NCBI GenBank assembly: GCA_001004885.1
Contig: LCRX01000006.1
Span: 35,079 to 99,078 of the forward strand
Source: Candidatus Magasanikbacteria bacterium GW2011_GWA2_56_11
GTDB taxonomy: Bacteria > Patescibacteriota > Patescibacteriia > Magasanikbacterales > UBA922
Length of the DNA: 64,000 nt
Direction of reading: 5' to 3'
In this document: one piece after another, positions 1 to 64,000 of the stretch
How the letters are laid out: each line of letters opens with the position of its first letter
Position numbering within the stretch: position 1 is the first letter of the stretch
Program-made: the position numbers and the translations under genes
Notes under the pieces: model-generated
The model's database searches: none
What the model was told of the DNA's origin: nothing
Seen by the model: only the letters and a program-made list of their open reading frames with translations

Positions 1-13
1 ATAGCTGTACGCT

Positions 14-775
14 ATGCAGGACTTTTTACACACCACCATCCGCGCGGCCGGGGCGATCGCCCGCGATTATTTCGTCCGCGGCGTTACGCACTCCGAGAAA
101 ACCAGCGTGGCCGATCTTTTGACCGAGGCCGACGTGGCCGTGAGCGACTATTTGATCGCCCAAATCCAGGCCAACTACCCCGACCACCAGATCCACTCCG
201 AAGAGCGCGCCGCGGATATCAACCCGGGCGCCCGGTACGAGTGGGTCATTGACCCGATCGACGGCACGCGTAATTTCGCTCTGGGCATTCCGTTTTGGGC
301 GCCGCTGGTCGCCGTGATCAAGGACGGCAAGCCGTTTTTGGCCGCTATTTTCAATCCCATGAGCGACCAGCTGTTTTCGGCTGCCCAAGGTGGAGGAGCC
401 TATCTCAACGGCCAGCGAATTCAGGTAAACGGCGTCGACACTCTTGAGCATGGCTTTGGGGTAATTTACCGCCGGTCGGGGTTTCCCCGGGTAGAGAGGT
501 ATATCCGCGCCATGGACGAGCTCAACCGCGCCTCCACGACTTGGCTTCATAATTACGGGAGCATGGTGGCGGCCGCCCATCTTGCCTCGGGCGGAATTGA
601 CTTCTATTTGTCGAACTCCGGTTTTGACCATGACTTACTGGCTCCGGCTCTTATCTGTTCCGAGGCCGGCGCCGTTGTTACCGACGCGGATGGCAATCCC
701 TGGACGCGCGAGCACCACGATATCGTCATTGCCAATCCGAGGCTGCATCCCAAAGTACTAGCTTTGCTCAAATAA
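14..775 (+). CDS. inositol monophosphatase family protein (SuhB/IMPase-like)
   Basis: 253-aa ORF with an ATG start; it has the WVIDPIDGT metal-binding motif and the overall pattern of the IMPase/FBPase fold. Confidence 0.8.
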   Translation: MQDFLHTTIRAAGAIARDYFVRGVTHSEKTSVADLLTEADVAVSDYLIAQIQANYPDHQIHSEERAADINPGARYEWVIDPIDGTRNFALGIPFWAPLVAVIKDGKPFLAAIFNPMSDQLFSAAQGGGAYLNGQRIQVNGVDTLEHGFGVIYRRSGFPRVERYIRAMDELNRASTTWLHNYGSMVAAAHLASGGIDFYLSNSGFDHDLLAPALICSEAGAVVTDADGNPWTREHHDIVIANPRLHPKVLALLK

Positions 776-789
776 GTTTTCTTTCGGGT

Positions 790-3699
790 ATGGAGAAATA
801 CAATCCGCAAGCGATAGAAAAGAAGTGGCAGGAGTACTGGGACCGTTGCCAGACTTTTGCCGTTTCCGAAGATCAGGCCAAGGAAAAATTTTACGGTCTG
901 ATTGAGTTTCCCTACCCCAGCGGCGCCGGGTTGCACGTCGGCCACCCGCGTTCCTACACCGCCATGGACGTGATTTGCCGCCAAAAGCGGATGCAAGGGA
1001 AAAACGTGCTTTACCCGATCGGCTTCGATTCTTTTGGCCTGCCGACGGAAAATTTCGCGATCAAGACCGGCCGGCCGCCGGCCGAGATCACGGCCGAAAA
1101 CATCGCCACTTTCACGCGTCAGCTTAAGAGTCTCGGTTTCAGTTTCGATTGGTCGCGCGCGGTAACCACGAGCGAACCGGAATATTACCGGTGGACGCAA
1201 TGGATTTTTTTGCAGCTCTACAAGCACGGCCTGGCCTACAAAACCAACCAGCCGATCAATTGGTGTCCGAAGGACAAGATCGGTCTGGCCAACGAAGAGG
1301 TCGTGGACGGCAAGTGCGAGCGCTGCGGCGCCGTGGTGGAAAAGCGCAACAAAGAACAGTGGATGCTCGCCATCACCAAGTACGCGGACCAACTTCTGGA
1401 GGGGCTAAAAGAAGTCGACTACATTGAACGGGCCAAAATTCAGCAGGAGAACTGGATCGGACGAAGCGAGGGCGCGCTTATTACCTTTACGATTCCCTGT
1501 TTTTGCTGCCCGGACCGGCCGCGAACGCCGGGCGCGGTCGGCTGCGCCGAAGATCGCACGCTCACGGTGTTTTCCACCCGGCCGGATACCCTGTTTGGCG
1601 CGACCTACGCGGTCGTGTCGCCGGAGCATCCCGTCATCGCGCCACTACAGGCGAAAATTGAAAATTGGGACGAGGTAAAAGCCTACATCGAAGCCGCCAA
1701 GCGCAAGACCGATATCGAACGGACCGAGCTGCAGAAAGAAAAAACTGGCCTGGAACTGAAAGGCATTAAGGCTATCAATCCGGCGAACGGCGAGGCGATC
1801 CCGGTCTGGGTCGCGGACTACGTGCTCGGCCATTACGGCACTGGCGCCATTATGGCCGTGCCCGCGCACGACGAGCGCGACTTTGAGTTCGCGAGGAAGT
1901 TCGGTTTGCCCGTTAAATACGTGGTCGCCCCTTTCTTTTTGACCGCCGAGGGCCGCGACGCTGTTCGCAGCGACAAGCCGACGGTACGCCGGACAACGGT
2001 ATATGCTTTCGTAAAACACTGGAGCGAAGACAAGTACCTGTGCCTGGACTGGACGAAATTTGGCTGGCACTCCGGGATAATCGGCGGGATCGAGGACGGC
2101 GAGGATCCGGAAACGGCGGCCCGGCGCGAGATTCGCGAGGAAACCGGCTACCAAAACGTCCGCCTGGTACGCCGGGTCGACGAGGAAGTCCATAACCATT
2201 ATTTTGCCGCCCACAAAGACGAAAATCGCTATGCTGTCGGCCGCGGTCTGCTCTTTGTTTTAGAGAACGATGAGCGTGAACCGACCAAGGCGGACGAGAC
2301 ACAGAATCACGAAGCGGTGTGGGTGGAGGGGCGGGAGATGGAAAAATTCCTCAATTTGAATGTCTACGAGTATTTGTGGAAAAGGCTCCAGGCGCCTCCG
2401 TCGGCCTTTGCCGGCGAGGGGATCGCCACCAACTCCGATTTTCTTGACGGTTTGTCCACGGCCGCGGCCAAAGAAAAAATCACGCGCTGGCTTGAAGAGA
2501 GGGGAGTCGGGCAGCGCCAGGTCAACTACAAGCTCCGCGACTGGGTCTTTTCGCGCCAGCGCTACTGGGGCGAGCCGATTCCGCTCGTACATTGCGCCAA
2601 TTGCGGCGGCTGGGTGCCGCTTCCGGAGGACCAGCTGCCCCTCACTCTTCCCACGGTCGAAAAGTATCAGCCGACCGATACCGGGGAATCGCCGCTCGCC
2701 GCGATGACCGACTGGGTGAACACCACCTGTCCAAAGTGCGGTGGCGCGGCGCGGCGCGAGACCGACACGATGCCGAACTGGGCCGGCTCGAGCTGGTACT
2801 TTTTGCGCTACTGCGATCCCAATAACGGCCGCTCTCTTGCCGACCCGGATAAGCTAAGATACTGGCTGCCGGTAGACTGGTACAACGGCGGCATGGAACA
2901 CACCGTGCTCCATCTGCTCTACTCGCGCTTTTGGCACCAGTTTTTGTACGACATCGGCGTCGTGCCGACGCGCGAGCCGTACGCCAAGCGCACCAGCCAC
3001 GGCATGATTCTCGCCAAAGGCGGCGAGAAGATGAGCAAATCCAGGGGCAATGTGGTCAACCCGGACGAAATGGTGGCCGAGTTCGGCGCGGACGCGCTCA
3101 GAACTTACATCATGTTCATGGGTCCGTTCGACCAGGCGGTGGAGTGGGACACGAACGGCCTCGTTGGCGTGCGGCGTTTTCTCGACAAAGTCTGGGGTTT
3201 GCAGTACCGGGTCGCTGACGACGCTCCGGATGATCGCGCCGACGAACGGCTGACGCATGTTACGGTTCGCCAGATCACGAACGATATCGATCAGATGCGT
3301 TTCAACACGTGCGTGTCCCAGCTCATGATTTTTACCAACCAGCTCGCTTCCGGCGAGCGGACCATAAAGCGTGAGTACTTTGAAAAGTTGGTTTTATTGG
3401 TCTCGACTTTTGCGCCGCATCTGGGCGAAGAGTTGTGGTCGCGGCTGGGCCACACGAGCTCGGTGGCGCTCGCGCCCTGGCCGACATACGATGAGGCGCT
3501 CGCGGCGGCCGACGAGGTGACGATCGTGGTGCAGGTCAACGGCAAGGTGCGCGACGAATTTACGGTACCCGCGGAAACGCCCGAGGCCGAGGTGAAAGAG
3601 CGCGCGCTTACGAGTGAGCGGGTAGAGAAGTGGCTGGCCGGGAAAGAGCCCAAGAAGGTGATTTACGTGAAAGGGAAGTTGGTGTCGATCGTGCTGTAG
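790..3699 (+). CDS. leuS: leucyl-tRNA synthetase carrying an inserted NUDIX hydrolase domain
   Basis: 969-aa ORF with the class I HVGH motif (PSGAGLHVGHPRSY) and a KMSKS motif (KMSKSRGN). The editing-domain motifs (AVPAHDERDFEFA) are followed by an extra ~165 aa that contains a perfect NUDIX box, GGIEDGEDPETAARREIREETGY. Confidence 0.9.
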   Translation: MEKYNPQAIEKKWQEYWDRCQTFAVSEDQAKEKFYGLIEFPYPSGAGLHVGHPRSYTAMDVICRQKRMQGKNVLYPIGFDSFGLPTENFAIKTGRPPAEITAENIATFTRQLKSLGFSFDWSRAVTTSEPEYYRWTQWIFLQLYKHGLAYKTNQPINWCPKDKIGLANEEVVDGKCERCGAVVEKRNKEQWMLAITKYADQLLEGLKEVDYIERAKIQQENWIGRSEGALITFTIPCFCCPDRPRTPGAVGCAEDRTLTVFSTRPDTLFGATYAVVSPEHPVIAPLQAKIENWDEVKAYIEAAKRKTDIERTELQKEKTGLELKGIKAINPANGEAIPVWVADYVLGHYGTGAIMAVPAHDERDFEFARKFGLPVKYVVAPFFLTAEGRDAVRSDKPTVRRTTVYAFVKHWSEDKYLCLDWTKFGWHSGIIGGIEDGEDPETAARREIREETGYQNVRLVRRVDEEVHNHYFAAHKDENRYAVGRGLLFVLENDEREPTKADETQNHEAVWVEGREMEKFLNLNVYEYLWKRLQAPPSAFAGEGIATNSDFLDGLSTAAAKEKITRWLEERGVGQRQVNYKLRDWVFSRQRYWGEPIPLVHCANCGGWVPLPEDQLPLTLPTVEKYQPTDTGESPLAAMTDWVNTTCPKCGGAARRETDTMPNWAGSSWYFLRYCDPNNGRSLADPDKLRYWLPVDWYNGGMEHTVLHLLYSRFWHQFLYDIGVVPTREPYAKRTSHGMILAKGGEKMSKSRGNVVNPDEMVAEFGADALRTYIMFMGPFDQAVEWDTNGLVGVRRFLDKVWGLQYRVADDAPDDRADERLTHVTVRQITNDIDQMRFNTCVSQLMIFTNQLASGERTIKREYFEKLVLLVSTFAPHLGEELWSRLGHTSSVALAPWPTYDEALAAADEVTIVVQVNGKVRDEFTVPAETPEAEVKERALTSERVEKWLAGKEPKKVIYVKGKLVSIVL

Positions 3700-3857
3700 G
3701 TGAGTAAGTTTTGTCTATCTATTTCCGTAAAGCCAAACGACGTGGTGGTTATCGCACCCAAAGTTGAGTATGCCTATGAGGGGAGGATGAAACTTTTCGA
3801 GGCGAATTATCCGGCGACCGATGACGATGATGAAGCAGAGATAAAGTAATATTTGTT

Positions 3858-5303
3858 ATGAAAAATTTTTTCGGCAATAAAATTCAGTGGGTGTGGACAA
3901 TGCGTAAGTTAAATACGCCACTCTCCGTCTCGTCATACCTGCCTGGCGTCAAGATGGGACAAAAATATTTCGGATACCCGACGCATTTGAGCGCGACATG
4001 GTACGACCATGGTGACATTTATTTTGATAAAGAAGAAATCAAGGCCATCGCAGAATTTCTCAGATACAAAACGCGTGGCGACTCCGATTATCCAGACAAA
4101 ATCGCAAAACATATTTTTTCTTTCGCCAAAGAAATTGATCGCCAAACGCCTCCAAACACAAAAGGTAAGTCTTTACCGCAGCTTATCACGCTTTTCAAGA
4201 AAGAGCAGAAACTATTTTTGCAAATGATCGGTTTCATGAGCTACCGCGGTTCAGTGCAAATGGGCGATATTTTGCGGGAGCAGCTTGAAACTATTTTGAC
4301 GTACCGCCTCGGAGAAAAGCACAAACTAAACCAATTTGGGCAATATATCGAAACGCTCTCATATCCGTACCACGAAAGCATTATTGCCGAAGAGAAAAAA
4401 AATATTCTGCGCCTGGCAAGCGGTTTCAAGAATTTGACGAAAGTAAAACAGGAACAAGCGGTTCATGTCTACTGGAAGAAATATGAATGGTTGGCTTACC
4501 ATTGGTTTGTGGGGGCGCCACCGAACGAAAAACAGCTGAAAGACCGGATTGAAAAACTTGCGCCAACTGCCAAAAAAGAACTGGTCGCTCTGGCGGAGCT
4601 CCAAAAAGAGAACGAAGAAAAGGTTAGAACCGCCGTTCACGACCTCGATCTGAATGACAAGGAGAAAAAAGTTGTGAGGCAATACCGCGCGTGGTTATTT
4701 CTAAGAACATTCGTAAAAGACAATATTAATAAGGCGAGCTATAAACTTTTGCCTATCCTGAACGCGATGGGGGAATCTTTCGGCATAGAATCCAAACTAA
4801 TGCCCTATTTATCGCTAGACGAAATTCACGCGCTCGCCCAATTATCGCGCCAAGAAGTAAAAAAACTCATTACTGAACGGCGCGGAGGGTTTAGCGCGGG
4901 TATTGTGGACAACAAATTTGCTTTTCAGGGATTTGACAAAAAAGTTTCCTCGGAGCGGAAAGGCGACGAACAACACGTCAAAGGTTCAATCGCATTTCGG
5001 GGCAAAATTTCCGGCGTCGCCAAAGTTTTGCTTTCGCCACAAGAACAACATGATTTGAAAAAGGGAGAAATTCTAGTGACCCCAATGACCACGCCCGACT
5101 TACTGCCGGCAATGGAACGAGCCGCGGCGTTCGTAACCGACGAGGGCGGCATTACTTGCCACGCGGCTATTGTCGCGCGTGAGATGAAAAAGCCCTGCAT
5201 TATCGGAACAAGAACGGCCACCAAACAAATCCATAGCGGAGACACAATAGAGGTTGACGCGGAAAATGGGGTAGTCAATATTCTCGATAGAGCCAATTTT
5301 TAA
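3858..5303 (+). CDS. PEP-utilizing enzyme mobile (phosphohistidine) domain protein; N-terminal ~380 aa of unknown function
   Basis: The C-terminus has the GGITCHAAIVAREMKKPCIIG phosphohistidine-domain signature. The gene is AT-rich compared with its flanks. Confidence 0.55.
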   Translation: MKNFFGNKIQWVWTMRKLNTPLSVSSYLPGVKMGQKYFGYPTHLSATWYDHGDIYFDKEEIKAIAEFLRYKTRGDSDYPDKIAKHIFSFAKEIDRQTPPNTKGKSLPQLITLFKKEQKLFLQMIGFMSYRGSVQMGDILREQLETILTYRLGEKHKLNQFGQYIETLSYPYHESIIAEEKKNILRLASGFKNLTKVKQEQAVHVYWKKYEWLAYHWFVGAPPNEKQLKDRIEKLAPTAKKELVALAELQKENEEKVRTAVHDLDLNDKEKKVVRQYRAWLFLRTFVKDNINKASYKLLPILNAMGESFGIESKLMPYLSLDEIHALAQLSRQEVKKLITERRGGFSAGIVDNKFAFQGFDKKVSSERKGDEQHVKGSIAFRGKISGVAKVLLSPQEQHDLKKGEILVTPMTTPDLLPAMERAAAFVTDEGGITCHAAIVAREMKKPCIIGTRTATKQIHSGDTIEVDAENGVVNILDRANF

Positions 5304-5315
5304 CATGACGGTACT

Positions 5316-5747
5316 ATGGCAGAATTACCAGATGAAAACTCAAAGCGGTTCATCGCCGTCCTTAATAAAAAAGTTGAGCCGGGTCGTGCCATGAACGCGC
5401 TTGGCCACATGGCAGCCGGTCTCGCGGGTGGCTCTGGAAAAGCGGATGAAATGTGCTTCCTGCAATACGAAGACAAAAATGGCGGCGTTCATCCAAACAT
5501 CTCGCACTATCCGTTCATTGTCCTAAAAGCGGGCAATTCAAATAAAATTCGTATAGTTAGAAGTGAGTGCCTAACCCGCGGTATTCCATTTTCAGATTTT
5601 ACAAGCACAATGACAATTGGTACGTCTCAAGAACAGCAGAACGCTACCCTCTCGACCCCGGAAGAAGAACTTGAATACTGTGGTATCGTCATGTTCGGCT
5701 CGACGCAAGAATTAAGAGAATTTACCGGCAAGTTTTCGTTGTATTAA
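5316..5747 (+). CDS. hypothetical protein, DUF2000-like
   Basis: 143-aa ORF in the low-GC island; family assignment is from memory of NALGHMAAGL-type motifs. Confidence 0.4.
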   Translation: MAELPDENSKRFIAVLNKKVEPGRAMNALGHMAAGLAGGSGKADEMCFLQYEDKNGGVHPNISHYPFIVLKAGNSNKIRIVRSECLTRGIPFSDFTSTMTIGTSQEQQNATLSTPEEELEYCGIVMFGSTQELREFTGKFSLY

Positions 5748-5748
5748 T

Positions 5749-6375
5749 ATGGAACATTTAGCTCTTATTGGTACAGTCACAGTCATTCATTTATTGGCCG
5801 TCATCAGTCCGGGGCCCGATTTTATTATGGCGTGCAGGAATTCGTTGACCTATTCACGCAAAACTGGTATCTGGACAGCAATCGGTTTTGGCCTCGGAAT
5901 TGCAACTCACATTTTTTATTCCCTGGCCGGCCTCGCTTTGATTATTTCCAGGTCTATTCTGCTGTTCAGCGTCATCAAATTTTTAGGGGCCGGATATTTG
6001 ATTTACATCGGTCTTAAATCTGTTTTATCGAAATCCTCAAAAATTGAACTCGGCGAAGAGCGAAAGAAGGAAGATATTACTCGCTTTGCGGCAGTCAGGA
6101 TTGGATTTTTAACAAATATGCTTAACCCAAAAGTGACTTTATTTTTTTTAAGTCTATTTACGTTCGTCATATCTCCAAAGACGCCGCTGCTGATCATGGG
6201 AATAGTAAGCGCAATTATGATAATCGACACAATGCTCTGGTTTTCGCTTGTCGCTGTATTTCTTACCCAGAAAAGAACCCGCTCAATTTTTGAAAGATTT
6301 CAGGGTGTCTTCAATAAAACATTAGGCGGACTGCTCATTGCTTTGGGCGTCAGGGTTGCCTTGCCTGAAAAATAA
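5749..6375 (+). CDS. LysE/RhtB family amino-acid exporter
   Basis: 208 aa with six hydrophobic segments. The N-terminal HLLAVISPGPDF motif is typical of the LysE/RhtB family. Confidence 0.75.
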   Translation: MEHLALIGTVTVIHLLAVISPGPDFIMACRNSLTYSRKTGIWTAIGFGLGIATHIFYSLAGLALIISRSILLFSVIKFLGAGYLIYIGLKSVLSKSSKIELGEERKKEDITRFAAVRIGFLTNMLNPKVTLFFLSLFTFVISPKTPLLIMGIVSAIMIIDTMLWFSLVAVFLTQKRTRSIFERFQGVFNKTLGGLLIALGVRVALPEK

Positions 6376-6446
6376 AATTGCGAATATTTTTAAAGCCGAT
6401 CAAAACACCGCCTCACGTGGTATTCGTCATTTAATAAAATGACAGA

Positions 6447-7073
6447 ATGGAGAGCCTCGTATTAATCAGCACAATTCTGGCCGTACACGTCTTTGCTTGG
6501 TTTACTCCCGGTCCACTTTTTGTATTAATCATCAGAAATTCGTTGGTGTATTCGCGCCAGTCTGGAATCTGGACAGCGGTCGGAATAGCAATCGGCAACT
6601 TTATCCATATTACATACTCTGTGGCTGGAATGGCGTTTATCATTTCCGCGTCGCCAGTTACTTTCAGTGTCATCAAGTTTTTGGGCGTCGGTTATCTGGC
6701 GTACCTCGGAATCAAAACTTTCCTAATTAAAGCGGAAACACAAAAGGGGGCACCATGTTCTGGCGCACACAAAGATTTTTCTCCTTTCCAGACGGCAAAA
6801 ATTGGCTTCTTAGCAAACATTCTTAGTCCTAAAGCATCGCTTTTTTTTGCAAGCATATTCGCGACAGTAATAGCGTCCGGCTCTCCGTTTTGGGTTGTTA
6901 TATTTTTGTGGATCGCAATGCCACTCAATTCCTTTATCATGGCTTCCATACTTTCCATTTTTTTCACACAAAATAAAGTCAGAAGTTTTTACGCCAACTA
7001 TCAACACATGGTGAACCAACTACTCGGCGTGCTATTGCTTGCGCTGGCAATAATGATCGCGATCCACAAATAG
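6447..7073 (+). CDS. LysE/RhtB family amino-acid exporter (tandem paralog)
   Basis: 208 aa and colinear with the preceding gene (HVFAWFTPGPLF motif), which indicates a tandem duplication. Confidence 0.75.
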   Translation: MESLVLISTILAVHVFAWFTPGPLFVLIIRNSLVYSRQSGIWTAVGIAIGNFIHITYSVAGMAFIISASPVTFSVIKFLGVGYLAYLGIKTFLIKAETQKGAPCSGAHKDFSPFQTAKIGFLANILSPKASLFFASIFATVIASGSPFWVVIFLWIAMPLNSFIMASILSIFFTQNKVRSFYANYQHMVNQLLGVLLLALAIMIAIHK

Positions 7074-7149
7074 AAAATTAGGGTTTAAGCGGTGGAAAAA
7101 CCCGCAATGGAAGGAAGTGGCAACGTATTAACTATTCCTCCCATGAATG

Positions 7150-7178
7150 AAAACAAAAAACACTTTTGGTAAAGTGTT
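7150..7178 (-). terminator. rho-independent terminator for the minus-strand gene 7254-7517
   Basis: Hairpin AACACTTT-ACCA-AAAGTGTT on the minus strand, followed by a U-tract (an A-run at 7151-7160 on the + strand). Confidence 0.55.
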
Positions 7179-7253
7179 GTGCCGCCCCTCACCGTGAACC
7201 ACGTTGGTCCAGATGAGGGGCGATGCGGGACCGTTGGCGCCGGCGTGGTCGCG

Positions 7254-7517
7254 CTAGTCGATGATGGCGTGTATGACCCCGACGCCGTACTGCAGCAGAG
7301 CCTCGAGGCCGATCCGCAGGTGGTCGGGGTCGCTCATCACAACCTCGTGGAACTCGCGCGCGAGTTCGTGGTCCTGCATGATGCCCTCGACCGCGCTGCC
7401 GGATAAGACGCCGTTGGACGACTGCTGCTCGGCACGTGCGAGGATCCCCACAGCCAGATTTCCCAGCCGATCCTTGTTGTCCTCCACGAACTTCCTGACG
7501 TTCGCCAGTGCGTACAT
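7254..7517 (-). CDS. hypothetical small protein (87 aa)
   Basis: AAGGAGGTG Shine-Dalgarno 7 nt upstream of the ATG, a terminator downstream, and a TTGACG -35-like box upstream. Confidence 0.55.
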   Translation of the reverse strand: MYALANVRKFVEDNKDRLGNLAVGILARAEQQSSNGVLSGSAVEGIMQDHELAREFHEVVMSDPDHLRIGLEALLQYGVGVIHAIID

Positions 7518-7811
7518 AGCACACCTCCTTAGGTCGGGTTTCTGTCATCCTTTTATCACATCAATCGATGGCCGTCAAGGGGCGGAACTTCTGCTATACG
7601 CGAAGATTAAGCGAAATTTTAAAATCCCATCTCATAAATATGAATTATGAATGCGGGCTTTTCATTTCCCTTCCTCCCGGCTCTGACCCGGAGGGAGTTT
7701 TTTATTTGCCGGAAATGTTATGAAAATTTTATCTCCGGCCTGCTAGACTAGTTTGGGGCCGGGGCGAGCAGCGGGCGGCTGGCCAGATAAATCGGGCTTT
7801 GACCGCGGCAT

Positions 7812-9299
7812 ATGAAAGATCGTCTTCTCCGGATAGCCAACTCGAAAAGCCGCGTTTTTTTCGCTCTCTGTTTATGCTTTCTGGCCGGGGTTTTCGCGGC
7901 CTCGCTTGGCAGCGGCAACGCCGCCCTTCGGGGGCCCTGTCTCACCCTATTGTTCTGTCTCGCCGCCCTGCTTTTTGTCGGTTGGCGTTACGTTCTGCCC
8001 CGTTTGGCCATCATCGGCGTCATCGCCTTCATCGCCGGCAGTCTGCGCTACGCGCAGGCTTACCCGGACGAGCACGCCTACGGAGTACGCAATTTAGCCG
8101 GCCAAACCGTCACGCTCGCGGGCTTTGTAGCCGCGGAGCCCGACATCCGCCTAAGCGATCAGCGGCTTATCGTGAACGTATCGGATCCGCCCGGACGGGT
8201 TTACCTGAAAATTCCTCTCTATCCCCGCTATGCTTACGGGGACAGAGTAAAGATAACCTGCCGGCTAAGACGCCCCGAAGCGATGGCCACTGATAACGGC
8301 CGGGTTTTTCGCTACGATATGTACCTGGCCCGCCTGGGCGTGTTTGCCCTCTGTGAAAATCCGGTAATAGCCAAAATCGGCGGCGGGGAGGGCAGCCGGG
8401 CGCGGGCCGAGATTCTGCGCGCCAAGGCGCTAGTCGCGGGGAAAGTCGAACTTTTGTGGAGCGAGCCGCACGCGAGCTTTATGGCCGGGCTTTTGTACGG
8501 CTATCGCGGCGGTCTGGGCAGCCTGCAGGAGCAGTTTAACCTAACCGGCGTTACGCACATCGTGGCCGTATCTGGCTACAACATTACCATCATAGCGACG
8601 ATTCTCATTTCCCTGTGCACTTATCTCTATATTCCGCGGCAGAGGGCTTTCTGGTTCGTAGTCGCCGGTATTGTCCTGTTTGTCGCTTTCACCGGCGCCT
8701 CGGCCTCGGTGGTCCGGGCGGGAATAATGGGGATAATCGCGCTGCTCGGCAGGCAACTGGGCCGGCCGTCGCGCAGCGGCAATGTGCTTGTTCTGGCGGC
8801 CGCCGTTATGGTCGCGCACAACCCGTTCGTTTTGCTCTCTGATGCCGGGTTCCAACTGTCTTTTCTTTCGACGCTGGGTCTGGTTTACATCAATCCGCTG
8901 ATTAAAAACCGGTTTCTGGCGGTACCGGGGATGTCGGGCCTGAATGAAACTCTCACGAGTACCTTGTCGGCTATTATCGCTACCTGCCCCCTCATTCTCT
9001 ACCAGTTTGGCCGTCTGTCATTGGTGGCTCCGGTGGTAAATATACTTATTCTTTGGCTTATACCCTGGCTCATGCTTCTCGGAGCGGCGGCCGTGGCGGT
9101 AAGTTTTTTTTCCGGTTTTTTGGGCCAGATCGCGGCCGGCATCGCCTGGGTCGGACTCGAGTACATTATTGTCGTGGTGCGCTGGTTTGCCGCCTGGCCG
9201 TGGGCGTCCATATCCGTCGGGTTGCCCTGGTGGGGGATGGCGGCAATGTATTGTGGTATGCTATACCTAGCCGGTAAATATTTCGGTAAGGGACGATAA
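7812..9299 (+). CDS. comEC: ComEC/Rec2 competence protein, membrane core only (DUF4131 plus competence domain)
   Basis: 495-aa polytopic membrane protein with the typical ComEC channel region; it lacks the C-terminal MBL domain. Confidence 0.75.
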   Translation: MKDRLLRIANSKSRVFFALCLCFLAGVFAASLGSGNAALRGPCLTLLFCLAALLFVGWRYVLPRLAIIGVIAFIAGSLRYAQAYPDEHAYGVRNLAGQTVTLAGFVAAEPDIRLSDQRLIVNVSDPPGRVYLKIPLYPRYAYGDRVKITCRLRRPEAMATDNGRVFRYDMYLARLGVFALCENPVIAKIGGGEGSRARAEILRAKALVAGKVELLWSEPHASFMAGLLYGYRGGLGSLQEQFNLTGVTHIVAVSGYNITIIATILISLCTYLYIPRQRAFWFVVAGIVLFVAFTGASASVVRAGIMGIIALLGRQLGRPSRSGNVLVLAAAVMVAHNPFVLLSDAGFQLSFLSTLGLVYINPLIKNRFLAVPGMSGLNETLTSTLSAIIATCPLILYQFGRLSLVAPVVNILILWLIPWLMLLGAAAVAVSFFSGFLGQIAAGIAWVGLEYIIVVVRWFAAWPWASISVGLPWWGMAAMYCGMLYLAGKYFGKGR

Positions 9300-9318
9300 C
9301 ACTTTTTGATAAAGGCTT

Positions 9319-9933
9319 ATGCCAAAAAGACACCGCTCACATAATTCCGCCTCTGGCTATGATCTGGCCAGCAGCGTATACGATAAGAAAGAGGGTTATC
9401 TAAACAGTTTCGAGCAGGGAAAGGCGATACCGCTCCTGGGCCACGTTGCCGGCCGAGAAATTCTGGATGTCGGCGCCGGCACCGGGCGGCTCGCGCTGCC
9501 GCTCGCCTTGTCCGGGGCTCGGGTAACGGCGCTCGATATATCCGCGGGCATGCTCTCGGTGCTCGCGCGCAAAGACCGCGGTAAGCATGTGCGGACAGTG
9601 CTCGGCGAGGCGGAGGCGCTGCCGTTTGCCGGCGAGACGTTTGACGCCGTTACCGCGGCCTTTGTCATCGTGCATCTCAAGGATCCGCGCCGTTTTTTCG
9701 ACGAAGCGTACCGCGTGCTCAAAAACGGCGGATTGTTTTTAATTACCAATATTAACCAAAAAGATCCGCCGGAGATAAACACTCCCGAAGGAAATATAGT
9801 TATCGAATCTTATTACCATCGTCCGGAACGGGTCCGGGAGGTTCTGGCCAAATTGGCGTTTTCAATCGAGCGGGAGGAGACGATACGCGAAAATGGCGTG
9901 TGGATAAACCAGATCATACTGGCTAGAAAATAG
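9319..9933 (+). CDS. class I SAM-dependent methyltransferase
   Basis: Motif I ILDVGAGTGRLALPLA, followed by an acidic motif II. Confidence 0.75.
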   Translation: MPKRHRSHNSASGYDLASSVYDKKEGYLNSFEQGKAIPLLGHVAGREILDVGAGTGRLALPLALSGARVTALDISAGMLSVLARKDRGKHVRTVLGEAEALPFAGETFDAVTAAFVIVHLKDPRRFFDEAYRVLKNGGLFLITNINQKDPPEINTPEGNIVIESYYHRPERVREVLAKLAFSIEREETIRENGVWINQIILARK

Positions 9934-9993
9934 GTTAAAAGTTGCTTTGGCCGCGCGGCTTAGCCGTCGAAACAATGCCCGGCGGGGGAGAAT

Positions 9994-10995
9994 ATGAAAA
10001 AACTTTTGTTCGGTTTTGTTTTCCTGATATTCATCGTCCTGTTCCTGTGGCTCGTCAGCGAGCACGTTGCCCTCTACCTCAGGGCGCGTGTCGCCAAAGA
10101 CCCGGCAGTGGCCGCGGCTTTCCTCGACGTCGGCCAGGGGGACGCCACTTTTATTGAGTTTCCGGATAAGCGGCAGATGCTCGTGGACTGCGGCCGCGAC
10201 GCCCGGGTGCTTGAAGCTCTCGGACGAGTGATGCGGTTTTACGACCGCACGATAGACTACCTGGTAGTTACGCATCCGGACAGTGATCATTACGCCGGCT
10301 GCATTGATGTCCTGCGCCGTTTCAATATCCGGACCATAGTGTACAACGGCGCGCCTAAAAGTTATGACGAATTATGGAATGTTTTCCGCGAGAGTCTAGA
10401 CCAGGAAGTGAAGGCCGGCGCTTTATACGAAGAAATCACCTCTGCCCGGACGGTCGAGATAGGCGGGGCGACTATCCGGTATTTGTATCCGGACCATCCT
10501 CTGTCCGCGGACCCGGCCATTCCGGGGACTAACGAGCGCGCCGACAACAATGGCTCGATCGTGTTCCGGCTTACCTACGGCGTCGGGAATATTCTTATGA
10601 CCGGGGATATGGAAGAGCCGTTGGAAAATTATTTGGTCAGGTTATCCGGAGAGTCGCTTGACTCCGAGGTCCTTAAGGCCGGCCACCACGGCAGCGGTTC
10701 TTCTTCCAGTGAAGTTTTGGTGTCGGCAGTTGCTCCCCGGATGGCGGTCGTTTCCGCCGGCAAAGACAATCCGTACGGACATCCGTCGCCGCGCGTGGTG
10801 AAGCGCCTTGAACGCGCCGGGGCCCGTGTTTTGAGGACGGACCGCGATCATGATATACTACTCGCGTTAACACGCGATTCAGTCTATGTCATCCGGCCCA
10901 AATCACCGCCAGCCGGCGCTAAGGCATTTAGCCGTTTTTTTAGTTTTCCTGGTCTCGGTATTTGGCGGGCCATCGGCCGCCTGGACCGCCTTTAA
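9994..10995 (+). CDS. membrane-anchored metallo-beta-lactamase fold protein (ComEC C-terminal-domain-like)
   Basis: N-terminal TM helix, then HPDSDH and GHHGS metal-binding motifs typical of the ComEC MBL domain. A GGGGAG Shine-Dalgarno lies upstream. Confidence 0.7.
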
Positions 10996-12214
10996 CTTTG
11001 TCGCCAACCAGGGCATTTGGCTCTCCGACGCCAAAGCCTTTGCCGGCGACAAGGTTAAATTGTACACCGTGGTCGTTAACAACGACTTCGCGGCGCTTTC
11101 GGCCAGTGTAAATTTTTATAATAATGACCAACTCATCGGCAGCGCCCAGGCCAATGATATCCAGTTCGAGCAGGCCCGCCAAGTCTGGGTAGAGTACCAG
11201 CTGCCGGCCGGCACGAGCCGGATTACCGCCAGCCTAAGCGACATAATCGTCAAAAAAAATAATGGGGAGCGCTCGCAAATCCCCAACGAAGAGGCAGCTG
11301 GTTCTTTGGCGGTTAAGGAGTTTCAGATAGACCTCGACACCGACGGCGACGAGGTCGGCAATATTCAAGACAGCGACGACGACAACGACGGCCTGGAGGA
11401 TGTCCGCGAACAGGAACTCGGCACGGATCCTCTCAAGATAGACACCGACGCCGACGGTCTGGCCGACGGCGACGAAGTTAGGCTGGCGTTGGATCCCAGG
11501 AAATCCGACACCGACGGCGACGGACGCACCGACAAAGAGGACTTGTTTCCGGCGGACAAAGACGAGTGGGCCGATGCCGACCAAGACGCTCAGGGCGACA
11601 ATGCCGACCCGGACGACGATAACGATAAGCTGCCGGACGCGGACGAAGCCGCGCTGGGCAGCGATCCCCATCAGGCAGATACCGACGGCGACGGTCTGGC
11701 CGACGGCGAGGAAAAAGAGAAGGGGAGCGACCCCACTAAATCAGACTCGGACGGCGACGGTATTAGTGACCCCGATGAAATCAAGGCCGGCACCAAGCCG
11801 GATCAGGCAGATACCGACGGCGACGGTCTCACGGATTTGGAGGAGAAGGAAGGCCGCACCAATCCCAATCAGCCCGATACCGACCTTGACGGCGTGTCCG
11901 ACGGCGACGAGGTCAAGCGCGGAACCGATCCTACCAACACTGACACCGACGGCGACGGAGTCGACGACCTTTCTGATCAGTTTCCGCTCGATCAACGCGA
12001 GGCGCGCGATACCGATCGGGACGGCAGCGGAGACAACGCCGATCCGGACGATGACAACGACAAGGTGAGTGACCAGGATGAAGAGTCGAGCGGCAGCGAC
12101 CCGGCCAAAATTGACACCGACGGCGACCAGTACCTTTATGTCGGCGCCAGTTTGTCTTTTTTGGCGTTTTTGGCCGTTGCCGCCCTGTATGCCAAGGGGC
12201 GCGGCCGGCAATAG
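10886..12214 (+). CDS. secreted/anchored thrombospondin type 3 repeat (Ca-binding DxDxDG) protein
   Basis: Signal-peptide-like N-terminus, at least 12 DTDGDGxxDxxE repeats, and a C-terminal hydrophobic anchor. The DNA also carries internal direct repeats. The start is uncertain because it overlaps the preceding gene by ~110 nt. Confidence 0.65.
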
Positions 12215-12320
12215 ATGTATAAAGGATCGGCGATGTGGTATACTTTACGTTATTCGAAGTGAACTCCATTTCGGCACACCCCGGCCTTCGTTTGCGGCCG
12301 GTCGCATGACGATTTAAGTT

Positions 12321-13457
12321 ATGGGTATTTTCGGCCACAAGATAGAGTCCTACATTGGCGTCGATATCGGAGCCCACGGCGTCAAGCTGGTGGAGTTGAG
12401 AAAAAACAAAGGCCGGCCGCAGCTGTGGACCTATGGTTTGGTGGACAAGAATTTGGATATACACCTTTCCGCCGTCGGCGAGAGAGGCATACCGGAATTA
12501 CGCGCCGAGCAGACTGGGGGCGGGCGGTCAACTCCGGCCGAAGTTTTGCCGTCCACCCTCGAGACCGATGAGAGACGGATAGCCGAGTACGCTGAACTGC
12601 TCAAGGTAATAGTCAAAAAAGCCCGCGTAGAGGGCCGCCGGGCAGTCTCCAGCATTCCTGTATCTTCGGTTTTTCACACCGTAATCAACCTGCCGAAAGT
12701 GGAGCCCAAGGAGGTCGACGCCCTGGTGCGGGCCGAAGTGGCCAAGGTGTTGCCGCGGCCTCTCGAAGAGATGCAAGTGGTCCACCAGCCGGTACCGCTC
12801 GACAAAGAGGCCGAAAAAAAATATTTGCGGCTGCTCGTAACGGCAGCGCCAAAGAATTTCGTCGCTTTTTACACCTCTGTGTTCCGTCGCGCCGGCCTGG
12901 AACTTAGCGAACTCGAGACCGAAGCTTTCGCCCTCGCCCGGTCGCTAGTCGGCCGCGACCAGTCGGTTTCCATGCTTATTGACATCGGTGCCGAGAGGAC
13001 CAATTTTTCCATTATCGACCAGGGACTGCCCATGACCCAGCGCAGTCTCCAGATCGGCGGCAACAACATTGACGCTGTTTTGGCCGAGATACTGGGGTTG
13101 CCGATCGAGCCGGTGGGCAAGCTGGTGCACGACCTGTCCTATCTCCCTCCAGAGACTTTGCGCGCCGAACCGTTTGTGCGGCTCTTGGAGCCTATCGTCA
13201 AAGAGATACAGTATCATTTCGATCTCTACCTTCACCAAAGCGGCAATGAGGGCAAACGGCCCGAAAAAATTATTTTGACCGGCGGCGTGGCGCTTTTCCC
13301 GCCGGTTATGAGCTATATTAAACGATTTTTTCCCTTGCGCGTTTTCATCGGCGATCCTTGGGCCCGGGTGATTTACCAAGATAAACTAAAGACCATTATC
13401 GGCGAGCTCGGACCCAGAATGGCAGTGAGTATCGGGTTGGCGTTGCGTAATTTTTGA
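12321..13457 (+). CDS. pilM: type IV pilus assembly protein PilM (actin-like ATPase fold)
   Basis: 378 aa with an N-terminal IGVDIGAHGVKLVEL motif (the PilM/FtsA-like fold); it lies next to the pilin and PilD genes. Confidence 0.75.
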   Translation: MGIFGHKIESYIGVDIGAHGVKLVELRKNKGRPQLWTYGLVDKNLDIHLSAVGERGIPELRAEQTGGGRSTPAEVLPSTLETDERRIAEYAELLKVIVKKARVEGRRAVSSIPVSSVFHTVINLPKVEPKEVDALVRAEVAKVLPRPLEEMQVVHQPVPLDKEAEKKYLRLLVTAAPKNFVAFYTSVFRRAGLELSELETEAFALARSLVGRDQSVSMLIDIGAERTNFSIIDQGLPMTQRSLQIGGNNIDAVLAEILGLPIEPVGKLVHDLSYLPPETLRAEPFVRLLEPIVKEIQYHFDLYLHQSGNEGKRPEKIILTGGVALFPPVMSYIKRFFPLRVFIGDPWARVIYQDKLKTIIGELGPRMAVSIGLALRNF

Positions 13458-13585
13458 GGGTCCGGGCGCGGCGGCATCTTGGCGGCCGACCGATCGTGGG
13501 CAAAGCGGGGTATTGAGTCTATCCACATCCAGAGTTAACATCCAGGAGGAATTTGAGTATACTAGAGGAAATTGTTTTTTATTCT

Positions 13586-13969
13586 ATGGCTGATAGCAAA
13601 CAAGTCCACGTGATGCTGGTTGAGGACGACATTTTTTTGGCTAACATATACAAGACTAAGTTCGAGATGGAAGGTTTCAAAGTAAGCACCGCGGACAACG
13701 GCGAGACAGGATTGGAAGAGGTCAAGAAAAAACGCCCGGACGTAGTGCTTTTAGACATCCTTTTGCCCAAAATGGACGGTTTCGCGGTCTTGAGCGCTCT
13801 TAAATCCGACCCGGAGTTAAAGGGCATCCCGGTTATCCTGCTTACGAATCTGGGACAGAAGGATGACGTCGACAAGGGCATCGAGCTCGGCGCGGTAGAC
13901 TATCTGATCAAGGCCCATTTCAAACCCTCGGAAACCGTAGAAAAAGTTAAACAGGCGCTTAAGCGGTAA
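13586..13969 (+). CDS. stand-alone response regulator receiver (CheY-like)
   Basis: Reading MLVEDD ... VVLLDILLP ... DYLIKA places the conserved Asp and Lys positions, and there is no output domain. An alternative TTG start lies at 13553. Confidence 0.75.
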   Translation: MADSKQVHVMLVEDDIFLANIYKTKFEMEGFKVSTADNGETGLEEVKKKRPDVVLLDILLPKMDGFAVLSALKSDPELKGIPVILLTNLGQKDDVDKGIELGAVDYLIKAHFKPSETVEKVKQALKR

Positions 13970-14028
13970 CTCTGGGTTTTCCCAAGCACACAGCCGGAAT
14001 AATCCTTACCCTGAAGGGAGGTGATAAG

Positions 14029-14466
14029 ATGAACAAGAAAGGTTTTACATTGATCGAGCTTTTGGTGGTCATTGCCATTATCGCCCTGTTATCCACGCTG
14101 GCGGTGGTAGCGTTGGGTTCGGCGCGTAAAAAGGCTAATGATGCGAAACGGTTGTCGGACGTAAAACAAATGCAGACCGCTCTCGAGTTGTTTTATACGG
14201 ACAAGAATACCTACCCGACGACGACCGCTTCGGGAATTACACTTGGTGCGGGTAGCGCTGCTTGTCTCAACGGCGGCGGTTTTGCAGCCACAGGTTGTGC
14301 CAACGCCTATATGGGACAGGTGCCGGAAGATCCGGGGAGCACCGATTACACCTATACCTCCACTGACGGTACTAGTTACACGATTACCGCGACCCTCGAG
14401 TCCGGTGCCGGCAATTTGAGTGCCGGAGGCGTCGAAGCGAGCCCGTCGGGCATCAAGAACCAGTAA
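14029..14466 (+). CDS. type IV pilin / pseudopilin
   Basis: N-terminal KGFTLIELLVVIAIIALL prepilin cleavage and methylation motif, with a GGGAGGTGA Shine-Dalgarno 7 nt upstream. Confidence 0.85.
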   Translation: MNKKGFTLIELLVVIAIIALLSTLAVVALGSARKKANDAKRLSDVKQMQTALELFYTDKNTYPTTTASGITLGAGSAACLNGGGFAATGCANAYMGQVPEDPGSTDYTYTSTDGTSYTITATLESGAGNLSAGGVEASPSGIKNQ

Positions 14467-14475
14467 CGCGATTCT

Positions 14476-14504
14476 AAAAAATGTCCCGATCGGGGCATTT
14501 TTTA
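14476..14504 (+). terminator. rho-independent terminator after the pilin gene
   Basis: Hairpin ATGTCCCGATCGGGGCAT flanked by AAAAAA and TTTTTT, which suggests it may work in both directions. Confidence 0.55.
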
Positions 14505-14538
14505 GTGGCGCCAATTGTGCTATACTTAGAACCTGCTT

Positions 14539-14688
14539 GAACTCGCAGCGAGCCCCCTTCGCCTCAAACAGAGACTGGTTTTCACGGCCCCAAAACTCGC
14601 TCTTACAGGCTCAGACATTGGTGCCGCGAAAATCAGTCTATGTTTCGGCTCGACTTAGGAGAGAATTGCTAATAACTTAGTATCAGTT
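14539..14688 (+). repeat. ~150-bp intergenic repeat element, copy A (second copy at 18240-18391)
   Basis: About 90% identical to the 18240-18391 copy. It contains an internal inverted repeat, which is imperfect in this copy. Confidence 0.8.
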
Positions 14689-14808
14689 CCTTCCAAAAAA
14701 GAGACGGAAGTCATTTTTTAAAAGCAGGTTCTGGTTAGATTTGGGAATTTATCGCCAAATATCCGCCAAATTGCCCTGGAATTTTTTTGGCAGACGTTCT
14801 AAATATAT

Positions 14809-15582
14809 ATGGCAGTTATGCCGGTTATAATTTTTTTTCTTGGCCTGGCTTTTGGCAGTTTTTTGAACGCGCTCGAGTGGCGGCTGGCGCATGGCTGGTC
14901 CGTTTTTCAGGGCCGTTCGCAATGCACCCGGTGCGCCCGGCGGCTCGCCTGGTGGGAGAACATGCCGGTGGTGAGTTTTTTGCTGCTTCGGGGCAGGTGC
15001 CGGAGTTGCCGGCAGCCCATTTCCCTCCAGTATCCTCTGGTGGAATTGATTGTGGCCGCTCTCTGGGTGTTTTCATGGTATCGGGCCGGAGAGCCGGCCG
15101 TGGCCTCTTTGGAGTTTGTCGGGGCGGCGCGGGCGGCAGTAATCGTCTGGCTGTCCGTATTTCTCTTTGTTTACGATTTAAAACACCAGGAGGTGCCTGA
15201 CGGTCCGGTATTAGGCGGGGCGCTGGTCATTTTTTTGCTGGCCCTGGTTACCGGCGAGCCTTCTTGGGGGGTCATGCTGATTGGCGCCGCTGCCGGCGCC
15301 GGCTTTTTTCTTTGGCAATATCTGCTGTCCCGAGGCCGCTGGATTGGCGGCGGCGATGTCCGTATCGGACTTTTTATCGGTCTGGCCGTCGGCTGGCCCA
15401 TGGTAGTCTTTGCCCTCATGGCCGCCTATATTATCGGCGCGGTCGTCAGTGTGGTCCTCGTCTCCTGGCGTCTCCAGTCGTTCTCCGGCCGCACTCCTTT
15501 CGGTACTTACTTGTCATTAGCCTTGCTTTTGGCCCTTTGGTTTGGCCCCGGCATTGTCGGCTGGTACCTCTCCCTTTTTTAG
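14809..15582 (+). CDS. pilD: prepilin peptidase PilD (A24 family)
   Basis: N-terminal CTRCARR...CRSCRQ tetra-Cys zinc motif, then a polytopic membrane domain with conserved Asp-containing loops. Confidence 0.8.
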   Translation: MAVMPVIIFFLGLAFGSFLNALEWRLAHGWSVFQGRSQCTRCARRLAWWENMPVVSFLLLRGRCRSCRQPISLQYPLVELIVAALWVFSWYRAGEPAVASLEFVGAARAAVIVWLSVFLFVYDLKHQEVPDGPVLGGALVIFLLALVTGEPSWGVMLIGAAAGAGFFLWQYLLSRGRWIGGGDVRIGLFIGLAVGWPMVVFALMAAYIIGAVVSVVLVSWRLQSFSGRTPFGTYLSLALLLALWFGPGIVGWYLSLF

Positions 15583-15643
15583 GGGCCGGCATCGGGCGGC
15601 TATTTGGCCACCCGGTTTTGTGCACATCAATTATTAAAAATCC

Positions 15644-15672
15644 TTGACGCTCAAGACAAAATCCGGTATTAT
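15644..15672 (+). promoter_or_regulatory. sigma70-like promoter upstream of the ATP synthase operon
   Basis: TTGACG, a 17-bp spacer, then TATTAT. Confidence 0.5.
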
Positions 15673-15705
15673 ACTGGCGTTTTATATCTTTCTTTACAGC
15701 CTCGT

Positions 15706-15984
15706 ATGCCGCTCCTCACCAGCCCGAAAGACCGACGTTTTGCGCTTTTGGGGCTGCGCATAACCGGGGATTTCGGCGCCACGATCGCTGTACCGATAGT
15801 TGGTTTCGTTCTGGCCGGACAGTGGCTCGACAAGCGGTACGCGGCCGGACCGTGGTTCACGATTGCTGCTTTTCTGCTTTCGGCACTTCTTTCCGGTCGG
15901 ATGATTTACCGCAAGGCGAAAGCTTACGGCCGGGAATACCAGGCGCTTCTTAACGAGAAGGACGATCAAAAACCGCTGCGTTGA
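15706..15984 (+). CDS. AtpZ/AtpI-like small membrane protein (first gene of the F1Fo operon)
   Basis: Two TM helices with GDFGATIAVPIVGFVLAGQWLDKRY-type spacing. It sits directly upstream of atpB. The ATG at 15706 was chosen because the ORF-track start lies upstream of the promoter. Confidence 0.5.
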   Translation: MPLLTSPKDRRFALLGLRITGDFGATIAVPIVGFVLAGQWLDKRYAAGPWFTIAAFLLSALLSGRMIYRKAKAYGREYQALLNEKDDQKPLR

Positions 15985-16012
15985 ACGAAGGTATCATTGA
16001 AACAGATAAATT

Positions 16013-16798
16013 ATGGCCGAGATTCACATTCCGACTCTGGCTCCCGAAGTGCTGGCGCATGTGGGGCCAGTGGCTATCACCAACACCATGGTCAATACCT
16101 GGCTGGCGTTGGTGATATTCGCGGTGCTCGGCGTCATAATTACGCGGCAGGCCAGCTTGCGGCCCGGCAAGCTTCAAAACGGGGCGGAATACATTTTGGA
16201 ACAGCTCCTGGGTTATTTTGACCAGGTAACCGGCGACCCGGCCAAGACGCGGCGGTTTCTTCCCCTCGTCGGTTCGATTTTCTTTTTTATCCTGCTCTCA
16301 AATTGGCTGGGACTCTTGCCGGGAACCGGCAGCCTTTCGTACGGACACAGTTTTGTCCTGCGGCCGGCCAATACCGATCTTAATTTGACGCTGGCCATGG
16401 CCTTGACTTCGGTGGCCGCTTCGCATCTGTTCGGCTTTATCACCGTCGGATTTTTTAGCCACGCCGGTAAATTTTTTCAAATCAAAGGCATCTTCCGGAG
16501 TTTGACCAAAGGGCCGGTCGCTATCTTTACCGCTGTCATTGAGTTTATGGTCGGACTGATCGAAATTGTGAGCGAAGCCGCCAAAGTCTTGTCGCTGTCC
16601 CTGCGGTTGTTCGGCAACATTTTTGCCGGCGAGGTGCTTATTTCCGTCATCAGCGCCTTGGTAACGGCTTTGGTTCCGACGCCGTTTATGCTTTTGGAAC
16701 TGCTGGTTGGCCTGATTCAGGCTTCGGTTTTCGCCATGTTGACACTGGTGTATCTGACTGTCGCGAGCGAGGCGCCGCACGGGTCGGAGGAGCATTAG
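16013..16798 (+). CDS. atpB: F0F1 ATP synthase subunit a
   Basis: 261 aa and polytopic, with the conserved Arg-containing LSLSLRLFGNIFAGE helix. Confidence 0.9.
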   Translation: MAEIHIPTLAPEVLAHVGPVAITNTMVNTWLALVIFAVLGVIITRQASLRPGKLQNGAEYILEQLLGYFDQVTGDPAKTRRFLPLVGSIFFFILLSNWLGLLPGTGSLSYGHSFVLRPANTDLNLTLAMALTSVAASHLFGFITVGFFSHAGKFFQIKGIFRSLTKGPVAIFTAVIEFMVGLIEIVSEAAKVLSLSLRLFGNIFAGEVLISVISALVTALVPTPFMLLELLVGLIQASVFAMLTLVYLTVASEAPHGSEEH

Positions 16799-16904
16799 AC
16801 CGAGTTCTACTTAACGGTTCAGGGACAACAGCCGGCCAAGCCCGGACGCTGTCCCTGAACGGTTGGGCAGAATAAATTATTAATTGATACCGCCGCGAGG
16901 CTAA

Positions 16905-17180
<276 letters not shown>

Positions 17181-17254
17181 ACCGACTCTGTCCCGTAGCC
17201 GTGCTAGGGGACAGGTCTCGGATAATTTCACTTTTTGCCTTTTACTAACATTCT

Positions 17255-17824
17255 ATGAGTGCCGTTACTGAAATCGCCGTGACCGAATCGGCTCCGGTGG
17301 CCGAGCTATCCGAAACCACCGCGGCCGAGGGCGGAGTGGCCGCTTCGCTCGGGCTTAACGCCCAGCTGTTTGGCTGGCAATTATTGAATTTTGCCGTGGT
17401 CGCGCTAATCGTGTGGTTCCTCATCCTCAAGCCGCTGGCCAAAAAAATGGAAGAGCGCCGGAAGATAATCGACGACAGTCTGGATCAGGCGCGCGAGATC
17501 GAAACCCGGCACGCCCTAAGTCGGGAGCAGTACCAGACAGCGGTGGCCGAGGCCAAGGCCGAGGCCAACCGGATAGTCGCCTCGGCGCACGACGAAGCGG
17601 CGGCGCTTGCCGGCCAGATGAAAGGCGAGACTAAGAAAGAGATCGACGTTCTGGTATCCCAGGCCAAGAAAAATATCGAGCTTGACCGCCAGAATATGCA
17701 GCAGGAAGTAAAAAAAGAGATAGTGGACGTGGTGATCGCGGCCGTGGAAAAAATTCTCGAAGAGAAGCTCGACGAGAAAGAAGACCGTAAACTCGTCGAA
17801 GGGGCCCTTAAAAGCATCAAATAA
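17255..17824 (+). CDS. atpF: F0F1 ATP synthase subunit b
   Basis: Single N-terminal TM helix followed by a long charged helix. Confidence 0.8.
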   Translation: MSAVTEIAVTESAPVAELSETTAAEGGVAASLGLNAQLFGWQLLNFAVVALIVWFLILKPLAKKMEERRKIIDDSLDQAREIETRHALSREQYQTAVAEAKAEANRIVASAHDEAAALAGQMKGETKKEIDVLVSQAKKNIELDRQNMQQEVKKEIVDVVIAAVEKILEEKLDEKEDRKLVEGALKSIK

Positions 17825-17832
17825 CCATTGCT

Positions 17833-18225
17833 ATGCGCAAATTATTGCCGCGCCATTTCGGGAAAATGCTCTACCAGCTTACGCGGGATCTTCCGGAAAA
17901 AGAACTGGACCAGGCGGTGGCAGAGTTCGTGAAATTTATGGCGCGGCACCGGGCTTTTCGCCGCCTGGATCGCATTATCGCGGCTTACGAGGTCTACGCT
18001 CGGGAGCAGGACGGTGCCGAGGATATTACCCTCGTGAGCGCCCGCCCCTTACCCGAGGCGCTGGCCGCGAAAGTAGTCAGCCATTTTGGCCGCGGGGGCA
18101 AGATTGAAACGATTGTGGACGAAACCCTTATCGGCGGACTGATAGTCAAAACCCGCCGCCGCGTTCTCGACGCCAGCGTCAAAACGCAGTTGCGCGGTCT
18201 TAAAAACGACATGTTGGCGGATTGA
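17833..18225 (+). CDS. atpH: F0F1 ATP synthase subunit delta (short, 130 aa)
   Basis: The C-terminal LIGGLIVKTRRRVLDASVKTQL matches the OSCP/delta C-terminal domain; the N-terminal domain is much shorter than usual. Confidence 0.7.
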   Translation: MRKLLPRHFGKMLYQLTRDLPEKELDQAVAEFVKFMARHRAFRRLDRIIAAYEVYAREQDGAEDITLVSARPLPEALAAKVVSHFGRGGKIETIVDETLIGGLIVKTRRRVLDASVKTQLRGLKNDMLAD

Positions 18226-18239
18226 CCCGCTGTTTTACA

Positions 18240-18391
18240 GAACTCACAGCGAGCCCCCTTCGCCGAAACATAGACTGATTTTCGCGGCGCCAAAACTCGC
18301 TCTTGTGGGCTCAGACATTGGTGCCGCGAAAATCAGTCTATGTTTCGGCTCAACTTAGAGAAGAGAATTGCTAATAACTCACTATCAGTTT
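18240..18391 (+). repeat. ~150-bp intergenic repeat element, copy B, with a 27-bp perfect stem
   Basis: GCCGAAACATAGACTGATTTTCGCGGC (18273-18299) is the exact reverse complement of GCCGCGAAAATCAGTCTATGTTTCGGC (18332-18358), with a ~32-nt loop between them. The element lies between atpH and atpA. Confidence 0.85.
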
Positions 18392-18423
18392 ACACTTAAT
18401 TCAGGCAAGTTTGTTCACCGCGT

Positions 18424-19917
18424 ATGTCTTACACTGATCAGGTTATCACTTCTCTCAAAAAAAACGTGGCTTCGTTCGAGAAGCGCGTGGATGTCTCCGA
18501 GGTTGGCACCGTTATTGAAGTCGGCGACGGCATCGCCCGCATGGACGGCCTGGATAAATGCCAGGCGCTCGAGATGCTTGAATTCCCCGGCGGAATTTTC
18601 GGTATTGCCCTCAACCTGGAAGAGGAAACCGTCGGCGCGATTATTTTGGGCGACTTCAAAAAAATTAAAGAAGGCGACAGCGTTAAGCGCACCGGCCGCA
18701 TTATGTCCATCCCGGTAGGCGAGGCGATGATCGGACGCGTGGTCAATTCTCTCGGCGAAGCGGTTGACGGCCGGGGAAAAATCAAGACAGAAACTCTCTA
18801 TCCGCTTGAACGCGTGGCGCCGGGCGTGATTACCCGCGAGCCGGTGAACCGGCCGCTGCAGACCGGCATCAAGGCCATAGACGCCCTCATACCCATCGGC
18901 CGCGGCCAGCGCGAGCTTATTATCGGCGACCGCCAGACCGGGAAAACCGCCGTGGCCATAGACGCTATTATCAACCAAAAAGGCCAAAACGTGATCTGCG
19001 TCTATGTGGCTGTCGGGCAGAAAGAATCAAAGGTGGCCCGCGTGGTGGCCAAGCTCAAAGAGGCCGGCGCCATGGAGTACACGACGGTCTTTATCGCCGG
19101 CGCCTCCGAACCGGCCCCGATGTCTTATCTGGCCCCGTACGCCGGTGTCTCTCTCGCCGAGTACTTTGCCGACAAGGGCAAGGACGTACTCATAATTTAC
19201 GATGATTTGACCAAGCAGGCCTGGGCCTACCGCGAGATGTCCCTTTTGCTCCGCCGGCCGCCGGGACGCGAGGCTTATCCGGGCGATGTTTTCTATCTCC
19301 ACTCCCGTCTTTTGGAGCGCGCCTGCAATCTGAACAAAGAGCATGGTGGCGGCTCCATCACCGCGCTGCCCATTATCGAGACGCAGGCCGGAGATATCAG
19401 CGCCTATATTCCGACCAACGTTATCTCGATCACCGACGGCCAGATTTTTCTGGAAACTGAATTGTTTTACCGCGGCATCCGCCCGGCCTTGAACGTCGGT
19501 TTGTCCGTCTCGCGCGTCGGCGGTTCTGCCCAAATTAAACCCATGAAAAAAGTGGCCGGTAGCATGAAGCTCGCGCTGGCCCAATTCCGCGAACTGGAAG
19601 CGTTCGCGCAATTTTCTAGTGATCTTGATCCAGAAACCAAAAAGCAAATTGAGCGTGGTCGTCGTATTACCGAACTCCTCAAACAGCCGCAATATTCACC
19701 CATGCCGGTGGCGTCGCAGGTAATGATTATTTACGCCGTGAACAATGGTTTCTTTGATAGTACCGAAATCAGCGCTATTACCGAAAAGCAAAACGCGTTT
19801 GTGGAATTTATGAGTTCGGCGAAGAGCGCGCTATTAGATAAAATTAGTGCCGGTGAATGGAATGAAGAAACGGAAAAAACGATCGCATCATCTTGCGAAG
19901 AATTTTTTACTAAATAA
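18424..19917 (+). CDS. atpA: F0F1 ATP synthase subunit alpha
   Basis: Walker A motif GDRQTGKT. The last ~100 codons are markedly lower in GC. Confidence 0.95.
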
Positions 19918-19926
19918 TTAAATTAT

Positions 19927-20550
19927 ATGGGAGAATTTGAAAGAACTCCACGCTCCCTAGAACAAGTATTAAGTGAACGAGGTTTGACCATTGACCCTAT
20001 CGCGGCAGTTCCTGACCATATAACTATCAGACCCCTTGCTAAGGAACTACAAGTGAAAGCTAAAATTGATGTCCTCGGAATTGCTACTGTTGTTTTCTTT
20101 GAAAATCCAGAAGAGGCGGGAAAATTTATGGCAGTCTGGTGCTTCAATGGAGAAGAAACAACGAGAAAATATGGCAATAGGATTGACGTAGAAGCAGAAG
20201 TGGCGGAGTCAATTGAACTTAATTTGCGCAGTGAAAAAGAAAAAAACGAAGCTGTTGTCGAATTATATTCATTAGTTAATAGATACGGCGGCTCTATAAA
20301 GGAAATTCGTGAATTCCCCGCAGATTTAGATGGCACGGGTTCATTTTATATGAAACCTTCAGATTTTGGTCCCGAAGGCCGTACTGTTTTAAGGATGGAT
20401 TTTCCACACGGGATAACGATTTTGTCCTTGCCAGTTTCTGGTCGCGAATTGTATGTCGGTCTTTTTAAGAACGGAAAGTATCAGGGCGGAAATGGAGATT
20501 TTTCGGTTCACGAAATAGAGTCTAATATCAGAATTCTAAACGAAGGATAA
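19927..20550 (+). CDS. hypothetical protein inserted between atpA and atpG (low GC)
   Basis: 207-aa ORF with no recognisable motif. Its composition is far more AT-rich than the surrounding operon. Confidence 0.6.
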   Translation: MGEFERTPRSLEQVLSERGLTIDPIAAVPDHITIRPLAKELQVKAKIDVLGIATVVFFENPEEAGKFMAVWCFNGEETTRKYGNRIDVEAEVAESIELNLRSEKEKNEAVVELYSLVNRYGGSIKEIREFPADLDGTGSFYMKPSDFGPEGRTVLRMDFPHGITILSLPVSGRELYVGLFKNGKYQGGNGDFSVHEIESNIRILNEG

Positions 20551-20558
20551 ATGGTTAT

Positions 20559-21503
20559 ATGGCCGTCAATTCCAAAGCAATTAAACAACGCATCAAGTCG
20601 GTTAAGAACACCAAAAAAATGACCAAGGCCATGGAAATGGTCTCGGCCGCGAAGATGCGCAAAGCCGTCCAGGGTACGCTCGCCACCAGAAGCTACGCGG
20701 TCATGGCGCGCGAGCTCATGGAGGCGCTTTCGGCCGGCATCGAGGTCCAGTCTCCGCTTCTCGAGTACCGCCCGGTGGCGCGGCTTTTGGTGGTGCTTAT
20801 CAGCTCCAATCGCGGACTTTGCGGCAGCTTTAACGCGAATATCTTCAAAAAGGCCAGGCAAATTTTACGGGAGAAACAAAGCCTCGGCCGCCACCGCACG
20901 GCCCGCGGCGAAACGATCGAGCCGGCGGCCGAGATCGCCATTGACATTCTTGGCGTCGGCAAGAAGAGCGCCTGGTTCGCGCGCCAGTCCGGCTATCCGC
21001 TCGTGGCCGCGTTTGACGAGCTTTCCGAGCGGCCCACATTCGAAGAAATCATTCCGATCACGCGCTTCGTGATGGACGCTTTCAGCCAGAAAACTTATGA
21101 CAAGGTCGCCGTTTTGTTCACCGATTACAAGTCGAGTTTGGCCCAGGAAGTGAAGGTCAGACAGCTATTGCCCATTTCGGCTCACGACCTGGAAAAAATG
21201 CTTCGAGACTCGGTTGGGGATGCCGGCGATCCGCGCGGCATCGACTCCGAACATTACGTATTTGAGCCTAGCCCGTCGTTGATCGTACAGACCGTTTTAC
21301 CGCGGCTGGCGGAGGTACAGCTGTATCAGGGAATTTTGGAATCAGCGGCCAGCGAGCACAGCGCCCGCATGGTGGCGATGAAGAGCGCCACCGAAGCGGC
21401 GGGCGAGATGATTGATATGCTGACATTAGAATTCAATAAGGCGCGGCAGGCTTCCATTACTCAAGAAATCGCCGAGATTGCCGGGGGCGCGGCCGCTCTG
21501 TAA
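20559..21503 (+). CDS. atpG: F0F1 ATP synthase subunit gamma
   Basis: N-terminal MAVNSKAIKQRIKSVKNTKKMTKAMEMVSAAKMRKA is the gamma-subunit signature. Confidence 0.9.
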   Translation: MAVNSKAIKQRIKSVKNTKKMTKAMEMVSAAKMRKAVQGTLATRSYAVMARELMEALSAGIEVQSPLLEYRPVARLLVVLISSNRGLCGSFNANIFKKARQILREKQSLGRHRTARGETIEPAAEIAIDILGVGKKSAWFARQSGYPLVAAFDELSERPTFEEIIPITRFVMDAFSQKTYDKVAVLFTDYKSSLAQEVKVRQLLPISAHDLEKMLRDSVGDAGDPRGIDSEHYVFEPSPSLIVQTVLPRLAEVQLYQGILESAASEHSARMVAMKSATEAAGEMIDMLTLEFNKARQASITQEIAEIAGGAAAL

Positions 21504-21527
21504 TAATACACTTAGACACTAGAATAA

Positions 21528-22922
<1,395 letters not shown>

Positions 22923-22930
22923 TCTTTCCT

Positions 22931-23269
22931 ATGAGTAGAGACCGAGAATCGAGGCCAATAAGCCTGATGAGAGAAATGTTGCGTCAGGATTACGCCCAGG
23001 GGGTTCGTATTCTGGCGCGCGACGTCCTGGCGGTGCAGAAAGAACCGGATTGGTCCGGCTATGTCGCCGAGGTGATTGAACATGCCCGGACTGGCGAAAC
23101 ACGCAATCCGGAAGTAGACGCCATTTTGGCGCGGATACTCATGAAAAAACATTATTTAACTCTCGAAGAGATAGTAGCGATATCCGATGACGTCGCCCGA
23201 GAGTGCCTTGTTCTCCTCGGGGGAGATATAGCCGATCATTATGCAGAGTCCGGACAAGCTACAATTTAA
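22931..23269 (+). CDS. hypothetical protein (112 aa) between atpD and atpC
   Basis: Its only support is that it fills a 318-bp gap inside the operon; there is no Shine-Dalgarno and no recognisable motif. Confidence 0.3.
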   Translation: MSRDRESRPISLMREMLRQDYAQGVRILARDVLAVQKEPDWSGYVAEVIEHARTGETRNPEVDAILARILMKKHYLTLEEIVAISDDVARECLVLLGGDIADHYAESGQATI

Positions 23270-23669
23270 GCTCGTTACTCCCGATGGCATCGTCTACGAC
23301 GACGCCATCGACCAGGTCAGCATCCCGACAGCCGCGGGCGAGATTACGGTTTTGCCGCGTCATATTCCGCTCGTTTCGATTATCAGCGCGGGAGAACTAA
23401 GGCTAAAAAAGGATGGCGCCGAGATACCGCTCGTAGTCTCCGGCGGTGTTCTGGAGATTCGTCCGGGCAGCCAACTTTACGTTCTGGCCGATACCGCGGA
23501 GAGAGCCGAGCATATCGACATGGAACGCGCGGAAGCGGCCCGGGCGCGCGCCGAAGAGCTTATGAAACAGAAGGAACAGATGGCCGATGTCGACTTTGCC
23601 CGCTTGCAGGCCAAAATGGAAAAAGAACTGGCCCGCCTGCGCGTCGGCAGAAAGTACCGGAAAATTTAG
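23241..23669 (+). CDS. atpC: F0F1 ATP synthase subunit epsilon
   Basis: N-terminal beta-sandwich (LVTPDGIVYDDAIDQVSIPTAAGEITVLP) plus a C-terminal helical hairpin. Confidence 0.85.
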   Translation: MQSPDKLQFKLVTPDGIVYDDAIDQVSIPTAAGEITVLPRHIPLVSIISAGELRLKKDGAEIPLVVSGGVLEIRPGSQLYVLADTAERAEHIDMERAEAARARAEELMKQKEQMADVDFARLQAKMEKELARLRVGRKYRKI

Positions 23670-23765
23670 CCGGCGGCAGCCAGGATTCTCTCTCCCCGAC
23701 GCGCCCGGCTTGGTGCCGCCTTTGGCTCGGGCGCGGATGTCCTCCAGACCGGACTCTCTGCCCCC

Positions 23766-23794
23766 TTGACATCAGACCGGGTTTCGGATATATT
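23766..23794 (+). promoter_or_regulatory. near-consensus sigma70 promoter
   Basis: TTGACA, a 17-bp spacer, then TATATT. Confidence 0.6.
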
Positions 23795-23838
23795 GTTTTG
23801 TACGTTTATCCTTATTCATCTATCTATCCTAATCGTAT

Positions 23839-23958
23839 ATGAAGTGCTCACAGTGCGCGACCATGATCGAGGGGGACATGCAGTGCCCTGATTGCGGGGT
23901 GTGCGAGCTGTGCTGCAATTGCAGCACCATGTCGTACGACAGCTCGGCCGAGGAATAG
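23839..23958 (+). CDS. 39-aa cysteine-rich peptide (8 Cys; CxxC-x9-CxxC-xx-CxxCC-x-C)
   Basis: ATG...TAG, translating to MKCSQCATMIEGDMQCPDCGVCELCCNCSTMSYDSSAEE. It sits between a consensus promoter and a clean terminator. It is not in the ORF track because it is shorter than 60 aa. Confidence 0.5.
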   Translation: MKCSQCATMIEGDMQCPDCGVCELCCNCSTMSYDSSAEE

Positions 23959-23983
23959 CTCTCGGTTTGGCATTTTATTGAAT

Positions 23984-24012
23984 CCCGCAGAGAGCTGCGG
24001 GTTTTTATTTTG
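23984..24012 (+). terminator. rho-independent terminator
   Basis: CCCGCAG-AGAG-CTGCGGG followed by TTTTTATTTT. Confidence 0.65.
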
Positions 24013-24072
24013 GGGCGCGGGGTAGAAAAAATTATCCCGTTTATCTATACTAGCAATAGCGCCGACCGGCTT

Positions 24073-25830
24073 ATGAATTACCACACGGGTTTAACGCTTA
24101 GGATTTACCTGCGGCACATCCTCCAGTACAAGTGGAGTTTTTTTGGGCTGCTCTTGTTTGTAGTGGTTGGCTCTGCCGTGGGCGTCATCATTCCTCTTTA
24201 CTATAAACAATTTTTTGATACCCTTTCCGACCCGAGCATCGCCGCCGTCCGCGAGCGTCTGGTAACTGTTCTCTTTGCCATCGCGGCTCTGCACACAGCC
24301 GAAGTAATATTGTGGCGCGGCGCCGGTTTTGTCAACAATTATTTTGAGCCGTACGTTACCGCCGCCATAGGCAATTACTGCTTCGGCTACCTGCACCGGC
24401 ATTCTTTCAGTTTTTTCAGCGGTCATTTTGTCGGCGCGCTGGTCCGGCGCGTCAACAAGTTTACGGGTTCGTTCGAACGGATTTTGGACCGATGCGTTTG
24501 GAACATCCTCCAACTGGTCGTAAACGTGGCCGTGATTTTATTCGTGCTTTCCTCACGCGACCGGCGCCTCATGGTTATTGTCCTTGTTTGGACCATTTTA
24601 TTTTCTCTTATCAACTGGTTTATCACCGGGTACAAGATGAAATACGACGTGCGCCGCAGCGAGGCCGAGACCCGGGCCAACGGCATTCTGGCGGACACGA
24701 TTACCAACAATGTCAACGTCAAGCTGTTCAACGGATACGCGCGCGAGCGCTCCCTCTACGCGCAAGCCCTCTTTGTGGTCCGGCGCTTGCGCAAGTTCAC
24801 CTGGGACCTGGACGTGATGTTTGAAACGGTCCAGGCGACGCTCATGGTGGCGCTCGAGATCGGCATTTTTTACTTCGCCATTGGCTTGTGGGAGAACGGA
24901 ACCCTCACGGTCGGCGATTTTGTGCTTATCCAGTCGTATCTTCTGACCATCTTCCTGCGGGTCTGGGATTTTGGCAAGATTATCCGCGACATTTTCACCG
25001 ATCTGGCCGATGCCGAAGATATGGCCGTTGTTTTGGATACGCCGCACGAAATCCAGGACATACCGCATGCCCGGCCGCTCGCGGTTAAAGGCGGCAACAT
25101 CCTCTTCAAGGACGTCAGCTTTTACTACCACAGCACGCGGCCGATTATCACCCATTTTAATCTGCATATCCGGCCGCACGAGCGGCTGGCGCTGGTGGGG
25201 CCCTCCGGCGCGGGCAAGTCAACACTCGTTAAACTCCTCATGCGCATGCACGATATCACGGACGGCAAAGTTTTCATTGACGAACAGGAAATCCGCAAGG
25301 TAACGCAGGAAAGCCTCTGGCAGGGTATTAGCTTTGTTCCGCAAGAGCCGATTCTGTTTCACCGGACGCTGATGGAAAACATCCGCTACGGCGCTCCGGA
25401 GGCGACCGACGACCAGGTAATGGCAGCCGCCCAAAAAGCCCACTGCCACGAGTTCATCAGGGATTTTCCCGAGGGCTACCAGACTTTTGTCGGCGAACGC
25501 GGCGTCAAACTCTCGGGCGGCGAGCGCCAACGGGTGGCGATCGCGCGCGCCATCCTGCGCAACGCCCCGATTTTGATCCTCGACGAGGCCACGTCGAGCC
25601 TCGATTCCGAGTCCGAACGCCTGATACAGGCTGCGCTCGACATGCTCATGAAGAAAAAGACGGTCATTGTCATCGCGCACCGCCTGTCGACCATCATGAA
25701 GATGGACCGCATCGTGGTCATAGACCGGGGGCAGATAACGGAAGAGGGGACCCACGCGGAGCTTATTCGCAAGCGCAGCGGCCTTTACCACAAGCTCTGG
25801 AGCTTGCAGGCCGGCGGGTTTTTGCAGTAA
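24073..25830 (+). CDS. ABC transporter, fused permease and ATPase (exporter type)
   Basis: Six N-terminal TM segments, then Walker A GPSGAGKST, the LSGGERQRVAIARA signature and Walker B ILILDEATS. The ATG at 24073 is preferred over the TTG at 24010. Confidence 0.85.
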   Translation: MNYHTGLTLRIYLRHILQYKWSFFGLLLFVVVGSAVGVIIPLYYKQFFDTLSDPSIAAVRERLVTVLFAIAALHTAEVILWRGAGFVNNYFEPYVTAAIGNYCFGYLHRHSFSFFSGHFVGALVRRVNKFTGSFERILDRCVWNILQLVVNVAVILFVLSSRDRRLMVIVLVWTILFSLINWFITGYKMKYDVRRSEAETRANGILADTITNNVNVKLFNGYARERSLYAQALFVVRRLRKFTWDLDVMFETVQATLMVALEIGIFYFAIGLWENGTLTVGDFVLIQSYLLTIFLRVWDFGKIIRDIFTDLADAEDMAVVLDTPHEIQDIPHARPLAVKGGNILFKDVSFYYHSTRPIITHFNLHIRPHERLALVGPSGAGKSTLVKLLMRMHDITDGKVFIDEQEIRKVTQESLWQGISFVPQEPILFHRTLMENIRYGAPEATDDQVMAAAQKAHCHEFIRDFPEGYQTFVGERGVKLSGGERQRVAIARAILRNAPILILDEATSSLDSESERLIQAALDMLMKKKTVIVIAHRLSTIMKMDRIVVIDRGQITEEGTHAELIRKRSGLYHKLWSLQAGGFLQ

Positions 25831-25857
25831 ACTAGGCTTATATAACGGATAATTTTT

Positions 25858-26502
25858 ATGCGCATCACCAAGTTTGGTCATTCTTGTCTGCTCGTCGAAG
25901 AAGACGAGGCCCGCATACTTATTGACCCGGGGAGCTGGACTAGCGCCCAGAATGGGCTCAAGAATCTTGACGTTATTCTGATTACCCATGAACATAATGA
26001 CCATTGCGATCTGGCTTCTATCCAGGCTTTGCTCGCGGGCAATCCCGGCGTAGTTATACTTACCAATAGCGGCGTCAAGAAAAAACTCGCGGCCGCCGGA
26101 ATCGCGGGCCAGATTCTCGAAGACGGTGCCAGCACCCAAGTGAAAGGCGTCAAGATTCTAGCCTGCGGCCGGGATCATGCCGTGATCTACGAAACTATTC
26201 CGCCGGTCGCGAATACTGGTTATCTTATTGCCGAGCGTTTTTTCGCGCCCGGAGATACGGTAACCGCAATCCCGCCGCAACCGGTGGAAATTTTGGCGCT
26301 TCCTGTCGTGGCTCCCTGGACCAAGCTGGCGGAATGTCTCGATTACGCCCGGAAAATCAAGCCCCAGGTTTGTTTTCCGGTTCACGACGGTATGGCCAAA
26401 GAGGGCGCGTTCGACAAACATCCCCAGAACATCCTGCCCGGCTTTGGCATCGAGGTAGTCATACCGCAGCCGGGAGTGCCTATGGACTTTCAGCCATTTT
26501 AG
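25858..26502 (+). CDS. MBL-fold metallo-hydrolase
   Basis: HEHNDHCD metal-binding motif. Confidence 0.7.
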   Translation: MRITKFGHSCLLVEEDEARILIDPGSWTSAQNGLKNLDVILITHEHNDHCDLASIQALLAGNPGVVILTNSGVKKKLAAAGIAGQILEDGASTQVKGVKILACGRDHAVIYETIPPVANTGYLIAERFFAPGDTVTAIPPQPVEILALPVVAPWTKLAECLDYARKIKPQVCFPVHDGMAKEGAFDKHPQNILPGFGIEVVIPQPGVPMDFQPF

Positions 26503-26552
26503 GATTATGCTTTGTCTAGCTAATTTTCATTTTTGGCCTTAACTCAAATCCT

Positions 26553-27743
26553 ATGGTTCAAGGTGAAACTCGACCCCAAGATATAACCAGGGAGACAGTC
26601 GAAACAGGAGAGAGGTTGCACCCGGTCGTGGCGGATGTATTCGCCGACCTGGAAGGAGAAAACGGAAGAAATTATGAAGGCGATAATTTGGAGACGATTA
26701 GACGCCGAACTCGGGAAACAAACGGGCGTAAGCCCTTTGACGAAGAAAAAGTATTGGTCCAAGAATTAACCAGCCAGTTATGGCCCGTGGATAAGCTAGA
26801 TCCCCATGTGGTCAAGCGGGCCAGAACGATCCTCAGCGAAAAAGCCAACAATCATCTTGACGATCGGGTGGGCCGGGCAGAGTTTAAAATTGAACGAGAT
26901 ATCTCGGATGAAGAAGCTATCGAAATGGCCCGCGCGATGCAGATGCGGTTTTTTGCCGAGCGGGCCGTGAAGGGCGCTACCTACCCGGGTTATGCTGCCA
27001 GGGCGCTGGAGCCGCTTGCCGGCTGCAGGGTGACGGAGATGGATGGCGATCGAAAAATGATCGATACCCGCAAACCTGATGAACCTACCCCCCACCGGAT
27101 CGTCGCCGGGCCGGAGCAATTTCGAGTCGCCGACGAACAAGTGGTCGACGCCTACAATACTTTTAGGGCTTTTTTGGATCTCAAAGGAACTAAATTAACC
27201 CTGGACCAGGCGGACGCGGCTGAATTCAAAAGGCGTTTTCCGAATTTGAGGCTAAACAGCGAAGGCCTGGCTTATCTTGCCGGCGGCAACGATCAGCAAC
27301 GCCGCGATAATCTGCAAACGGCCGAGCGGGATTACCTGATGGTAAGAGAAAAACTGGCTGAACGCCTGCAGAGTGAACTTGGCGGCAGCGAGCCCTTGAC
27401 GGAAAATCAGCTGCGCAGACGCCTCAAAGAGGTGGAAGCTGAAAACAGGCAGCTGCATGGAGATTTAGAGTTAGAACAGGACAACAGGCGGTCGGCCGAA
27501 CAGCGCGCCGAAGCAGCCGAGCGTAATGTCGGAATTGCTGAAGTGGAAGAAAAAGGATTGCGGCTCGCGGCCACGGAGGCCAAGAAGAAGGGCGAGGCTA
27601 ATGTTGAGGCCTTGAAAAGGGATGTAAACGCCAAGCTGGCGGAGATACAAGCGCTCCTAGCCGGGGCCAGGTTCGGCAATAAGGGTGAGGTGATAGAAGG
27701 AGCCCAGGGGGCCATAACTGAATTGTTAAAGTCCCTTAAGTAA
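26553..27743 (+). CDS. hypothetical charged protein with a C-terminal coiled coil
   Basis: 396 aa with no TM segment. The last ~120 aa are heptad-like and rich in E, R, K, A and L. Confidence 0.5.
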   Translation: MVQGETRPQDITRETVETGERLHPVVADVFADLEGENGRNYEGDNLETIRRRTRETNGRKPFDEEKVLVQELTSQLWPVDKLDPHVVKRARTILSEKANNHLDDRVGRAEFKIERDISDEEAIEMARAMQMRFFAERAVKGATYPGYAARALEPLAGCRVTEMDGDRKMIDTRKPDEPTPHRIVAGPEQFRVADEQVVDAYNTFRAFLDLKGTKLTLDQADAAEFKRRFPNLRLNSEGLAYLAGGNDQQRRDNLQTAERDYLMVREKLAERLQSELGGSEPLTENQLRRRLKEVEAENRQLHGDLELEQDNRRSAEQRAEAAERNVGIAEVEEKGLRLAATEAKKKGEANVEALKRDVNAKLAEIQALLAGARFGNKGEVIEGAQGAITELLKSLK

Positions 27744-27840
27744 AAGAGATTTTCGTGTCTGCCTTTGGCCATATATTTTTTTCGGGGCATGAGATAGCTG
27801 CCGCGAAGTATGTCTCCTGTTTTGGGGATATGACGTATAA

Positions 27841-27869
27841 TTGACAGTCGGTGAACTGCTGAGTATTAT
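27841..27869 (+). promoter_or_regulatory. near-consensus sigma70 promoter for the complex-I-like operon
   Basis: TTGACA, a 17-bp spacer, then TATTAT, 44 nt upstream of the first ATG. Confidence 0.6.
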
Positions 27870-27912
27870 ATAGCCAACGGGATTATATTTTTGCCGCCGC
27901 CGGCGCGGATAT

Positions 27913-28434
27913 ATGCTTAAGCTGTACGCCAAGATATTCGCCACTCCCCAGACAGCGATCGGCCTGCCGGAACTCAAGGACGGGGAGGTCGAAATCGTTG
28001 GAAAAAAAATCGCGGCCAAAGTGGCCAAGCTGTTTCGCGGCTCGCTCGCTATCCGCGAGGTGGACGCCGGCTCGACCAACGCCTGCGAGCAGGAGCTGAC
28101 CGCGCTCGGGAATTCTTATTACGACGTCGAGAGATTCGGCATTCATTTCGTCGCCTCGCCCCGGCACGCCGACATGCTTATGGTTACCGGACCCGTGTCG
28201 AGAAACATGAAAGAGGCGCTCATCCGGACGTATGAGGCCACGCCAGACCCGAAAATCGTGGTGGCGGTCGGCGACGACGCCATAGACGGCGGGATTTTTA
28301 AGGGCTCCTATGCCGTCCTCGACGGGGTCCACAACGTCATTCCGGTTGATTTCCGGATTCCCGGCGATCCGCCGTCGCCCAAAACGATTTTGATCCATTT
28401 GCTTAAAATTCTCGAGATCATCGATTCCCGCTAA
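27913..28434 (+). CDS. NuoB / hydrogenase small-subunit-like protein lacking the Fe-S cluster cysteines
   Basis: The NuoB fold motifs are present but the ligands are replaced. GSTNACEQE stands in for CCxxE, VAVGDDAIDGG for GxCAxxGG, and IPGDPPSP for GCPPRP. The whole protein has a single Cys. Confidence 0.75.
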   Translation: MLKLYAKIFATPQTAIGLPELKDGEVEIVGKKIAAKVAKLFRGSLAIREVDAGSTNACEQELTALGNSYYDVERFGIHFVASPRHADMLMVTGPVSRNMKEALIRTYEATPDPKIVVAVGDDAIDGGIFKGSYAVLDGVHNVIPVDFRIPGDPPSPKTILIHLLKILEIIDSR

Positions 28435-28459
28435 GCTGTCCGGCCGGCAGCCTTCATTT

Positions 28460-30505
28460 ATGTTTACCGCGGTCAGCGCCCAATCAAGTTTTTTCCTCGC
28501 CCTCCTGTTTTTGGGGCTGGGATCGCTGGGTTCTGCTTGCCTGTGGAAAAAAGACGCGGCCGCCAATTGGTGGGGCAACCTCTGCGCGATAACGGCGTCT
28601 GTGTTTGGGCTGCTGTCGGCCATCCGCGTTCTTCTTGGCGGGGCCGCGTTTTCTTTGGCGGCCGATTCCCCGCTGGGGGCGCTGTCATTTTCCTTTACGG
28701 TTGATAAACTGTCCGCTTTTTTCATTTTTGTTATCTCGCTCATCGCCCTGCCGGCCTCCATTTATGGCCTGGGTTACGTGAAGCATTACTACGGCAGATA
28801 TTCTCCCGGCGTCCTCGGTTTTTTCTACAATCTTTTTCTGGCCGGCCTGTTTTTGGTCGTGAGCGCCGATAATGCCCTTTTTTTCCTGACAGTTTGGGAA
28901 ATCATGTCCCTGGCTTCGTACTTTTTGGTCATTTTCGAACACCGCGAGCCGGATAATATCAGCGCCGGCACGCGTTACTTTATCATGACCCACGCCGGGA
29001 CCGCTTGTATCATACTGGCGTTTCTTGTCTTGTATCGTTTTACGGGATCGTTTGAGTTTGACGTCATCAGGGAAAATTTCGCCGCTGTTCCGGCCTACGC
29101 AAAGAATATTGTTTTTTTGCTCACGCTCGCCGGTTTTGGCACCAAGGCCGGCATTATACCGCTGCACATTTGGCTGCCAAGCGCGCACCCGGCGGCGCCG
29201 ACGCACGTGTCCGCGCTCATGTCCGGGGTCATGATAAAAACCGGCATTTACATGTTTATCCGGATTTTGATTGATTTCTCGCCTGGCGCGCCGTTGTGGT
29301 GGGGGATAGCGGTTCTCCTGATTGGAGCGGCGTCATCGCTTTTCGGCGTTTTGTACGCCCTCACGGAGCATGACATTAAGAAACTGTTGGCTTATCACAG
29401 TATCGAGAATATCGGCATCATTCTTTTGGGCCTGGGCAGCGCGCTTGTTTTTTGGGCTGCCGGAGCGGAATCACTCGCCATGCTCGGTCTCATCGCGGCC
29501 TTGTTCCACACCCTCAATCACGCCGTTTTCAAGGCGCTGCTGTTTTTGGGCGCCGGCTCGGTTATCTCCCAGACGCGCACCCGCAACATGGAGGAGTACG
29601 GCGGCCTGATACGGACTATGCCTTATACCGCGGCTTTGTTTCTGACCGGTTCTCTGGCCATATCGGCTTTGCCGCCTTTCAATGGTTTTGCGAGCGAATG
29701 GCTGACTTTTCAGTCGCTTTTTAGCGGGTTCGGGTCATTCGGCCGTTCGGTGGCCGGGGTATTCGCGCTCTCGGCCGGAGCGCTGGCCTTTACTGGCGGC
29801 CTGGCCGCGGCCTGTTTTGTCAAAGCATTCGGCGCGACCTTCTTGGCGCGGCCGCGCAGTGTCGAAGCCGCGCGCTCCAGAGAGTCGGCGCCCTCCATGG
29901 TGCTGGGCATGGGCGTGCTTGCCCTGCTAACGCTCGTCATTGGAATTTTTTCCGGAGTCGTTTCCCGCGTGCTCTCGGTCGTGGTCGCCGACCGGCCGGG
30001 ATTCTCTACGGTGCCGGTTCCTGTTTCCGTCCCGGCCGCGAGCCTGAGCCTGGGCAGCGGTTTCGCCGCGATGTCTTTGCCGCTCGTCTTTGTGTCCCTG
30101 GCCGCCGTGAGCGCGCTGGTGGCTTTTTTGACGTATCTCGCGACGGCCGGCCGGCGCGTAAAAATTGGCCGCACCTGGGATTGCGGTACCGACCTCACCC
30201 CCCGCATGGAGATAACCGCGACCGGGTTTTCCCGTTCTCTCATTTCGATATTTCGGGGAATATTAAAGCCGAGCAAACAGACTACCATCGAGTATCGCGA
30301 CGCGGATAGCCGGTTTTTCCCCCAGACCAGATCGGTTAAACTGGAGATTAAAGATGTTTACAGCGCTTATTTTTACCGTCCGGTCGAGCGCCTGACAATG
30401 GCTCTGGCGGCGCAGATAAAAAAAATCCAGTGCGGCAATGTAAACGCCTATATCGTTTACTTGTTTGCCGCCCTGATAGCGCTTTTAGTCTGGGCTGTGA
30501 TCTAA
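28460..30505 (+). CDS. HyfB / NuoL / MrpA-like antiporter-type membrane subunit
   Basis: 681 aa and polytopic, with FLTVWEIMSLASYFLV and WLPSAHPAAPTHVSAL motifs. Confidence 0.8.
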   Translation: MFTAVSAQSSFFLALLFLGLGSLGSACLWKKDAAANWWGNLCAITASVFGLLSAIRVLLGGAAFSLAADSPLGALSFSFTVDKLSAFFIFVISLIALPASIYGLGYVKHYYGRYSPGVLGFFYNLFLAGLFLVVSADNALFFLTVWEIMSLASYFLVIFEHREPDNISAGTRYFIMTHAGTACIILAFLVLYRFTGSFEFDVIRENFAAVPAYAKNIVFLLTLAGFGTKAGIIPLHIWLPSAHPAAPTHVSALMSGVMIKTGIYMFIRILIDFSPGAPLWWGIAVLLIGAASSLFGVLYALTEHDIKKLLAYHSIENIGIILLGLGSALVFWAAGAESLAMLGLIAALFHTLNHAVFKALLFLGAGSVISQTRTRNMEEYGGLIRTMPYTAALFLTGSLAISALPPFNGFASEWLTFQSLFSGFGSFGRSVAGVFALSAGALAFTGGLAAACFVKAFGATFLARPRSVEAARSRESAPSMVLGMGVLALLTLVIGIFSGVVSRVLSVVVADRPGFSTVPVPVSVPAASLSLGSGFAAMSLPLVFVSLAAVSALVAFLTYLATAGRRVKIGRTWDCGTDLTPRMEITATGFSRSLISIFRGILKPSKQTTIEYRDADSRFFPQTRSVKLEIKDVYSAYFYRPVERLTMALAAQIKKIQCGNVNAYIVYLFAALIALLVWAVI

Positions 30506-30509
30506 TTTT

Positions 30510-31439
30510 ATGTCATTGTTCGGTTTGTGGTTTTTGCAACTCCTCCTTGTGCCGGCCTTGTCGCCGCTGTTTATCGGCATTGTCCGCCGGGTTAAGGCCA
30601 GGCTGCAGAATCGGGTGGGCGCGAGGGTAACCCAGCCGTACCGCGATATTCTGAAACTTTTTCGCAAGGACGAGGTCGTAAGCGCCGATGCTTCCTGGAT
30701 CTTTAGCAGCGCGCCGTATCTTATTTTTGCCGTCTCCATTCTTTTGGGAGCCAGTATCCCGCTTCTATCCGCGCACCTCACGGCTACCGTGCTCGGCGAT
30801 CTTCTGACGGTCGTCTACGTTATTGCCCTCAGCACGTTCTTTTTGGCTTTAGCCGGCATGGATACCGGCAACGCTTTCGGCGGATTCGGATCAAGTCGCG
30901 AAATGACCGTGGCCGCTTTGACCGAGGGCGGGCTTATTTTTTCGCTCCTGGCCCTGGCGTTCACGGCCCATTCGAGCAATCTGTTTGTCATCGCCGGGGC
31001 TATTTCCAGCTTGTCGCTTCTCGCTTTTACCCCGATTATTTTGGCTTTTGTGGCGTTTGTTATCGCGCTTCTCGCCGAAACCGGCCGGTTTCCCTTTGAC
31101 AATCCGGCCACCCATCTCGAGCTGACCATGATCCACGAAGCCATGATCCTCGAATATTCCGGCAAGAAACTGGCGCTCATGGAGTGGGCGGCGGCCAACA
31201 AGTTCATGCTGTTTCTCGCGCTCGGAGCGAACCTGTTTTTTCCGTGGGGGCTCGCCGCTTCGGCTTCGCCCCCGGCGCTTATTTTGGCCCTGGGAGCCTT
31301 AGTTTTCAAGCTGTTAGTCTTTTGCGTTTTGGTCGCCCTCCTGGAGTCGAGCCTGGCCAAATTTCGGTTTTTCCGCCTGCCTGATCTTTTGTTCATGTCG
31401 TTCATATTAAGCCTGATCGCGCTTTCGCTCATCGTGTAG
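30510..31439 (+). CDS. HyfC / HycD / NuoH-like membrane subunit
   Basis: 309 aa with eight TM segments and a NuoH-like loop pattern. Confidence 0.7.
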   Translation: MSLFGLWFLQLLLVPALSPLFIGIVRRVKARLQNRVGARVTQPYRDILKLFRKDEVVSADASWIFSSAPYLIFAVSILLGASIPLLSAHLTATVLGDLLTVVYVIALSTFFLALAGMDTGNAFGGFGSSREMTVAALTEGGLIFSLLALAFTAHSSNLFVIAGAISSLSLLAFTPIILAFVAFVIALLAETGRFPFDNPATHLELTMIHEAMILEYSGKKLALMEWAAANKFMLFLALGANLFFPWGLAASASPPALILALGALVFKLLVFCVLVALLESSLAKFRFFRLPDLLFMSFILSLIALSLIV

Positions 31440-31443
31440 GACT

Positions 31444-32103
31444 ATGGATTTTTTTAGCGCCCAATTTCTCTTTTTCGTCCAGACGCTGCTGTTTGCCTCG
31501 GTTATTTTCATGCACCTGTCCAAAAAAAGCGCCTCCGTTATTTTTCTTTATCAGGTTCAATCGCTTATAGTCGCCTGCCTGCTTCTCGGTTCGGCCTTAG
31601 CCGAGTCAGCGATTTTTCCGCTTTTCGTGGCCGTCGTGGTGTGCGCGGTAAAAGTAGTCATCGCGCCGCATTTCTTTCGGCGGCTCACCCGGGAGCTGCA
31701 GCTCAAATTTTCCGCCAGCACCTATTTGAGCGGTCCCTTGACGCTTATCATTCTCGCGGCCTTGACGGCGTTTACCTACTCGCACTTTTTTGCCCCTCTT
31801 TCCACTCTCAACGCGTCAAACGCCCGCGCTCTTCTTCTCGCCGCGGCGATGATGCTGGCCGCCTTGTTTTTGATCGTCAACCGCAAGGGCGCCCTCTCCC
31901 AAATGATCGGCATTTTGTCCTTGGAAAACGCCATTGTCGCTTTTGCTTTTCTTTCCGGGCTCGAACAATCGCCGGCTCTGGAGCTCGGCGTCCTGTTCGA
32001 CATTTTAATGTGGATAATCATCGCCACGGTGTTCGCGTCCATGGTTTACCGGCAATTCGGTTCTCTCGACGTGACGGCGATGAACTCTCTCAAAGAAGAA
32101 TAA
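31444..32103 (+). CDS. HyfE / NuoK-like membrane subunit
   Basis: 219 aa with a LSLENAIVAFAFL motif. Confidence 0.65.
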   Translation: MDFFSAQFLFFVQTLLFASVIFMHLSKKSASVIFLYQVQSLIVACLLLGSALAESAIFPLFVAVVVCAVKVVIAPHFFRRLTRELQLKFSASTYLSGPLTLIILAALTAFTYSHFFAPLSTLNASNARALLLAAAMMLAALFLIVNRKGALSQMIGILSLENAIVAFAFLSGLEQSPALELGVLFDILMWIIIATVFASMVYRQFGSLDVTAMNSLKEE

Positions 32104-32107
32104 ATCT

Positions 32108-33544
32108 ATGCTGCTCATCATTCTTCTCTGCGTTCCGTTCGCCGCTTCCGTCCTGTCTTGGCTGGTCAAAAAAAGGACTCTCGTTTTGGAATCTTTGGCG
32201 GCGGGCGCCTCGACAATCGAACTGGCCGCGGCGCTCTCTTTGGCGGGTTCGGTGGCGAAAAGCGGGCCGTATTCCCTGACCGATAGTTTTTCGGTTGACC
32301 CGCTGGGAGCGGTCGTCATCTTGATTTTGGCCATTATTGGCGTGGTGGCGGCGTGGTATTCGGCCGGCTACCTGCGGGCCGAAGTGGAGAAGAGCATCAT
32401 CGGTTTTCACCGGGTGCGGCAATATTTTGTTCTGCTGCATCTTTTTATTTTTGCCATGTTCTTTGCCGTCGCCACGACCAGCCCCACCCTCATGTGGATC
32501 GCCATCGAAGCCACGACGCTCTCCACCGCCTTTCTTATCAGTTTTTACAATAATGCCTCGGCCACGGAAGCGGCCTGGAAATATTTGCTTGTCAACTCGG
32601 TCGGATTACTTCTCGGATTTTTTGGCACGCTTTTGTTTTTGTCCCCGGCCGAATCAGCCGGACTCACTGATTGGAATTCGCTCTTTGCCGCCGCGGCGGG
32701 CTTTGATCCGTTTATCGCGAAGATAGCCTTCGTTTTTGTATTCATCGGATACGGCACCAAGGTCGGATGGGTGCCTATGCACACCTGGCGGCCGGACGCC
32801 TACAGCAAGGCGCCGATTCCGGTGGTGGCGCTGTTTTCGGGCTCGCTCCTGAGCGTGGCTTTTTTGGCCGTGCTCCGTTTCAAGCTGATCGCGGACGCCA
32901 GCCTGGGCGGAGATTTTTCCGCCAACATGCTCATTGGCTTCGGACTCTCTTCCATCGTCGTGGCCGCTTTCAGTATGCTCGGACAAAAAAATTATAAGCG
33001 GTTGCTCGCCTATTCGAGCATCAAGCACGCGGGTATAATCGCCCTGGGATTTGGTTTCGGGGGCGCCGCGGCCGGAGCCGCTCTCCTGCATCTTATCTAT
33101 CACGCCCTGGCCAAGTCAGCTCTGTTTTTGTCGGCGGGAAATATTTTTTTGAAATACAGTTCGACCAAGGTGGAGAACGTGCGCGGGGTGTTGTCGGCTC
33201 TGCCGGTTACCGGCGTCCTGTTTCTCGCCGGATTTGTGGCCATAATCGGCCTGCCGCCGTTCGGTTTGTTTTTTACCGAATTATCCATTCTAGCGGCCGG
33301 AATTCAGTATCATCCGGCGGTATCCGTGATTGTCCTCTTGGCGCTCGCCTTGGGGTTCATCGGCTTTCTGCGCCATGCGGTTGCCATGATGTTTGGCGAA
33401 CGCGAAAAAAGGATAGCGCCGGGCGAAGCCGGAGTTTGGACCATCGTTCCCATTATTATTCTTTTGGCCATTCTAGCGGCCGCGAGTTGGTATCTGCCGG
33501 TGTCGTTTCGGTCGTTATTGGAATCTGCCGTCTTAGCCTATTAA
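32108..33544 (+). CDS. HyfF / NuoM / NuoN-like antiporter-type membrane subunit
   Basis: 478 aa with the proton-conducting-membrane-transporter pattern (WVPMHTWRPDAYSKAP). Confidence 0.75.
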   Translation: MLLIILLCVPFAASVLSWLVKKRTLVLESLAAGASTIELAAALSLAGSVAKSGPYSLTDSFSVDPLGAVVILILAIIGVVAAWYSAGYLRAEVEKSIIGFHRVRQYFVLLHLFIFAMFFAVATTSPTLMWIAIEATTLSTAFLISFYNNASATEAAWKYLLVNSVGLLLGFFGTLLFLSPAESAGLTDWNSLFAAAAGFDPFIAKIAFVFVFIGYGTKVGWVPMHTWRPDAYSKAPIPVVALFSGSLLSVAFLAVLRFKLIADASLGGDFSANMLIGFGLSSIVVAAFSMLGQKNYKRLLAYSSIKHAGIIALGFGFGGAAAGAALLHLIYHALAKSALFLSAGNIFLKYSSTKVENVRGVLSALPVTGVLFLAGFVAIIGLPPFGLFFTELSILAAGIQYHPAVSVIVLLALALGFIGFLRHAVAMMFGEREKRIAPGEAGVWTIVPIIILLAILAAASWYLPVSFRSLLESAVLAY

Positions 33545-33548
33545 GTCT

Positions 33549-35120
33549 ATGCTTTCCAGCTCCTCTTTTGCCGCCTATATTCCTCCTGGGTTTAAGCCCA
33601 AATTCGAAGGTAACCTGGCCACCGGCGCGGTTTCTGTTTCCGAGATCGCCGGGGTGTGCCACGACCTGTACTTTACGCGTGGGCTCGAATTAAAAACTAT
33701 CACGGCTACCGACGAGCGGAACAGGGGCGGAGGTTTTAGAATTTTCTACGTATTCGGCGTGCCCAAACAAAATTTGTTTATCATCCCGTACATCGTTCTG
33801 GCCGACACCGCGGAATTTCCTTCTCTGACCAAAGATATCCACGAAGCTTCGAGCTACGAACGGCGGATTATGACGTTTTTCGGCCTCAGCCCGGCCGGCC
33901 ACCCGCATCCGCGGCCGCTTATCCTCCATGAAAATTGGCCGGCGGACGTTTTTCCGCTGCGCCAGGATTTTAATTGGCAAGAGCGTCCGGCCGCCGCGCG
34001 CGGCAATTACGAATTTTACCGGGTGGAAGGGGAGGGGATTTACGAAATTCCGGTGGGTCCGGTGCACGCGGGCATTATCGAGCCTGGCCACTTTCGTTTT
34101 AGCGTCGCCGGAGAGGAAATTATGCTGCTTGAGGCCAAACTTGGTTACAAACACAAGGGAATTGAAAAACTTTTCGAGAACCTACCGCTCGCGAGCACAT
34201 TGCGTCTGGCCGAGAGGATTTCCGGGGACACGTCGTTTACCCACGCTCTGGCTTTTTGTCAGGCGATTGAACAGCTGACTGAATTGCCGGTTCCCAGGCG
34301 CGCCGCCTACCTCCGCGTCATTTTTTCCGAGCTGGAACGGCTTGCCAACCATGCCAACGACATCGGTTTTATCATGCTCGATACGGGTTATAGTTTTGGC
34401 GGCAGCCAAGGGGCGCGGCTGCGTGAAGTTATCATGCGGTGGAACGAACGCCTAACCGGCAGCCGCTTCCTTCGCGGCGTTAATGTTTTCGGCGGCGTGG
34501 CCAAGGATATTACTCCGGAAGCGGGTAACGAACTCGAGGCCGCGCTCCAGGCGTGGCAGCGCGACTTTGACCAGGTGATCGCCATTGCCGAGGATAGCCA
34601 CTCTTTGCTCAATCGTCTCGAGGACACCGGCAAACTGGATTATCAGCTAGCCGTTGATCACGGCATTGTAGGCGTGGCCGGGCGCGCCGTTGGACTCAAG
34701 AAGGACGCGCGGCTCGATTATCCCTACGCGGCTTACGCTGAGCTTCCCCTAGAGATCGCGGTCGAGAAAGACGGCGACGTCCGGTCGAGATTTTATGTCC
34801 GCGTCAAAGAAGCGCGCTCTTCGGTCGCGCTCATTTTGGCGGCCTTGAAGAACCTGCCTAGGGGTGAGTGTTCGGTCGGGGAACAACGCGTTAAATTAGC
34901 CAGGAACCGCTGCGCTGTCGGCCTGGCCGAAGGCTGGCGAGGCGAGATTGTCTATTTTGTTATGACCGGGGATACAGGCGATCTCGCGAGAGTTGACGTT
35001 CGCGATCCGTCATTCGTCAACTGGGCCGTGCTCGGCCATGCCGGCAGAGGCAATGTCGTGCCGGATTTTCCCCTGATCAACAAGAGTTTCAATTTGTCCT
35101 ACTCGGGTAACGACTTGTAG
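33549..35120 (+). CDS. fused NuoC-NuoD / HycE-like large subunit lacking the [NiFe] cysteine ligands
   Basis: NuoC-like N-terminus (ERRIMTFFGLSPAGHPHPRPL), then NuoD-like GPVHAGIIEPGHFRF in place of RxCGxCxxxH, and C-terminal DPSFVNWAVLGH in place of DPCxxCxxH. Confidence 0.75.
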   Translation: MLSSSSFAAYIPPGFKPKFEGNLATGAVSVSEIAGVCHDLYFTRGLELKTITATDERNRGGGFRIFYVFGVPKQNLFIIPYIVLADTAEFPSLTKDIHEASSYERRIMTFFGLSPAGHPHPRPLILHENWPADVFPLRQDFNWQERPAAARGNYEFYRVEGEGIYEIPVGPVHAGIIEPGHFRFSVAGEEIMLLEAKLGYKHKGIEKLFENLPLASTLRLAERISGDTSFTHALAFCQAIEQLTELPVPRRAAYLRVIFSELERLANHANDIGFIMLDTGYSFGGSQGARLREVIMRWNERLTGSRFLRGVNVFGGVAKDITPEAGNELEAALQAWQRDFDQVIAIAEDSHSLLNRLEDTGKLDYQLAVDHGIVGVAGRAVGLKKDARLDYPYAAYAELPLEIAVEKDGDVRSRFYVRVKEARSSVALILAALKNLPRGECSVGEQRVKLARNRCAVGLAEGWRGEIVYFVMTGDTGDLARVDVRDPSFVNWAVLGHAGRGNVVPDFPLINKSFNLSYSGNDL

Positions 35121-35161
35121 CACTGGTTGTCTGTCCGACCCGGCAATCCAGGCCCGAAGCC

Positions 35162-35190
35162 TTGACTAAACTCAAAAATTCCTTTATACT
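35162..35190 (+). promoter_or_regulatory. near-consensus promoter upstream of typA, followed by a hairpin and T-tract leader
   Basis: TTGACT, a 17-bp spacer, then TATACT. A CCGAGT-TCTCAA-ACTCGG plus TTTT hairpin follows at 35192-35216. Confidence 0.5.
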
Positions 35191-35276
35191 AGCCGAGTTC
35201 TCAAACTCGGTTTTAAGATCACAAGTTCGTCTTTCCTGTCCGGTTGAAGCTCCGGCGGGCTAGCCGCCCAGATTAT

Positions 35277-37070
35277 ATGGAAATTAGAAATATAGCCATT
35301 ATCGCCCACGTTGACCACGGCAAGACCACCTTGACCGATGCTTTGATGCGCCAAACCGGCATGGTTACGCAGGAGGGCGTCAGCATGGATTCGAATGCTC
35401 TCGAGAGGGAGCGGGGCATTACGATTTACTCCAAAAACGCTTCGCTTTTCTACAAAGACACCAAGATCAATATCGTCGACACCCCGGGCCACGCCGATTT
35501 CGGCTCCGAGGTGGAGCGCGTGCTGCGTTCTATAGACTCGGTGCTCCTCATAGTTGACGCCCAGGAAGGACCGATGCCGCAGACCAAGTTTGTCCTGAAA
35601 AAGTCGCTGGAGCTGGGCCTCAAGCCGATTGTGGTGCTCAATAAAATCGACAAACCCGGAGCCAATCCGCAGCTTGCGCATGACCAGGTGCTCGAACTCT
35701 TTATGGACCTGGGCGCGAGCGACGACCAGCTGGATTTTACCACCGTCTACGCCATCGGGCGCCAGGGGGTGGCCAAACTGCGCCTGGAGGAAGAGGCAGC
35801 GGATTTGACGCCGCTTTTGGACACCATCCTCAAGCTGGTTCCGCCGGCTCCGCATGACATCGAGGCCATGTTCCGCATGCAGCCGTTCAACCTTGGTTAT
35901 GACAATTACGTCGGCCGCCTGGCTATCGGCCGCATCTACGAAGGCAAGATCAGAGTGGGAGACAAGGTAGTCGTGAAAAAACCGACCGGCGAAACGCGGC
36001 CGGGCGTGATTACGAAACTTTTTGCCTTCAAGGGCATGGAACGCATTGAAGCCCCGGAGGTGTTCGCCGGCGACATTGCCATGATCGCCGGGGTGCCAGA
36101 TATCGACATCGGAGAAACAATCTGTGTCGACGGCTCCCAGGAGCCGCTGCCGGCGATCAAAGTAGACGAGCCGACGATTTCTCTTAACTTCATGGTCAAC
36201 AATTCTCCCTTTGCCGGGCGCGAAGGCAAGTTCGTGACCAACCGCCAGCTGAAGGAGCGCCTCGATCGCGAGCTGGAGGTAAACGTAGGCTTGAAAATAG
36301 ACTTCTCCGCGTCAGACCACTACAAGGTCTTCGGCCGCGGCGAGCTGCACGTGGCCATTCTCCTTGAGAATATGCGCCGCGAGGGGTATGAGGTCCAGGT
36401 TTCTCAGCCCCAGGTGATCATCAAAGAGGAAAACGGCGGAAAGCTGGAGCCTTTTGAAGAAGTTATTGTAGATTTGCCGGAGAATCTGGCCGGTACTGTC
36501 ATCGAAAAACTGGGGAAACGCAAAGGTCTCATGATGGACATGAAACAAAAAGACGGGCAAAGCCGGCTGATATTTGAAATACCAACCCGAGGACTCCTCG
36601 GTTACCGCGGCCAGTTTATCATGGACACCAGGGGCGAGGGGATTATGACCAGCCGTGTTATCGGTTTTCGCGCCTACGTGGGGGAAATTGAGAAGCGGGA
36701 TGTCGGTTCCATGGTTTCCATGGAGGCCGGCAAGGCCCTAGGCTATTCCCTTTTCAACCTTCAGGATCGAGGGACCCTCTATATCGGCCCCACGACTGAA
36801 GTTTACGAGGGTATGGTTATCGGCAACGTCTCCAAGGGGCAGGACATGACCGTTAATCCCATTAAAGGCAAGAAATTGACCAATATGCGCGCCTCCGGTT
36901 CGGACGACGCCATTCTTCTGACGCCTCCCATGGAGATCACTCTCGAGCGCGGTCTCGAGGTGATGGCCGAGGACGAGTATTTGGAGATTACCCCCAAGAG
37001 CATCCGCTTGCGAAAGCAATTTCTGAACGAGTCGGACCGGGTACGGGCGGCGCGAAAAGCCGCGCAATAA
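35277..37070 (+). CDS. typA: translational GTPase TypA/BipA
   Basis: N-terminal [18 protein letters not shown]1 motif, DTPGH, NKIDK, and an EF-G-like domain order. Confidence 0.9.
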
Positions 37071-37111
37071 CCAAGGGGAGCTTGGCAGACTGGCGCCTAC
37101 TTGGCTTAGAT

Positions 37112-37146
37112 AAAAGCATTTGTTACAATACGAATGCTTTTTTTGT
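37112..37146 (+). terminator. rho-independent terminator after typA
   Basis: AAAGCATT, a 12-nt loop, AATGCTTT, then TTTT. Confidence 0.6.
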
Positions 37147-37164
37147 CAGCCGCGTCCTCGATAT

Positions 37165-37563
37165 ATGAATAATAGGCCTGGCCCGGGCGAAAAGATTATT
37201 GAGATTGGCGAGCCCAGCGCCGAGACCAAGCTTTCTTTGCGTTACTGGCCGCTCATGGCCGCCGCTATTAGAGCCTACTACCACGGTCTAAAACCGCGTC
37301 CGCCGGCCTCGCAGATATATGAGCGGCTCGACAGCCTGCTCGAACGTTTGCGCCGGGGAGAAAAATACGATGCCGTTTTTTTGAGCGAAATTCTGGCGCA
37401 AAAGGATTTGGGGCGCGATGTCCGTTTTCTTTATACCGAGTATGCCGGCGTGCTGCACCAGATTGACGCGTCCGAACGGGAACGGCAACGCGAACGCGCA
37501 GACCATGCCGACGAGGCGCACGGTATCGTGCCGTTCCCGCCGGAGGGGGCTAAACGGCGTTAA
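37165..37563 (+). CDS. hypothetical protein
   Basis: 132-aa ORF from the first ATG downstream of the terminator. The ORF-track start at 37120 is a TTG inside the terminator. Confidence 0.4.
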   Translation: MNNRPGPGEKIIEIGEPSAETKLSLRYWPLMAAAIRAYYHGLKPRPPASQIYERLDSLLERLRRGEKYDAVFLSEILAQKDLGRDVRFLYTEYAGVLHQIDASERERQRERADHADEAHGIVPFPPEGAKRR

Positions 37564-37566
37564 ATT

Positions 37567-40524
37567 ATGACGTCCAAAAACCTCAACCAATCACAGCGCG
37601 CGGCCGTCGAGTACGTCGACGGTCCGCTTTTGATCGTGGCCGGCGCCGGCACCGGCAAGACGACCGTCATCACCGAAAAAATAGTCAGGCTTATAAGCAG
37701 CGGGCGCTCGGCGCCGGAAAATATTCTGGCTTTGACTTTCACGGACAAGGCCGCGGCCGAGATGCAAGAGCGCGTAGACAGCCGCCTGGATACCGGTTAC
37801 GTGGATTTATCGATCTCGACGTTTCATGCTTTTTGCGAACGCCTGCTCGAGAGCTACGGCCTGGCCGTGGGTCTTCCGACGCGGTTTAAAATTTTGAGCG
37901 CTACCGAGGCCTGGATCCTTGTCCATGATCATTTGTACGACTTTAACCTCGACTACTATCGGCCCCTCGGCAATCCGACTAAACATATCCACGAGCTTAT
38001 CAGGCATTTTTCCAAATGCAAAGACGAACTGGTCAATCCCGAGGATTATCTGCGCCATGCCGAGGCGGCCGCGCATGACTCGGGAGACGCCAATGTCGAG
38101 GAAGGGACCCGCCTGAAAGAAATCGCTAACGCCTACCATACTTATAACCGCCTGCTTTTGGAATCCGGCGCGCTCGATTTCGGCGACCTCATTTACTATG
38201 CCGTCAGGTTGCTCTCTACGCGGCCCCAAATTAAAGCCGAACTGCAGCGGCGCTACCGGTACATACTTGTCGACGAATTCCAGGACGTCAACTGGGCCCA
38301 GTACGAGCTGGTACGGCTGCTCTCCGAGGCCGGCCAGCTGACGGTCGTGGGCGATGACGACCAATCTATTTATGCTTTTCGCGGGGCGAGCGTGGCCAAT
38401 ATCCTGCGTTTTAAAGACGACTACCCACAGGCGCGCGAGGTAGTATTGAACGAAAATTACCGGTCGGGGCAGGAAATACTCGACGTGGCCTACGCGTCCA
38501 TTCAGCACAATAATCCGGACCGGTTGGAGGTGAAACTTGGGGTAGACAAAAAGCTCCAGTCAACGACCGGCGGCGGGAAAGCCAAGGTCGTCCACGCTCA
38601 TAAAAGTTCGCTTGACGACGAAGTGGCTTTCGTCGTGAACGAAATAGTCAAATTGAAAGCGGCGGATGGGGGCGCCTCTTGGAATGACTTCGCTATTTTG
38701 GCTCGAGCCAACAATCATCTCGAACCGTTCATCCAGGCGCTCGAGCGCGCGCACATACCCTATGAATGGCTCTCGGCCTCCGGGCTTTTCCGTCAGCCGA
38801 TCGTGCTCGACGTTTTCAATTTTTTCAAAGCAGTCGACCACTACCACGAATCGGCCGCGGTCTACCGTCTCCTCGGCCTGCCATGCCTGGATTTGAGCGA
38901 AAATGACCGGCAGAAGTTTACCGCCGCGGCTAAGAAAAAGAGCGTCAGCTATTATGAGGGTCTGAAATTGGCCGCGGAGTGGGGATTGTCGGCGCCGGGT
39001 ACGGCCGCAGTGGGCAAAATACTCGAGCTCATACACGCGGGCATGCGGGCGGCCAGAACCGAGAAACCATCGGTGATACTTTATCGCTTTCTCGAAGGCA
39101 GCGGCTATCTGGGCTACTTGTCGCGGCAGGAAGGAGAGGGGAACAGCAGCGTTATTCGGCAAATTTACCAATTGAAACAATTTTTTGAATTTTTGAGCCG
39201 CTACGAGGATTCGGTGCCGGACCACTCTATCGGCCACTTTGTCGCTTACCTTTCGACAGTCATCGAATCCGGAGACGAAGGCCGGCTCTACCAGCCGGCA
39301 GACACGCCAGATTCCGTGAACCTTATGAGCGTGCACGGCGCCAAAGGTCTCGAGTTCCGTTACGTTTTTATCGTCAATCTGGTCGAAGACCGTTTTCCCG
39401 CGCGCAATCGCGGCGAAGGAATCGAGCTGCCGCTCGCGCTGATAAACGAACGCCTGCCAGAAGGGGATTACCTGGTGGCCGAGGAACGCCGCCTGTTTTA
39501 CGTGGCGCTTACGCGCGCCCGGGAACGCGCCTATCTTACCGGCGCGGATTCGTACGGCGGCGTGCGTAAAAAGAAAATCTCGCGGTTTGTCGCCGAACTT
39601 GGCGGCATCCTAGGAAATACGGACGAGACGCCCGGCGCCGACGCCGGGCTAGGGAGAGCGGCGGCGATATTGCCTCGCGGCCGCGAGGCGGACGAAGCGC
39701 AGAAGACGGCGCCCCAATACCGGCTGCCGGACGCTTTTTCTTTTTCTCAGATCAAGGCTTATGAAACCTGTCCGTACCAGTACAAATTAGCGCATATTCT
39801 AAAAATTCCGACCAAGGGCAGCGCTAGTTTTAGCTTCGGCCAAACTATGCACGCGGCGCTGCAGCGCTTCTACGAGCGGGTGCGCGAGCTCAATTCGGCG
39901 ACGCAGGGTTCGTTGTTTGCGGCTCCGGCCGCGGCGTCTTTGTCCGGCGCGGTCAAGGCGCCGTCTTTGGCGGAACTTTTGCAATATTATGAGGAAGCGT
40001 GGATCCCAGATTGGTACCGCAGCCAGCGCCAGCGCGAGGAATACTACGCGCAGGGCAAAGACATTTTGAAGAGGTTCTACGCGGCCGAAGACGGGAACTG
40101 GACGGTGCCGGTAGCCCTGGAGAGTTGGTTTAAAATCAAGGTCGGGAACTACCTTGTGCACGGACGCATTGACCGGGTGGACCAATTAGCGGACGGGACG
40201 CTGCAAATTATCGACTACAAGACCGGTAAAAGCAAGGAGAAACTCGCGGCCGACGACAAGGCGCAGCTCCTTGTTTACCAGATGGCGGCCGAAACTTTGT
40301 CCGAGTACCGGCATATGGGGGCTACGAGCAAGCTGACTTTTTATTATCTCAATGATATCATTCAGACGTCGTTCGTCGGCCGGAGCGAGGAGCTTGAGCG
40401 CGTCCGGAACAAGATCACGGCCGCCATTGACCAGATATCCGCCGGCCAGTTTGGCGCCACGCCCGGTCCGCACGTCTGCCAGCATTGCGATTTTCGCGAT
40501 ATTTGCGAGTTTAGGGTTTTGTAA
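37567..40524 (+). CDS. UvrD/PcrA-type helicase fused to a C-terminal PD-(D/E)XK Cas4/AddB-like Fe-S nuclease domain
   Basis: Walker A GAGTGKT and the UvrD helicase motifs are present. The C-terminal domain has ETCPYQY ... GRIDRVD ... IIDYKTGK ... CQHCDFRDIC, the four-Cys plus D/ExK pattern of that nuclease family. Confidence 0.8.
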   Translation: MTSKNLNQSQRAAVEYVDGPLLIVAGAGTGKTTVITEKIVRLISSGRSAPENILALTFTDKAAAEMQERVDSRLDTGYVDLSISTFHAFCERLLESYGLAVGLPTRFKILSATEAWILVHDHLYDFNLDYYRPLGNPTKHIHELIRHFSKCKDELVNPEDYLRHAEAAAHDSGDANVEEGTRLKEIANAYHTYNRLLLESGALDFGDLIYYAVRLLSTRPQIKAELQRRYRYILVDEFQDVNWAQYELVRLLSEAGQLTVVGDDDQSIYAFRGASVANILRFKDDYPQAREVVLNENYRSGQEILDVAYASIQHNNPDRLEVKLGVDKKLQSTTGGGKAKVVHAHKSSLDDEVAFVVNEIVKLKAADGGASWNDFAILARANNHLEPFIQALERAHIPYEWLSASGLFRQPIVLDVFNFFKAVDHYHESAAVYRLLGLPCLDLSENDRQKFTAAAKKKSVSYYEGLKLAAEWGLSAPGTAAVGKILELIHAGMRAARTEKPSVILYRFLEGSGYLGYLSRQEGEGNSSVIRQIYQLKQFFEFLSRYEDSVPDHSIGHFVAYLSTVIESGDEGRLYQPADTPDSVNLMSVHGAKGLEFRYVFIVNLVEDRFPARNRGEGIELPLALINERLPEGDYLVAEERRLFYVALTRARERAYLTGADSYGGVRKKKISRFVAELGGILGNTDETPGADAGLGRAAAILPRGREADEAQKTAPQYRLPDAFSFSQIKAYETCPYQYKLAHILKIPTKGSASFSFGQTMHAALQRFYERVRELNSATQGSLFAAPAAASLSGAVKAPSLAELLQYYEEAWIPDWYRSQRQREEYYAQGKDILKRFYAAEDGNWTVPVALESWFKIKVGNYLVHGRIDRVDQLADGTLQIIDYKTGKSKEKLAADDKAQLLVYQMAAETLSEYRHMGATSKLTFYYLNDIIQTSFVGRSEELERVRNKITAAIDQISAGQFGATPGPHVCQHCDFRDICEFRVL

Positions 40525-40526
40525 TT

Positions 40527-41066
40527 ATGCCCGATTTTTTTCTGCCCGGCGTTCTGACTCTCGTGGTTTTGGGTCTTTTGGCTTTTTTCGGGTATATGGT
40601 TTACGCCGCTGTTTCGGGGGCCCCTTTTTGGCCGCTCGCGCCCGACGCTGTCGGCAAACTGATAGCCAGCGCGGGCCTTGACCCCCGCGATACGCTGGTG
40701 GATTTAGGATCGGGAGACGGCCGCATTCTTGAGGCGGCCGCACCCTATGTGCGCTCTGCCGTCGGTTTTGAGATCAACCCTTTTTTGTGCTGGTGGAGCC
40801 GATTCCGGCTGCGGCATTATCCCCACGTGCGGGTGTTGCGCCGTAGTTTTTGGGGCGAAAATTTGTCCGGGGCAACGGTGGTAACATTATTTTTCATCCC
40901 CGGCAAAATGGATAAGCTCGCCCATAAATTGCTGGCGGAACTGGCCCCGGGCACAAGGATCGTTTCGGCCGGCTTTCAATTTCCCGGGTGGCACTACGAA
41001 AAAAAAGATGGTACAGTATACCTATATCTCGTACCTCCGGCGCCGGAGGCGGCTCCCCCAAATTAA
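40527..41066 (+). CDS. small membrane-anchored SAM-dependent methyltransferase-like protein
   Basis: N-terminal TM segment, then VDLGSGDGRIL motif I. Confidence 0.5.
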   Translation: MPDFFLPGVLTLVVLGLLAFFGYMVYAAVSGAPFWPLAPDAVGKLIASAGLDPRDTLVDLGSGDGRILEAAAPYVRSAVGFEINPFLCWWSRFRLRHYPHVRVLRRSFWGENLSGATVVTLFFIPGKMDKLAHKLLAELAPGTRIVSAGFQFPGWHYEKKDGTVYLYLVPPAPEAAPPN

Positions 41067-41106
41067 GGCCCTTAAAAGCGTCAATCAAGAATGAAGTGCC
41101 TATTCT

Positions 41107-41406
41107 ATGTCTTTCACCCCGCTCGGCGATGCTCTGCGCCACAAAATGAACCAAAGCTCGTCTCTCGGCAAACAAGTCGAATCGGCCGAGGTAGTCGCGG
41201 CGGCCGAATCTGTTTTAACCGAAGTTTTTGGCAGCGATGTCGGGCAGACGGCCAAGCCTTTGTTTATTAAAAACCGGACTTTGACCGTCAGCTGCGGCAG
41301 CTCGGCCGTGGCCCAGGAAATTAGGCTAAATCAAGCCAAAATTGTAGAAAAAATAAACGATAAATTAGGCAAAAGCGAAGTGGACAGGATCCGTTATCTG
41401 GCCTAG
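41107..41406 (+). CDS. DUF721 / DciA-like protein
   Basis: KNRTLTVSCGSSAVAQEIRLNQAKIVEKIN matches the GTLTV..SSAWAxEL pattern of DUF721. Confidence 0.55.
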   Translation: MSFTPLGDALRHKMNQSSSLGKQVESAEVVAAAESVLTEVFGSDVGQTAKPLFIKNRTLTVSCGSSAVAQEIRLNQAKIVEKINDKLGKSEVDRIRYLA

Positions 41407-41504
41407 ACGCGTTCGCTTGCCAGCAGCCGGCAAAAGCAGTACAATAAGGCCGTACCGCTCTCGCCTCCTCGACGGGCGCCGAGCTTTCGAGTGTCTACCC
41501 CGAT

Positions 41505-41906
41505 ATGACCCTGCGCCAGTACCTCGCGACCATGATTTTTGCCACCCTGCTGTGTTATACAGCATGGTTTTTTGTAATTGATAACGTGGATCCCTTTGCC
41601 GCCTCGGCGGCCGGACTGGGTTTTTTTTATCTCAGTTTTTTCCTGTCGCTTCTCGGCACCTGTTCCTTGATTTTTTTCTGCCTGTATCGCTTTTTTGGCA
41701 CCTCTGATCTGCCTTTGTTCCGCTACGTGCAGAAGAGCTTCCGCGAATCGCTGGCTATTTCGGCTTATCTCGCGCTTATGCTCCTGCTCCAGGGGGCGTC
41801 TTACCTTACTTTTTGGATCGGATCCCTGGTTACCGGATTGTTCATTTTAGTCATTTCCTTTATGGTTTCGCTGCGTTCCCATCCGGCCGAACCAGAATCC
41901 ATCTAG
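41505..41906 (+). CDS. hypothetical membrane protein (4 TM)
   Basis: Four hydrophobic segments. Confidence 0.45.
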   Translation: MTLRQYLATMIFATLLCYTAWFFVIDNVDPFAASAAGLGFFYLSFFLSLLGTCSLIFFCLYRFFGTSDLPLFRYVQKSFRESLAISAYLALMLLLQGASYLTFWIGSLVTGLFILVISFMVSLRSHPAEPESI

Positions 41907-41912
41907 CCGTCT

Positions 41913-43172
41913 ATGCGCCAGTCCCAACTTTTTACCAGAACCAGCAAAGAAATGCCCAAAGACGAGGTGAGCGTCAACGCTTCGCTGCTTATGCGCGCCG
42001 GTTTTGTGGACAAATTATTTGCCGGAGTCTACACTTTGCTGCCGTTGGGACTCAGGGTCATGACAAAAATAGAAAACATAGTCCGCGCGCAAATGAACGC
42101 GGCTCTCGGCCAGGAGGTGCTTATGCCGGCGCTTCACCCGCGCGACAATTGGGACGCGACCGCGCGCTGGGACGCCATGGATGTTCTGTTCAAGCTTAAA
42201 GACAGCGCGGACAAGGAATACGCGCTCGGCGCTACGCACGAAGAAATAATCACGCCGCTGGCGCAGAAATTTTTGATTTCCTACCAGGATTTGCCGCGTT
42301 CGATTTATCAGATCCAGACTAAATTTCGCAATGAGCCGCGGGCTAAGTCCGGACTATTGCGCGGGCGCGAGTTTCGCATGAAGGACTTGTACTCGTTTCA
42401 TGCCGACGAAGCCGACCTAGACCAGTACTACGAAACCATGAAAGGAGTTTATTTTCAGGTGTTTAAACAAGTTGGTTTGGGCGGTATTACCCACATTACT
42501 TTCGCTTCGGGCGGCGCCTTCTCCAAATATTCCCACGAGTTTCAGACCATTACGTCCGCCGGTGAGGACACGATTTATGTCTGCGCCGCCTGCCAAGTGG
42601 CGGTGAACCGGGAAATCATCTCGGAATTAAAGTCTGTGTGTCCGGAGTGCGGCGGCACCGAGCTTCTCGAACACCGCGCCATTGAAGTAGGCAATATCTT
42701 TAAACTCGGCACCCGGTTTAGCGGCGCTTTTGATTTTCGCTATACGGATGAACGCGGGGCGCTCCGGCCGGTGGTTATGGGCTGCTACGGCATCGGCATC
42801 ACCCGGCTTTTGGGCGCCATTGTCGAGGTGCATCATGACGGGCGGGGGATTGTTTGGCCGGCGGCGGTGGCGCCTATGTCCGTTCATCTAGTTTCGCTCG
42901 CGCGCGAGGCGGCCGATGTTCGGCAGGCGGACGAGATCTACGGGGCGCTCGCCCGCGCCGGAATAGAGGTGTTGTACGACGACCGCCAAGCCGTCCGGGC
43001 CGGAGAGAAATTCGCCGACAGCGACCTTTTTGGCCTGCCGCTTAGAGTGGTCGTGAGCGCCAAGACTTTGGAAAGCCAAAGCGTCGAGCTTAAGCGGCGC
43101 GGCCGCGAGGAGGCGATTTTGGCGCCCATTGGTAATTTACTTACCGCCGTAACCCAGGAACTGGCCGGTTAA
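41913..43172 (+). CDS. proS: prolyl-tRNA synthetase (compact, no editing insertion)
   Basis: Class II motifs (FRNEPRAKSGLLRGREFRMKD; GCYGIGITRL), a zinc-binding CxxC...CxxC, and a C-terminal anticodon-binding domain. Confidence 0.85.
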   Translation: MRQSQLFTRTSKEMPKDEVSVNASLLMRAGFVDKLFAGVYTLLPLGLRVMTKIENIVRAQMNAALGQEVLMPALHPRDNWDATARWDAMDVLFKLKDSADKEYALGATHEEIITPLAQKFLISYQDLPRSIYQIQTKFRNEPRAKSGLLRGREFRMKDLYSFHADEADLDQYYETMKGVYFQVFKQVGLGGITHITFASGGAFSKYSHEFQTITSAGEDTIYVCAACQVAVNREIISELKSVCPECGGTELLEHRAIEVGNIFKLGTRFSGAFDFRYTDERGALRPVVMGCYGIGITRLLGAIVEVHHDGRGIVWPAAVAPMSVHLVSLAREAADVRQADEIYGALARAGIEVLYDDRQAVRAGEKFADSDLFGLPLRVVVSAKTLESQSVELKRRGREEAILAPIGNLLTAVTQELAG

Positions 43173-43229
43173 TCTCTCAGGCGCGGAACCATTGAAAAGC
43201 GATCTGAAAATTATTTTTGAGATAGGTTC

Positions 43230-44279
43230 ATGTTAAATTTTCTTTCCAAAAAATTGAGCCAGGATATAGGCATAGATTTAGGTACGGCCAACACGCTTGT
43301 TTACACCAAAGACAGGGGAATAGTCATTGACGAACCGTCGGTCGTGGCCGTTAATCTAAAGACCGAACAGATTTTGGCCGTGGGCAACGAAGCCAAACAG
43401 ATGCTCGGCAAGACGCCGTCGCATATCGTCGTGACGCGGCCGTTGACGAGCGGCATTATTTCCGATTACGAGGTAACGGAAAAGATGCTGCGGTATTTTA
43501 TTGACAAGGTTTATGAAGGCCGTTTCTCCCTTATGTCCCGGCCCCGGGTGATCATCGGCGTGCCGTTGGATGTTACCGAGGTAGAGGTTAAAGCGGTGGA
43601 AGACGCCGCGCTCTCCGCCGGAGCGCGCGAGGTTTCTATCGTGCAGGAACCCATGCTGGCGGCCATCGGTTCGCGTCTGCCGATTGAGGATCCGGTCGGC
43701 AATATGATAGTAGATATTGGGGGCGGCAAAACCGAAGTAGCGGTCATCTCTCTTTCCGGCGTGGTAACGTGGAAGTCTACCCCGATAGCCGGCGATGAGT
43801 TCAATCGCAATATCGTGCAATACGCGCGTGAGGTGTTCAATCTGATGATCGGCGAGGCTCACGCCGAACAGATCAAGATCAAGGCCGGCTCCGTTATCGA
43901 CGCCGGCGAACGTTTGGAGTTTCCCATGCGCGGGCGGGACGTGGTCAGCGGCTTGCCCAAAGAAATTATCGTCAACGACACGCATATCCGCGAAGCCCTG
44001 GAACGATCCACGCGGACCGTGGTTGACTATATCAAGATGACTCTCGAAGTAACTCCGCCGGAGTTGACTGCCGATATTCATGAACGGGGCATGCTCCTTT
44101 CCGGCGGCGGCGCCTATTTGCGCGGACTTGACCGTATTATAGCCGAGGCGACCGCGATTCCGGTGCGCATCGTAGACGATCCTCTCACAGCGGTGGTGCG
44201 CGGTACCGGAGTGCTTCTGGAACAGGAAGAGCTGCTGCAACAGGTAAAATTGCCTTCGGCCCGTAATCTGGCCAAATAA
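43230..44279 (+). CDS. mreB: rod shape-determining protein MreB
   Basis: N-terminal IGIDLGTANTLVY actin-fold phosphate-1 motif, and a DIGGGTTE-like motif. Confidence 0.9.
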   Translation: MLNFLSKKLSQDIGIDLGTANTLVYTKDRGIVIDEPSVVAVNLKTEQILAVGNEAKQMLGKTPSHIVVTRPLTSGIISDYEVTEKMLRYFIDKVYEGRFSLMSRPRVIIGVPLDVTEVEVKAVEDAALSAGAREVSIVQEPMLAAIGSRLPIEDPVGNMIVDIGGGKTEVAVISLSGVVTWKSTPIAGDEFNRNIVQYAREVFNLMIGEAHAEQIKIKAGSVIDAGERLEFPMRGRDVVSGLPKEIIVNDTHIREALERSTRTVVDYIKMTLEVTPPELTADIHERGMLLSGGGAYLRGLDRIIAEATAIPVRIVDDPLTAVVRGTGVLLEQEELLQQVKLPSARNLAK

Positions 44280-44286
44280 GACCGCT

Positions 44287-44796
44287 ATGCGAGCGCAGCG
44301 CACGGTGCTAGTCCGGATTGCCATTGTTATTTTGGCTGTCATCGGCCTGCACGCGGTCGGTTGGCTTCGTCCCGTGGAAAGCGGTTTGCGTTCAGTGCTC
44401 AATCTCGGACTGGCCGGCGCCTACCGCGCCGCCAGTTTTGTCGCCGGCGGCCGGGAAACAGCGACCGGCCCTTCAAACGAGGAAAACGGCCAGAACCGCG
44501 AGGCCGAGCGAGTGGAGCTCGATCTGCTGCGCGCAGAAAATGTTGAACTGCGGGCCCTGCTTTCTTTTTCTTCTTCAACGCATTACGCGCTGATCGGCGC
44601 CGACGTCATTGGCCGGGGTGTTGACCCCTTGGGAACCACGATAATCATCAACCAGGGCCGGCGCTCCGGCCTAAGACTCAACAATCCGGTAGTGGCCGGG
44701 CAGGGCCGGCTGATAGGCACTGTCGCGCGGGTTGAAGAAACGGCAGCCGTTGTCCGTCTCATAAATGACAGCCGCAGTGGTAACCTCCGGCCTTGA
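44287..44796 (+). CDS. mreC: rod shape-determining protein MreC, N-terminal 169 aa; the reading frame breaks near 44780
   Basis: N-terminal TM segment, a coiled coil (LDLLRAENVELRALL) and a beta-domain. It terminates at SGNLRP*, while the expected MreC C-terminus continues in the +1 frame. Confidence 0.7.
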   Translation: MRAQRTVLVRIAIVILAVIGLHAVGWLRPVESGLRSVLNLGLAGAYRAASFVAGGRETATGPSNEENGQNREAERVELDLLRAENVELRALLSFSSSTHYALIGADVIGRGVDPLGTTIIINQGRRSGLRLNNPVVAGQGRLIGTVARVEETAAVVRLINDSRSGNLRP

Positions 44797-44941
44797 GGGC
44801 ACGATACCCCGCGGTCTCTTGATAGGCACAGTCGAGGTGGTAGAAAAAAAACCGCAAGAGCCGTTTCAGGAGGCCGTTTTGAAGACTGCCTTTGATTTAC
44901 ATAACCTGTCGGTGGTGTCTGTTTTATTGTACGAGCCTTGA
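44765..44941 (+). CDS. mreC: MreC C-terminal fragment in a shifted frame
   Basis: Translates to VVTSGLEGTIPRGLLIGTVEVV..., which matches the conserved MreC VVTSGLGGxFPxGLPIG motif. Confidence 0.45.
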   Translation: MTAAVVTSGLEGTIPRGLLIGTVEVVEKKPQEPFQEAVLKTAFDLHNLSVVSVLLYEP

Positions 44942-45492
44942 CCTTTATGCGCCGCCTCCTGGCATTTTCCGGATGCGTCCTGGCCGCCTTTGCCGCGGTG
45001 GCGCTGCAGATCGGCGCGGTGCCGGTTTTGCCTTTTCCCTGGTCAGCGGCTAATTTGGTGCTCCTGTTTTTGATCTTGCTCATTATGATTACCGACTCCG
45101 GGGCAGCGGTGTGGTGGGCGTTTTTCATGCACTTCGCGCTCGAGCTTTACGCCACCACGCCTTTTGGCGTGCTGCTCTTTAGCGGCACCATGACGGCCGC
45201 GTTGCTGTACGTGTTATACCGGACGTTAGTTACGAACCGCACTGCCCTGTCAGCTCTGGCTCTGGCCGCTTGCGGACTGATATTTTACCGCTGCGTCTAT
45301 ATTATCCTGGTGGCGGTATTCGGTGAAACTTTGGTCTGGCCGGGAGAGCGTCTCGGCTGGCTGATTTCGGCCTATTTTATTGAGCTTGCCATCACTGCCG
45401 CTCTGACAATAGTTTCGTTCGCGTTTCTTAAGCTAATTTTGTCCCGATTCAGCCTCACGACTGTTTCGGCCAAACATTATGAACGACGTTGA
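44938..45492 (+). CDS. mreD: MreD-like polytopic membrane protein
   Basis: 184 aa with five hydrophobic segments, in the canonical position between mreC and PBP2. Confidence 0.45.
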   Translation: MTFMRRLLAFSGCVLAAFAAVALQIGAVPVLPFPWSAANLVLLFLILLIMITDSGAAVWWAFFMHFALELYATTPFGVLLFSGTMTAALLYVLYRTLVTNRTALSALALAACGLIFYRCVYIILVAVFGETLVWPGERLGWLISAYFIELAITAALTIVSFAFLKLILSRFSLTTVSAKHYERR

Positions 45493-47503
45493 CCCGGTAG
45501 AAATTTTTCCGCTGGGCGCCAACCGCAAGAAATCCTGGCGGAAAATTACCGGCGCGTACAAGACGCGCTGGGTCGAGGGTACTCTGCCGGCCGGTCAATC
45601 GGCGCCGGCCGACCGGCTTATCGCCCGGGGCACGTCGCACATCGGGACGAGTTTTTCGTCCCGGCGGGCCCGACTGATGTTCGCCGTAATGCTCGGCGGT
45701 TGTTTGATACTTTTGGGCCGTCTGCTCGCGGTGCAGCTGGTTTTTGGCCAAAAGTACCGCGAACTGGCCGAAAACAACAGCGAGCGGATCGTGCCGGTGC
45801 CGGCGGAGCGCGGGCTTATTTATGACCGCCGCGGCCGTCTGCTCACCAAAAATGTTCCGAATTTTTCCGTTCTTATCACGCCCCGCGATTTGCCCCGCGG
45901 TCTGGACGAACGCGCCTTGGTGCTGCGGCGCTTGGCCGAGCTGGCAGAAGAAACGCCGGAGAGAATCGACAAGCTTTTGCGCGAATATTCCCGCTACAAA
46001 AGCGCCTCGGTAATCGTTCGCGAAGATATAGACTACGAAACTGCCCTGCGCATTTATATCGCGAGCGCCGACTTGCCAGGGGTGCAGATAGAACGCGGGA
46101 GTAAGCGTCTTTATGTCCGCTACCGCCCGGATCCGTCTTCGCCCTATCAGCTTTTGGCGGATGAGACGTCGAGCTCGAGCCCCCATGCCCTGGCCGCCGT
46201 TTTGGGTTACTTGGGCAAGCTAGATCCGGACGAATTGGAAACGCTTTACGGCTCCGGCTATCTGCCCTCCGATTCTATCGGTAAAACAGGGATAGAAAAA
46301 ACCTACGAATTTGCTTTGCGCGGCGTCTACGGCCGGCGGCGGATCGAGGTTAATGCCCTGGGCCGGGAACAGACCGTGCTCGCCGAGTACGCGCCCCAGC
46401 CCGGGGCGCATTTGGAGCTTTCGCTTGACGTTCTCATGCAGGCATCTCTTGAACAAATCATGCGGCGCGTAATGAAAAGCTCCGGCACAGAGCGCGGCGC
46501 CGGCGTCGTGCTCGAGCCCAAAACAGGACGTATCTTGGCTTTGGTGAGTATTCCGGCTTACGACAATAATGACTTCTCCGGCGGCATTGGCCAGGAAGCG
46601 TACGGGGCTTATCTCGCCGATCCCGACCGGCCGCTTTTTAACCGGGCGGTCTCCGGCGTATATCCGTCCGGTTCTACGATCAAGCCGGTTATAGCCGCGG
46701 CGGCGCTGGCGGAAAAAATTATTACGCCGCAAACGACGGTGGCGAGCACCGGGGGCATCCGGGTCGGACAGTGGTTTTTTCCCGACTGGCAGCCTTCCGG
46801 ACACGGCCAGACTAACGTCGCTCGCTCCATTGCCTGGTCCGTAAATACGTTCTATTACTATATTGGGGGCGGCTACGCGGGTTTCCGCGGCTTAGGCGTA
46901 GAAAAAATTGCCGACTACCTCAGGATTTTCGGTTTTGGAACCAAACTGGGCGTGGATCTTACCGGCGAAGAGCCGGGGTTTGTTCCTTCCAAGGAATGGA
47001 AAGAACAGACCAAGGGCGAGCCATGGTATATCGGAGACACGTATAATCTATCCATTGGCCAAGGGGATTTGCTGGTTACACCTTTGCAGATTGCCGCTGC
47101 CACCGCCGCCATCGCCAACGGTGGCACTCTGTACCAGCCGCAAGTCGGCAATGCTACCTCCACTCCGGACGGCTCCGTGCGGACAGAATTGCCGCCGCGC
47201 GTAATAAAAGATCAGGTGGCGCCGCGCGAGTATGTAACTGTGGTACGCCAAGGCATGCGCGATTGCGTGGTTTACGGTTCCTGCCGCCAGCTTAGCTCGC
47301 TGCCGCTAGCCGCGGCTGGCAAAACCGGCACTGCCCAGTGGAATGCCGATCGCCCTAACCACGCCTGGTTTACTTCCTTTGCCCCTTATGATAACCCCGA
47401 AATCGCTGTTACGGTCATTATTGAAGAAGGCGTGGAAGGCAGCCGGGTGGCCGTCCCGGTAGTCCACGAGTTCCTACGCTGGTGGGCCGGGTATCGAAAA
47501 TAG
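45479..47503 (+). CDS. mrdA: penicillin-binding protein 2 (elongasome transpeptidase)
   Basis: N-terminal TM segment and dimerisation domain, then the transpeptidase motifs STIKP, SxN and KTGTA. Confidence 0.85.
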   Translation: MNDVDPVEIFPLGANRKKSWRKITGAYKTRWVEGTLPAGQSAPADRLIARGTSHIGTSFSSRRARLMFAVMLGGCLILLGRLLAVQLVFGQKYRELAENNSERIVPVPAERGLIYDRRGRLLTKNVPNFSVLITPRDLPRGLDERALVLRRLAELAEETPERIDKLLREYSRYKSASVIVREDIDYETALRIYIASADLPGVQIERGSKRLYVRYRPDPSSPYQLLADETSSSSPHALAAVLGYLGKLDPDELETLYGSGYLPSDSIGKTGIEKTYEFALRGVYGRRRIEVNALGREQTVLAEYAPQPGAHLELSLDVLMQASLEQIMRRVMKSSGTERGAGVVLEPKTGRILALVSIPAYDNNDFSGGIGQEAYGAYLADPDRPLFNRAVSGVYPSGSTIKPVIAAAALAEKIITPQTTVASTGGIRVGQWFFPDWQPSGHGQTNVARSIAWSVNTFYYYIGGGYAGFRGLGVEKIADYLRIFGFGTKLGVDLTGEEPGFVPSKEWKEQTKGEPWYIGDTYNLSIGQGDLLVTPLQIAAATAAIANGGTLYQPQVGNATSTPDGSVRTELPPRVIKDQVAPREYVTVVRQGMRDCVVYGSCRQLSSLPLAAAGKTGTAQWNADRPNHAWFTSFAPYDNPEIAVTVIIEEGVEGSRVAVPVVHEFLRWWAGYRK

Positions 47504-47506
47504 GGC

Positions 47507-47534
47507 TTGACCGGCGGCAACTATTTGCTATACT
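47507..47534 (+). promoter_or_regulatory. promoter-like element
   Basis: TTGACC, a 16-bp spacer, then TATACT. Confidence 0.4.
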
Positions 47535-47597
47535 AGCTCTATCCGTGGCGTATCGCCCGGATATCTTTTTTAAAGCTCAGAGTTCGCGGTCTGCCAT

Positions 47598-47626
47598 TTG
47601 CCTGCGCTCAGTACTCTGGGTATAAT
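47598..47626 (+). promoter_or_regulatory. promoter-like element upstream of greA
   Basis: TTGCCT, a 17-bp spacer, then TATAAT; the ATG follows 10 nt downstream. Confidence 0.45.
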
Positions 47627-47636
47627 CGGCCTATTT

Positions 47637-48101
47637 ATGAGCGACAGCACCCAATATCTCAGTCAGGACAAATACCAAGCGCTGCGATCCGAACTCCGGG
47701 AGTTACGCTCTGTCCAGATTCCTTCTATCGCCAAGCGTATTGACGAGGCCAGGCAAATGGGCGACTTGTCGGAGAACGCCGAGTACCACGCGGCCCGCGA
47801 GGAAATGAGCTGGGCGCAGTCGCGAGCCAAGGAAATCGAGCATATTCTCGACAATGCCGAAATGATTGCCCATGACGGCAACCAGCAGACGGTCGGCATC
47901 GGCTCATCCGTCGTTGTCAAAGCCGGCAAAACCGACCGTGAGTTCACGATCGTCGGCGCTCAAGAGGCCGATCCCATCGCCGGCAAAATCTCCAATGAGT
48001 CCCCCCTGGGCCAGGCTTTTTTGGGCAAGAAAAAAGGCGATCGGGTGGAGGTGCGCGTGCCGGCCGGCACGCAGGTTTACGAAATTTTGGAAATCAAATA
48101 A
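47637..48101 (+). CDS. greA: transcription elongation factor GreA
   Basis: N-terminal coiled coil and C-terminal FKBP-like domain, with DLSENAEYHAAREE acidic-tip residues. Confidence 0.85.
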   Translation: MSDSTQYLSQDKYQALRSELRELRSVQIPSIAKRIDEARQMGDLSENAEYHAAREEMSWAQSRAKEIEHILDNAEMIAHDGNQQTVGIGSSVVVKAGKTDREFTIVGAQEADPIAGKISNESPLGQAFLGKKKGDRVEVRVPAGTQVYEILEIK

Positions 48102-48110
48102 TTTTGGTTT

Positions 48111-49616
48111 ATGCCCGCCGTCACCGCCGTAAATATCAATGACGAGTTTGCCATCCGCATCCGCAAATTGGCCGAGCTGCGCCAGGAGGGGATAGAGCCT
48201 TATCCGGCCCGCGCCGCCCGCCGGCAGATGATCGGCGAAGCCCTTAATTTGGCGCCGGGCGAATCGGTAGCCGTCGCCGGCCGCGTGCTCACCAAGCGGG
48301 AAATGGGCAAGCTCACTTTTTGCCACCTGCAGGACGAGAGCGGGCGGATGCAGATTGTCCTGAAGAAAGACGAAATGGATGCCGAATCTTATAATCGTTT
48401 CGTCAAAAAAATCGATCCGGCCGATATTGTTGACGTCGCCGGCGTCCGTTTTGTTACCCAGAAGGGGGAGGAGTCCATACTCGTCAAAGACTGGGGGCTA
48501 CTCACCAAGGCGCTTCTGCCGTTGCCGGAGAAATGGCATGGCCTGACTGATGTCGAGGCCCGCTACCGTAAGCGTTATCTCGATCTTTTGGCCAATCCGG
48601 GGTCTATGCGGATCGCGATCCTGCGCAGCAATCTTGTCCGGGCTCTCCGCCACTACTTTGATGTCCGCGGATTCTACGAAGTGGAGACTCCGGTTTTACA
48701 GACGCTTTACGGCGGCGCGCTCGCCAAACCGTTCGTTACTCATCACAACGCGCTCGACATCCCGCTTTATCTGCGCATTGCCCCGGAATTATACCTTAAG
48801 CGGCTGATCGTCGGCGGCTTTGAAAAAGTGTACGAAGTGGCCAAATGTTTTCGCAATGAAGGCATAGACAATAATCATAATCCGGAATTCACGCAAATAG
48901 AGTTCTATTGGGCCTATGCCGATTATCGCCAGCTCATGGACCTAATGGAAGATCTTTTGCCGCACCTTATTTCCGCCGTCGGCCTGCCTCTCCGGTTCAC
49001 GACCAACGGCCAGGAGGTGGATTTTACGCCGCCGTATCCGCGCGTCGCGATGCGCGATTTGATCAAAGAGTACGCCGGGCTCGACATTGAGGATTTTCCG
49101 GATCAGGCGTCCTTGTACCGCAAAGCCAAAGAGCTCAAAGTGGAGGATATCGACCCGGCCGCCGGCCGGGGCAAACTGATCGACGAGATATACAAAAAAT
49201 ACGCCCGGCCGCGCATCGTCAATCCGCTTTTCATGATTGACCACCCAGTGGAGCTTTCGCCGCTCGCCAAGCGCCGGCCGGATAACCCCAATTACGTGGA
49301 GCGGTTTCAGCTCTTGTGCGTGGGCGGCAATGAATTGTGCAATGCTTTCTCCGAGCTCAATGACCCGCTCGACCAGGAGGCGCGTTTCGAGGAGCAGGCG
49401 GAATTGAAAGAAGGCGGAGACGAAGAGAGCATGCCTTACGACGAGGATTTCGTTACGGCTTTGAAACACGGCATGCCGCCCACGGCCGGACTGGGCATGG
49501 GCATTGACCGCTTGGTCAAACTGCTCGTAGACGCCTCGAACCTCAAAGAGGTAATCTTGTTTCCCACCCTGAGACCGGAACAGGATCCTGGCGGACGCGA
49601 GACGCGGGCCAGCTAA
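48111..49616 (+). CDS. lysS: lysyl-tRNA synthetase, class II
   Basis: N-terminal OB domain and class II motifs (FRNEGIDNNHNPEFT; GLGMGIDRL). Confidence 0.9.
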   Translation: MPAVTAVNINDEFAIRIRKLAELRQEGIEPYPARAARRQMIGEALNLAPGESVAVAGRVLTKREMGKLTFCHLQDESGRMQIVLKKDEMDAESYNRFVKKIDPADIVDVAGVRFVTQKGEESILVKDWGLLTKALLPLPEKWHGLTDVEARYRKRYLDLLANPGSMRIAILRSNLVRALRHYFDVRGFYEVETPVLQTLYGGALAKPFVTHHNALDIPLYLRIAPELYLKRLIVGGFEKVYEVAKCFRNEGIDNNHNPEFTQIEFYWAYADYRQLMDLMEDLLPHLISAVGLPLRFTTNGQEVDFTPPYPRVAMRDLIKEYAGLDIEDFPDQASLYRKAKELKVEDIDPAAGRGKLIDEIYKKYARPRIVNPLFMIDHPVELSPLAKRRPDNPNYVERFQLLCVGGNELCNAFSELNDPLDQEARFEEQAELKEGGDEESMPYDEDFVTALKHGMPPTAGLGMGIDRLVKLLVDASNLKEVILFPTLRPEQDPGGRETRAS

Positions 49617-49626
49617 GCGCTAGAAT

Positions 49627-50046
49627 ATGAAAAGTGTCATGATTTTCGGGACCTTTGACATCCTTCATCCCGGACACATCGCGCTTTTCAAACAAGCTAG
49701 GGGCTATGGCGACCATCTCACAGTCGTTCTCGCCCGCGACGTTACGGTCCGAAAAGTAAAAGGCAGTTTGCCGTTGCATGATGAAAAACAGCGCCGCGAA
49801 ATCCTCGCTCATATTGATCTGATCGACCGCGTCGTGATGGGGGACACGGATAATGCTTACCGCATTATCAAGCGCGTCCGGCCCCGTGTAATCGCCCTGG
49901 GCTATGACCAGACAGCCTTTGTCGACCGGCTCGAAGAGCAGCTCAAAGAGTTCAAACTGCCGGCCAAAATCGTCCGGCTCAAACCGCATCGCGAGAATAA
50001 GCATAAGACTCATAAAATTAAACGTCTCCTCGCGCAGCAACTATGA
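49627..50046 (+). CDS. cytidylyltransferase-like nucleotidyltransferase (RibL/TagD family)
   Basis: FGTFDILHPGH matches the (H/T)xGH motif. Confidence 0.6.
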   Translation: MKSVMIFGTFDILHPGHIALFKQARGYGDHLTVVLARDVTVRKVKGSLPLHDEKQRREILAHIDLIDRVVMGDTDNAYRIIKRVRPRVIALGYDQTAFVDRLEEQLKEFKLPAKIVRLKPHRENKHKTHKIKRLLAQQL

Positions 50047-51080
50047 AACGCAAGTTCCTGATCGCCACCTCTAACCCGGGAAAATTCAGCGAAATGCAGG
50101 CTTTTTTGGCCAGCCTACCCTTTGATTTCGTGGGTCTGCCAGATTTGCCGGCAGCTCCGCCCCCTCCCGAGGAAATCGGGCCGACGCTTGAGGACAATGC
50201 CCTGGTTAAGGCGCGCTATTATGCCCAAAAAACCGGATTAACGGCGATCGCGGATGACGCCGGTCTGTTCGTTGAGGCTCTTGGCGGCTGGCCCGGAGTT
50301 AAAAGCGCGCGTTTTGCGCCGACCAACGAGGAGCGCCTGGAGATTATGAGGCAGAAAGCTGCCGCCCTAATAGAAAGCGAACGTTCCGCATTATTCCGCG
50401 CGGCCGTCGCTGTGGTAGACCCGGCAACGGGTACGTCGTTCGTGGCGTCCGGGGAAACTCAGGGCACGATTATTCCCGAAGGGCGGGGAACGCCCCGGTT
50501 CGGTTACGAATCGGTTTTTGAAGTGGCGGCGCTCCGCAAAACTTACGCCGAACTTTCGCTGGCGGAGAAAAACGGTGTCAGCCACCGCGGCCGGGCCTTG
50601 ATCAAGATTAAATATCATCTTTCAAATACCTACGGCTCAAAACATATTGTCGTGCCGTACGCCCTTATAGTAAAGGACGGCCAGGTGCTGATGAATCGCC
50701 GGAATGAGCCGCACCGCCAGGAGTTTCACGGCAAGTGGGAGTTTCCCGGCGGTAAGGTGGAGTTTGGAGAGACCATGCACGGCAATTTGAAGCGCGAAGT
50801 ATTCGAGGAAGTCGGCTACCAGGTGGAGATCGTAAAGGCGCTCCAGCACATTGCCGTCGAAAGCCAAGCCTATCCTACTTTCAGTTATCAAGTTTTTCTC
50901 GTGCCGTATGTCTGCCGCGTGGTCGGGGGAGAGGTCAAGCTAAGCGACAGCGAGGTGCTCGAGACCGGCTGGTTTGATCCGGATCGGGCGCTCGACTACG
51001 AGATGATCGGCAAAAATGACAGTATGTACCGGCAGATACTGCCCGAATTTAAGGAAATTATCGCCGCCTATAATCTTTAG
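50043..51080 (+). CDS. rdgB: RdgB/HAM1 non-canonical NTP pyrophosphatase fused to a C-terminal NUDIX hydrolase
   Basis: Ham1 fold (LIATSNPGKFSEM ... DDAGL ... GFGYESVF), followed by the NUDIX box GKVEFGETMHGNLKREVFEEVGY. Confidence 0.8.
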   Translation: MKRKFLIATSNPGKFSEMQAFLASLPFDFVGLPDLPAAPPPPEEIGPTLEDNALVKARYYAQKTGLTAIADDAGLFVEALGGWPGVKSARFAPTNEERLEIMRQKAAALIESERSALFRAAVAVVDPATGTSFVASGETQGTIIPEGRGTPRFGYESVFEVAALRKTYAELSLAEKNGVSHRGRALIKIKYHLSNTYGSKHIVVPYALIVKDGQVLMNRRNEPHRQEFHGKWEFPGGKVEFGETMHGNLKREVFEEVGYQVEIVKALQHIAVESQAYPTFSYQVFLVPYVCRVVGGEVKLSDSEVLETGWFDPDRALDYEMIGKNDSMYRQILPEFKEIIAAYNL

Positions 51081-51088
51081 GAACGTGT

Positions 51089-52330
51089 ATGCTCGACATA
51101 AAATATATCCGCGGCCACGCCGCCGAGATCAAGGAAAATTGCGCCCGGCGTCGCGTCCAGGCGGACATTGACCGTCTTCTCGAGCTTGATGAAAAGCGGC
51201 GCGGCGAACTTCAGGATATCGAAAAGCTGCGCGCCGAGCGCAATCAGGGCTCCAAGGGCAAGCCGGACCCGGACGAAATCTCCCGCCTGCGCGAAATCGG
51301 AGAACAGATCAAGGACCTCGAAGCCGGCTTGGTTCCGGTTGAAGCGGAGTTTACGGAATTGATGGCCCAGATTCCGAATTTGACCCACCCCGAATCGCCC
51401 GTGGGCGGCGAGGATGATTACCGCGTTGTGGCCACTGCCGGCGAGCCGCCCCAGTTCGGTTTCGCGCCCCAGGACCACGAAACTCTCCTGACCGCGCTTG
51501 ACCTGGTGGATTTCGAGCGCGGAGCCAAAGTGGCCGCGGCAAAGTTTTATTTTTACAAAAATGACATGGTCCGCCTCAACCAGGCGCTCCTGAACTACGG
51601 CATAGATATAGTTACGGCTCACGGCTTTACCCTCATGGAGACTCCGGACGTCGCCAAGAACCAGGTACTCTCGGGGATCGGCTTCAACCCGCGCGGGCAG
51701 GAAACACAGGTATACTCCATCGAAAATACCGACTTGAGTCTCATCGGCACGGCCGAGATTACCGTCGGCGGCTATCATGCCGACGAAATTCTGGATTTAA
51801 GCGCCGGGCCGAAGAAATACGTCGCCCTATCACACTGCTTCCGCACCGAGGCCGGCGCCTACGGCCGCGAGAGCAAGGGTTTGTACCGTGTCCATCAGTT
51901 TACCAAACTCGAGATGTTTATCTATTGCCGACCGGAGGAGAGCGAGGCGCGGCATCAGGAATTATTGGCGATTGAGCGGGAGATCTGCGATCGCCTGGAG
52001 CTGCCGTACCGCGTGATTGACATCGCCGCCGGCGATCTCGGCGGCCCGGCCTACCGCAAGTTCGACATTGAGGCCTGGATGACCATGAAAAACGATTACG
52101 GCGAGATTACGAGCGCCAGCAACTGCACCGACTACCAGGCGCGGCGGCTGAATATCCGCTATCGCACCGCTGCCGGAGAAACTGAATTCGTGCATACCCT
52201 GAACGGCACCGCCGTGGTGCTGAGCCGTTTCCCGATCGCCATTGTCGAAAATTACCAGCAGGCCGACGGCACGATCCGGGTGCCGGAGGTGCTGGTCAAA
52301 TACCTGGGTAAAAAAGTGATCGGAGTTTAA
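51089..52330 (+). CDS. serS: seryl-tRNA synthetase
   Basis: N-terminal coiled-coil arm and class II motifs (FRTEAGAYGRESKGLYRVHQF; GTAVVLSRFPIA). Confidence 0.9.
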   Translation: MLDIKYIRGHAAEIKENCARRRVQADIDRLLELDEKRRGELQDIEKLRAERNQGSKGKPDPDEISRLREIGEQIKDLEAGLVPVEAEFTELMAQIPNLTHPESPVGGEDDYRVVATAGEPPQFGFAPQDHETLLTALDLVDFERGAKVAAAKFYFYKNDMVRLNQALLNYGIDIVTAHGFTLMETPDVAKNQVLSGIGFNPRGQETQVYSIENTDLSLIGTAEITVGGYHADEILDLSAGPKKYVALSHCFRTEAGAYGRESKGLYRVHQFTKLEMFIYCRPEESEARHQELLAIEREICDRLELPYRVIDIAAGDLGGPAYRKFDIEAWMTMKNDYGEITSASNCTDYQARRLNIRYRTAAGETEFVHTLNGTAVVLSRFPIAIVENYQQADGTIRVPEVLVKYLGKKVIGV

Positions 52331-52331
52331 T

Positions 52332-52628
52332 ATGATGGTCGATTGGCTAGGGTACTTTGCCGGTTCCTTGGTCGTTCTCTCTTTAATTCCGCAGATTGTC
52401 AAAAGCTGGAAAACAAAATCGGCCGGCGATTTGTCATTGCCACGCTACGTTATGTACATGATTGGCGTGGCTTTATGGGTCACCTATGGGTTTTTGGTAG
52501 ACAATGGTCCGATCGCGTACATGAACGGAGTCGCCTTTGTTTTGGCGCTTTGCGTGGTCTACCTAAAGATCAAGTATGGGCTATCAGCCAGTAGGTCTGT
52601 TCCCCCTAATAGGGAAGAGCGGCGCTGA
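52332..52628 (+). CDS. SemiSWEET / PQ-loop sugar transporter (3-TM)
   Basis: LSLIPQIVKSWKTKSAGDLSL PQ-loop motif and three TM helices; about 90 aa of core. Confidence 0.65.
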   Translation: MMVDWLGYFAGSLVVLSLIPQIVKSWKTKSAGDLSLPRYVMYMIGVALWVTYGFLVDNGPIAYMNGVAFVLALCVVYLKIKYGLSASRSVPPNREERR

Positions 52629-52686
52629 TTTCTTTCAGGAAATGCTATTTTTTTAAAGCGTGGCGGTTTTTTAGGACTCGACGACT

Positions 52687-53403
52687 ATGCTTACCAGGCC
52701 GACCTTAATTATCCTCCCCGGCTGGGGCGGTACCAAAGAAAGCTGGCAGAAGTTCATTGATCTTGCCCGGAGCAACTACGAGGTGGTTTGTCTGGAGCTG
52801 CCGTGTTTTGGCGGCGAGCCCTGCCCGCCGCAAGTCTGGGGGGTAGAGGAGTACGCCAACTTTGTTAAAAACAAACTTTCTGGATTTTCGCCGCCAAATA
52901 CCGTCATTCTCGGTCATTCCTTCGGGGGACAGGTGGCGGCCTGCCTGATTGGCGCGAACCCGCATCTTTGTGCTAAACTAATACTGTCGGGTGCCGCTGT
53001 TTACCGTCGCCAAATAAGCCTTAAACAGCTTATTTTTTGGCCCTTGGCCAAGGTCGGCGGGCGGCTGTTTTGCCTGCCGGGCCTCAGACGACTGTCTTCC
53101 GCGGCCCGCCGGGTATTGTATCTGGCGGCCGACTCCCCGGATTACAGCAAAACCAGCGGCATAGAGCGGGAAATTTTTAAACGTATTACGAAGCAAGATG
53201 TGTCCGGTTATCTTCCGGGGATCACGGTTCCGACCCTTGTGGTTTGGGGACAGAAGGACGCTTACGTTCCTCTGTCGGCCGGCAGGCGGATCGCGCGTTG
53301 CATTCCCGGAGCCAGGCTGGAAGTAGTCCCTGGTGGCCGGCACGGCCTGCATATCCAAAAGCCCCAGGAATTACTTGAAATAATCAAAAGTTTCACCCCT
53401 TAA
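52687..53403 (+). CDS. alpha/beta hydrolase
   Basis: GHSFGG nucleophile elbow, with a C-terminal D...H pair. Confidence 0.7.
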   Translation: MLTRPTLIILPGWGGTKESWQKFIDLARSNYEVVCLELPCFGGEPCPPQVWGVEEYANFVKNKLSGFSPPNTVILGHSFGGQVAACLIGANPHLCAKLILSGAAVYRRQISLKQLIFWPLAKVGGRLFCLPGLRRLSSAARRVLYLAADSPDYSKTSGIEREIFKRITKQDVSGYLPGITVPTLVVWGQKDAYVPLSAGRRIARCIPGARLEVVPGGRHGLHIQKPQELLEIIKSFTP

Positions 53404-53425
53404 TAACTGCCTTTACCCGGGTGCC

Positions 53426-55027
53426 ATGTTCACCGCCTTAAATTTAGCCATCGTTTCTCTGTGGTTTTTGAGCGCTGCCGTGGACTACGCCGAGTTTTGT
53501 TATCTCTGGCAACTCAAAGAATACCGCCTCGACCGTCTGCGGGATTTTTTTTCCACCAAGCAGGGGCAGCGATACTGGCTGCGATACCAGTTGTTGTGGC
53601 GCTCGCTGGCCGTGCTGGTGATCTTTTTTTGGCCTTTCAACCAGGTGATCACCCTCAAGTATATCTTGCTTTTGGGTTTTTTGGCCGAATTAATCTATAA
53701 CGCCTGGCGTTTATACCGCGGACGCATCCGTTACCCCCGGCCGACCGCGAAGGCGTTCGGCATCGTGGCCGCCGCTTTGCTGCTTGAGGCTCTACTCGCG
53801 GTGAACGATCGCGACTGGGCGCAGACGCTGGTTTTGGTGATCGTTCGGTTTCCGTTGCTGTCGTTTACAGTCATTGTGTTCAACAAAGTTACCGGCCGGG
53901 TAAAAGACTGGTACATCGCCCGCGCCGCCAAAAAAATTCGTTCCTACCCGCACCTTATTGTCATCGGCGTAACCGGCAGTTACGGCAAGTCCACGGTTAA
54001 GGAGTTTTTGAGCCAGATCCTGGCCCAGAAATACAGCCTCGTAAAAACGCCGCGCAACACCAACACCGACATTGGCATTGCCCAGTTTATCCTGCGCACT
54101 TCGTTTTCCGGAGTACAGGTATTCGTGGTTGAGATGGGGGCTTACCGCGTCGGAGAAATCAAAAAAATTTGCGACATGGTCCGTCCGAAAGTCGGTATTT
54201 TAACGGCGATAATCGAACAGCACCTGTCGCTGTTTGGCTCGATACAAAATATCCAGACAGCCAAGTACGAGCTTTTGCGCTCGCTGCCCGCGGACGGCCT
54301 GGCGGTCGTGTACGCCGATAACCCTTTTTGCACTGAATTTTTAGGCGATCTCACCTGCCGGCGCGTCGAGACTTACGGACTCGATCCGGATAACAAGCCG
54401 AGCTTATTGATCACAAATATAAAGTCGGGTTTGGACGGTTTGCGCTGCTCGGGCGTTTATCTGGGTTTTGAAGGAGAGATGCAGGCGCCGGTCTTGGGGG
54501 CGCACCAGGCGCTAAATATCGCGCCGGCCACCATGGTGGCGGTTTACTTAGGCCTGACGCGCGAGCAGGTTTACGCCGGTTACCGCACGCTCAAAGCCGG
54601 AGAGAACAGCCTGAAGATTTATCGCTACGGCAGCGCCGACGTCATTGACGATTCTTACAATTCAAACCCGGTCGGCTTTAAGGCCGCGCTCGACATTATG
54701 GCCAAATTTCCTTCGGAGCGCGAGCGGGTGGTCGTCACTCGCGGCATGCTTGAGTTGGGAGAAAAGACCGAAGAATACCACGAAGTCATGGCGGAAGAAA
54801 TCGCCTTTACCGCCGATAAACTGGTGCTCATCACGCCGGATTTCACCGCCGCCATCCGGCGGGGCATCGAGAAGATAAACGGCAAGTACCGTCTGGAAAT
54901 AATCGAAAAGTACGATTCGCGGGAACTCTGCGATTACCTCAAGCAATATAAAAACAAACCGGCGGTGATACTGCTCGAAAATCGGGTTCCCAAATTGGCG
55001 CGGTCGGAATTAAAGAGCGGACTCTAG
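53426..55027 (+). CDS. murF: MurF-type Mur ligase with an N-terminal ~170-aa membrane domain
   Basis: GVTGSYGKSTVKE P-loop and the DDSYNSNP MurF C-terminal motif. The first ~170 aa form 4-5 TM helices. Confidence 0.7.
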   Translation: MFTALNLAIVSLWFLSAAVDYAEFCYLWQLKEYRLDRLRDFFSTKQGQRYWLRYQLLWRSLAVLVIFFWPFNQVITLKYILLLGFLAELIYNAWRLYRGRIRYPRPTAKAFGIVAAALLLEALLAVNDRDWAQTLVLVIVRFPLLSFTVIVFNKVTGRVKDWYIARAAKKIRSYPHLIVIGVTGSYGKSTVKEFLSQILAQKYSLVKTPRNTNTDIGIAQFILRTSFSGVQVFVVEMGAYRVGEIKKICDMVRPKVGILTAIIEQHLSLFGSIQNIQTAKYELLRSLPADGLAVVYADNPFCTEFLGDLTCRRVETYGLDPDNKPSLLITNIKSGLDGLRCSGVYLGFEGEMQAPVLGAHQALNIAPATMVAVYLGLTREQVYAGYRTLKAGENSLKIYRYGSADVIDDSYNSNPVGFKAALDIMAKFPSERERVVVTRGMLELGEKTEEYHEVMAEEIAFTADKLVLITPDFTAAIRRGIEKINGKYRLEIIEKYDSRELCDYLKQYKNKPAVILLENRVPKLARSELKSGL

Positions 55028-55028
55028 T

Positions 55029-56270
55029 ATGCGCCAGGTGATTTTTACCGGCTTTTCCCCCAATTTGACCTGGCGCGACGTAAAAACCGCCGGTGTTTTT
55101 TTGCTCCACCCGCTGCGCTGGAAAAATTTGAATCGCGGGGTCGCCGTGGAAGCGGCCGAGAACAAACTTAGCGCTTATTTCGGATTTCCGGTGGTTACTT
55201 TTGACAGCGGCCGCTCTGCCCTGTACTTCGCCTTGCGGGCGCTGGGGGTGGGGGATGGAGACGAGGTGCTGGTCCAGGCCTACACGTGCGTGGTGGTAAT
55301 AAACGCTATTCGGTTTGCCGGCGCGCGTCCGGTGTACGTGGACATTAAAGACGATTTCACCATGGACCCGGATGACGCTCGGCGCAAGCTTACCGGCCGC
55401 GCCCGGGCGCTAATTATCCAGCATACGTTCGGACAGGGCGCCGATCTGACCGCTCTGCTGGCACTCGCCCGCGCACAGGGACTGGGCGTGGTGGAGGATG
55501 CGGCCCACTCGTTTGGGGCGCGCTACCAGGGAAAGCTCGCCGGGACCTGGGGGGACATTGGCATGCTTAGCTTTGGATCAGACAAGGTGTTGTCGTCGGT
55601 TAGGGGCGGGGCGCTGGTAGTAGTAAATGCCAAACTGCTTGACCGGGTGCGCGGCTGGCAAGAAAAATTGCCGGCTATGCCGATAGCTGTAGTTCTGCAG
55701 CATCTGCTGCATTTGCCGTTTTTTTGGTGGGGCAAAAGGTGGTATGGGTACGGTATCGGGAAGTGGTTTTTGTATGCCGCCAAAAAGCTCAATCTAACCA
55801 ATAAAATAATTTATCCGGCGGAGAAACGGGGAGAAGCCGTATCTTTTTTCCCCTCACGGCTGCCCAATGCGCTGGCCTGTCTGCTTTTGCCCCAGATCAA
55901 TGATGCGGCCGCGGTCAATGAACACCGGCGGGGGATAGCGGCCATCTATCGTCGGCAGATAACTAATCCGCTCGCGATTCACCCGCCCGAAGATGAGTCT
56001 TCGGTGTATTTGCGCTATACGATACGCTTGCCTGCCGGCGCCGACCCTCTGGTCCGGTTCGCCAAAGAGCGGGGGATACTCCTTGGCGACTGGTACACGG
56101 CTGTCATCGCCCCCGCCGACAGCGACCAGGCAGCGGCTGGTTACGCCGAGGGCAGCTGTCCGGCAGCGGAGCGATTGGCGCCACAGTCAGTCAACCTGCC
56201 GACCGACCGGCTTATCACCGAGTCGGCGGCGAGCTTTATTTCGGCTATTGTCAACTCTTATGGAGCTTGA
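55029..56270 (+). CDS. DegT/DnrJ/EryC1/StrS PLP-dependent aminotransferase
   Basis: GDEVLVQAYTCVV ... FGSDKVLSS, which contains the PLP-binding lysine. Confidence 0.75.
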   Translation: MRQVIFTGFSPNLTWRDVKTAGVFLLHPLRWKNLNRGVAVEAAENKLSAYFGFPVVTFDSGRSALYFALRALGVGDGDEVLVQAYTCVVVINAIRFAGARPVYVDIKDDFTMDPDDARRKLTGRARALIIQHTFGQGADLTALLALARAQGLGVVEDAAHSFGARYQGKLAGTWGDIGMLSFGSDKVLSSVRGGALVVVNAKLLDRVRGWQEKLPAMPIAVVLQHLLHLPFFWWGKRWYGYGIGKWFLYAAKKLNLTNKIIYPAEKRGEAVSFFPSRLPNALACLLLPQINDAAAVNEHRRGIAAIYRRQITNPLAIHPPEDESSVYLRYTIRLPAGADPLVRFAKERGILLGDWYTAVIAPADSDQAAAGYAEGSCPAAERLAPQSVNLPTDRLITESAASFISAIVNSYGA

Positions 56271-57303
56271 AGTCAGAGAGATAAAAGACCGCTCTGTTTG
56301 GGAGGCATTCGTTCGCCAGCGGGCGCACACATTATTTGTTCAATCATGGAGTTACGGCGAATTTTACCGTTCCCTGGGGGAGAACTTTTGGGTTTACGGC
56401 GTTTATAGCGGCGAAGACCTGCTCGGCGGTTCCCTGGTCGTAAGCGTCCATGCGCGGCGCGGCAGCTTTCTCTATCTGCCCTACGGACCCCTCCTGGCCG
56501 GGGATGCTGGCAACCCCGAGAGCGCGGCAATCTTTCGGGCGCTGTTCGACTATCTGGCAGACTGGGCGCGCTTTCATTCATACAGCTTTATCCGGGTGAG
56601 TCCTTTTTTTGATGATACCCCGGCCCTGCGGTCGGTTTTTGGAAAACTGGGATTCCACAACGCGCCCATGCACATTCTGGCCGAGCACACTTGGCTCCTA
56701 AATTTGGAACCTGCCGAGGAAGACCTCCTGGCCCGGATGGATAAAACGCACCGCCAGCTTATACGCCGCTGTGAGAACGAAGGGGTGAGAGCGGTTATGG
56801 AAACCGGCGCGGGGGCTGTTGGTGATTTTAACCGTCTCCATGACCAAACTGCCCGGCGGCACAATTTTCACCGCTTCTCTGACGGTTATGTGCTGAAGGA
56901 ATTTGGCGCTTTCGCTCCGCAGAACGAGGCGCTTGTCATCCACGGTTATTTGCCCGACGGATCGCTCGACGCTTCCGGAGTATTCATGTATTACGGCTCG
57001 ATGGCTGCCTACCGTCACGGGGCTTCTCTCATGGCCAACAAACGGCTGCCGAGCTCATATCTGGTGCAATGGGAGGCCATCCGCGAGGCTAAACGGCGCG
57101 GGTTTAAATGGTACAATTTTTGGGGCGTTGCCCCTGACGCCGCGCCGAAGAGCCATCCGTTCAAAGGCATAACACACTTTAAAAAGGGCTTCGGCGGCAG
57201 CGGCAAAGATCTGCTGCCCTGCCAGGATTTACCGGTGTCCTGGCGTTATTGGATAAACTGGACAGTCGAGAAAGTCCGCCGCGTGAAGCGGGGATTCGCC
57301 TGA
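56260..57303 (+). CDS. FemAB-family peptidyltransferase (peptidoglycan cross-bridge or lipid II aminoacyl transferase)
   Basis: 347 aa from the internal ATG. It shows the two tandem GNAT-like halves typical of FemAB/FemX. The ORF-track start at 55993 overlaps the preceding gene. Confidence 0.6.
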   Translation: MELEVREIKDRSVWEAFVRQRAHTLFVQSWSYGEFYRSLGENFWVYGVYSGEDLLGGSLVVSVHARRGSFLYLPYGPLLAGDAGNPESAAIFRALFDYLADWARFHSYSFIRVSPFFDDTPALRSVFGKLGFHNAPMHILAEHTWLLNLEPAEEDLLARMDKTHRQLIRRCENEGVRAVMETGAGAVGDFNRLHDQTARRHNFHRFSDGYVLKEFGAFAPQNEALVIHGYLPDGSLDASGVFMYYGSMAAYRHGASLMANKRLPSSYLVQWEAIREAKRRGFKWYNFWGVAPDAAPKSHPFKGITHFKKGFGGSGKDLLPCQDLPVSWRYWINWTVEKVRRVKRGFA

Positions 57304-57364
57304 CCTGCCGCGGCCGGCCGTGGGTCTCTCAGGGCCAAGCGCAGGGGTTTCGTTTTCACTCCGT

Positions 57365-58387
57365 ATGGGTCCGATCAATCGCTACCGAATGAAGCGTGCC
57401 TGGGGGCGCCGGTTCGAACGCGCGACGCATAACGTCCGCTCCTTTTCATTTACCGGGAGCCGCCGCGCGGTGCGCGGCCGTGATTTTTCCTGGCAAGGCA
57501 GGCGGCCGAATCCTTATGCGCGGCGCTCCACTGACTGGAAATTTCGCCTGAAAATTTCGCTCTTGTCCGCGTTGCTTTTTAGCTTCGCGGCTCTGGTGAT
57601 TTACCATCCGCGGTTTCAGGTTTCGACTGTCGAGCTTAGCGGCCTTAAGCGCGCCAAGGAAGAAGAAATGCGCCCGATCGTAACGGGCATTATCCGCCAT
57701 AAAGCGTGGTTTATTTTTCCCGGCGAAAGTTATCTCTTTGTCGATTTGGCGGAAATTGAAGACATTTTGACGGATCGTTTCCCTGTGCGATCAGTTTCCG
57801 TTACCAAGCATTTTCCGGATAAAATCTCGATTGCCGTCGAGGAAAAATTGCCCGCGATGATTTTTGATAACGGACAACACTATAGCTACTTGGATGCCGA
57901 GGGTAAACTCATAGAGACAGTCCGCGCCGTGGCCGACTATGAGTGGAAAATCACCACCAGAACGGTTACCAGCACCGCCAGCGACGGCCGGGAGACGAGC
58001 CAGGAAGAAGTGGTCGAGCGTTCGCACCGCCCCGACGCCAAGCTGATAGCGTCCGAGCTGGGATCCTGGCCGCTGGTTTACGACGCGCAGGGAAAGGACC
58101 TGGCCGTTAACGGTCCGGTCCTTGATCCTCAACTTGTGAGTTATATTGCCGATTGGCAGGCGTTTTTGACGCGTTCAACCGACATTTTGCCGTCTTATTT
58201 CATTATGGATTCGGAGTTCTCGGATATTATCATCAAAACCGTGGAGGGCTGGGAAATCAAGGCTAGGCGCCGCCCGGAGGGCAGAGGTGAATTCAACGAA
58301 CTTTTAACTGCGCTGCGGGATACAATTGACCGTCGGAATCTGAGCTACATTGACGTGCGCTACCAGGGGAGAGTGTACTGGCAATAA
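57365..58387 (+). CDS. ftsQ: FtsQ/DivIB-like cell division protein (TM plus POTRA)
   Basis: Single TM helix (ISLLSALLFSFAALVIY), then a POTRA-like VSTVELSGL...FPVRSVSVTKHFPDKISIAVEEK. The start is uncertain. Confidence 0.6.
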   Translation: MGPINRYRMKRAWGRRFERATHNVRSFSFTGSRRAVRGRDFSWQGRRPNPYARRSTDWKFRLKISLLSALLFSFAALVIYHPRFQVSTVELSGLKRAKEEEMRPIVTGIIRHKAWFIFPGESYLFVDLAEIEDILTDRFPVRSVSVTKHFPDKISIAVEEKLPAMIFDNGQHYSYLDAEGKLIETVRAVADYEWKITTRTVTSTASDGRETSQEEVVERSHRPDAKLIASELGSWPLVYDAQGKDLAVNGPVLDPQLVSYIADWQAFLTRSTDILPSYFIMDSEFSDIIIKTVEGWEIKARRRPEGRGEFNELLTALRDTIDRRNLSYIDVRYQGRVYWQ

Positions 58388-58459
58388 CGCCGCTGGTATC
58401 GGTAATTCTTTGGCGACAAAAGTAACTCTGTGCCGGCCTCTCTTTTTGTAAAAGCACTT

Positions 58460-58485
58460 CTGCCCTCGGGCAGATTTTGTTTATT
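58460..58485 (+). terminator. terminator-like hairpin after ftsQ
   Basis: CTGCCCTCGGGCAG followed by ATTTTGTTTATT. Confidence 0.4.
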
Positions 58486-58934
58486 CCCGGAAGGGGGGAG
58501 GGCGTTTTTGGATGTTGGGAGGGGCGTGGGGCGCTGTTAATTGTGAGTCGCACAATGTATCTTATACGACATTAACGCAAGGTGAAAAGAAGACAAACTG
58601 CCGGCCTTGGCTACGGTTTGTTAGCTTTTAGCCGCGAGCTAAATACGGCGGACCCGCGTAAACTATTCGTATTAGGTTTATCTTCCTTACTAGACGCCAA
58701 TCTTACCGCTCCGGTGTTTTACTGTACTCATCGGGACGCTACCCTCGCCTCGTTGGCCACGCCCGTAGCTCCGGATATTTTGCGACACTACAAAAAAGCC
58801 GGGCGCGCAAGCTGGTGTTACTTAATGTCGTTTTTCCTTCGGTTTTTTAGTCCGGGATATGTTTTTTGTTATTCTTTAGCCCCGGCGCTTATGCCTTCTG
58901 GCGCGGGTTGCGCCTTGAGGGCAAAATTTAGCCT

Positions 58935-58961
58935 GGCAGGCGCGCCTGCCAAGGTTTTTTT
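58935..58961 (+). terminator. rho-independent terminator (palindromic; may serve both strands)
   Basis: GGCAGGCGCGCCTGCC followed by AAGGTTTTTTT. Confidence 0.55.
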
Positions 58962-59023
58962 AACTCCAGGCGGCCCTACCCCCCCCTCGCAGGCTGTTCT
59001 TCCCCGGACTTTAACCGGCGGTT

Positions 59024-59845
59024 TTATTCATTTTGCGACGCAATATCTAGCTGGATGGCGTATTCTACCGGTTTGTTCTCCCACTCGTCCAGCAGATATT
59101 TTACCGAATGCGCGCCGATGGCAAAACGGCCCTGGCCTGGCTCCCAGACGGAGTACGACAGGAGCGCTTGATATTTACTCGCTTGTTCTCTGGCGGATAG
59201 AAAAGACGGCGCGGCCGGTTTCTCCTTGTCGGTATAGAAACGTTTATCGGTAATACCGGATAAATGGCGCAAGGCTTCGCCCAGGGCCAAGTGGTCTGGA
59301 TTAAGGTGCTGGCTCTCCCCTTTTCTCGACCCAAGCGTGATGTAAGTGCCGTCGCCGAACAGTCGGTAAAATCGCCCGATTATCTCGGCGCTCAATTCGG
59401 CCGTGAGCCGACCGTCACGGTAGCGCGGATAATCGCTGCCCGCGGCGCCGCCCGGATTGGCAAAGTGAATATTCTGCGGAAGCACGCCGAGTTTGAGCAT
59501 GGAATCTTTGAATTCCCGGTTTCTGGCGGCGCTAAATTCGCGCCCGTCCAAAGGGGCGTACCCTTCGCGTTCCGGCGAATGAAAGCGTCCGTGATAGAGA
59601 CAGAAGGCGGGTTGGCCGCGTTCATCCCGGCCGTTTAACATCGCCCGCACACTCGAGGCGCCGCCGTCGCTTGCCATCACCGCGTGGACCACCCGTCCTT
59701 CTTGTATAAATCGGCTGATGCTGCCGGCCAAGAACATTTCATCGTCCTGGTGGGGCAGGAAAAAGATCACGGGCGTCTCCGGAGGCATTTTTTTGAGCGC
59801 CGGCGCGGTTTCATCCCCCGGCAGTTTTGGCCAGCCAAAAAACAC
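59024..59845 (-). CDS. PIG-L/LmbE family N-acetylglucosaminyl deacetylase, probably secreted or a lipoprotein
   Basis: FFLPHQDDEMFLAG matches the HxDDE zinc motif. The frame stays open upstream and encodes an LKRSLLFLILLAAAAGC signal/lipobox-like segment, so the true start is unresolved. Confidence 0.65.
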   Translation of the reverse strand: MFFGWPKLPGDETAPALKKMPPETPVIFFLPHQDDEMFLAGSISRFIQEGRVVHAVMASDGGASSVRAMLNGRDERGQPAFCLYHGRFHSPEREGYAPLDGREFSAARNREFKDSMLKLGVLPQNIHFANPGGAAGSDYPRYRDGRLTAELSAEIIGRFYRLFGDGTYITLGSRKGESQHLNPDHLALGEALRHLSGITDKRFYTDKEKPAAPSFLSAREQASKYQALLSYSVWEPGQGRFAIGAHSVKYLLDEWENKPVEYAIQLDIASQNE

Positions 59846-60083
59846 TGCCAGAAGGGCGCACCCGGCCGCCGCGGCGAGGAGGATAAGAAAGAGTAAGCTA
59901 CGTTTCAGACAAGTATTCTATATTAGAACCCACTCTCAAAAAAAATTGCGAGGCAATTTTGAGCTGTTTCGAGCGAAAATCTTTTGGCTTGAGCACACTA
60001 GCGGTGCTATGGCGACGCCAGCCGGACAATTGGCAGCGGTACAGGCACAAAATTGAGCCGTAAGTTTTTTTGGGCGGGGGTTT

Positions 60084-60920
60084 TTAGGAATAACGGTAAA
60101 CCAAGGTGTCAATAATGGCTTTTAGCTTTCGTTCAAAGGGATTGGGATACCGGGTGAAGGCTCGCAAAAGCACGTAGCGGTCAAAGACGTCCCACGGCAT
60201 TTCGCGGTTGGCGCCGTAGCCTTCCCAAAAAGCGTCGTAGCACAGAGAGTATTTGCGCTGTTCGGTACTGTCCGGATCGAGATACCGGCCGTACGGCAGC
60301 TCCAGGGCCACGACTGCCAGGTCATAGAGCGGATCCCCAAAAAATATCTGCGATGCTTTGTCAAAGATTAGTACCTCGTTATTTTTTATCAGCGCATTAT
60401 TGGGGTGCAGATCGCCGTGGATGAGCGCGTATGCGCGCGGGCGGTAGTCTTGCGTCAAAAACTCCAGGACGCGACAGATAGAGTCGCGCTCCGCGCGGCA
60501 GATATCCGAGCGCCGTTCTGTTACCCGCATGATTCCGTAGGCGATTTCTGACTGGATAAAATCCGGCCAGGATTCATTTTCCCACTCTCCGTCCGGAGCC
60601 AGGCGTCTGGCCCCGCTGTCTTCGATGGCGTGCATGCGCCTGGCTGTCCGGCCCCAATGCCGGTAGGCGTCTGGGGACAGGTGTTTGCCCACGGTTGGCG
60701 AATCGGGAATATAAGGAAACATGAGCTCGTTGGCGGCGAGCAGCGGGTGGTCAATAAAAGGCAGCGTCGGCACGCCATGCTCGCGCATGATCTCTACGAA
60801 GCGGCGCTCGTTTAGGATATCGTGCACAGAGGCGGTTTTGCGCACGTAATAGGCGCCGCCGACCTCTACCACATCGACCACCGAAGAGTGGGCGCCGTCA
60901 AGGTGCCGAATGAGCCGCAT
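60084..60920 (-). CDS. aminoglycoside phosphotransferase (APH)/choline-kinase-fold kinase
   Basis: Brenner motif HGDLHPNNALI and a DKASQIFFGDPLYD DFG-like motif. Confidence 0.7.
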   Translation of the reverse strand: MRLIRHLDGAHSSVVDVVEVGGAYYVRKTASVHDILNERRFVEIMREHGVPTLPFIDHPLLAANELMFPYIPDSPTVGKHLSPDAYRHWGRTARRMHAIEDSGARRLAPDGEWENESWPDFIQSEIAYGIMRVTERRSDICRAERDSICRVLEFLTQDYRPRAYALIHGDLHPNNALIKNNEVLIFDKASQIFFGDPLYDLAVVALELPYGRYLDPDSTEQRKYSLCYDAFWEGYGANREMPWDVFDRYVLLRAFTRYPNPFERKLKAIIDTLVYRYS

Positions 60921-60947
60921 AAATCGGAATTATTTTTGGGATGGGTT

Positions 60948-61478
60948 CTATTTGCCGATCCTGTCGAGGCGTTCGTAAAAACGGCGATACACCTCCCGCA
61001 GGAGTCGGGCATCGTCCAGGGCATTATGCTCGCGGTAACTGGTTTTATCAAGCTCAAGCTCCTGAAAAAAACTGTGTTTGCCCAGACTGTTGGGCGAATA
61101 CCCGCAGCCAAACAGGATAGAGGCAAAATCAATCGGAATCCAGTAGGCCGGATGTTCCTGGGCCGAGCCGAAGAGCTCGTACCAGTAGATCGCGTCGAAC
61201 TGGTTAACATAAGAAACCAGGTACGGCTTTTCATCGCCGATAAATTCCCGGATTAGTCGCCGCGCCTCTGTCCGGGTTGTTTTTTCGCCGGTCAGATGCG
61301 GCAGGACTTTTTGTTGCACCCATGGATGCGCCGGACCCGTGTGCTCGAGTTCCAGGTATAATTCTTCGCCAGTGTTTTTTACCAGGCCGACCGAAAGCAA
61401 CTCCCCCACCCTGGGGTTGAGGTCGGTAAACTCCGTATCATAAAAAATAATATTTTTGGAGTAAGGTGAGATTTCCAT
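60948..61478 (-). CDS. DEDDh 3'-5' exonuclease (oligoribonuclease / DnaQ-like)
   Basis: Exo I motif FYDTEFTDL, Exo II motif YVNQFDAIYW, and Exo III motif HNALDDARLL. Confidence 0.7.
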   Translation of the reverse strand: MEISPYSKNIIFYDTEFTDLNPRVGELLSVGLVKNTGEELYLELEHTGPAHPWVQQKVLPHLTGEKTTRTEARRLIREFIGDEKPYLVSYVNQFDAIYWYELFGSAQEHPAYWIPIDFASILFGCGYSPNSLGKHSFFQELELDKTSYREHNALDDARLLREVYRRFYERLDRIGK

Positions 61479-61843
61479 AGAATTCAGGCTTGGCTTGATG
61501 GTAGCAGCCGCTGCCGGTAGCTGTCAACCTTGACTCGGGTGCCAGCCGGTTTTGTCGGTCCTTACACCAGGGAGGCGATGTTATCCACATCGTTGACGAG
61601 TTTTCGAGAGTGTCGTTATGATAAATATGGAACGAGGCGGCATGGGTGCTGTCAAAACCTGCTATTATCCTCCACGTGTGTTATCTCCTTCCTTTTTCGC
61701 AATGTTACGGGCAAATACCGGCGCTGCGATCCCTTGCCGCGCCAGTTTTTGTCCCCTGCCCGTCGCCGCCTCGTTCCACCTTCCTATCGCTGTCTCTAGG
61801 AATCCATTTCAGACTTTTTTTATATAAATGCCGTTCGCATGGC

Positions 61844-62272
61844 CTAAAAAGGCGGTTCGCCGGTCCGTTTTACCGGTCCGGGCGCTCCGGGCCGCGGCGG
61901 CAGGTTTTGTCCTGCCAGCCGGGCTTTTTGGATCTCATCCGCGCTCGCCACGCTTTCGATTACGCCTATCCCCATCATGGCCAACGCCCGCCCCACAGCG
62001 CTGGTTTCGGCATTTTCTAAAGCGGCGGTGCGGTTGATGTAGCCCTCGCCAATAAGGGCCTGGCTGTAGCCGGTGAAGGCCCGTTCAGGGCGAGTGGCGT
62101 CTGGTATTACCGTCGCCTTGACAATTATCCGTTCCTCTTTGGGGTCGGAAATAAGCTCGGTCCGGATGGAGCCGTTCGGAAAATTTTCGTTGAAGTAAAT
62201 TACGCGGTCCGCCACCAGCACATACTTTTTGCCTTGGATGCGCACTGCCTTTTTCTCCAGGTCTTTCTCCAT
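61844..62272 (-). CDS. hypothetical protein
   Basis: 142 aa with a conserved-looking ETSAVGRALAMMGIG segment; the family is not recognised. Confidence 0.45.
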   Translation of the reverse strand: MEKDLEKKAVRIQGKKYVLVADRVIYFNENFPNGSIRTELISDPKEERIIVKATVIPDATRPERAFTGYSQALIGEGYINRTAALENAETSAVGRALAMMGIGVIESVASADEIQKARLAGQNLPPRPGAPGPVKRTGEPPF

Positions 62273-62289
62273 AAATTTGAGAAATAAAA

Positions 62290-62324
62290 AACCGCCTCTA
62301 TAATATAGAGACGGCTGGTTTGCC
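62290..62324 (-). terminator. rho-independent terminator on the minus strand
   Basis: On the minus strand, CCGUCUCUAUA-UU-AUAGAGGCGG with a G-U pair, followed by UUUUUUAUUUC. Confidence 0.5.
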
Positions 62325-62460
62325 GGCAGCTTACCGGCCCGGACCAGAGCTTCGACAAATGTGTTTACCCGGGCTTACCGGCCTTTGTTGAGCATAAAGA
62401 GCTTTTAAGTATGATTTCAGCGTAGAGTGTTTCTGTCCGTGAGGCAATCCCCCGCCAATA

Positions 62461-63711
62461 TTAGTTCAGAGTCAGCAGGCCAAGGCGGGTGTGGCCCGAT
62501 TTGAGCCGGCTTAATTCCCTAGTCCCGGTTCGCGCCGGCAGGCTTGACCCGAGATGCACTGTCGGACGGCCGAATTTGGCGGTGAGCGCGTCTATGGCCC
62601 GGTAAATGGTTTTGTAACGGCATAGCCGGAGGGGTAGCTCAAACAGGGAGCCCTGGATATGGTCCGCCTCGTGGAGCCCGGCCAGTACGACCCCGGTCGT
62701 TCTGTAATCCACTCCGGGCAAGTAGAGCCGCTCGAATAGTGGTTTTATTACCCTGATAATGTCTTCCGGATATCCGGACGCGCGGTTAAGCTCAGCTTCG
62801 AGCGCCGTGATTTTGAAGGCCTGGGTTTTTATAAATATGGTTACCCGTCTGGCCGCCAGGTTGTACGCTCTGGCCTTGCGGCAGGCGTTTTCGATATTTT
62901 TTACGAGTTCGGCGTAGATCGTTTCCCGCTCGTTTGTCGGGGTAAACGTGCCCGTTTTGGAGATGGAGGCGTACTCGGTTTTCGCCTCGGCAATAACCGG
63001 ATAGACACTGGCGCCGTTGAGTTCCCGCCAGATCTCTTGGTGTGGTTTGGCAAAATGTTCCTGGACAAAGGCGGCCGAACGCACCGCCAAATCATAGGCG
63101 GTAAATATTGAGAGCCCCCGCATATATTCGGCGGTATTGTGCCCTATACCCCAGACAGCTTCCACCGGAAAGTCGCGCAAATACTCCGGCAGGTCCTGGC
63201 GGCTGATCCAAGAGAGCCCGTCGGGCTTATTCCAGCTCGAAGCCAGTTTGGCCAGTACTTTGGTGGGCGCGAGTCCGACGGAAACCGTAATGTTGAGTTC
63301 GCGTTCGACAGTGTGTTTTATGGTTTCGGCAATCTTTTCGTATTTCATGCCCCCAGGGCCGGTCGCGCCGGTGATATCCATAAAGCCTTCGTCTATGCTG
63401 TATTCTTCCACCTCGGAGCTAAAACGGCGCATGATGGCGAATATCCGTTTGGAAAATAGAGAGTAGGACTCATAGTCTCCGGGCAAGATAATCGTTTCTG
63501 GGGCTACGCGCTTAATTTCTCCGATTGTCATCCCCCGCTTTACGCCGCGCCGTTTAGCCGGGTAGGAGAATGAAGTGGCGATGCCGCGATCGGCGCCGAC
63601 GACCACTGGTTTGCCTTTATACTCCGGGTGTAAGGCCTGTTCACAGCTGGCGAAAAAAGCGTCGGCGTCGAGATGGAGAATTGCCCGCGGGAAAAGTGTG
63701 GCTGAAGACAT
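62461..63711 (-). CDS. umuC: Y-family translesion DNA polymerase (UmuC/DinB-like)
   Basis: N-terminal ILHLDADAFFASCE catalytic motif and an SIDEGFMD motif. The gene is paired with the upstream UmuD-like gene. Confidence 0.85.
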   Translation of the reverse strand: MSSATLFPRAILHLDADAFFASCEQALHPEYKGKPVVVGADRGIATSFSYPAKRRGVKRGMTIGEIKRVAPETIILPGDYESYSLFSKRIFAIMRRFSSEVEEYSIDEGFMDITGATGPGGMKYEKIAETIKHTVERELNITVSVGLAPTKVLAKLASSWNKPDGLSWISRQDLPEYLRDFPVEAVWGIGHNTAEYMRGLSIFTAYDLAVRSAAFVQEHFAKPHQEIWRELNGASVYPVIAEAKTEYASISKTGTFTPTNERETIYAELVKNIENACRKARAYNLAARRVTIFIKTQAFKITALEAELNRASGYPEDIIRVIKPLFERLYLPGVDYRTTGVVLAGLHEADHIQGSLFELPLRLCRYKTIYRAIDALTAKFGRPTVHLGSSLPARTGTRELSRLKSGHTRLGLLTLN

Positions 63712-63743
63712 ATAGATCGCTTTTCCCTCCTTGTGAGTAGGTG

Positions 63744-64000
63744 TTAGTATTTCCGGATGACGCTTGTAACCACGCCGGCCACTTTGAGTTCGGTTTGCGG
63801 ATGGATATCCGGGTAGCGCTTGTTGGCCGGCCGGAGCAGTATCCTCCCTCCGCGTTCGATGTAATATTTCATCGTCCAGTCGCCGTCCACTTCGGCCACT
63901 ACGATGTCGCCGGTGCGCGGTTTTTTGGAGCGGTCAACTATGACCATGTCTCCCTCCACTATACCGGCGTCCGTCATCGAGTCGCCGGATACCGAGAGCA
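63744..64000 (-). CDS. umuD: LexA/UmuD-like S24 peptidase, partial (continues beyond the window edge)
   Basis: The frame is open to the window end and reads ...SVSGDSMTDAGIVEGDMVIVDRSKKPRTGDIVVAEV. This holds the GDSM Ser nucleophile and a downstream Lys, and the gene sits 33 nt upstream of umuC. Confidence 0.7.
   Translation of the reverse strand, partial: LSVSGDSMTDAGIVEGDMVIVDRSKKPRTGDIVVAEVDGDWTMKYYIERGGRILLRPANKRYPDIHPQTELKVAGVVTSVIRKY

What the first reader, a model, noticed from the sequence alone, without database searches (positions are those of the whole stretch)
23766..24012. Stand-alone consensus promoter, 39-aa Cys-rich peptide and terminator, directly upstream of an ABC exporter
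A TTGACA-17-TATATT promoter, a 39-codon ORF (MKCSQCATMIEGDMQCPDCGVCELCCNCSTMSYDSSAEE, 8 Cys; a CxxC-x9-CxxC zinc-ribbon-like knuckle plus CxxCCxC) and a clean terminator form a compact, probably highly expressed unit. A permease-ATPase ABC exporter starts 60 nt later. This could be a secreted or metal-binding peptide, a RiPP-like precursor (no modifying enzyme is visible in the window), or a small zinc-ribbon regulator. The ORF is shorter than 60 aa, so default ORF tracks miss it.
Basis: seen in the sequence. Interest (0 to 1): 0.6.

Follow-up and report, generated by a model that had tools for sequence, protein, structure and literature searches.

The report
Unannotated eight-cysteine micro-protein gene in CPR bacteria
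The 39-codon reading frame is a real, conserved gene with its own promoter and terminator; it encodes a tiny acidic peptide with eight invariant cysteines, most likely a metal-binding micro-protein that gene callers almost always miss, and nothing shows that it needs the neighbouring ABC exporter or is a modified natural product.

Summary

The ORF is a genuine gene. Six other Magasanikbacteria-like (CPR) lineages carry a 27-43-aa homologue in the same slot after the atp operon. Met1 and all eight Cys are invariant (M-x-C-x2-C-x7-9-C-x2-C-x2-C-x2-C-C-x-C). Non-synonymous divergence is low (pN 0.12-0.39) while synonymous sites are saturated, and Cys codons switch between TGC and TGT.

The family is almost absent from protein databases (self plus one 'hypothetical protein') and matches no Pfam or NCBIfam model.

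Best reading: an autonomously transcribed, cytoplasmic, acidic metal-thiolate micro-protein. It resembles metallothioneins, mini zinc ribbons or small iron-sulfur proteins. The metal cannot be determined here.

The link to the ABC exporter is weak. Seven lineages have peptide plus ABC. Four have a Cys-rich peptide without an adjacent ABC. Seven have the ABC orthologue without a peptide.

RiPP and leader-peptide readings fail their defining tests. There is no maturase (the only nearby radical-SAM gene is RlmN), no leader/core split and no C39 peptidase. The Cys spacing is conserved rather than just the Cys count.

Moderate interest: a new small-protein family in CPR bacteria.

The parts
23241..23669 (+). 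atpC (ATP synthase epsilon), last gene of the atp operon. It marks the upstream edge of the conserved slot that holds the peptide gene.
   Evidence: Pfam ATP-synt_DE_N and ATP-synt_DE. Orthologues anchor the related loci.
23766..23794 (+). Sigma-70-type promoter of the peptide gene, TTGACA-17-TATATT.
   Evidence: 11 of 12 matches. One of 4 such sites in the window against 0.38 expected. Promoters scoring 10-12 of 12 lie 29-44 nt upstream of the ATG in 5 of the 7 type-A members, this window included. Activity is inferred, not shown.
23801..23838 (+). Predicted 5' untranslated region of about 38 nt, pyrimidine- and AT-rich, without a Shine-Dalgarno sequence.
   Evidence: Inferred from the position of the -10 box. 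Lack of Shine-Dalgarno is the rule in this genome.
23839..23958 (+). Gene for the 39-aa, 8-Cys acidic micro-protein (type A: M-x-C-x2-C-x9-C-x2-C-x2-C-x2-C-C-x-C plus a variable acidic tail).
   Evidence: ORF. Called as a gene on one ENA contig. Six homologues in other lineages have Met1 and all 8 Cys invariant. pN is 0.12-0.39 with synonymous sites saturated, and Cys codons alternate between TGC and TGT.
23984..24011 (+). Intrinsic terminator: 7-bp stem with 6 G-C pairs, 4-nt loop, then a T run.
   Evidence: Read by eye in the sequences, hairpin-plus-T-run terminators follow the stop codon in L008, L010, L024, L002 and L023; the scripted scan returned hairpins for L008, L002, L023 and L005 only.
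24023..24051 (+). Weak promoter-like site, TAGAAA-17-TATACT, between the terminator and the ABC gene. It suggests the ABC gene has its own transcription start.
   Evidence: 9 of 12 matches. By eye, TGgTATAAT and TGgTATACT extended -10 boxes sit at the same place in L024 and L010. Inferred only.
24073..25830 (+). Neighbouring ABC-B half-transporter (permease + ATPase, 585 aa). It is context and is not shown to be part of the unit.
   Evidence: Pfam ABC_membrane and ABC_tran. Below every NCBIfam equivalog cut-off and without a C39 peptidase domain. About 60% identical orthologues occur across Patescibacteria. The closest solved half-transporters are Atm1, ABCB6 and NaAtm1.

Best explanation
The unit is an independent, monocistronic gene for a cytoplasmic micro-protein. 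RNA polymerase starts at a near-consensus promoter (about 23801). A roughly 38-nt leader without a Shine-Dalgarno sequence is translated from ATG 23839, and transcription stops at the hairpin at 23984-24011. The product is a very acidic 39-aa peptide. Its functional part is the 26-residue N-terminal core, in which eight invariant cysteine thiolates wrap around metal ions. Two options are equally open: two tetrathiolate sites, or one small metal-thiolate or iron-sulfur cluster. The variable acidic tail is dispensable, because the shortest family members end right after the last Cys. The likely role is metal buffering, storage or hand-over, like a metallothionein or a mini rubredoxin/ferredoxin. 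Shown: the signals are present, the frame is conserved under purifying selection, all 8 Cys are invariant, and the gene occurs as a stand-alone unit. Inferred: transcription strength, translation, metal binding, the identity of the metal, and the cellular role.
For: The frame and all eight Cys are conserved in 7 lineages whose neighbouring ABC proteins are only 49-68% identical to the window's. pN is 0.12-0.39 against saturated pS, and Cys codons alternate TGC/TGT, so selection acts on the amino acids and not on the RNA. Five of the 7 type-A genes have an own promoter scoring 10-12 of 12, and most type-A genes have an own terminator. L008 carries promoter, peptide and terminator with no ABC gene after it. 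The motif contains rubredoxin/zinc-ribbon-type knuckles (CxxC ... CPxCG) plus CxxCCxC. Cys content is 19-30% in the type-A peptides, aromatic residues are few, and there is no signal peptide or hydrophobic segment. The 27-28-aa members lack the tail. The same module occurs once or twice per protein in three tandem small genes of an unrelated bacterium, L078; one of them scores 38 bits against the family profile, with 0 of 500 shuffles reaching that score. This is the behaviour of an autonomous mini-domain. Weak profile similarity points only to metal-binding modules: ZZ zinc finger of CBP/p300 at E=0.011, RZ zinc finger and DUF2089 zinc ribbon at E about 0.06-0.09. Other tiny Cys-rich peptides fill the same slot in sister lineages: 25 aa with 8 Cys in L005, L006 and L018, and 42 aa with 12 Cys in L150.
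Against: There are no expression or metal-binding data. No significant match exists to any metallothionein, zinc-ribbon, rubredoxin or ferredoxin model. The AlphaFold model is unreliable, with pLDDT 60.6. The strong acidity differs from classical Lys-rich metallothioneins. In L011, and probably L023, the peptide and ABC genes appear co-transcribed, which hints at a shared function. Homology between type A and the 25-aa and 42-aa peptides is not statistically demonstrable: 17-71 of 500 composition-matched shuffles score as well.
Confidence: 0.6

Rival explanations
1. The peptide works with the adjacent ABC-B exporter. It chelates a metal, or carries thiol or Fe-S equivalents, and the complex or the peptide itself is pumped out. 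This would be a gene-encoded analogue of the phytochelatin/HMT1 or glutathione/Atm1 pairs.
For: The peptide lies directly upstream of the ABC orthologue in 6 of 7 type-A lineages and in L150. In the three loci where a gene is inserted after atpC (L002, L010, L023), the peptide stays next to the ABC gene. No terminator separates the two genes in L011, and only a weak one does in L023. The closest solved half-transporters are Atm1, ABCB6 and NaAtm1 at 307-321 bits.
Against: Cys-rich peptides occur in 4 lineages with no ABC gene next to them (L008 type A; L005, L006, L018 type B). Seven ABC orthologues have no peptide (L003, L004, L013, L148, L152, L153, L156). The ABC gene is a widespread core gene of Patescibacteria. 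A terminator and a separate -10 box lie between the genes in the window, L024 and L010. The margin of Atm1-type structures over Sav1866 (290 bits) is small. The atp-ABC gene order is conserved by itself, so adjacency can be plain synteny.
Confidence: 0.2
2. It is a small zinc-finger-type regulator or adaptor that binds a protein partner, as haloarchaeal CPxCG micro-proteins such as Brz do.
For: CxxC and CPxCG knuckles are present in 5 of 7 type-A members. There is weak ZZ-finger similarity. Small CPxCG zinc-finger proteins with regulatory roles are known (PMC2253796).
Against: The net charge is about -3 to -6 in type A, with almost no basic residues, so nucleic-acid binding is unlikely. Outside the Cys residues hardly any surface residue is conserved. 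No partner gene is conserved next to it.
Confidence: 0.1
3. It is a cis-acting leader peptide: translation of the Cys-rich ORF controls the terminator and thereby ABC expression. This would resemble the BmrB-bmrCD attenuation system or the polycysteine short ORFs of mycobacteria.
For: The layout is promoter, short ORF, terminator, ABC gene. Precedents are PMC4191407 (BmrB/bmrCD) and 10.1101/834739 (polycysteine attenuators).
Against: The spacing of all 8 Cys and Met1 is invariant, not just the Cys richness, and the Cys are never in runs. Purifying selection acts on the peptide. In L008 the unit stands alone with no ABC gene. No antiterminator alternative appears in the fold, and the fold is not significantly more stable than shuffles (z = -1.9). 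A separate promoter-like box precedes the ABC gene. The distance from stop codon to hairpin, read in the sequences, varies from about 5 to about 50 nt.
Confidence: 0.05
4. It is a RiPP precursor (sactipeptide, ranthipeptide or SCIFF-like) that is modified and exported by the ABC transporter.
For: It is a Cys-rich short peptide next to an ABC exporter. A Radical_SAM gene follows the ABC gene in L150 and L152.
Against: That radical-SAM protein is the rRNA methyltransferase RlmN (257-266 bits to TIGR00048), and L152 has it without any peptide. No ORF in the window has a CxxxCxxC motif, and all annotated neighbours are housekeeping genes. The Cys motif starts at residue 3, so there is no leader, and the tail is dispensable, so there is no follower. 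The peptides match no NCBIfam precursor family. The ABC protein lacks a C39 peptidase domain.
Confidence: 0.04

Closest known systems
Metallothioneins, especially very short ones such as the 25-aa Neurospora crassa Cu-metallothionein and bacterial SmtA/MymT (comparison from my own knowledge, not tested)
   Same: Very small size, 19-30% Cys, CxxC/CC/CxC motifs, few aromatic residues, no His. The companion peptides in the same slot (L005 type, 32% Cys; L150, 12 Cys in 42 aa) look even more metallothionein-like.
   Different: No sequence match to any Pfam metallothionein model. Strongly acidic rather than Lys-rich. A fixed 8-Cys pattern with zinc-ribbon-type knuckles. Metal binding is untested.
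Zinc-ribbon and cross-brace zinc fingers (ZZ domain of CBP/p300, rubredoxin-type knuckles, haloarchaeal CPxCG micro-proteins such as Brz, PMC2253796)
   Same: CxxC-x9-C-P-x-C-G knuckle pair. The best, though weak, profile hit is the ZZ finger at E=0.011, with three Cys pairs aligned. It is a stand-alone micro-protein like the haloarchaeal ones.
   Different: The core is only 26 residues. The third and fourth 'pairs' are the unusual CxxCCxC. The peptide is acidic with no basic surface. It is below threshold for every zinc-finger model.
Clostridial-type [4Fe-4S] ferredoxins
   Same: Small, acidic, 8 Cys, with a central CxxCxxC. The 25-aa slot-mates give ferredoxins as their top PDB matches (CVACGVC against CISCGAC).
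   Different: E-values of 4-6 are not significant. The spacing to the fourth Cys is x2, or CC, and not x3-C-P. At 25-43 aa the peptide is half the size of the smallest 2x[4Fe-4S] ferredoxin.
Leader-peptide attenuators of ABC exporters and Cys-responsive short ORFs (BmrB/bmrCD, PMC4191407; polycysteine short ORFs, 10.1101/834739)
   Same: A short ORF followed by a terminator upstream of an ABC-B exporter; rich in Cys codons.
   Different: The peptide sequence and Cys spacing are conserved, stand-alone copies exist, no antiterminator is seen, and the Cys codons are not consecutive.
SCIFF/ranthipeptide RiPP precursors
   Same: A short Cys-rich peptide close to an ABC exporter.
   Different: No radical-SAM/SPASM maturase, no leader region, and no match to the precursor models.

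Membership tests
Metallothionein (operational class) | Low molecular weight and Cys content of roughly 15-30% arranged in CxC, CxxC or CC motifs | tested here: met
   Type-A peptides are 27-43 aa with 8 Cys (19-30%) in CxxC and CCxC motifs. Slot-mates are 25 aa with 8 Cys, and 42 aa with 12 Cys.
Metallothionein (operational class) | Scarcity of aromatic residues and His | tested here: met
   0-2 aromatic residues in the 26-residue core of each type-A member; the only His in any type-A member lies in the tail of L008.
Metallothionein (operational class) | Sequence match to a described metallothionein family | tested here: not met
   No Pfam or NCBIfam metallothionein model matches even at E<=10 or E<=1.
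Metallothionein (operational class) | Binds several metal ions in thiolate clusters | not testable with these tools
   Needs metal-binding experiments on the peptide.
Zinc ribbon / ZZ-type zinc finger | Two or more CxxC knuckles at zinc-ribbon spacing | tested here: met
   CxxC-x7-9-CxxC in all 7 type-A members, and C-P-x-C in 5 of them.
Zinc ribbon / ZZ-type zinc finger | Significant match to a family model or solved structure | tested here: not met
   Best Pfam hits are at E=0.064 and 0.086 in single members. The PDB profile hit to the ZZ finger is at E=0.011, 18.8 bits.
Zinc ribbon / ZZ-type zinc finger | Confidently predicted fold | tested here: inconclusive
   AlphaFold2 mean pLDDT 60.6 and pTM 0.30 with a 2-sequence alignment. 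No fold search was attempted on so poor a model.
RiPP precursor (SCIFF / ranthipeptide / sactipeptide) | Adjacent radical-SAM/SPASM or other maturase | tested here: not met
   No CxxxCxxC ORF in the window. Neighbours are housekeeping genes. The radical-SAM gene in L150 and L152 is RlmN.
RiPP precursor (SCIFF / ranthipeptide / sactipeptide) | Leader (or follower) plus core organisation | tested here: not met
   The Cys motif starts at residue 3, and the C-terminal tail is absent in L002 and L011.
RiPP precursor (SCIFF / ranthipeptide / sactipeptide) | Match to a precursor family model; exporter with C39 peptidase | tested here: not met
   No NCBIfam hit for any peptide. The ABC protein has only ABC_membrane and ABC_tran domains.
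Leader-peptide transcription attenuator (BmrB type / polycysteine short ORF) | Always in cis with the regulated gene | tested here: not met
   L008 has the complete unit with no ABC gene downstream. Promoter-like -10 boxes follow the terminator in the window, L024 and L010.
Leader-peptide transcription attenuator (BmrB type / polycysteine short ORF) | Mutually exclusive terminator and antiterminator structures that overlap the ORF | tested here: inconclusive
   The minimum-energy and centroid folds keep the terminator and show no competing helix, z = -1.9. No dedicated search was made in the homologues.
Leader-peptide transcription attenuator (BmrB type / polycysteine short ORF) | Only the regulatory codons matter, typically in runs | tested here: not met
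   The exact spacing of 8 separate Cys and Met1 is invariant, with pN well below pS.
[4Fe-4S] ferredoxin | C-x2-C-x2-C-x3-C-P cluster motif | tested here: not met
   The spacing is C-x2-C-x2-C-x2-C-C with no Pro. PDB ferredoxin hits for the slot-mates are at E = 4-6.

The most novel reading that the evidence does not exclude
The peptide is a gene-encoded counterpart of phytochelatin or glutathione in bacteria that make neither. The 8-Cys acidic peptide captures a metal, or an Fe-S or thiol cargo, and the neighbouring Atm1/HMT1-like ABC-B half-transporter expels the complex. Together they would form a minimal two-gene metal-detoxification or thiol-export system specific to a CPR lineage.
Probability: 0.15. 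Interest if true: 0.7.

Novelty: new variant of a known kind. Interest (0 to 1): 0.5.

Why it matters
CPR/Patescibacteria have tiny genomes in which many genes have no assigned function, and their small proteins are essentially uncharted. Here a conserved gene with a near-consensus promoter is present in at least seven lineages. Yet only two of its products, the window's own and one named 'hypothetical protein', appear among 5.8 billion predicted protein clusters. This is a concrete example of what default gene calling misses.

If the peptide binds metal, it would be, to my knowledge, the first metallothionein-like or mini metal-cluster protein described for this radiation. It would also be one of the shortest natural 8-Cys metal sites, and easy to make synthetically and test. 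In a proteome this poor in cysteine, an abundant peptide that is 20-30% Cys would also be a notable sink for sulfur and metal.

Tried and rejected
1. Protein searches with the peptide. The 40-aa padded query found only itself. A 7-member alignment found only itself and P0122. A full HMMER pass over 1.84 billion representatives found only the same two, plus an unrelated repetitive 287-aa protein. The family is therefore not visible in predicted proteomes, and all other members came from six-frame scans of fetched loci.

Only L078 was informative. I should have excluded simple repeats. The phyletic spread is therefore under-sampled.

4. The AlphaFold2 model was too poor (pLDDT 60.6) for a fold search.

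5. Rfam gave nothing at gathering thresholds in the window, and only a chance miRNA hit (E=0.19) in the region.

6. I considered and rejected a chance ORF or untranslated leader, a RiPP precursor, and a signal-peptide-dependent secreted peptide (no hydrophobic N-terminus).

7. I tried to unite the 25-aa (L005, L006, L018) and 42-aa (L150) slot-mates with type A by profile score. The result was not significant against composition-matched shuffles, so they are reported as analogous and possibly homologous.

8. A bioRxiv paper on insect metallothioneins mentions a Magasanikbacteria PSI-BLAST hit. It concerns an unspecified Cys-rich motif and could not be tied to this peptide.

Full report
OBSERVATION. 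TTGACA-17-TATATT lies at 23766-23794 (11 of 12 matches). An ATG ORF at 23839-23958 encodes MKCSQCATMIEGDMQCPDCGVCELCCNCSTMSYDSSAEE. A 7-bp hairpin with 6 G-C pairs at 23984-24001 is followed by a T run. An ABC-B half-transporter gene starts at ATG 24073. The longer 606-aa TTG version called by one annotation is not supported by the 586-587-aa homologues.

Promoter matches of this quality are rare in the window: 4 on both strands against 0.38 expected. The three on the + strand, this one included, fall between the ORFs of the gene map. The upstream gene is atpC, the last gene of an atp operon. The organism is a CPR/Patescibacteria bacterium of the Candidatus Magasanikbacteria type, judging by the titles of the closest genome records. 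Most of its genes have no Shine-Dalgarno sequence (9 of 50 have one), so the lack of one before this ORF is not an argument against translation.

IT IS A REAL GENE. Protein databases were almost silent. The peptide found only itself. A 7-member profile added one 40-aa 'hypothetical protein' from a Patescibacteria assembly. A full HMMER pass over 1.84 billion representatives added nothing related.

I therefore fetched loci through the neighbouring genes, atpC and ABC homologues, and scanned them in six frames. Six further lineages carry a homologous ORF:
- L023 1762-1893, 43 aa
- L024 1236-1358, 40 aa (the same peptide as P0122 and loci L025-L027)
- L008 6546-6662, 38 aa
- L010 7206-7325, 39 aa
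- L002 8190-8273, 27 aa
- L011 4697-4783, 28 aa
.

Identity to the window peptide is 36-62%. Met1 and all eight Cys are invariant, which gives the motif M-x-C-x2-C-x7-9-C-x2-C-x2-C-x2-C-C-x-C. Among the four closest members, non-synonymous divergence is 0.12-0.39 while synonymous sites are saturated. Each Cys position switches freely between TGC and TGT. The constraint is therefore on the protein and not on an RNA structure or a leader sequence. L001 and L022 are the same organism as the window (0-1 mismatches) and do not count as independent.

ANATOMY IS CONSERVED. Five of the seven type-A genes have a promoter scoring 10-12 of 12, ending 29-44 nt before the ATG: TTGACA-16-TATAAT in L024, TTGACA-16-TATACT in L023, TTGAAA-17-TATAAT in L002, and TTGACG-17-TATACT in L008. 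Read by eye in the sequences, L011 has an extended -10 box, and hairpin-plus-T-run terminators follow the stop codon in L008, L010, L024, L002 and L023. The scripted scan returned hairpins for L008, L002 and L023 among these. The C-terminal tail is variable, acidic, and absent in the 27-28-aa forms. The functional unit is therefore the 26-residue Cys core.

CONTEXT. The constant feature is a slot just downstream of the atp operon.
- Window, L024 and L011: atpC-peptide-ABC.
- L023, L010 and L002: one unrelated gene lies between atpC and the peptide. These are an unknown 323-aa protein, an HhH-GPD glycosylase and a SulP permease.
- L008: the complete promoter-peptide-terminator unit follows atpC, but no ABC gene follows it. 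An FMN reductase and a UvrD-type helicase-nuclease come next.
- L003, L004, L013, L148, L152, L153 and a Buchananbacteria locus (L156): the ABC orthologue has no peptide.

The same slot in three other lineages (L005, L006, L018) holds a 25-aa peptide, MGCECDI.PCV.CG.C..CGC.C.E. It also has 8 Cys and its own TTGCAT-17-TATACT promoter, and it lies next to a Cas4-like nuclease or RsmE, not an ABC gene. L150 holds a 42-aa, 12-Cys peptide before its ABC gene. These share the central CxxCxxCxxC with type A. However, their score against the type-A profile is not better than that of composition-matched shuffles (17-71 of 500), so homology is not demonstrated.

An unrelated bacterium that does use Shine-Dalgarno sequences (L078) has three tandem small genes, each with one or two copies of the module. 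One of these proteins contains two exact CxxC-x9-CxxCxxCxxCCxC modules and scores 38 bits against the type-A profile, with 0 of 500 shuffles as good. That is what one expects of an autonomous mini-domain.

WHAT IT IS NOT.

RiPP precursor. No ORF in the window has the radical-SAM CxxxCxxC motif. Every annotated neighbour across the window is a housekeeping gene: tRNA synthetases, ComEC, the atp operon, a nuo/Mrp-like cluster, BipA, a UvrD-like helicase, MreBCD, PBP2 and GreA. The Radical_SAM gene that follows the ABC gene in L150 and L152 is RlmN (257-266 bits to TIGR00048), and L152 has it without any peptide. The Cys motif begins at residue 3, which leaves no room for a leader. No NCBIfam precursor model matches. 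The ABC protein has no C39 peptidase domain.

Leader peptide or attenuator, as for BmrB/bmrCD (PMC4191407) or the mycobacterial polycysteine short ORFs (10.1101/834739). The exact Cys spacing is conserved rather than a run of Cys codons. A stand-alone copy exists in L008. The predicted fold keeps the terminator and offers no competing helix (z = -1.9). Promoter-like -10 boxes lie between the terminator and the ABC gene in the window, L024 and L010.

Structured RNA. There is no Rfam match.

WHAT IT MOST LIKELY IS. The best reading is a cytoplasmic metal-thiolate micro-protein. Eight invariant Cys fall within 26 residues. Type A has rubredoxin/zinc-ribbon-type knuckles (CxxC ... C-P-x-C-G) followed by CxxCCxC. 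There is no hydrophobic segment or signal peptide, almost no aromatic or basic residues, and the net charge is strongly negative.

The only similarities, all weak, are to metal sites:
- the ZZ zinc finger of CBP/p300, E=0.011, with three Cys pairs aligned
- RZ-type and DUF2089 zinc ribbons, E about 0.06-0.09
- for the 25-aa slot-mates, clostridial ferredoxins, E = 4-6.

None reaches significance, and no metallothionein, zinc-finger or ferredoxin model claims the peptide. It is therefore not a member of any described family. It works like the general class of small Cys-rich metal binders. These tools cannot decide whether it holds two tetrathiolate sites (Zn or Fe), a metallothionein-type cluster (Zn, Cd or Cu) or an Fe-S cluster. 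The AlphaFold model was unreliable (pLDDT 60.6).

LINK TO THE ABC EXPORTER. The link is possible but unproven. In favour:
- the genes are adjacent in 7 lineages
- the peptide stays with the ABC gene when another gene is inserted after atpC (3 of 3 cases)
- the two genes appear co-transcribed in L011 and perhaps in L023
- the closest solved half-transporters are Atm1, ABCB6 and NaAtm1, which move thiol-metal or Fe-S related cargo (307-321 bits against 290 for Sav1866).

Against:
- there are four Cys-rich peptides without an adjacent ABC gene, and seven ABC orthologues without a peptide
- the ABC gene is a core gene with about 60% identical orthologues throughout Patescibacteria
- the atp-ABC gene order is conserved on its own, so adjacency may be inherited synteny.

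I give coupling about 0.2. The specific reading of a gene-encoded phytochelatin plus an HMT1/Atm1-like pump gets about 0.15.

NOVELTY AND VERDICT. The kind is known: small Cys-rich metal-binding peptides and micro zinc fingers. The family, its fixed 8-Cys pattern, its restriction (as far as sampled) to a CPR lineage and its near-total absence from annotation are new. I found no paper describing it. Interest is moderate at 0.5: a clean and easily testable new micro-protein family, without evidence for an unusual mechanism.

LIMITS. There are no expression or biochemical data. Sampling rests on 20 atpC-anchored genomes and a handful of ABC-anchored contigs, because the one metagenome DNA scan was wasted on microsatellites. 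The relation between type A and the other slot peptides is unresolved.

Noticed in passing
window 19927-20550 and 22967-23269: Two ORFs with no Pfam hit are embedded in the atp operon: 207 aa between atpA and atpG (also no NCBIfam hit), and 100 aa between atpD and atpC. The first lies in a low-GC patch (0.39-0.45 against about 0.58 around it). Relatives L025 and L026 have atpA-atpG and atpD-atpC directly adjacent, and L152 instead has a 23S_rRNA_IVP-family gene between atpG and atpD. These look like small lineage-specific insertions into the operon.
   Followed up: partly
window 27841-35120: A complex-I/Mrp-like gene cluster (Oxidored_q6, Proton_antipo_M, NADHdh, Complex1_30kDa, Complex1_49kDa) lies behind a strong promoter-like site, TTGACA-17-TATTAT at 27841-27869. 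The NuoB-like protein (27913-28434) has a single Cys, so it cannot bind the usual N2 iron-sulfur cluster. This is unusual equipment for a CPR bacterium.
   Followed up: no
window, all genes: Only 9 of 50 gene starts have a Shine-Dalgarno-like sequence. Most starts are preceded by AT-rich or T-rich sequence, so the genome relies on initiation that does not depend on Shine-Dalgarno pairing.
   Followed up: partly
L078 1060-1751: Three tandem small genes (84, about 60 and 94 aa) in an unrelated bacterium that uses Shine-Dalgarno sequences (172-kb contig), upstream of a 404-aa ORF that looks like xseA (not checked). Each carries one or two copies of the module, two of them exact CxxC-x9-CxxCxxCxxCCxC copies in one protein. 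None has a Pfam hit.
   Followed up: partly
L005 6514-6591, L006 7921-7998, L018 5859-5936, L150 2179-2307: Other tiny Cys-rich peptide genes occupy the same post-atp slot: 25 aa with 8 Cys (MGCECDI.PCV.CG.C..CGC.C.E), and 42 aa with 12 Cys. Each of the 25-aa genes has its own TTGCAT-17-TATACT promoter. They are not next to an ABC gene, except in L150.
   Followed up: partly
L150 2046-2500, L151 176-307, L152 2315-2500: In L150 the peptide gene appears flanked by direct repeats of roughly 55 nt (gacaacatacRtggatSaatatacaa...ttgtgt...), judged by eye. All three loci share a conserved non-coding stretch (gtaacattttggctaattttRcgtctt) plus a hairpin and T run just upstream of the ABC gene. This could be a small RNA or a leader element.
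   Followed up: no
L008 about 6690-6840: An imperfect inverted repeat of roughly 35 nt (catgcgaattacgaaaaatacgaaattacgaaa ... tttcgtactttcgtatttttcgtagttcgcatg), read by eye, follows the peptide terminator. After it comes a stretch with long ORFs on both strands that looks G+C-rich, at the position where relatives have the ABC gene. This could be the scar of a replacement.
   Followed up: no
window 24017-24040: A second hairpin (9 pairs) overlaps the -35 region of the putative ABC promoter, directly after the peptide terminator.
   Followed up: no

What the first reader, a model, noticed from the sequence alone, without database searches (positions are those of the whole stretch)
27841..35120. 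Complex-I / group-4-hydrogenase-like six-gene membrane module with all redox-cofactor ligands lost
A near-consensus promoter (TTGACA-17-TATTAT) drives six tightly packed genes (gaps of 2-25 nt). In order they are a NuoB-like small subunit, a HyfB/NuoL-like, a HyfC/NuoH-like, a HyfE/NuoK-like and a HyfF/NuoM/N-like membrane subunit, and a fused NuoC-NuoD/HycE-like large subunit. This is the Hyf/Ehr architecture, but the window holds no ferredoxin-like subunit (HycF/NuoI/HyfA/HyfH), no NuoEFG module and no hyp maturation genes. Both catalytic-site signatures are also missing: the small subunit has one Cys in total, and the large subunit has neither [NiFe] motif. The antiporter-like subunits and the NuoH-like subunit are intact. 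The locus therefore looks like a redox-dead membrane complex, possibly an ion-translocation or scaffold module, lying 4 kb from the F1Fo operon. Ehr complexes lacking NiFe ligands have been reported, but a version that also lacks the NuoB cluster and any ferredoxin subunit, in a CPR-like organism, appears uncharacterised.
Basis: partly seen in the sequence, partly recalled or inferred. Interest (0 to 1): 0.85.

Follow-up and report, generated by a model that had tools for sequence, protein, structure and literature searches.

The report
Cofactor-free complex I-like membrane module
A six-gene operon in a tiny groundwater bacterium (Candidatus Magasanikbacteria) encodes a relative of respiratory complex I and membrane hydrogenases that has lost every binding site for redox metals yet is strongly conserved and often sits beside the ATP synthase genes, so it most likely moves ions using the membrane gradient instead of electrons.

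Summary
Window 27841-35120 holds a near-consensus promoter and six translationally packed genes: NuoB-like, HyfB-like, HyfC/NuoH-like, HyfE-like, HyfF-like and a fused NuoC-NuoD/HycE-like subunit. The window is from Candidatus Magasanikbacteria GW2011_GWA2_56_11 (CPR).

All four [NiFe] cysteines are replaced, and three of the four [4Fe-4S] cysteines of the small subunit are replaced (T55, C58 kept, D122, D152).

The locus belongs to a monophyletic "type A" branch of the Ehr family, found in CPR and Lentisphaerae, with gene order B-L-H-K-N-CD. Its nearest relatives ("type B", order L-H-K-N-CD-B) keep all four cluster cysteines.

The cluster-less small subunit is still the most conserved subunit. 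The substituted positions stay polar or acidic. The canonical Lys/Glu/His of both antiporter-like subunits are invariant.

In 13 of 47 distinct type A loci the cassette directly follows the F1Fo atp operon. Three to six loci carry a CsoSCA-like carbonic anhydrase gene next to it.

Best reading: a redox-independent, proton-gradient-coupled ion machine working with the H+-ATPase. The main rival is a DAB-like energy-coupled carbonic anhydrase. It is a new variant of a known but functionally uncharacterised kind.

The parts
27841..27869 (+). Sigma-70-like promoter TTGACA-17-TATTAT, 44 nt upstream of the g1 start codon
   Evidence: matches 11 of 12 consensus positions. The sequence was read directly. 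This is a consensus match only; transcription has not been shown.
27913..28434 (+). g1: NuoB/HycG-like small subunit (173 aa) without the [4Fe-4S] ligands (T55, C58, D122, D152)
   Evidence: In 120 close homologues T55, C58, D121, D122 and D152 are conserved. In 82 distinct type A sequences the ligand positions read TCDD, DCDD, DCDN and similar, never with more than one Cys. GenBank KKW42496.1, annotated 'hypothetical protein'.
28460..30505 (+). g2: HyfB/HycC/NuoL-like antiporter-like subunit (681 aa)
   Evidence: NF005086, 677 bits, above its cut-off; aligned to HycC and MbhH. E147, K229, H236, H243, K260, H350, H354, K358 and E413 are invariant in both type A and type B.
30510..31439 (+). 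g3: HyfC/HycD/NuoH-like subunit (309 aa)
   Evidence: PF00146, 153 bits; colinear with HycD over residues 9-305; 21 charged or His positions are invariant in both types, including E131, E139, E190, D197, E204, E210 and E215.
31444..32103 (+). g4: HyfE-like membrane subunit (219 aa) with a NuoK-like C-terminal half
   Evidence: NF008556, 55 bits, full length but below its cut-off. PF00420, 21.5 bits, below its cut-off. K70, R147 and E161 are invariant; no relative in the PDB by sequence.
32108..33544 (+). g5: HyfF/NuoM/N-like antiporter-like subunit (478 aa)
   Evidence: E134, K218, H225, K259, H328, H332 and K336 are invariant in both types. TM12 carries Glu (FFTELSIL), as in NuoM.
33549..35120 (+). 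g6: fused NuoC-NuoD/HycE-like large subunit (523 aa) without the Ni-Fe cysteines
   Evidence: The motifs RISGD and NKSFNLSYSGNDL are shared with all 80 genomic relatives. GenBank KKW42501.1, annotated 'hypothetical protein'.
16013..23669 (+). F1Fo ATP synthase operon (a, c, b, delta, alpha, an unknown 207-aa ORF, gamma, beta, epsilon): the recurrent genomic partner of the cassette
   Evidence: The atp operon lies within 3 kb upstream of g1 in 13 of 47 distinct type A loci.

Best explanation
**What it is.** The six genes encode a complete, self-contained membrane complex. It descends from the Ehr branch of the group-4-hydrogenase/complex I superfamily and has given up electron transfer altogether.

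**How it most likely works.**
- The membrane part consists of two antiporter-like subunits, the NuoH-like subunit and the HyfE-like subunit. It still conducts protons along the canonical Lys/Glu/His axis.
- The driving or driven partner is not a redox reaction. It is the ion gradient itself. The complex would act as a proton-coupled cation exchanger or ion-homeostasis device, working like an Mrp antiporter.
- It would run on the proton-motive force that the neighbouring H+-type F1Fo ATPase builds by ATP hydrolysis in a fermentative CPR cell.
- The retained NuoB/NuoCD cap closes and gates the NuoH cavity. Its former cluster pocket, now lined by Asp, Thr and Cys, is proposed to be a cation or proton site that triggers the charge cascade.

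**Shown:** gene content, ligand loss, conservation, and synteny.

**Inferred:** absence of any cofactor, the direction and nature of the transported ion, and the role of the acidic pocket.
For: **No electron path**
- One of four cluster Cys is left in g1, and none of the four Ni-Fe Cys in g6.
- Type A small subunits never have more than one Cys at the ligand positions.
- No Fd, hyp or NuoEFG genes lie in 64 kb.
- The cassette stands alone in a complete Victivallales chromosome.

**Not decaying**
- The small subunit is the most conserved subunit: 49% of positions are at least 90% conserved, with 69% mean identity. This equals the cluster-bearing relatives.
- D121, D122 and D152 are invariant in close homologues.

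**Proton machinery intact**
- The TM5 Glu, TM7 Lys, TM8 His/Lys, TM11 Lys and TM12 Glu of g2 and g5, and many NuoH carboxylates, are invariant.
- Both antiporter-like subunits also match Mrp A/D models.

**Link to the proton circuit**
- The atp operon lies directly upstream and co-directional in 13 of 47 distinct type A loci, with gaps of 4-1600 nt.
- These loci are spread over sub-lineages that are 63-95% identical.
- The count is 0 of 73 in type B loci.
- The c subunits lack the Na+ motif (the motif is from my own knowledge).

**Mechanistic precedent**
- In the Mrp mechanism, a cation bound next to the TM5 Glu starts the proton cascade (PMC7419157).
Against: - An antiporter needs none of NuoB, NuoCD or NuoH, yet these are the best conserved parts.
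- The large-subunit pocket (EPGHFRF, SGD, NKSFNLSY.G.D) is identical in cluster-bearing type B Ehr. This hints at chemistry at that site rather than a passive cap.
- A carbonic-anhydrase-like gene sits next to the cassette in some loci. This points to a catalytic partner.
- The synteny counts are not phylogenetically independent.
- There is no expression, metal or transport data.
Confidence: 0.42

Rival explanations
1. The complex is an energy-coupled carbonic anhydrase or inorganic-carbon device. The redox-free proton-conducting module uses the proton-motive force to make CO2/HCO3- interconversion directional. It would do this together with a CsoSCA-like (beta-class) carbonic anhydrase encoded next to it or elsewhere. 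It would work like DAB (DabA on a NuoL-like DabB) or the CupA module of NDH-1MS.
For: **CA-like neighbour of the cassette**
- A 350-385 aa protein lies immediately upstream of g1 in L113 (between atpC and g1), L135 and L139, and next to a type B operon in L078.
- It carries the CxDxR and YHFS..GC motifs.
- Its Pfam CsoSCA_cat scores are 32.3 and 23.5 bits, above the 21.5 cut-off.
- Its best PDB hit is the carboxysome shell carbonic anhydrase 2fgy.
- Weaker CA-like neighbours occur in L100 and L104. A motif-only one occurs in L162.

**The same family in other contexts**
- It ends a DabA-plus-four-antiporter operon in Nitrosomonas.
- It directly follows the atp operon in two other CPR genomes. 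This is the slot the cassette occupies elsewhere.

**Precedent**
- DAB2 is a PMF-dependent carbonic anhydrase on a complex I-like subunit (bioRxiv 10.64898/2026.03.13.711513).
Against: - Only 3 firm cases (up to 6 counting weak ones) among about 58 type A loci have such a neighbour.
- There is none in this 64-kb window.
- Two of four sampled CPR CA-like genes have no atp or Ehr context.
- The hypothesis does not explain why NuoB, NuoCD and NuoH are kept.
- No docking site is known.
Confidence: 0.22
2. The complex still does non-redox chemistry or ligand binding at the conserved pocket of the large subunit. That pocket is shared with all Ehr complexes. Binding or turnover there drives, or is driven by, proton translocation. 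Under this reading the [4Fe-4S] cluster of other Ehr is dispensable for the core function.
For: - The large-subunit motifs around the former Ni-Fe site are equally invariant in type A and in cluster-bearing type B: EIPVGP.HAG.IEPGHFRF, HKG.EK.FE, SGD, EGWRG and PDFPL.NKSFNLSY.G.D.
- The peripheral subunits are under the strongest constraint.
- The function of Ehr is unknown in the literature (PMC10284858, PMC4378227, PMC7894505).
Against: - There is no candidate substrate.
- The conserved motifs could be structural, serving the interface with NuoH and NuoB.
- The hypothesis rests wholly on conservation.
Confidence: 0.15
3. The complex is still a redox enzyme. It would use an unconventional cofactor at the Thr/Cys/Asp/Asp site, or a partner protein encoded elsewhere in the genome.
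For: - Asp can ligate Fe-S clusters in a few proteins (own knowledge).
- C58 is kept in most sequences.
- Only 64 kb of the genome was seen.
- Other cluster-less small subunits exist that pair with a large subunit keeping its Ni-Fe cysteines (L168).
Against: - C58 is replaced by Ala, Glu or Val in about 10 of 91 type A sequences, and D152 by Asn in 13.
- No electron entry subunit is encoded in any of about 90 loci.
- The quinone ligands of complex I (Nqo4 H38 and Y87, from own knowledge) align with Ile and Gly.
- CPR generally lack respiratory chains.
Confidence: 0.08
4. The complex is an evolutionary relic, or a mere scaffold or assembly factor for the ATP synthase, with no transport function of its own.
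For: - It shows synteny with the atp operon.
- All known catalytic ligands are lost.
Against: - Six large genes are kept intact and tightly packed across CPR classes and Lentisphaerae, at 52-69% mean identity.
- The functional Lys/Glu residues of the proton channels are invariant.
- The cassette also occurs far from any atp operon.
Confidence: 0.05

Closest known systems
[quoted passage not shown]
   Same: - Same six subunit families.
- Same fused NuoC-NuoD large subunit without Ni-Fe cysteines.
- Same RxSGD and NKSFNLSYxGxD motifs.
- 38-46% identity in the large subunit.
- Function unknown in the literature.

These forms occur in Geobacter (EhrA-S), Margulisbacteria/Saganbacteria, Nitrospira, Sulfobacillus, and the Burkholderiales, Gallionellaceae and Planctomycetota loci found here.
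   Different: - Those forms keep all four [4Fe-4S] cysteines in the small subunit (70 of 70 here).
- In some, the small subunit is fused to a NuoI-like 2x[4Fe-4S] domain (PMC6349859 Suppl. Note 4).
- Their gene order is L-H-K-N-CD-B, against B-L-H-K-N-CD here.
- They show no atp synteny.
E. coli hydrogenase 4 / formate hydrogenlyase-2 (HyfA-J) and FHL-1 (HycB-G, PDB 7Z0S)
   Same: - These are the best structural and sequence relatives of g1 (HycG, E 5e-30), g2 (HycC), g3 (HycD) and g6 (HycE, E 7e-78).
- HyfB, HyfE and HyfF equivalents are present.
   Different: - Hyf and Hyc have a Ni-Fe site, a proximal cluster, ferredoxin-like subunits (HyfA, HyfH, HycB, HycF), a formate dehydrogenase partner and hyp maturation genes. 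None of these is present here.
- g2 has the TM7 Lys that E. coli HycC lacks.
Mrp (multiple resistance and pH adaptation) Na+(K+)/H+ antiporter
   Same: - It is redox-free.
- It has two antiporter-like subunits (MrpA-N-terminal part and MrpD) with the same Lys/Glu axis, and a NuoK-like small subunit.
- It is driven by the proton-motive force (PMC7419157; NCBIfam hits).
   Different: - Mrp has no NuoH, NuoB or NuoC/D.
[quoted passage not shown] These are not found here.
DAB (DabA/DabB) and NDH-1MS (CupA) vectorial carbonic anhydrases
   Same: - A complex I-type proton-conducting subunit is used for a non-respiratory task.
- A beta-CA-like protein lies in the same gene neighbourhood in some type A loci.
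   Different: - DAB consists only of DabA plus one NuoL-like subunit.
- NDH-1MS is still redox-driven.
- Here the CA-like gene is absent from the window and from most loci.
Respiratory complex I (Nuo/Nqo) and Mbh/Mbs
   Same: - Homologous NuoB, C, D, H, K, L, M and N modules with an L-shaped architecture.
   Different: - No N2 cluster, NuoI, NuoEFG, NuoA or NuoJ.
- The quinone-ligand positions are not conserved.
- No Ni-Fe site (Mbh) and no sulfur-reducing cluster chain (Mbs).

Membership tests
[quoted passage not shown] | Large subunit homologous to group 4 [NiFe] hydrogenase large subunit / NuoD but lacking the L1 (RxCGxCxxxH) and L2 (DPCxxCxxH/R) cysteines | tested here: met
   the cysteines are replaced as C->S, C->D, C->S and C->G; the motifs are identical to those of 80 Ehr-type relatives.
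[quoted passage not shown] | Operon with HyfB-, HyfC/NuoH-, HyfE- and HyfF-like membrane subunits plus NuoB-like and NuoC/D-like subunits | tested here: met
[quoted passage not shown] | Small subunit carrying a [4Fe-4S] cluster (four Cys), in described cases fused to a NuoI-like domain | tested here: not met
   the ligand positions read T-C-D-D. All 70 type B small subunits read C-C-C-C.
Group 4 [NiFe]-hydrogenase (Hyf/Hyc/Ech/Mbh) | Four Ni-Fe-ligating cysteines in the large subunit, and hyp maturation genes | tested here: not met
   NiFeSe_Hases scores only 15.3 bits, below its cut-off. No hyp genes in the window. The rest of the genome was not seen.
Group 4 [NiFe]-hydrogenase (Hyf/Hyc/Ech/Mbh) | Proximal [4Fe-4S] cluster in the small subunit and a ferredoxin-like subunit | tested here: not met
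Respiratory complex I (NDH-1) | Cluster N2 in NuoB | tested here: not met
Respiratory complex I (NDH-1) | Quinone head-group ligands in NuoD (T. thermophilus Nqo4 His38 and Tyr87; residue identities from own knowledge) | tested here: not met
   alignment to 2fug_4: these positions align with Ile and Gly.
Respiratory complex I (NDH-1) | NuoA, NuoI, NuoJ and an electron-input module (NuoEFG or equivalent) | tested here: not met
   None in the window. The rest of the genome is not testable here.
Mrp cation/proton antiporter | Two antiporter-like subunits with conserved TM5 Glu, TM7 Lys, TM8 Lys/His and TM12 Lys/Glu | tested here: met
Mrp cation/proton antiporter | [quoted passage not shown] | tested here: not met
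   Only a HyfE/NuoK-like subunit is present. There are no further small membrane genes in the operon.
Mrp cation/proton antiporter | Cation/H+ exchange activity | not testable with these tools
   Needs transport assays.
DAB-type energy-coupled carbonic anhydrase | Beta-CA-like catalytic subunit encoded with, and bound to, a NuoL-like subunit | tested here: inconclusive
   A CsoSCA-like gene is adjacent in 3 firm type A loci (up to 6 counting weak ones) and in one type B locus. There is none in this window. Binding is not testable here.

The most novel reading that the evidence does not exclude
The type A Ehr cassette would be a proton-motive-force-driven machine that has no redox chemistry at all.

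- Together with the H+-F1Fo ATPase it would form the core chemiosmotic circuit of many CPR bacteria.
- In some lineages a CsoSCA-like carbonic anhydrase would join that circuit.
- The chain would run from ATP to proton gradient to directional ion or CO2/HCO3- handling.

If so, it is a natural 'electron-free complex I'. By implication, the conserved Ser/Asp/His/Glu pocket of all Ehr complexes works without electron transfer.
Probability: 0.2. Interest if true: 0.9.

Novelty: new variant of a known kind. Interest (0 to 1): 0.7.

Why it matters
**An open question in CPR biology.** CPR bacteria make up a large share of bacterial diversity. They have an ATP synthase but no respiratory chain, and how they run their membrane energetics is unresolved.
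- This widespread, strongly conserved complex I-like assembly has no cofactor sites and is repeatedly wired to the atp operon.
- It is a concrete, testable candidate for the missing part of that proton circuit.

**A natural experiment for complex I research.** The whole coupling machinery is kept here: the NuoB/D/H interface, the E-channel and the antiporter-like subunits. The redox trigger is removed. This bears on the long-running debate about how events at the NuoB/D/H junction drive proton pumping.

**Ehr in general.** The result narrows what Ehr complexes can be doing. It also links this branch to energy-coupled carbonic anhydrases as a possible partner.

Tried and rejected
- **Structure of g1.** AlphaFold2 with a 39-sequence alignment gave mean pLDDT 46. 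The model was unusable, so no fold search was run and the side-chain geometry of the T/C/D/D pocket could not be examined.
- **g4 in the PDB.** The sequence search found nothing.
- **A hidden ferredoxin.** The only CxxCxxCxxxC match in the window is a 39-aa, 9-Cys peptide gene at 23884-24003. It has its own promoter and terminator and is not conserved in any related locus. I rejected it as a subunit.
- **Neighbours of the cassette in a complete Victivallales chromosome (L004).** Only unrelated housekeeping and signalling genes.
- **Neighbours of type B operons.** MetRS, DnaE, an ApbC-like ATPase and dCTP deaminase; no redox partner.
- **The upstream 396-aa coiled-coil gene (26553-27743).** No Pfam hit, and it is not conserved next to other cassettes.
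- **Rfam scan of the window.** No RNA family matched.
- **Literature.** The founding Ehr paper (Marreiros et al. 2013, PMID 23000657) is not held. Several keyword searches returned nothing on cluster-less Ehr or on CPR complex I-like modules.
- **Na+-coupled ATP synthase.** I considered it and set it aside. The c subunits of the window and of six linked loci read AF(A/T)EA(I/V)AIY, without the Gln/Ser/Thr signature (the signature is from memory).

Full report
**1. The observation**

The region is as described.
- A promoter-like site, TTGACA-17-TATTAT, lies at 27841-27869 and matches 11 of 12 consensus positions.
- Six + strand ORFs follow: 27913-28434 (g1, 173 aa), 28460-30505 (g2, 681 aa), 30510-31439 (g3, 309 aa), 31444-32103 (g4, 219 aa), 32108-33544 (g5, 478 aa) and 33549-35120 (g6, 523 aa).
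- The gaps between them are 25, 4, 4, 4 and 4 nt.

Profile searches give these assignments.

| Gene | Best matches |
|---|---|
| g1 | NuoB (Oxidored_q6, 89 bits; NF005012, 116.7 bits, at its cut-off) |
| g2 | hydrogenase 4 subunit B (NF005086, 677 bits, cut-off 667) |
| g3 | NuoH (PF00146, 153 bits) |
| g4 | full-length but sub-threshold match to HyfE; weak NuoK match in its C-terminal half |
| g5 | HyfF-like |
| g6 | NuoC (PF00329) fused to NuoD (PF00346); NiFeSe_Hases only 15 bits |

The window is contig UY92_C0006 of Candidatus Magasanikbacteria bacterium GW2011_GWA2_56_11. There g1 and g6 are annotated 'hypothetical protein'.

The remaining genes of the 64 kb are housekeeping, and almost all are on the + strand.
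- They include LeuRS, ComEC, type IV pilus parts, F1Fo ATP synthase, an ABC exporter, TypA, an AddA-like helicase, MreBC, PBP2, GreA, LysRS, SerRS and Mur ligase.
- There is no hyp gene, ferredoxin, NuoEFG, NuoI or quinone-pathway gene.
- There is no RNA family hit.

**2. Ligand positions**

*Small subunit.*
- Aligned to E. coli HycG (7Z0S_G, E 5e-30) and P. furiosus MbhJ (6CFW_J), the four cluster cysteines of the small subunit correspond to T55, C58, D122 and D152 of g1.
- g1 has only that one Cys.

*Large subunit.*
- Aligned to HycE (7Z0S_E, E 7e-78), the N-terminal RxCGxC reads RISGD. The C-terminal DPCxxC reads NLSYSG, and the protein ends two residues later.
- Against T. thermophilus Nqo4, the positions I recall as the quinone ligands (His38, Tyr87) align with Ile and Gly (residue identities from memory).

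The sequence therefore offers no canonical site for Ni-Fe, for the proximal/N2 cluster, or for quinone.

**3. This is a clade, not a one-off**

*Close homologues.* The 120 closest homologues of g1 are 73-93% identical. They come from Magasanik-, Kerfeld- and Uhrbacteria, Parcubacteria, Paceibacterota and a Lentisphaeria MAG. In them T55 (110 Thr, 8 Ser, 3 Asp), C58 (119 of 121), D121, D122 and D152 are conserved.

*Genome scan.* A scan of one genome per species with g6 returned 80 loci. Gene-order analysis splits them into two types.
- 'Type A' has the order B-L-H-K-N-CD. It comprises the window, Patescibacteria, Parcubacteria, Victivallales, Lentisphaerae and three unclassified MAGs. Large subunits are 60-64% identical.
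- 'Type B' has the order L-H-K-N-CD-B.
  - Planctomycetota, Terriglobia and Omnitrophota loci are 44-46% identical.
  - Many Burkholderiales, Gallionellaceae, Nitrosomonadales and other lithotroph loci are 38-42% identical.

*Cofactor ligands in the two types.*
- All 80 large subunits lack the Ni-Fe cysteines and share RxSGD and NKSFNLSYxGxD. The whole set is therefore Ehr in the sense of the literature.
- Every type B small subunit has C-C-C-C. Every type A small subunit has T/D-C-D-D.

*Wider sampling.* A metagenome scan with g1 added 80 more type A loci.
- In 82 distinct sequences the four positions read TCDD (45), DCDD (21), DCDN (12), SCDD, TADD, SEDD and a few others.
- None has more than one Cys, and D122 is almost invariant.

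*Tree.* A rough neighbour-joining tree without support values places type A as one clade. It is sister to the Omnitrophota/Terriglobia/Planctomycetota type B group, with the Lentisphaerae sequences nested among CPR ones. This agrees with Jaffe et al. 2020, who saw a monophyletic CPR Ehr clade in a large-subunit tree (PMC7304191).

*Other published Ehr.* Ehr described in Margulisbacteria, Firmicutes and hyperthermophiles have NuoB fused to a NuoI-like Fe-S domain (PMC6349859 Suppl. Note 4). I saw the same in L006 (second copy) and L012.

**4. The complex is under constraint**

*Peripheral subunits.*
- Within type A the small subunit is the most conserved of the six. 49% of its positions are at least 90% conserved, and mean pairwise identity is 69%.
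- The cluster-bearing type B small subunit shows practically the same values (49%, 73%).
- The large-subunit motifs around the former active site are equally invariant in both types: EIPVGP.HAG.IEPGHFRF, HKG.EK.FE, SGD, EGWRG and PDFPL.NKSFNLSY.

*Membrane subunits.*
- In g2, E147 (TM5), K229 (TM7), H236, H243, K260 (TM8), H350, H354, K358 and E413 (TM12) are invariant in both types.
- In g5, E134, K218, H225, K259, H328, H332 and K336 are invariant, and TM12 carries Glu as in NuoM.
- In g3, 21 charged or His positions are invariant.
- In g4, K70, R147 and E161 are invariant.
- g2 even has the TM7 Lys that E. coli HycC lacks.

A decaying relic can be excluded with good confidence.

**5. Genomic partners**

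*ATP synthase.* The cassette is self-contained. In a complete Victivallales chromosome it is flanked only by unrelated genes. Clustering all neighbours of 91 type A loci gave one strongly recurrent partner, the F1Fo ATP synthase.
- The atp operon ends within 3 kb upstream of g1 in 13 of 47 distinct loci that have at least 1.5 kb of upstream sequence. The count is 10 of 34 for loci with at least 3 kb.
- In all but one of the 16 linked loci (L161, where atpB and atpF lie divergently) the atp genes are on the same strand as g1. In most, atpC is the gene just before g1, with gaps of 4 to about 1600 nt.
- The linked loci are spread over several sub-lineages. Pairwise identity is 63-95%, five ligand patterns are represented, and linked loci are interleaved with unlinked ones.
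- None of 73 type B loci has atp genes nearby.
- In the window the distance is 4.2 kb.
- The c subunits of the window and of six linked loci lack what I recall as the Na+-binding signature, so the ATPase is probably H+-coupled.
- These counts are not phylogenetically independent. Even so, the enrichment over chance adjacency in genomes of about 1000 genes is large.

*A carbonic-anhydrase-like neighbour.* A second, rarer neighbour is a protein of about 350-385 aa immediately upstream of g1.
- It occurs in L113 (between atpC and g1), L135 and L139, and next to a type B operon in L078.
- It carries beta-carbonic-anhydrase motifs (CMDGR; YHFS..GC).
- It matches Pfam CsoSCA_cat above the cut-off: 32.3 and 23.5 bits against 21.5.
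- Its best solved relative is the carboxysome shell carbonic anhydrase 2FGY.
- Weaker CA-like neighbours occur in L100 and L104. A motif-only one occurs in L162.

The family has more than 1300 members in CPR and Nitrosomonas.
- In Nitrosomonas it ends an operon of DabA plus four antiporter-like subunits.
- In two further CPR genomes it directly follows atpC. This is the slot that the Ehr cassette occupies elsewhere.
- Two other CPR copies have no such context.
- The window has no member.

**6. How it most likely works**

*Shown:* there are no canonical cofactor ligands, the proton-channel residues are intact, the peripheral cap is strongly constrained, and the cassette is linked to the H+-ATPase genes.

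*Inferred:* the complex cannot transfer electrons, so its proton channels must be coupled to something other than redox chemistry.

*Favoured model (about 0.4).* The complex is a gradient-driven device working like an Mrp antiporter.
- In a fermentative CPR cell the F-ATPase hydrolyses ATP to build a proton gradient.
- The module uses that gradient to exchange or expel cations and to stabilise cytoplasmic pH.
- In Mrp, a cation bound next to the TM5 Glu of the first antiporter-like subunit starts the charge cascade (PMC7419157).
- Here the NuoH/HyfE side could supply that charge, together with the acid-lined former cluster pocket (D121, D122, D152, T/D55).
- In homologues these four positions ligate one cubane, so they must lie close together. 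Two or three buried carboxylates are most easily explained by a bound cation or by shared protons. This step is speculative.

*Main rival (about 0.2).* The complex is a DAB-like, PMF-driven carbonic anhydrase system using the CsoSCA-like protein (for the DAB2 precedent).

*Further possibilities.*
- Non-redox chemistry at the conserved Ehr pocket (about 0.15).
- A cryptic redox function (about 0.08).
- A relic or scaffold (about 0.05).

*Weakness of the antiporter model.* It gives no reason for the very strong conservation of NuoB, NuoCD and NuoH.

**7. Comparison with what is known, and novelty**

By membership the locus is an Ehr complex in every respect but one. The small subunit has no Fe-S cluster, a feature that was tested here and not met.
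- It is not a hydrogenase, because it has no Ni-Fe ligands.
- It is not complex I, because it has no N2, NuoI, NuoEFG or quinone ligands.
- It is not an Mrp antiporter, because the small cation-path subunits are missing.

What it works like is still open.

*Already known:* the existence of a CPR Ehr clade without Ni-Fe cysteines was published in 2020.

*Not found in the literature I could search:*
- the clade-wide loss of the last cofactor site;
- its replacement by a conserved acidic set;
- the B-first gene order;
- the atp synteny;
- the carbonic-anhydrase neighbour.

I rate the locus a new variant of a known kind, with interest about 0.7. A specialist would find a fully cofactor-free yet highly conserved complex I-like assembly surprising. 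It also offers a direct experimental handle on CPR membrane energetics.

Noticed in passing
L168 (Logan SRR22388031 contig) 2-1647; also P0177, P0206, P0241: A partial large subunit keeps both Ni-Fe motifs (EHVCGMCAFSH and NLCYACVDR). It is followed 15 nt later by a small subunit whose canonical cluster positions read N-E-G-D. That small subunit has three other cysteines nearby (KPC..GDGAC..YAC). A Ni-Fe-type large subunit paired with a small subunit lacking the canonical proximal-cluster ligands is unexplained.
   Followed up: partly
Representatives P0131-P0280: About 25 of the best 150 cluster representatives for g1 are cluster-less small subunits with other substitution patterns, such as SEGD, NEGD, DAAD, DADN, SAES, ECED and TDES. 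Loss of the proximal-cluster cysteines is therefore wider than the CPR/Lentisphaerae type A clade.
   Followed up: partly
L006 24-12319 and L097 (Lentisphaerae GWF2_38_69): The type A cassette sits exactly between the large subunit (503 aa) and the NuoB-NuoI-fused, four-Cys small subunit of a second, classical Ehr operon. The result is one 12-gene array with gaps of 6-11 nt at the junctions. This suggests that the B-first order arose by tandem duplication or by insertion at the CD|B junction.
   Followed up: partly
L169 520-11053 (Nitrosomonas, GCA_900110385.1): An operon encodes an antiporter-like subunit, DabA (1090 aa), three more antiporter-like subunits and a CsoSCA-domain protein of 350 aa. 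This is a DAB-type system far larger than the two-gene DAB.
   Followed up: no
L171 1417-11068 and L173 3057-11080 (CPR genomes): One or two CsoSCA-like carbonic anhydrase genes directly follow atpC of the F1Fo operon. L171 also carries a group-3-like NiFe hydrogenase cluster with hypA about 5 kb downstream.
   Followed up: partly
Type B loci L013-L080: In Betaproteobacteria the cluster-bearing Ehr operon lies directly downstream of metG (MetRS) in 31 loci. DnaE, an ApbC-like ATPase and dCTP deaminase lie nearby. Five loci have a SulP-family transporter directly upstream on the same strand, and six have a Kup K+ transporter within 5.5 kb. No redox partner gene was found.
   Followed up: no
window 23884-24003 (+): A stand-alone small gene with its own TTGACA-17-TATATT promoter and a terminator hairpin. 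It encodes a 39-aa peptide with 9 cysteines (MKCSQCATMIEGDMQCPDCGVCELCCNCSTMSYDSSAEE). It is not conserved in any related locus.
   Followed up: partly
window 19927-20550 (+): A 207-aa ORF with no Pfam match is inserted inside the atp operon between atpA and atpG. Other CPR atp operons seen here (L083, L171, L173) have no gene at this position.
   Followed up: no
window 790-3699 (+) and 50043-51080 (+): The leucyl-tRNA synthetase carries a NUDIX domain hit (residues 426-517) next to its editing domain. A separate gene fuses a Ham1-type ITPase to a NUDIX domain.
   Followed up: no
window 35121-35276: No terminator-like site lies between g6 and typA. typA has its own promoter-like site (TTGACT-17-TATACT, 35162-35190). 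typA is also adjacent to the cassette in a few other loci (L110, L142, L145), which probably reflects lineage synteny.
   Followed up: no

What the first reader, a model, noticed from the sequence alone, without database searches (positions are those of the whole stretch)
27913..28434. NuoB-like subunit in which three of four N2-cluster cysteines are replaced by A, D and D
The motif positions can be read directly. CCxxE is GSTNACEQE here, GxCAxxGG is VAVGDDAIDGG, and GCPPRP is IPGDPPSP. Only one cysteine remains in 173 residues, so a [4Fe-4S] cluster cannot be bound in the canonical way. The two Asp substitutions might coordinate a different metal or nothing at all.
Basis: seen in the sequence. 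Interest (0 to 1): 0.6.

Follow-up and report, generated by a model that had tools for sequence, protein, structure and literature searches.

The report
Iron-sulfur-free hydrogenase-like (Ehr) small subunit
This gene encodes the small subunit of a conserved complex-I/hydrogenase-like membrane complex (an "Ehr" complex of ultra-small CPR bacteria) that appears to have lost all its usual redox metal-binding sites, so it probably moves ions without moving electrons.

Summary
ORF 27913-28434 (+) is a 173-aa NuoB/hydrogenase-small-subunit homologue with one cysteine. Alignment to HycG, MbhJ and complex I PSST puts T55/A57, D122 and D152 at three of the four [4Fe-4S] ligand positions; only C58 remains.

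It is not an artefact. The exact protein occurs on 9 contigs from at least 4 samples. In 80 related genomes D122 is kept in 97.5% and D152 in 95%, with mixed GAC/GAT codons. C58 itself is lost in 13 of 80.

The gene opens a six-gene operon (NuoB-, HyfB-, NuoH-, HyfE-, HyfF-, NuoCD-like). The large subunit has also lost all four NiFe cysteines and the complex I quinone-site residues. No ferredoxin-like subunit is encoded. The charged residues of the membrane ion path are conserved.

This is an Ehr (energy-converting hydrogenase-related) complex. A CPR clade of Ehr large subunits lacking NiFe ligands was reported by Jaffe et al. 2020. In the papers I could search, neither the Fe-S-free small subunit nor a second feature was mentioned. 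That feature is that the operon often directly follows, and once sits inside, the F1Fo ATP synthase operon.

Most likely it is a redox-dead, Mrp-like ion translocator working with the ATPase. Function is inferred only.

The parts
27841..27869 (+). Promoter-like site (TTGACA-17-TATTAT, 11 of 12 matches), 44 bp upstream of the start codon
   Evidence: This is a consensus match only, not shown to be functional.
27913..28434 (+). Small subunit (NuoB/HycG/MbhJ-like, 173 aa) without Fe-S ligands. The ex-ligand positions hold T55 (A57 on the complex I mapping), C58, D122 and D152.
   Evidence: It is the most conserved subunit of the six.
28075..28086 (+). Codons T55-N56-A57-C58, replacing the CxxC (hydrogenase) or CC (complex I) ligand pair
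   Evidence: In the family T/D/S occupy position 55, and position 58 holds C in 67, A in 6, E in 5, P in 1 and V in 1 of 80.
28273..28278 (+). Codons D121-D122. D122 replaces the third Cys ligand.
   Evidence: D122 is present in 78 of 80 loci, with codons GAC 37 and GAT 41.
28366..28368 (+). Codon D152, replacing the fourth Cys ligand (PGCPP becomes PGDPP)
   Evidence: D is present in 76 and N in 4 of 80 loci, with codons GAT 42 and GAC 34.
28460..30505 (+). HyfB/HycC/NuoL/MrpA-like antiporter-type subunit (681 aa)
   Evidence: Pfam Proton_antipo_M 7.7e-60. NCBIfam 'hydrogenase 4 subunit B' 677 bits, above the 667 cut-off. HycC 7z0s_C 5.5e-76. Conserved E147, K229, H236, H243, K260, H350, H354, K358, E413.
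30510..31439 (+). NuoH/HycD-like membrane subunit (309 aa)
   Evidence: Pfam NADHdh 1.3e-44. HycD 7z0s_D 1.9e-46. Many conserved acidic residues.
31444..32103 (+). HyfE-like membrane subunit with a NuoK-like C-terminal half (219 aa)
   Evidence: NCBIfam hydrogenase 4 membrane subunit 7.8e-15; Pfam Oxidored_q2 1.9e-4. Conserved E161 and E174.
32108..33544 (+). HyfF/NuoN/MrpD-like antiporter-type subunit (478 aa)
   Evidence: Pfam Proton_antipo_M 1e-46; NCBIfam hydrogenase 4 subunit F 2.9e-118, below its cut-off. Conserved E134, K218, K234, H328, H332, K336.
33549..35120 (+). NuoC+NuoD / HycE-like 'large subunit' fusion (523 aa) without NiFe ligands. It has RISGDTSFTH where hydrogenases have RxCGxCxxxH, and NLSYSGNDL* where they have DPCxxCxxR.
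   Evidence: Family statistics: S225 in 60 of 61, D227 in 61 of 61, S517 in 61 of 61, G520 in 60 of 61. The HRGxE motif is HKGxE, with K203 in 59 of 61.

Best explanation
The ORF is the small subunit of an Ehr-type (energy-converting hydrogenase-related) complex, of the kind found in CPR/Patescibacteria. The complex descends from a group-4 membrane-bound [NiFe]-hydrogenase of Hyf/4f-like composition.

The complex has lost every canonical redox site. The small subunit has lost the proximal [4Fe-4S] cluster. The large subunit has lost the NiFe centre. No ferredoxin-like (NuoI/HycF) subunit is encoded. No complex I quinone-site residues have been acquired.

The former cluster cavity is filled mainly with carboxylates (D122, D152, often D55). 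These plausibly reproduce the negative charge of a Cys4-ligated cluster and pair with the conserved basic residue of the large subunit's HRGxE-type motif, so the peripheral arm stays folded (inferred).

The membrane arm keeps the complete set of charged residues used for ion transfer in complex I, Mbh and Mrp. The complex therefore most likely works as a non-redox, Mrp-like cation/proton translocator. In CPR bacteria it would act together with the F1Fo ATPase, for example with ATP hydrolysis building a proton gradient that this module converts or uses (inferred).

Shown: homology, loss of the ligands, conservation, operon structure, linkage to the atp operon. Inferred: absence of any metal, ion-translocating activity, coupling to the ATPase.
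For: Homology and ligand loss are.

The six-gene operon has 4-25 bp gene spacing and is syntenic in essentially all 80 related loci.

The large subunit matches HycE at 6.6e-78. All four NiFe Cys are replaced by S, T, S and G. Nqo4 H38 aligns with I177 and Y87 with G226. These replacements are themselves 98-100% conserved.

A ferredoxin CxxCxxCxxxCP motif occurs in only 6 of 81 loci and never at a syntenic position. Cys content is low throughout the six proteins.

Purifying selection is evident. D122 is kept in 97.5% and D152 in 95% of loci with mixed synonymous codons. The small subunit is the most conserved of the six. The exact protein is on 9 contigs.

Acidic residues are enriched at the ex-ligand positions. 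11 of 15 independent Cys-poor representatives carry 2-3 D/E there, against 0.45 expected.

The basic residue next to the former N2 site is retained: K203 in 59 of 61 and R in 2 of 61. Its role in complex I is described in PMC8042128.

Membrane-arm Glu/Lys/His chains are conserved.

ATP synthase genes lie within 10 kb in 18 of 81 loci. In at least 9 loci they sit directly upstream in the same orientation. In L049 the six genes lie between atpG and atpD.

Literature: CPR Ehr large subunits lack the L1/L2 Cys (PMC7304191). Ehr function is unknown (PMC10284858). [quoted passage not shown]
Against: No biochemical data exist for any member. Absence of Cys does not prove absence of a metal, because Asp, Thr and Ser could bind a hard cation.

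If the peripheral arm were merely a structural cap, it is not obvious why its small subunit should be the most conserved component. The ex-NiFe pocket (S225, D227, S/T228, H232, S517, Y518, D522) is also nearly invariant. This hints at a specific binding or catalytic role that the antiporter model does not explain.

MrpB, MrpE, MrpF and MrpG equivalents are absent.

Linkage to the atp operon is seen in only about 22% of loci. It is seen in none of the large non-CPR contigs (for example L004, L009, L010, L022).

The AlphaFold model was too poor to test the salt-bridge idea.
Confidence: 0.6

Rival explanations
1. The Asp/Thr/Cys (or Asp/Asp/Glu) set forms a new, functional metal site. It might bind a hard cation such as Na+, Ca2+, Mg2+ or Zn2+, or a non-cubane Fe. 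The site would sense or gate ion translocation, or be the coupling-ion site itself.
For: Three oxygen ligands are brought together where a cluster used to sit. D121, D122 and D152 are 95-98% conserved, and E59 and E61 are invariant. Acidic residues recur at these positions in independent Cys-poor lineages. A carboxylate appears to move between positions: C58/D122 in this family against E58/G122 in sister clusters. The small subunit is the most constrained subunit.
Against: The residues are not a fixed ligand set across the wider clade. Position 55 holds T/D/S/N/E, position 58 C/E/A/V/P, position 122 D/G/E/A and position 152 D/N/S. Variants GDG and PGN exist within the close family. The same pattern fits simple charge or packing replacement of the cluster. 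No metal-site motif was recognised by Pfam or NCBIfam.
Confidence: 0.2
2. The peripheral arm carries out non-redox chemistry in the conserved polar pocket of the NuoD-like subunit. Ion flow through the membrane arm would drive this chemistry or be driven by it. Precedents for antiporter-type modules coupled to non-redox chemistry are CO2 hydration by cyanobacterial NDH-1MS/CupA and by DAB complexes.
For: The ex-NiFe pocket residues are almost invariant: S225, D227, S/T228, S229, H232, S517, Y518, D522, and the E178-P-G-H181 loop. The peripheral subunits are as conserved as, or more conserved than, the membrane subunits. That non-redox coupling to antiporter-like subunits exists is my own knowledge of NDH-1MS and DabAB, not tested here.
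Against: No catalytic domain or known active-site motif was detected. No substrate-related gene is a conserved neighbour. There is no candidate reaction.
Confidence: 0.15
3. The complex is still a redox enzyme. It would receive electrons from a separately encoded partner, such as the formate dehydrogenase or NuoEF-like module proposed for the Margulisbacteria and Saganbacteria FDH-Ehr complexes.
For: This was proposed for other Ehr complexes in PMC6349859. In L011 the cassette lies next to a Fer4-NuoB fusion that keeps all its Cys.
Against: There is no cluster in the small subunit to relay electrons and no catalytic metal or quinone site to receive them. No Fe-S partner is syntenic. The Margulisbacteria Ehr carries a NuoB-NuoI fusion, which this family lacks. 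CPR genomes generally lack such modules.
Confidence: 0.04
4. The pattern is a sequencing or assembly error, or the gene is a decaying pseudogene.
For: None beyond the unusual motif itself.
Against: The identical protein is on 9 contigs from at least 4 independent samples. There are hundreds of homologues at 65-93% identity with the same pattern. The Asp codons vary synonymously. The frame is intact and six-gene synteny is conserved.
Confidence: 0.01

Closest known systems
[quoted passage not shown] 2020 (PMC7304191). The concept comes from Coppi 2005 and Marreiros et al. 2013, which were not readable here.
   Same: It is a group-4-hydrogenase-like gene cluster. The large subunit lacks the L1/L2 NiFe cysteines. 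It is found in CPR bacteria with a patchy, transfer-like distribution. Function is unknown.
   Different: The texts I could search describe only the large-subunit loss. Here the small subunit has also lost its [4Fe-4S] ligands and no NuoI-type ferredoxin module exists. By contrast the Margulisbacteria Ehr has a NuoB-NuoI fusion, and the second Ehr-type cluster in L011 has a Fer4-NuoB fusion with all Cys. The family is also present on Mb-sized non-CPR contigs and is often fused to the atp operon.
E. coli hydrogenase-4 / formate hydrogenlyase (HyfBCEFGI, HycCDEG; PDB 7z0s) and group 4f hydrogenases
   Same: These are the best structural and sequence relatives of every subunit: HycG 5e-30, HycE 6.6e-78, HycC 5.5e-76, HycD 1.9e-46. 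The subunit repertoire is the same (HyfB, C, E, F, G, I homologues).
   Different: The true hydrogenases keep the CxxC...C...C cluster ligands, the NiFe CxxC pairs and the HycF/HyfH and HycB/HyfA ferredoxin subunits. All of these are missing here.
Respiratory complex I NuoB/Nqo6/PSST (cluster N2)
   Same: Same fold family (PF01058). The position at the NuoD/NuoH interface is presumably the same.
   Different: There is no tandem-Cys N2 site. The partner subunit lacks the quinone-site His and Tyr. There are no NuoI, NuoE, NuoF or NuoG genes.
Mrp-type multisubunit cation/proton antiporters
   Same: There are two MrpA/MrpD-type subunits with conserved TM5 Glu, TM7 Lys and TM12 Glu, plus a NuoK/MrpC-like element. 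There is no redox chemistry. This is the proposed working analogy.
   Different: Mrp has no NuoB/C/D/H-like subunits, and it has MrpB/E/F/G subunits that are absent here.

Membership tests
NuoB / [NiFe]-hydrogenase small-subunit superfamily (Pfam PF01058 Oxidored_q6) | Sequence match above the curated threshold | tested here: met
   89.3 bits against a cut-off of 27. PDB relatives score 5e-30 to 1e-16.
NuoB / [NiFe]-hydrogenase small-subunit superfamily (Pfam PF01058 Oxidored_q6) | Four Cys ligands of the proximal/N2 [4Fe-4S] cluster | tested here: not met
   Only C58 remains. T55/A57, D122 and D152 replace the others. C58 is absent in 13 of 80 relatives.
Respiratory complex I subunit NuoB proper | NCBIfam/TIGRFAM NuoB models above their cut-offs | tested here: inconclusive
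   NF005012 scores 116.7 against 116, barely above. TIGR01957 scores 106.5 against 142.7, below. All equivalog models are far below their cut-offs.
Respiratory complex I subunit NuoB proper | Complex I context: quinone-site His38/Tyr87 in NuoD, and NuoI, NuoA/J and NuoEFG genes | tested here: not met
   H38 aligns with I177 and Y87 with G226. No such genes are in the operon.
Group 4 membrane-bound [NiFe]-hydrogenase (Hyf/Hyc/Mbh/Ech) | L1 (RxCGxCxxxH) and L2 (DPCxxCxxH/R) NiFe-binding motifs in the large subunit | tested here: not met
   The motifs read RISGDTSFTH and NLSYSGNDL and are conserved as such in 60-61 of 61 relatives.
Group 4 membrane-bound [NiFe]-hydrogenase (Hyf/Hyc/Mbh/Ech) | Homologous subunit set (small, large, NuoH-like and antiporter-like subunits) in one operon | tested here: met
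Group 4 membrane-bound [NiFe]-hydrogenase (Hyf/Hyc/Mbh/Ech) | Ferredoxin-type 2x[4Fe-4S] subunit (HycF/HyfH/MbhN/NuoI-like) | tested here: not met
   No Fer4 hit in the operon. The CxxCxxCxxxCP motif is present in only 6 of 81 loci and is never syntenic.
[quoted passage not shown] | Group-4-hydrogenase-like cluster whose large subunit lacks the NiFe cysteine ligands. This is the definition used in PMC6349859, PMC10284858 and PMC7304191. | tested here: met
[quoted passage not shown] | Placement inside the monophyletic CPR Ehr clade of Jaffe et al. 2020 | not testable with these tools
The nearest named relatives are CPR lineages (Magasanikbacteria 82%, and Kerfeld-, Uhr- and Paceibacteria). However, equally close copies sit on 2.8-3.1 Mb non-CPR contigs.
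Mrp-type cation/proton antiporter (working analogy only) | MrpA/MrpD-type subunits with conserved ion-path residues | tested here: met
   HyfB-like: E147, K229, K260, K358, E413. HyfF-like: E134, K218, K234, K336.
Mrp-type cation/proton antiporter (working analogy only) | MrpB/E/F/G subunits, and measured antiport activity | tested here: not met
   No such genes are in the operon. Antiport activity cannot be tested with these tools. The complex is therefore not filed as an Mrp member.

The most novel reading that the evidence does not exclude
A complex-I-like machine with no redox cofactors is a dedicated partner of the F1Fo ATP synthase in bacteria that lack a respiratory chain. It would use or reshape the ATPase-generated ion gradient. 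The Asp/Ser-lined remnants of the Fe-S and NiFe sites would serve as a cation- or substrate-binding control site. That would make it a natural 'electron-free' version of the complex I coupling machinery, and part of the answer to how CPR bacteria manage membrane energetics.
Probability: 0.25. Interest if true: 0.8.

Novelty: new member of a known kind. Interest (0 to 1): 0.5.

Why it matters
Complex I, the membrane-bound hydrogenases and Mrp antiporters share one ion-translocating machine. How chemistry in the peripheral arm drives that machine is still debated. A strongly conserved relative that keeps the NuoB/NuoD/NuoH junction and the full membrane ion path, but has no Fe-S cluster, NiFe site or quinone site, is a natural experiment. 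It shows which parts of the junction are needed without electron transfer.

It also bears on an open question for CPR/Patescibacteria. They keep an F-type ATP synthase but have no respiratory chain (PMC11665869). An Ehr-type module that directly follows the atp operon, or is inserted into it, gives a concrete and testable candidate for what the ATPase works with.

For annotation, these proteins should not be read as evidence of NADH dehydrogenase or hydrogenase activity. Sources currently name them 'NADH-quinone oxidoreductase subunit B family' or 'Ni,Fe-hydrogenase III small subunit'.

Tried and rejected
(1) Structure prediction of the small subunit used a 24-sequence alignment (A1). The mean pLDDT was 45, so the model is unusable and no fold search was run. 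The alignment was too shallow, with members 73-82% identical.

(2) The primary Ehr papers (Marreiros 2013, Coppi 2005) are not held. I therefore could not check whether loss of the small-subunit cysteines was already noted there. Ten full-text searches found no statement on it.

(3) I searched for conserved neighbours other than atp genes. Only housekeeping genes turned up in subsets of loci: D-Tyr-tRNA deacylase, SmpB, sigma-70, an AHSA1-like protein and ABC exporters. No formate dehydrogenase, hyp maturation gene or Fe-S partner was found.

(4) I looked for a riboswitch or other RNA element upstream of the operon. There were no Rfam hits in the window or in 27650-27960.

(5) I first took R223, the R of the L1 motif, as the N2-adjacent arginine. 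After reading PMC8042128 I corrected this to the HRGxE motif (H202-K203-G-x-E206).

(6) The artefact and pseudogene readings were rejected.

Full report
OBSERVATION

The ORF at 27913-28434 (+) is real and intact, and it encodes 173 residues with a single cysteine, C58. It matches Pfam Oxidored_q6 at 89.3 bits against a cut-off of 27. Its best solved relatives are the small subunits of group-4 hydrogenases: E. coli HycG (7z0s_G, 5e-30) and P. furiosus MbhJ (6cfw_J, 7e-29). Complex I PSST/NuoB/Nqo6 follow at about 1e-22 to 1e-16.

- HycG 'CGGCNGCE', MbhJ 'SGSCNGCD' and complex I 'CCAVE' align with 'AGSTNACE'.
- 'GACGNSGG' aligns with 'GDDAIDGG', so Cys aligns with D122.
- 'PGCPP' aligns with 'PGDPP', so Cys aligns with D152.

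One refinement is needed. The protein is a hydrogenase-type small subunit, which uses a CxxC first pair. The first lost ligand is therefore best read as T55. It is A57 only on the complex I CC numbering.

NOT AN ARTEFACT

The identical 173-aa protein is called on 9 contigs from at least four independent samples. The best 120 database relatives are 73-93% identical. The 11 of them whose sequences I read all show the same pattern. A genome scan returned 80 loci at 64-82% identity.

In those loci G53, S54 (79 of 80), N56 (79 of 80), E59, E61, G120, A123, G126, G127, P153 and P154 are invariant or nearly so. D121 is kept in 95%, D122 in 97.5% and D152 in 95% (the remainder are Asn). C58 is kept in only 84% and is replaced by A, E, P or V in 13 loci.

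The Asp codons are split almost evenly between GAC and GAT. The residues are therefore held by selection, not by recent common descent. Since the last Cys is dispensable, no cysteine-ligated cluster of any kind can be a family property.

WHAT IT BELONGS TO

The gene is the first of six tightly spaced genes with gaps of 4-25 bp, and a near-consensus promoter lies at 27841-27869. The six genes are:
- the NuoB-like small subunit;
- a HyfB/HycC/NuoL-like subunit, 28460-30505;
- a NuoH/HycD-like subunit, 30510-31439;
- a HyfE-like subunit, 31444-32103;
- a HyfF/NuoN-like subunit, 32108-33544;
- a NuoC-NuoD/HycE-like fusion, 33549-35120.

This order is conserved in essentially all 80 loci, whereas the flanks are not.

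The large subunit matches HycE at 6.6e-78, but all four NiFe cysteines are gone. 'RvCGiCgfaH' has become 'RISGDTSFTH' and 'DPCYSCTD' has become 'NLSYSGND'. The complex I quinone ligands are also absent: Nqo4 H38 aligns with I177 and Y87 with G226. The replacements are themselves nearly invariant: S225 in 60 of 61, D227 in 61 of 61, S/T228, S517 in 61 of 61 and G520 in 60 of 61.

No ferredoxin-type subunit is encoded. There is no Fer4 hit in the operon, and a CxxCxxCxxxCP motif occurs in only 6 of 81 loci at non-syntenic places. The complex therefore has no recognisable electron entry, relay or exit site.

That combination is the published definition of an Ehr (energy-converting hydrogenase-related) complex: related to group-4 and 4f hydrogenases, lacking the NiFe CxxC motifs, function unknown (PMC6349859; PMC10284858; PMC5037454). 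Jaffe et al. 2020 reported that CPR bacteria carry a monophyletic Ehr clade whose large subunits lack the L1/L2 cysteines (PMC7304191; their Fig. S6b).

The window itself looks like a CPR genome. Almost all genes are on one strand, and ComEC, PilM, FemAB and an F-type ATP synthase are present. The closest named relative of the operon is Ca. Magasanikbacteria.

WHAT IS ADDED HERE

(a) The small subunit of this Ehr type has also lost its cluster. The Ehr described for Margulisbacteria carries a NuoB-NuoI fusion. In locus L011 (Lentisphaerae), a second Ehr-type cluster with a Fer4-NuoB fusion that keeps all its Cys flanks the Cys-less cassette. Fe-S-containing and Fe-S-free Ehr types therefore coexist. 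I found no mention of the small-subunit loss in any text I could search. The two founding Ehr papers were not readable, so I cannot exclude that it was noted there.

(b) Among representatives clustered at 50% identity, the nearest relatives outside the family are ordinary four-Cys small subunits ('DAGSCNGCELEI ... GDCA.DGG ... PGCPP'; 93 of 130 complete patterns). Fifteen independent Cys-poor clusters show varied replacements, and 11 of the 15 carry two or three acidic residues at the four ex-ligand positions, against 0.45 expected by composition. In sister clusters the pair C58/D122 is replaced by E58/G122, as if one carboxylate had moved.

(c) The small subunit is the most conserved of the six proteins. 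Its mean pairwise identity is 67%, against 51-64% for the others.

(d) The family is not confined to CPR. Equally similar copies lie on a 3.08-Mb Victivallales chromosome and on 0.8-2.8-Mb contigs of other bacteria. This indicates lateral transfer of the whole cassette.

(e) F1Fo ATP synthase genes lie within 10 kb in 18 of 81 loci. In at least nine loci the operon starts 4-530 bp after atpC or atpD in the same orientation. In L049 (Ca. Azambacteria) the six genes sit between atpG and atpD inside the atp operon. In the window the atp operon ends 4.2 kb upstream.

HOW IT MOST LIKELY WORKS

Shown. The redox ligands are gone in both peripheral subunits. The membrane arm keeps the full chain of charged residues that carries ions in complex I, Mbh and Mrp:
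- HyfB-like: E147, K229, H236, H243, K260, H350, H354, K358, E413;
- HyfF-like: E134, K218, K234, H328, H332, K336;
- two Glu in the NuoK-like half of HyfE;
- a dense set of conserved acidic residues in the NuoH-like subunit.

Inferred. The complex is an ion translocator that no longer uses electron transfer. The carboxylates at the former cluster site carry roughly the negative charge of a Cys4-ligated [4Fe-4S] cluster. The basic residue that lies 3.7 A from N2 in complex I (the HRGxE motif; PMC8042128) is retained as K203 in 59 of 61 relatives and as Arg in the other two. An Asp-Lys contact could therefore replace the cluster-Arg contact and keep the junction folded.

[quoted passage not shown] In that picture this complex would be such an antiporter-type partner.

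Confidence. I put the identity (an Fe-S-free Ehr small subunit) at about 0.9, the Mrp-like, ATPase-linked function at about 0.4, and the two combined at 0.6.

RIVALS

A hard-cation site formed by the Asp/Thr set (0.2) and non-redox chemistry in the invariant polar pocket of the NuoD-like subunit (0.15) are both compatible with the unusually strong conservation of the peripheral arm. They may in fact explain it better than a purely structural cap. Sequence alone cannot separate them.

Redox function through a partner supplied in trans (0.04) has no relay or acceptor site to use. Artefact or pseudogene (0.01) is excluded.

VERDICT

The gene is a member of a known kind of system, the Ehr complexes, and specifically of the clade already reported in CPR. 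It is therefore not a new class.

Three details were not found in the searchable literature: complete loss of Fe-S ligands in the small subunit, absence of any ferredoxin module, and physical linkage to the ATP synthase operon. They make this a useful and testable case for complex-I-type coupling and for CPR bioenergetics. Interest is 0.5.

Noticed in passing
window 16013-23669 (atp operon), and L049 5542-19434; also L028, L033, L034, L067, L069, L074, L079, L013, L014: F1Fo ATP synthase genes are next to the Cys-less Ehr operon in 18 of 81 loci. In at least 9 loci the operon starts 4-530 bp after atpC or atpD on the same strand. In L049 (Ca. Azambacteria) the six genes are inserted between atpG (9091-9984) and atpD (17472-18839).
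   Followed up: partly
L011 (Lentisphaerae GWF2_38_69) 3399-17996: The Cys-less six-gene cassette (10001-17222) lies between two parts of a second Ehr-type cluster. Upstream are that cluster's HyfB/NuoH/HyfE/HyfF/NuoCD-like genes (3399-9989), whose large subunit is also NiFe-less. Downstream is a Fer4-NuoB fusion that keeps all cluster Cys (17232-17996). It looks as if the cassette inserted into another bioenergetic operon.
   Followed up: partly
L022 (OZ245791.1, 3.08 Mb Victivallales chromosome), L010 (2.79 Mb contig), L004, L009; L003 and L008: The same Fe-S-free operon, with 74-78% identity for the small subunit, occurs in large non-CPR genomes. One MAG (MFD09730.bin.2.52) has three copies: two on contigs of about 14.8 kb, and one (L009) with fragmented HyfB-like, NuoH-like, HyfF-like and NuoCD-like genes. 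This indicates lateral spread of the cassette. The fragmentation may be long-read error or decay.
   Followed up: no
window 19927-20550 and 22931-23269: Two ORFs with no Pfam match sit inside the atp operon. One of 207 aa lies between atpA and atpG. One of 112 aa lies between atpD and atpC and overlaps the atpC start.
   Followed up: no
window 790-3699: The leucyl-tRNA synthetase (969 aa) carries a NUDIX domain hit at residues 426-517, after the editing domain.
   Followed up: no
window 26553-27743: A 396-aa charged protein rich in Glu, Lys and Arg, with no Pfam or NCBIfam match, lies directly upstream of the operon. It is not conserved next to the operon in other loci.
   Followed up: partly
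window 17024-17254 (+), found in the translation of 15951-17300: In the ATP synthase c subunit the ion-binding Glu sits in an 'AFAEAIAIY' context, with no Ser or Thr after the Glu. This looks proton-type rather than Na+-type. The inference is weak and rests on my recollection of the Na+-binding motif.
   Followed up: no
window 14-58387: 53 of 55 called ORFs of at least 80 aa between positions 14 and 58387 are on the + strand. There are no tRNA genes and no Rfam hits in the 64 kb.
   Followed up: no
window 50043-51080: A Ham1 (ITPase) and NUDIX fusion protein of 345 aa.
   Followed up: no
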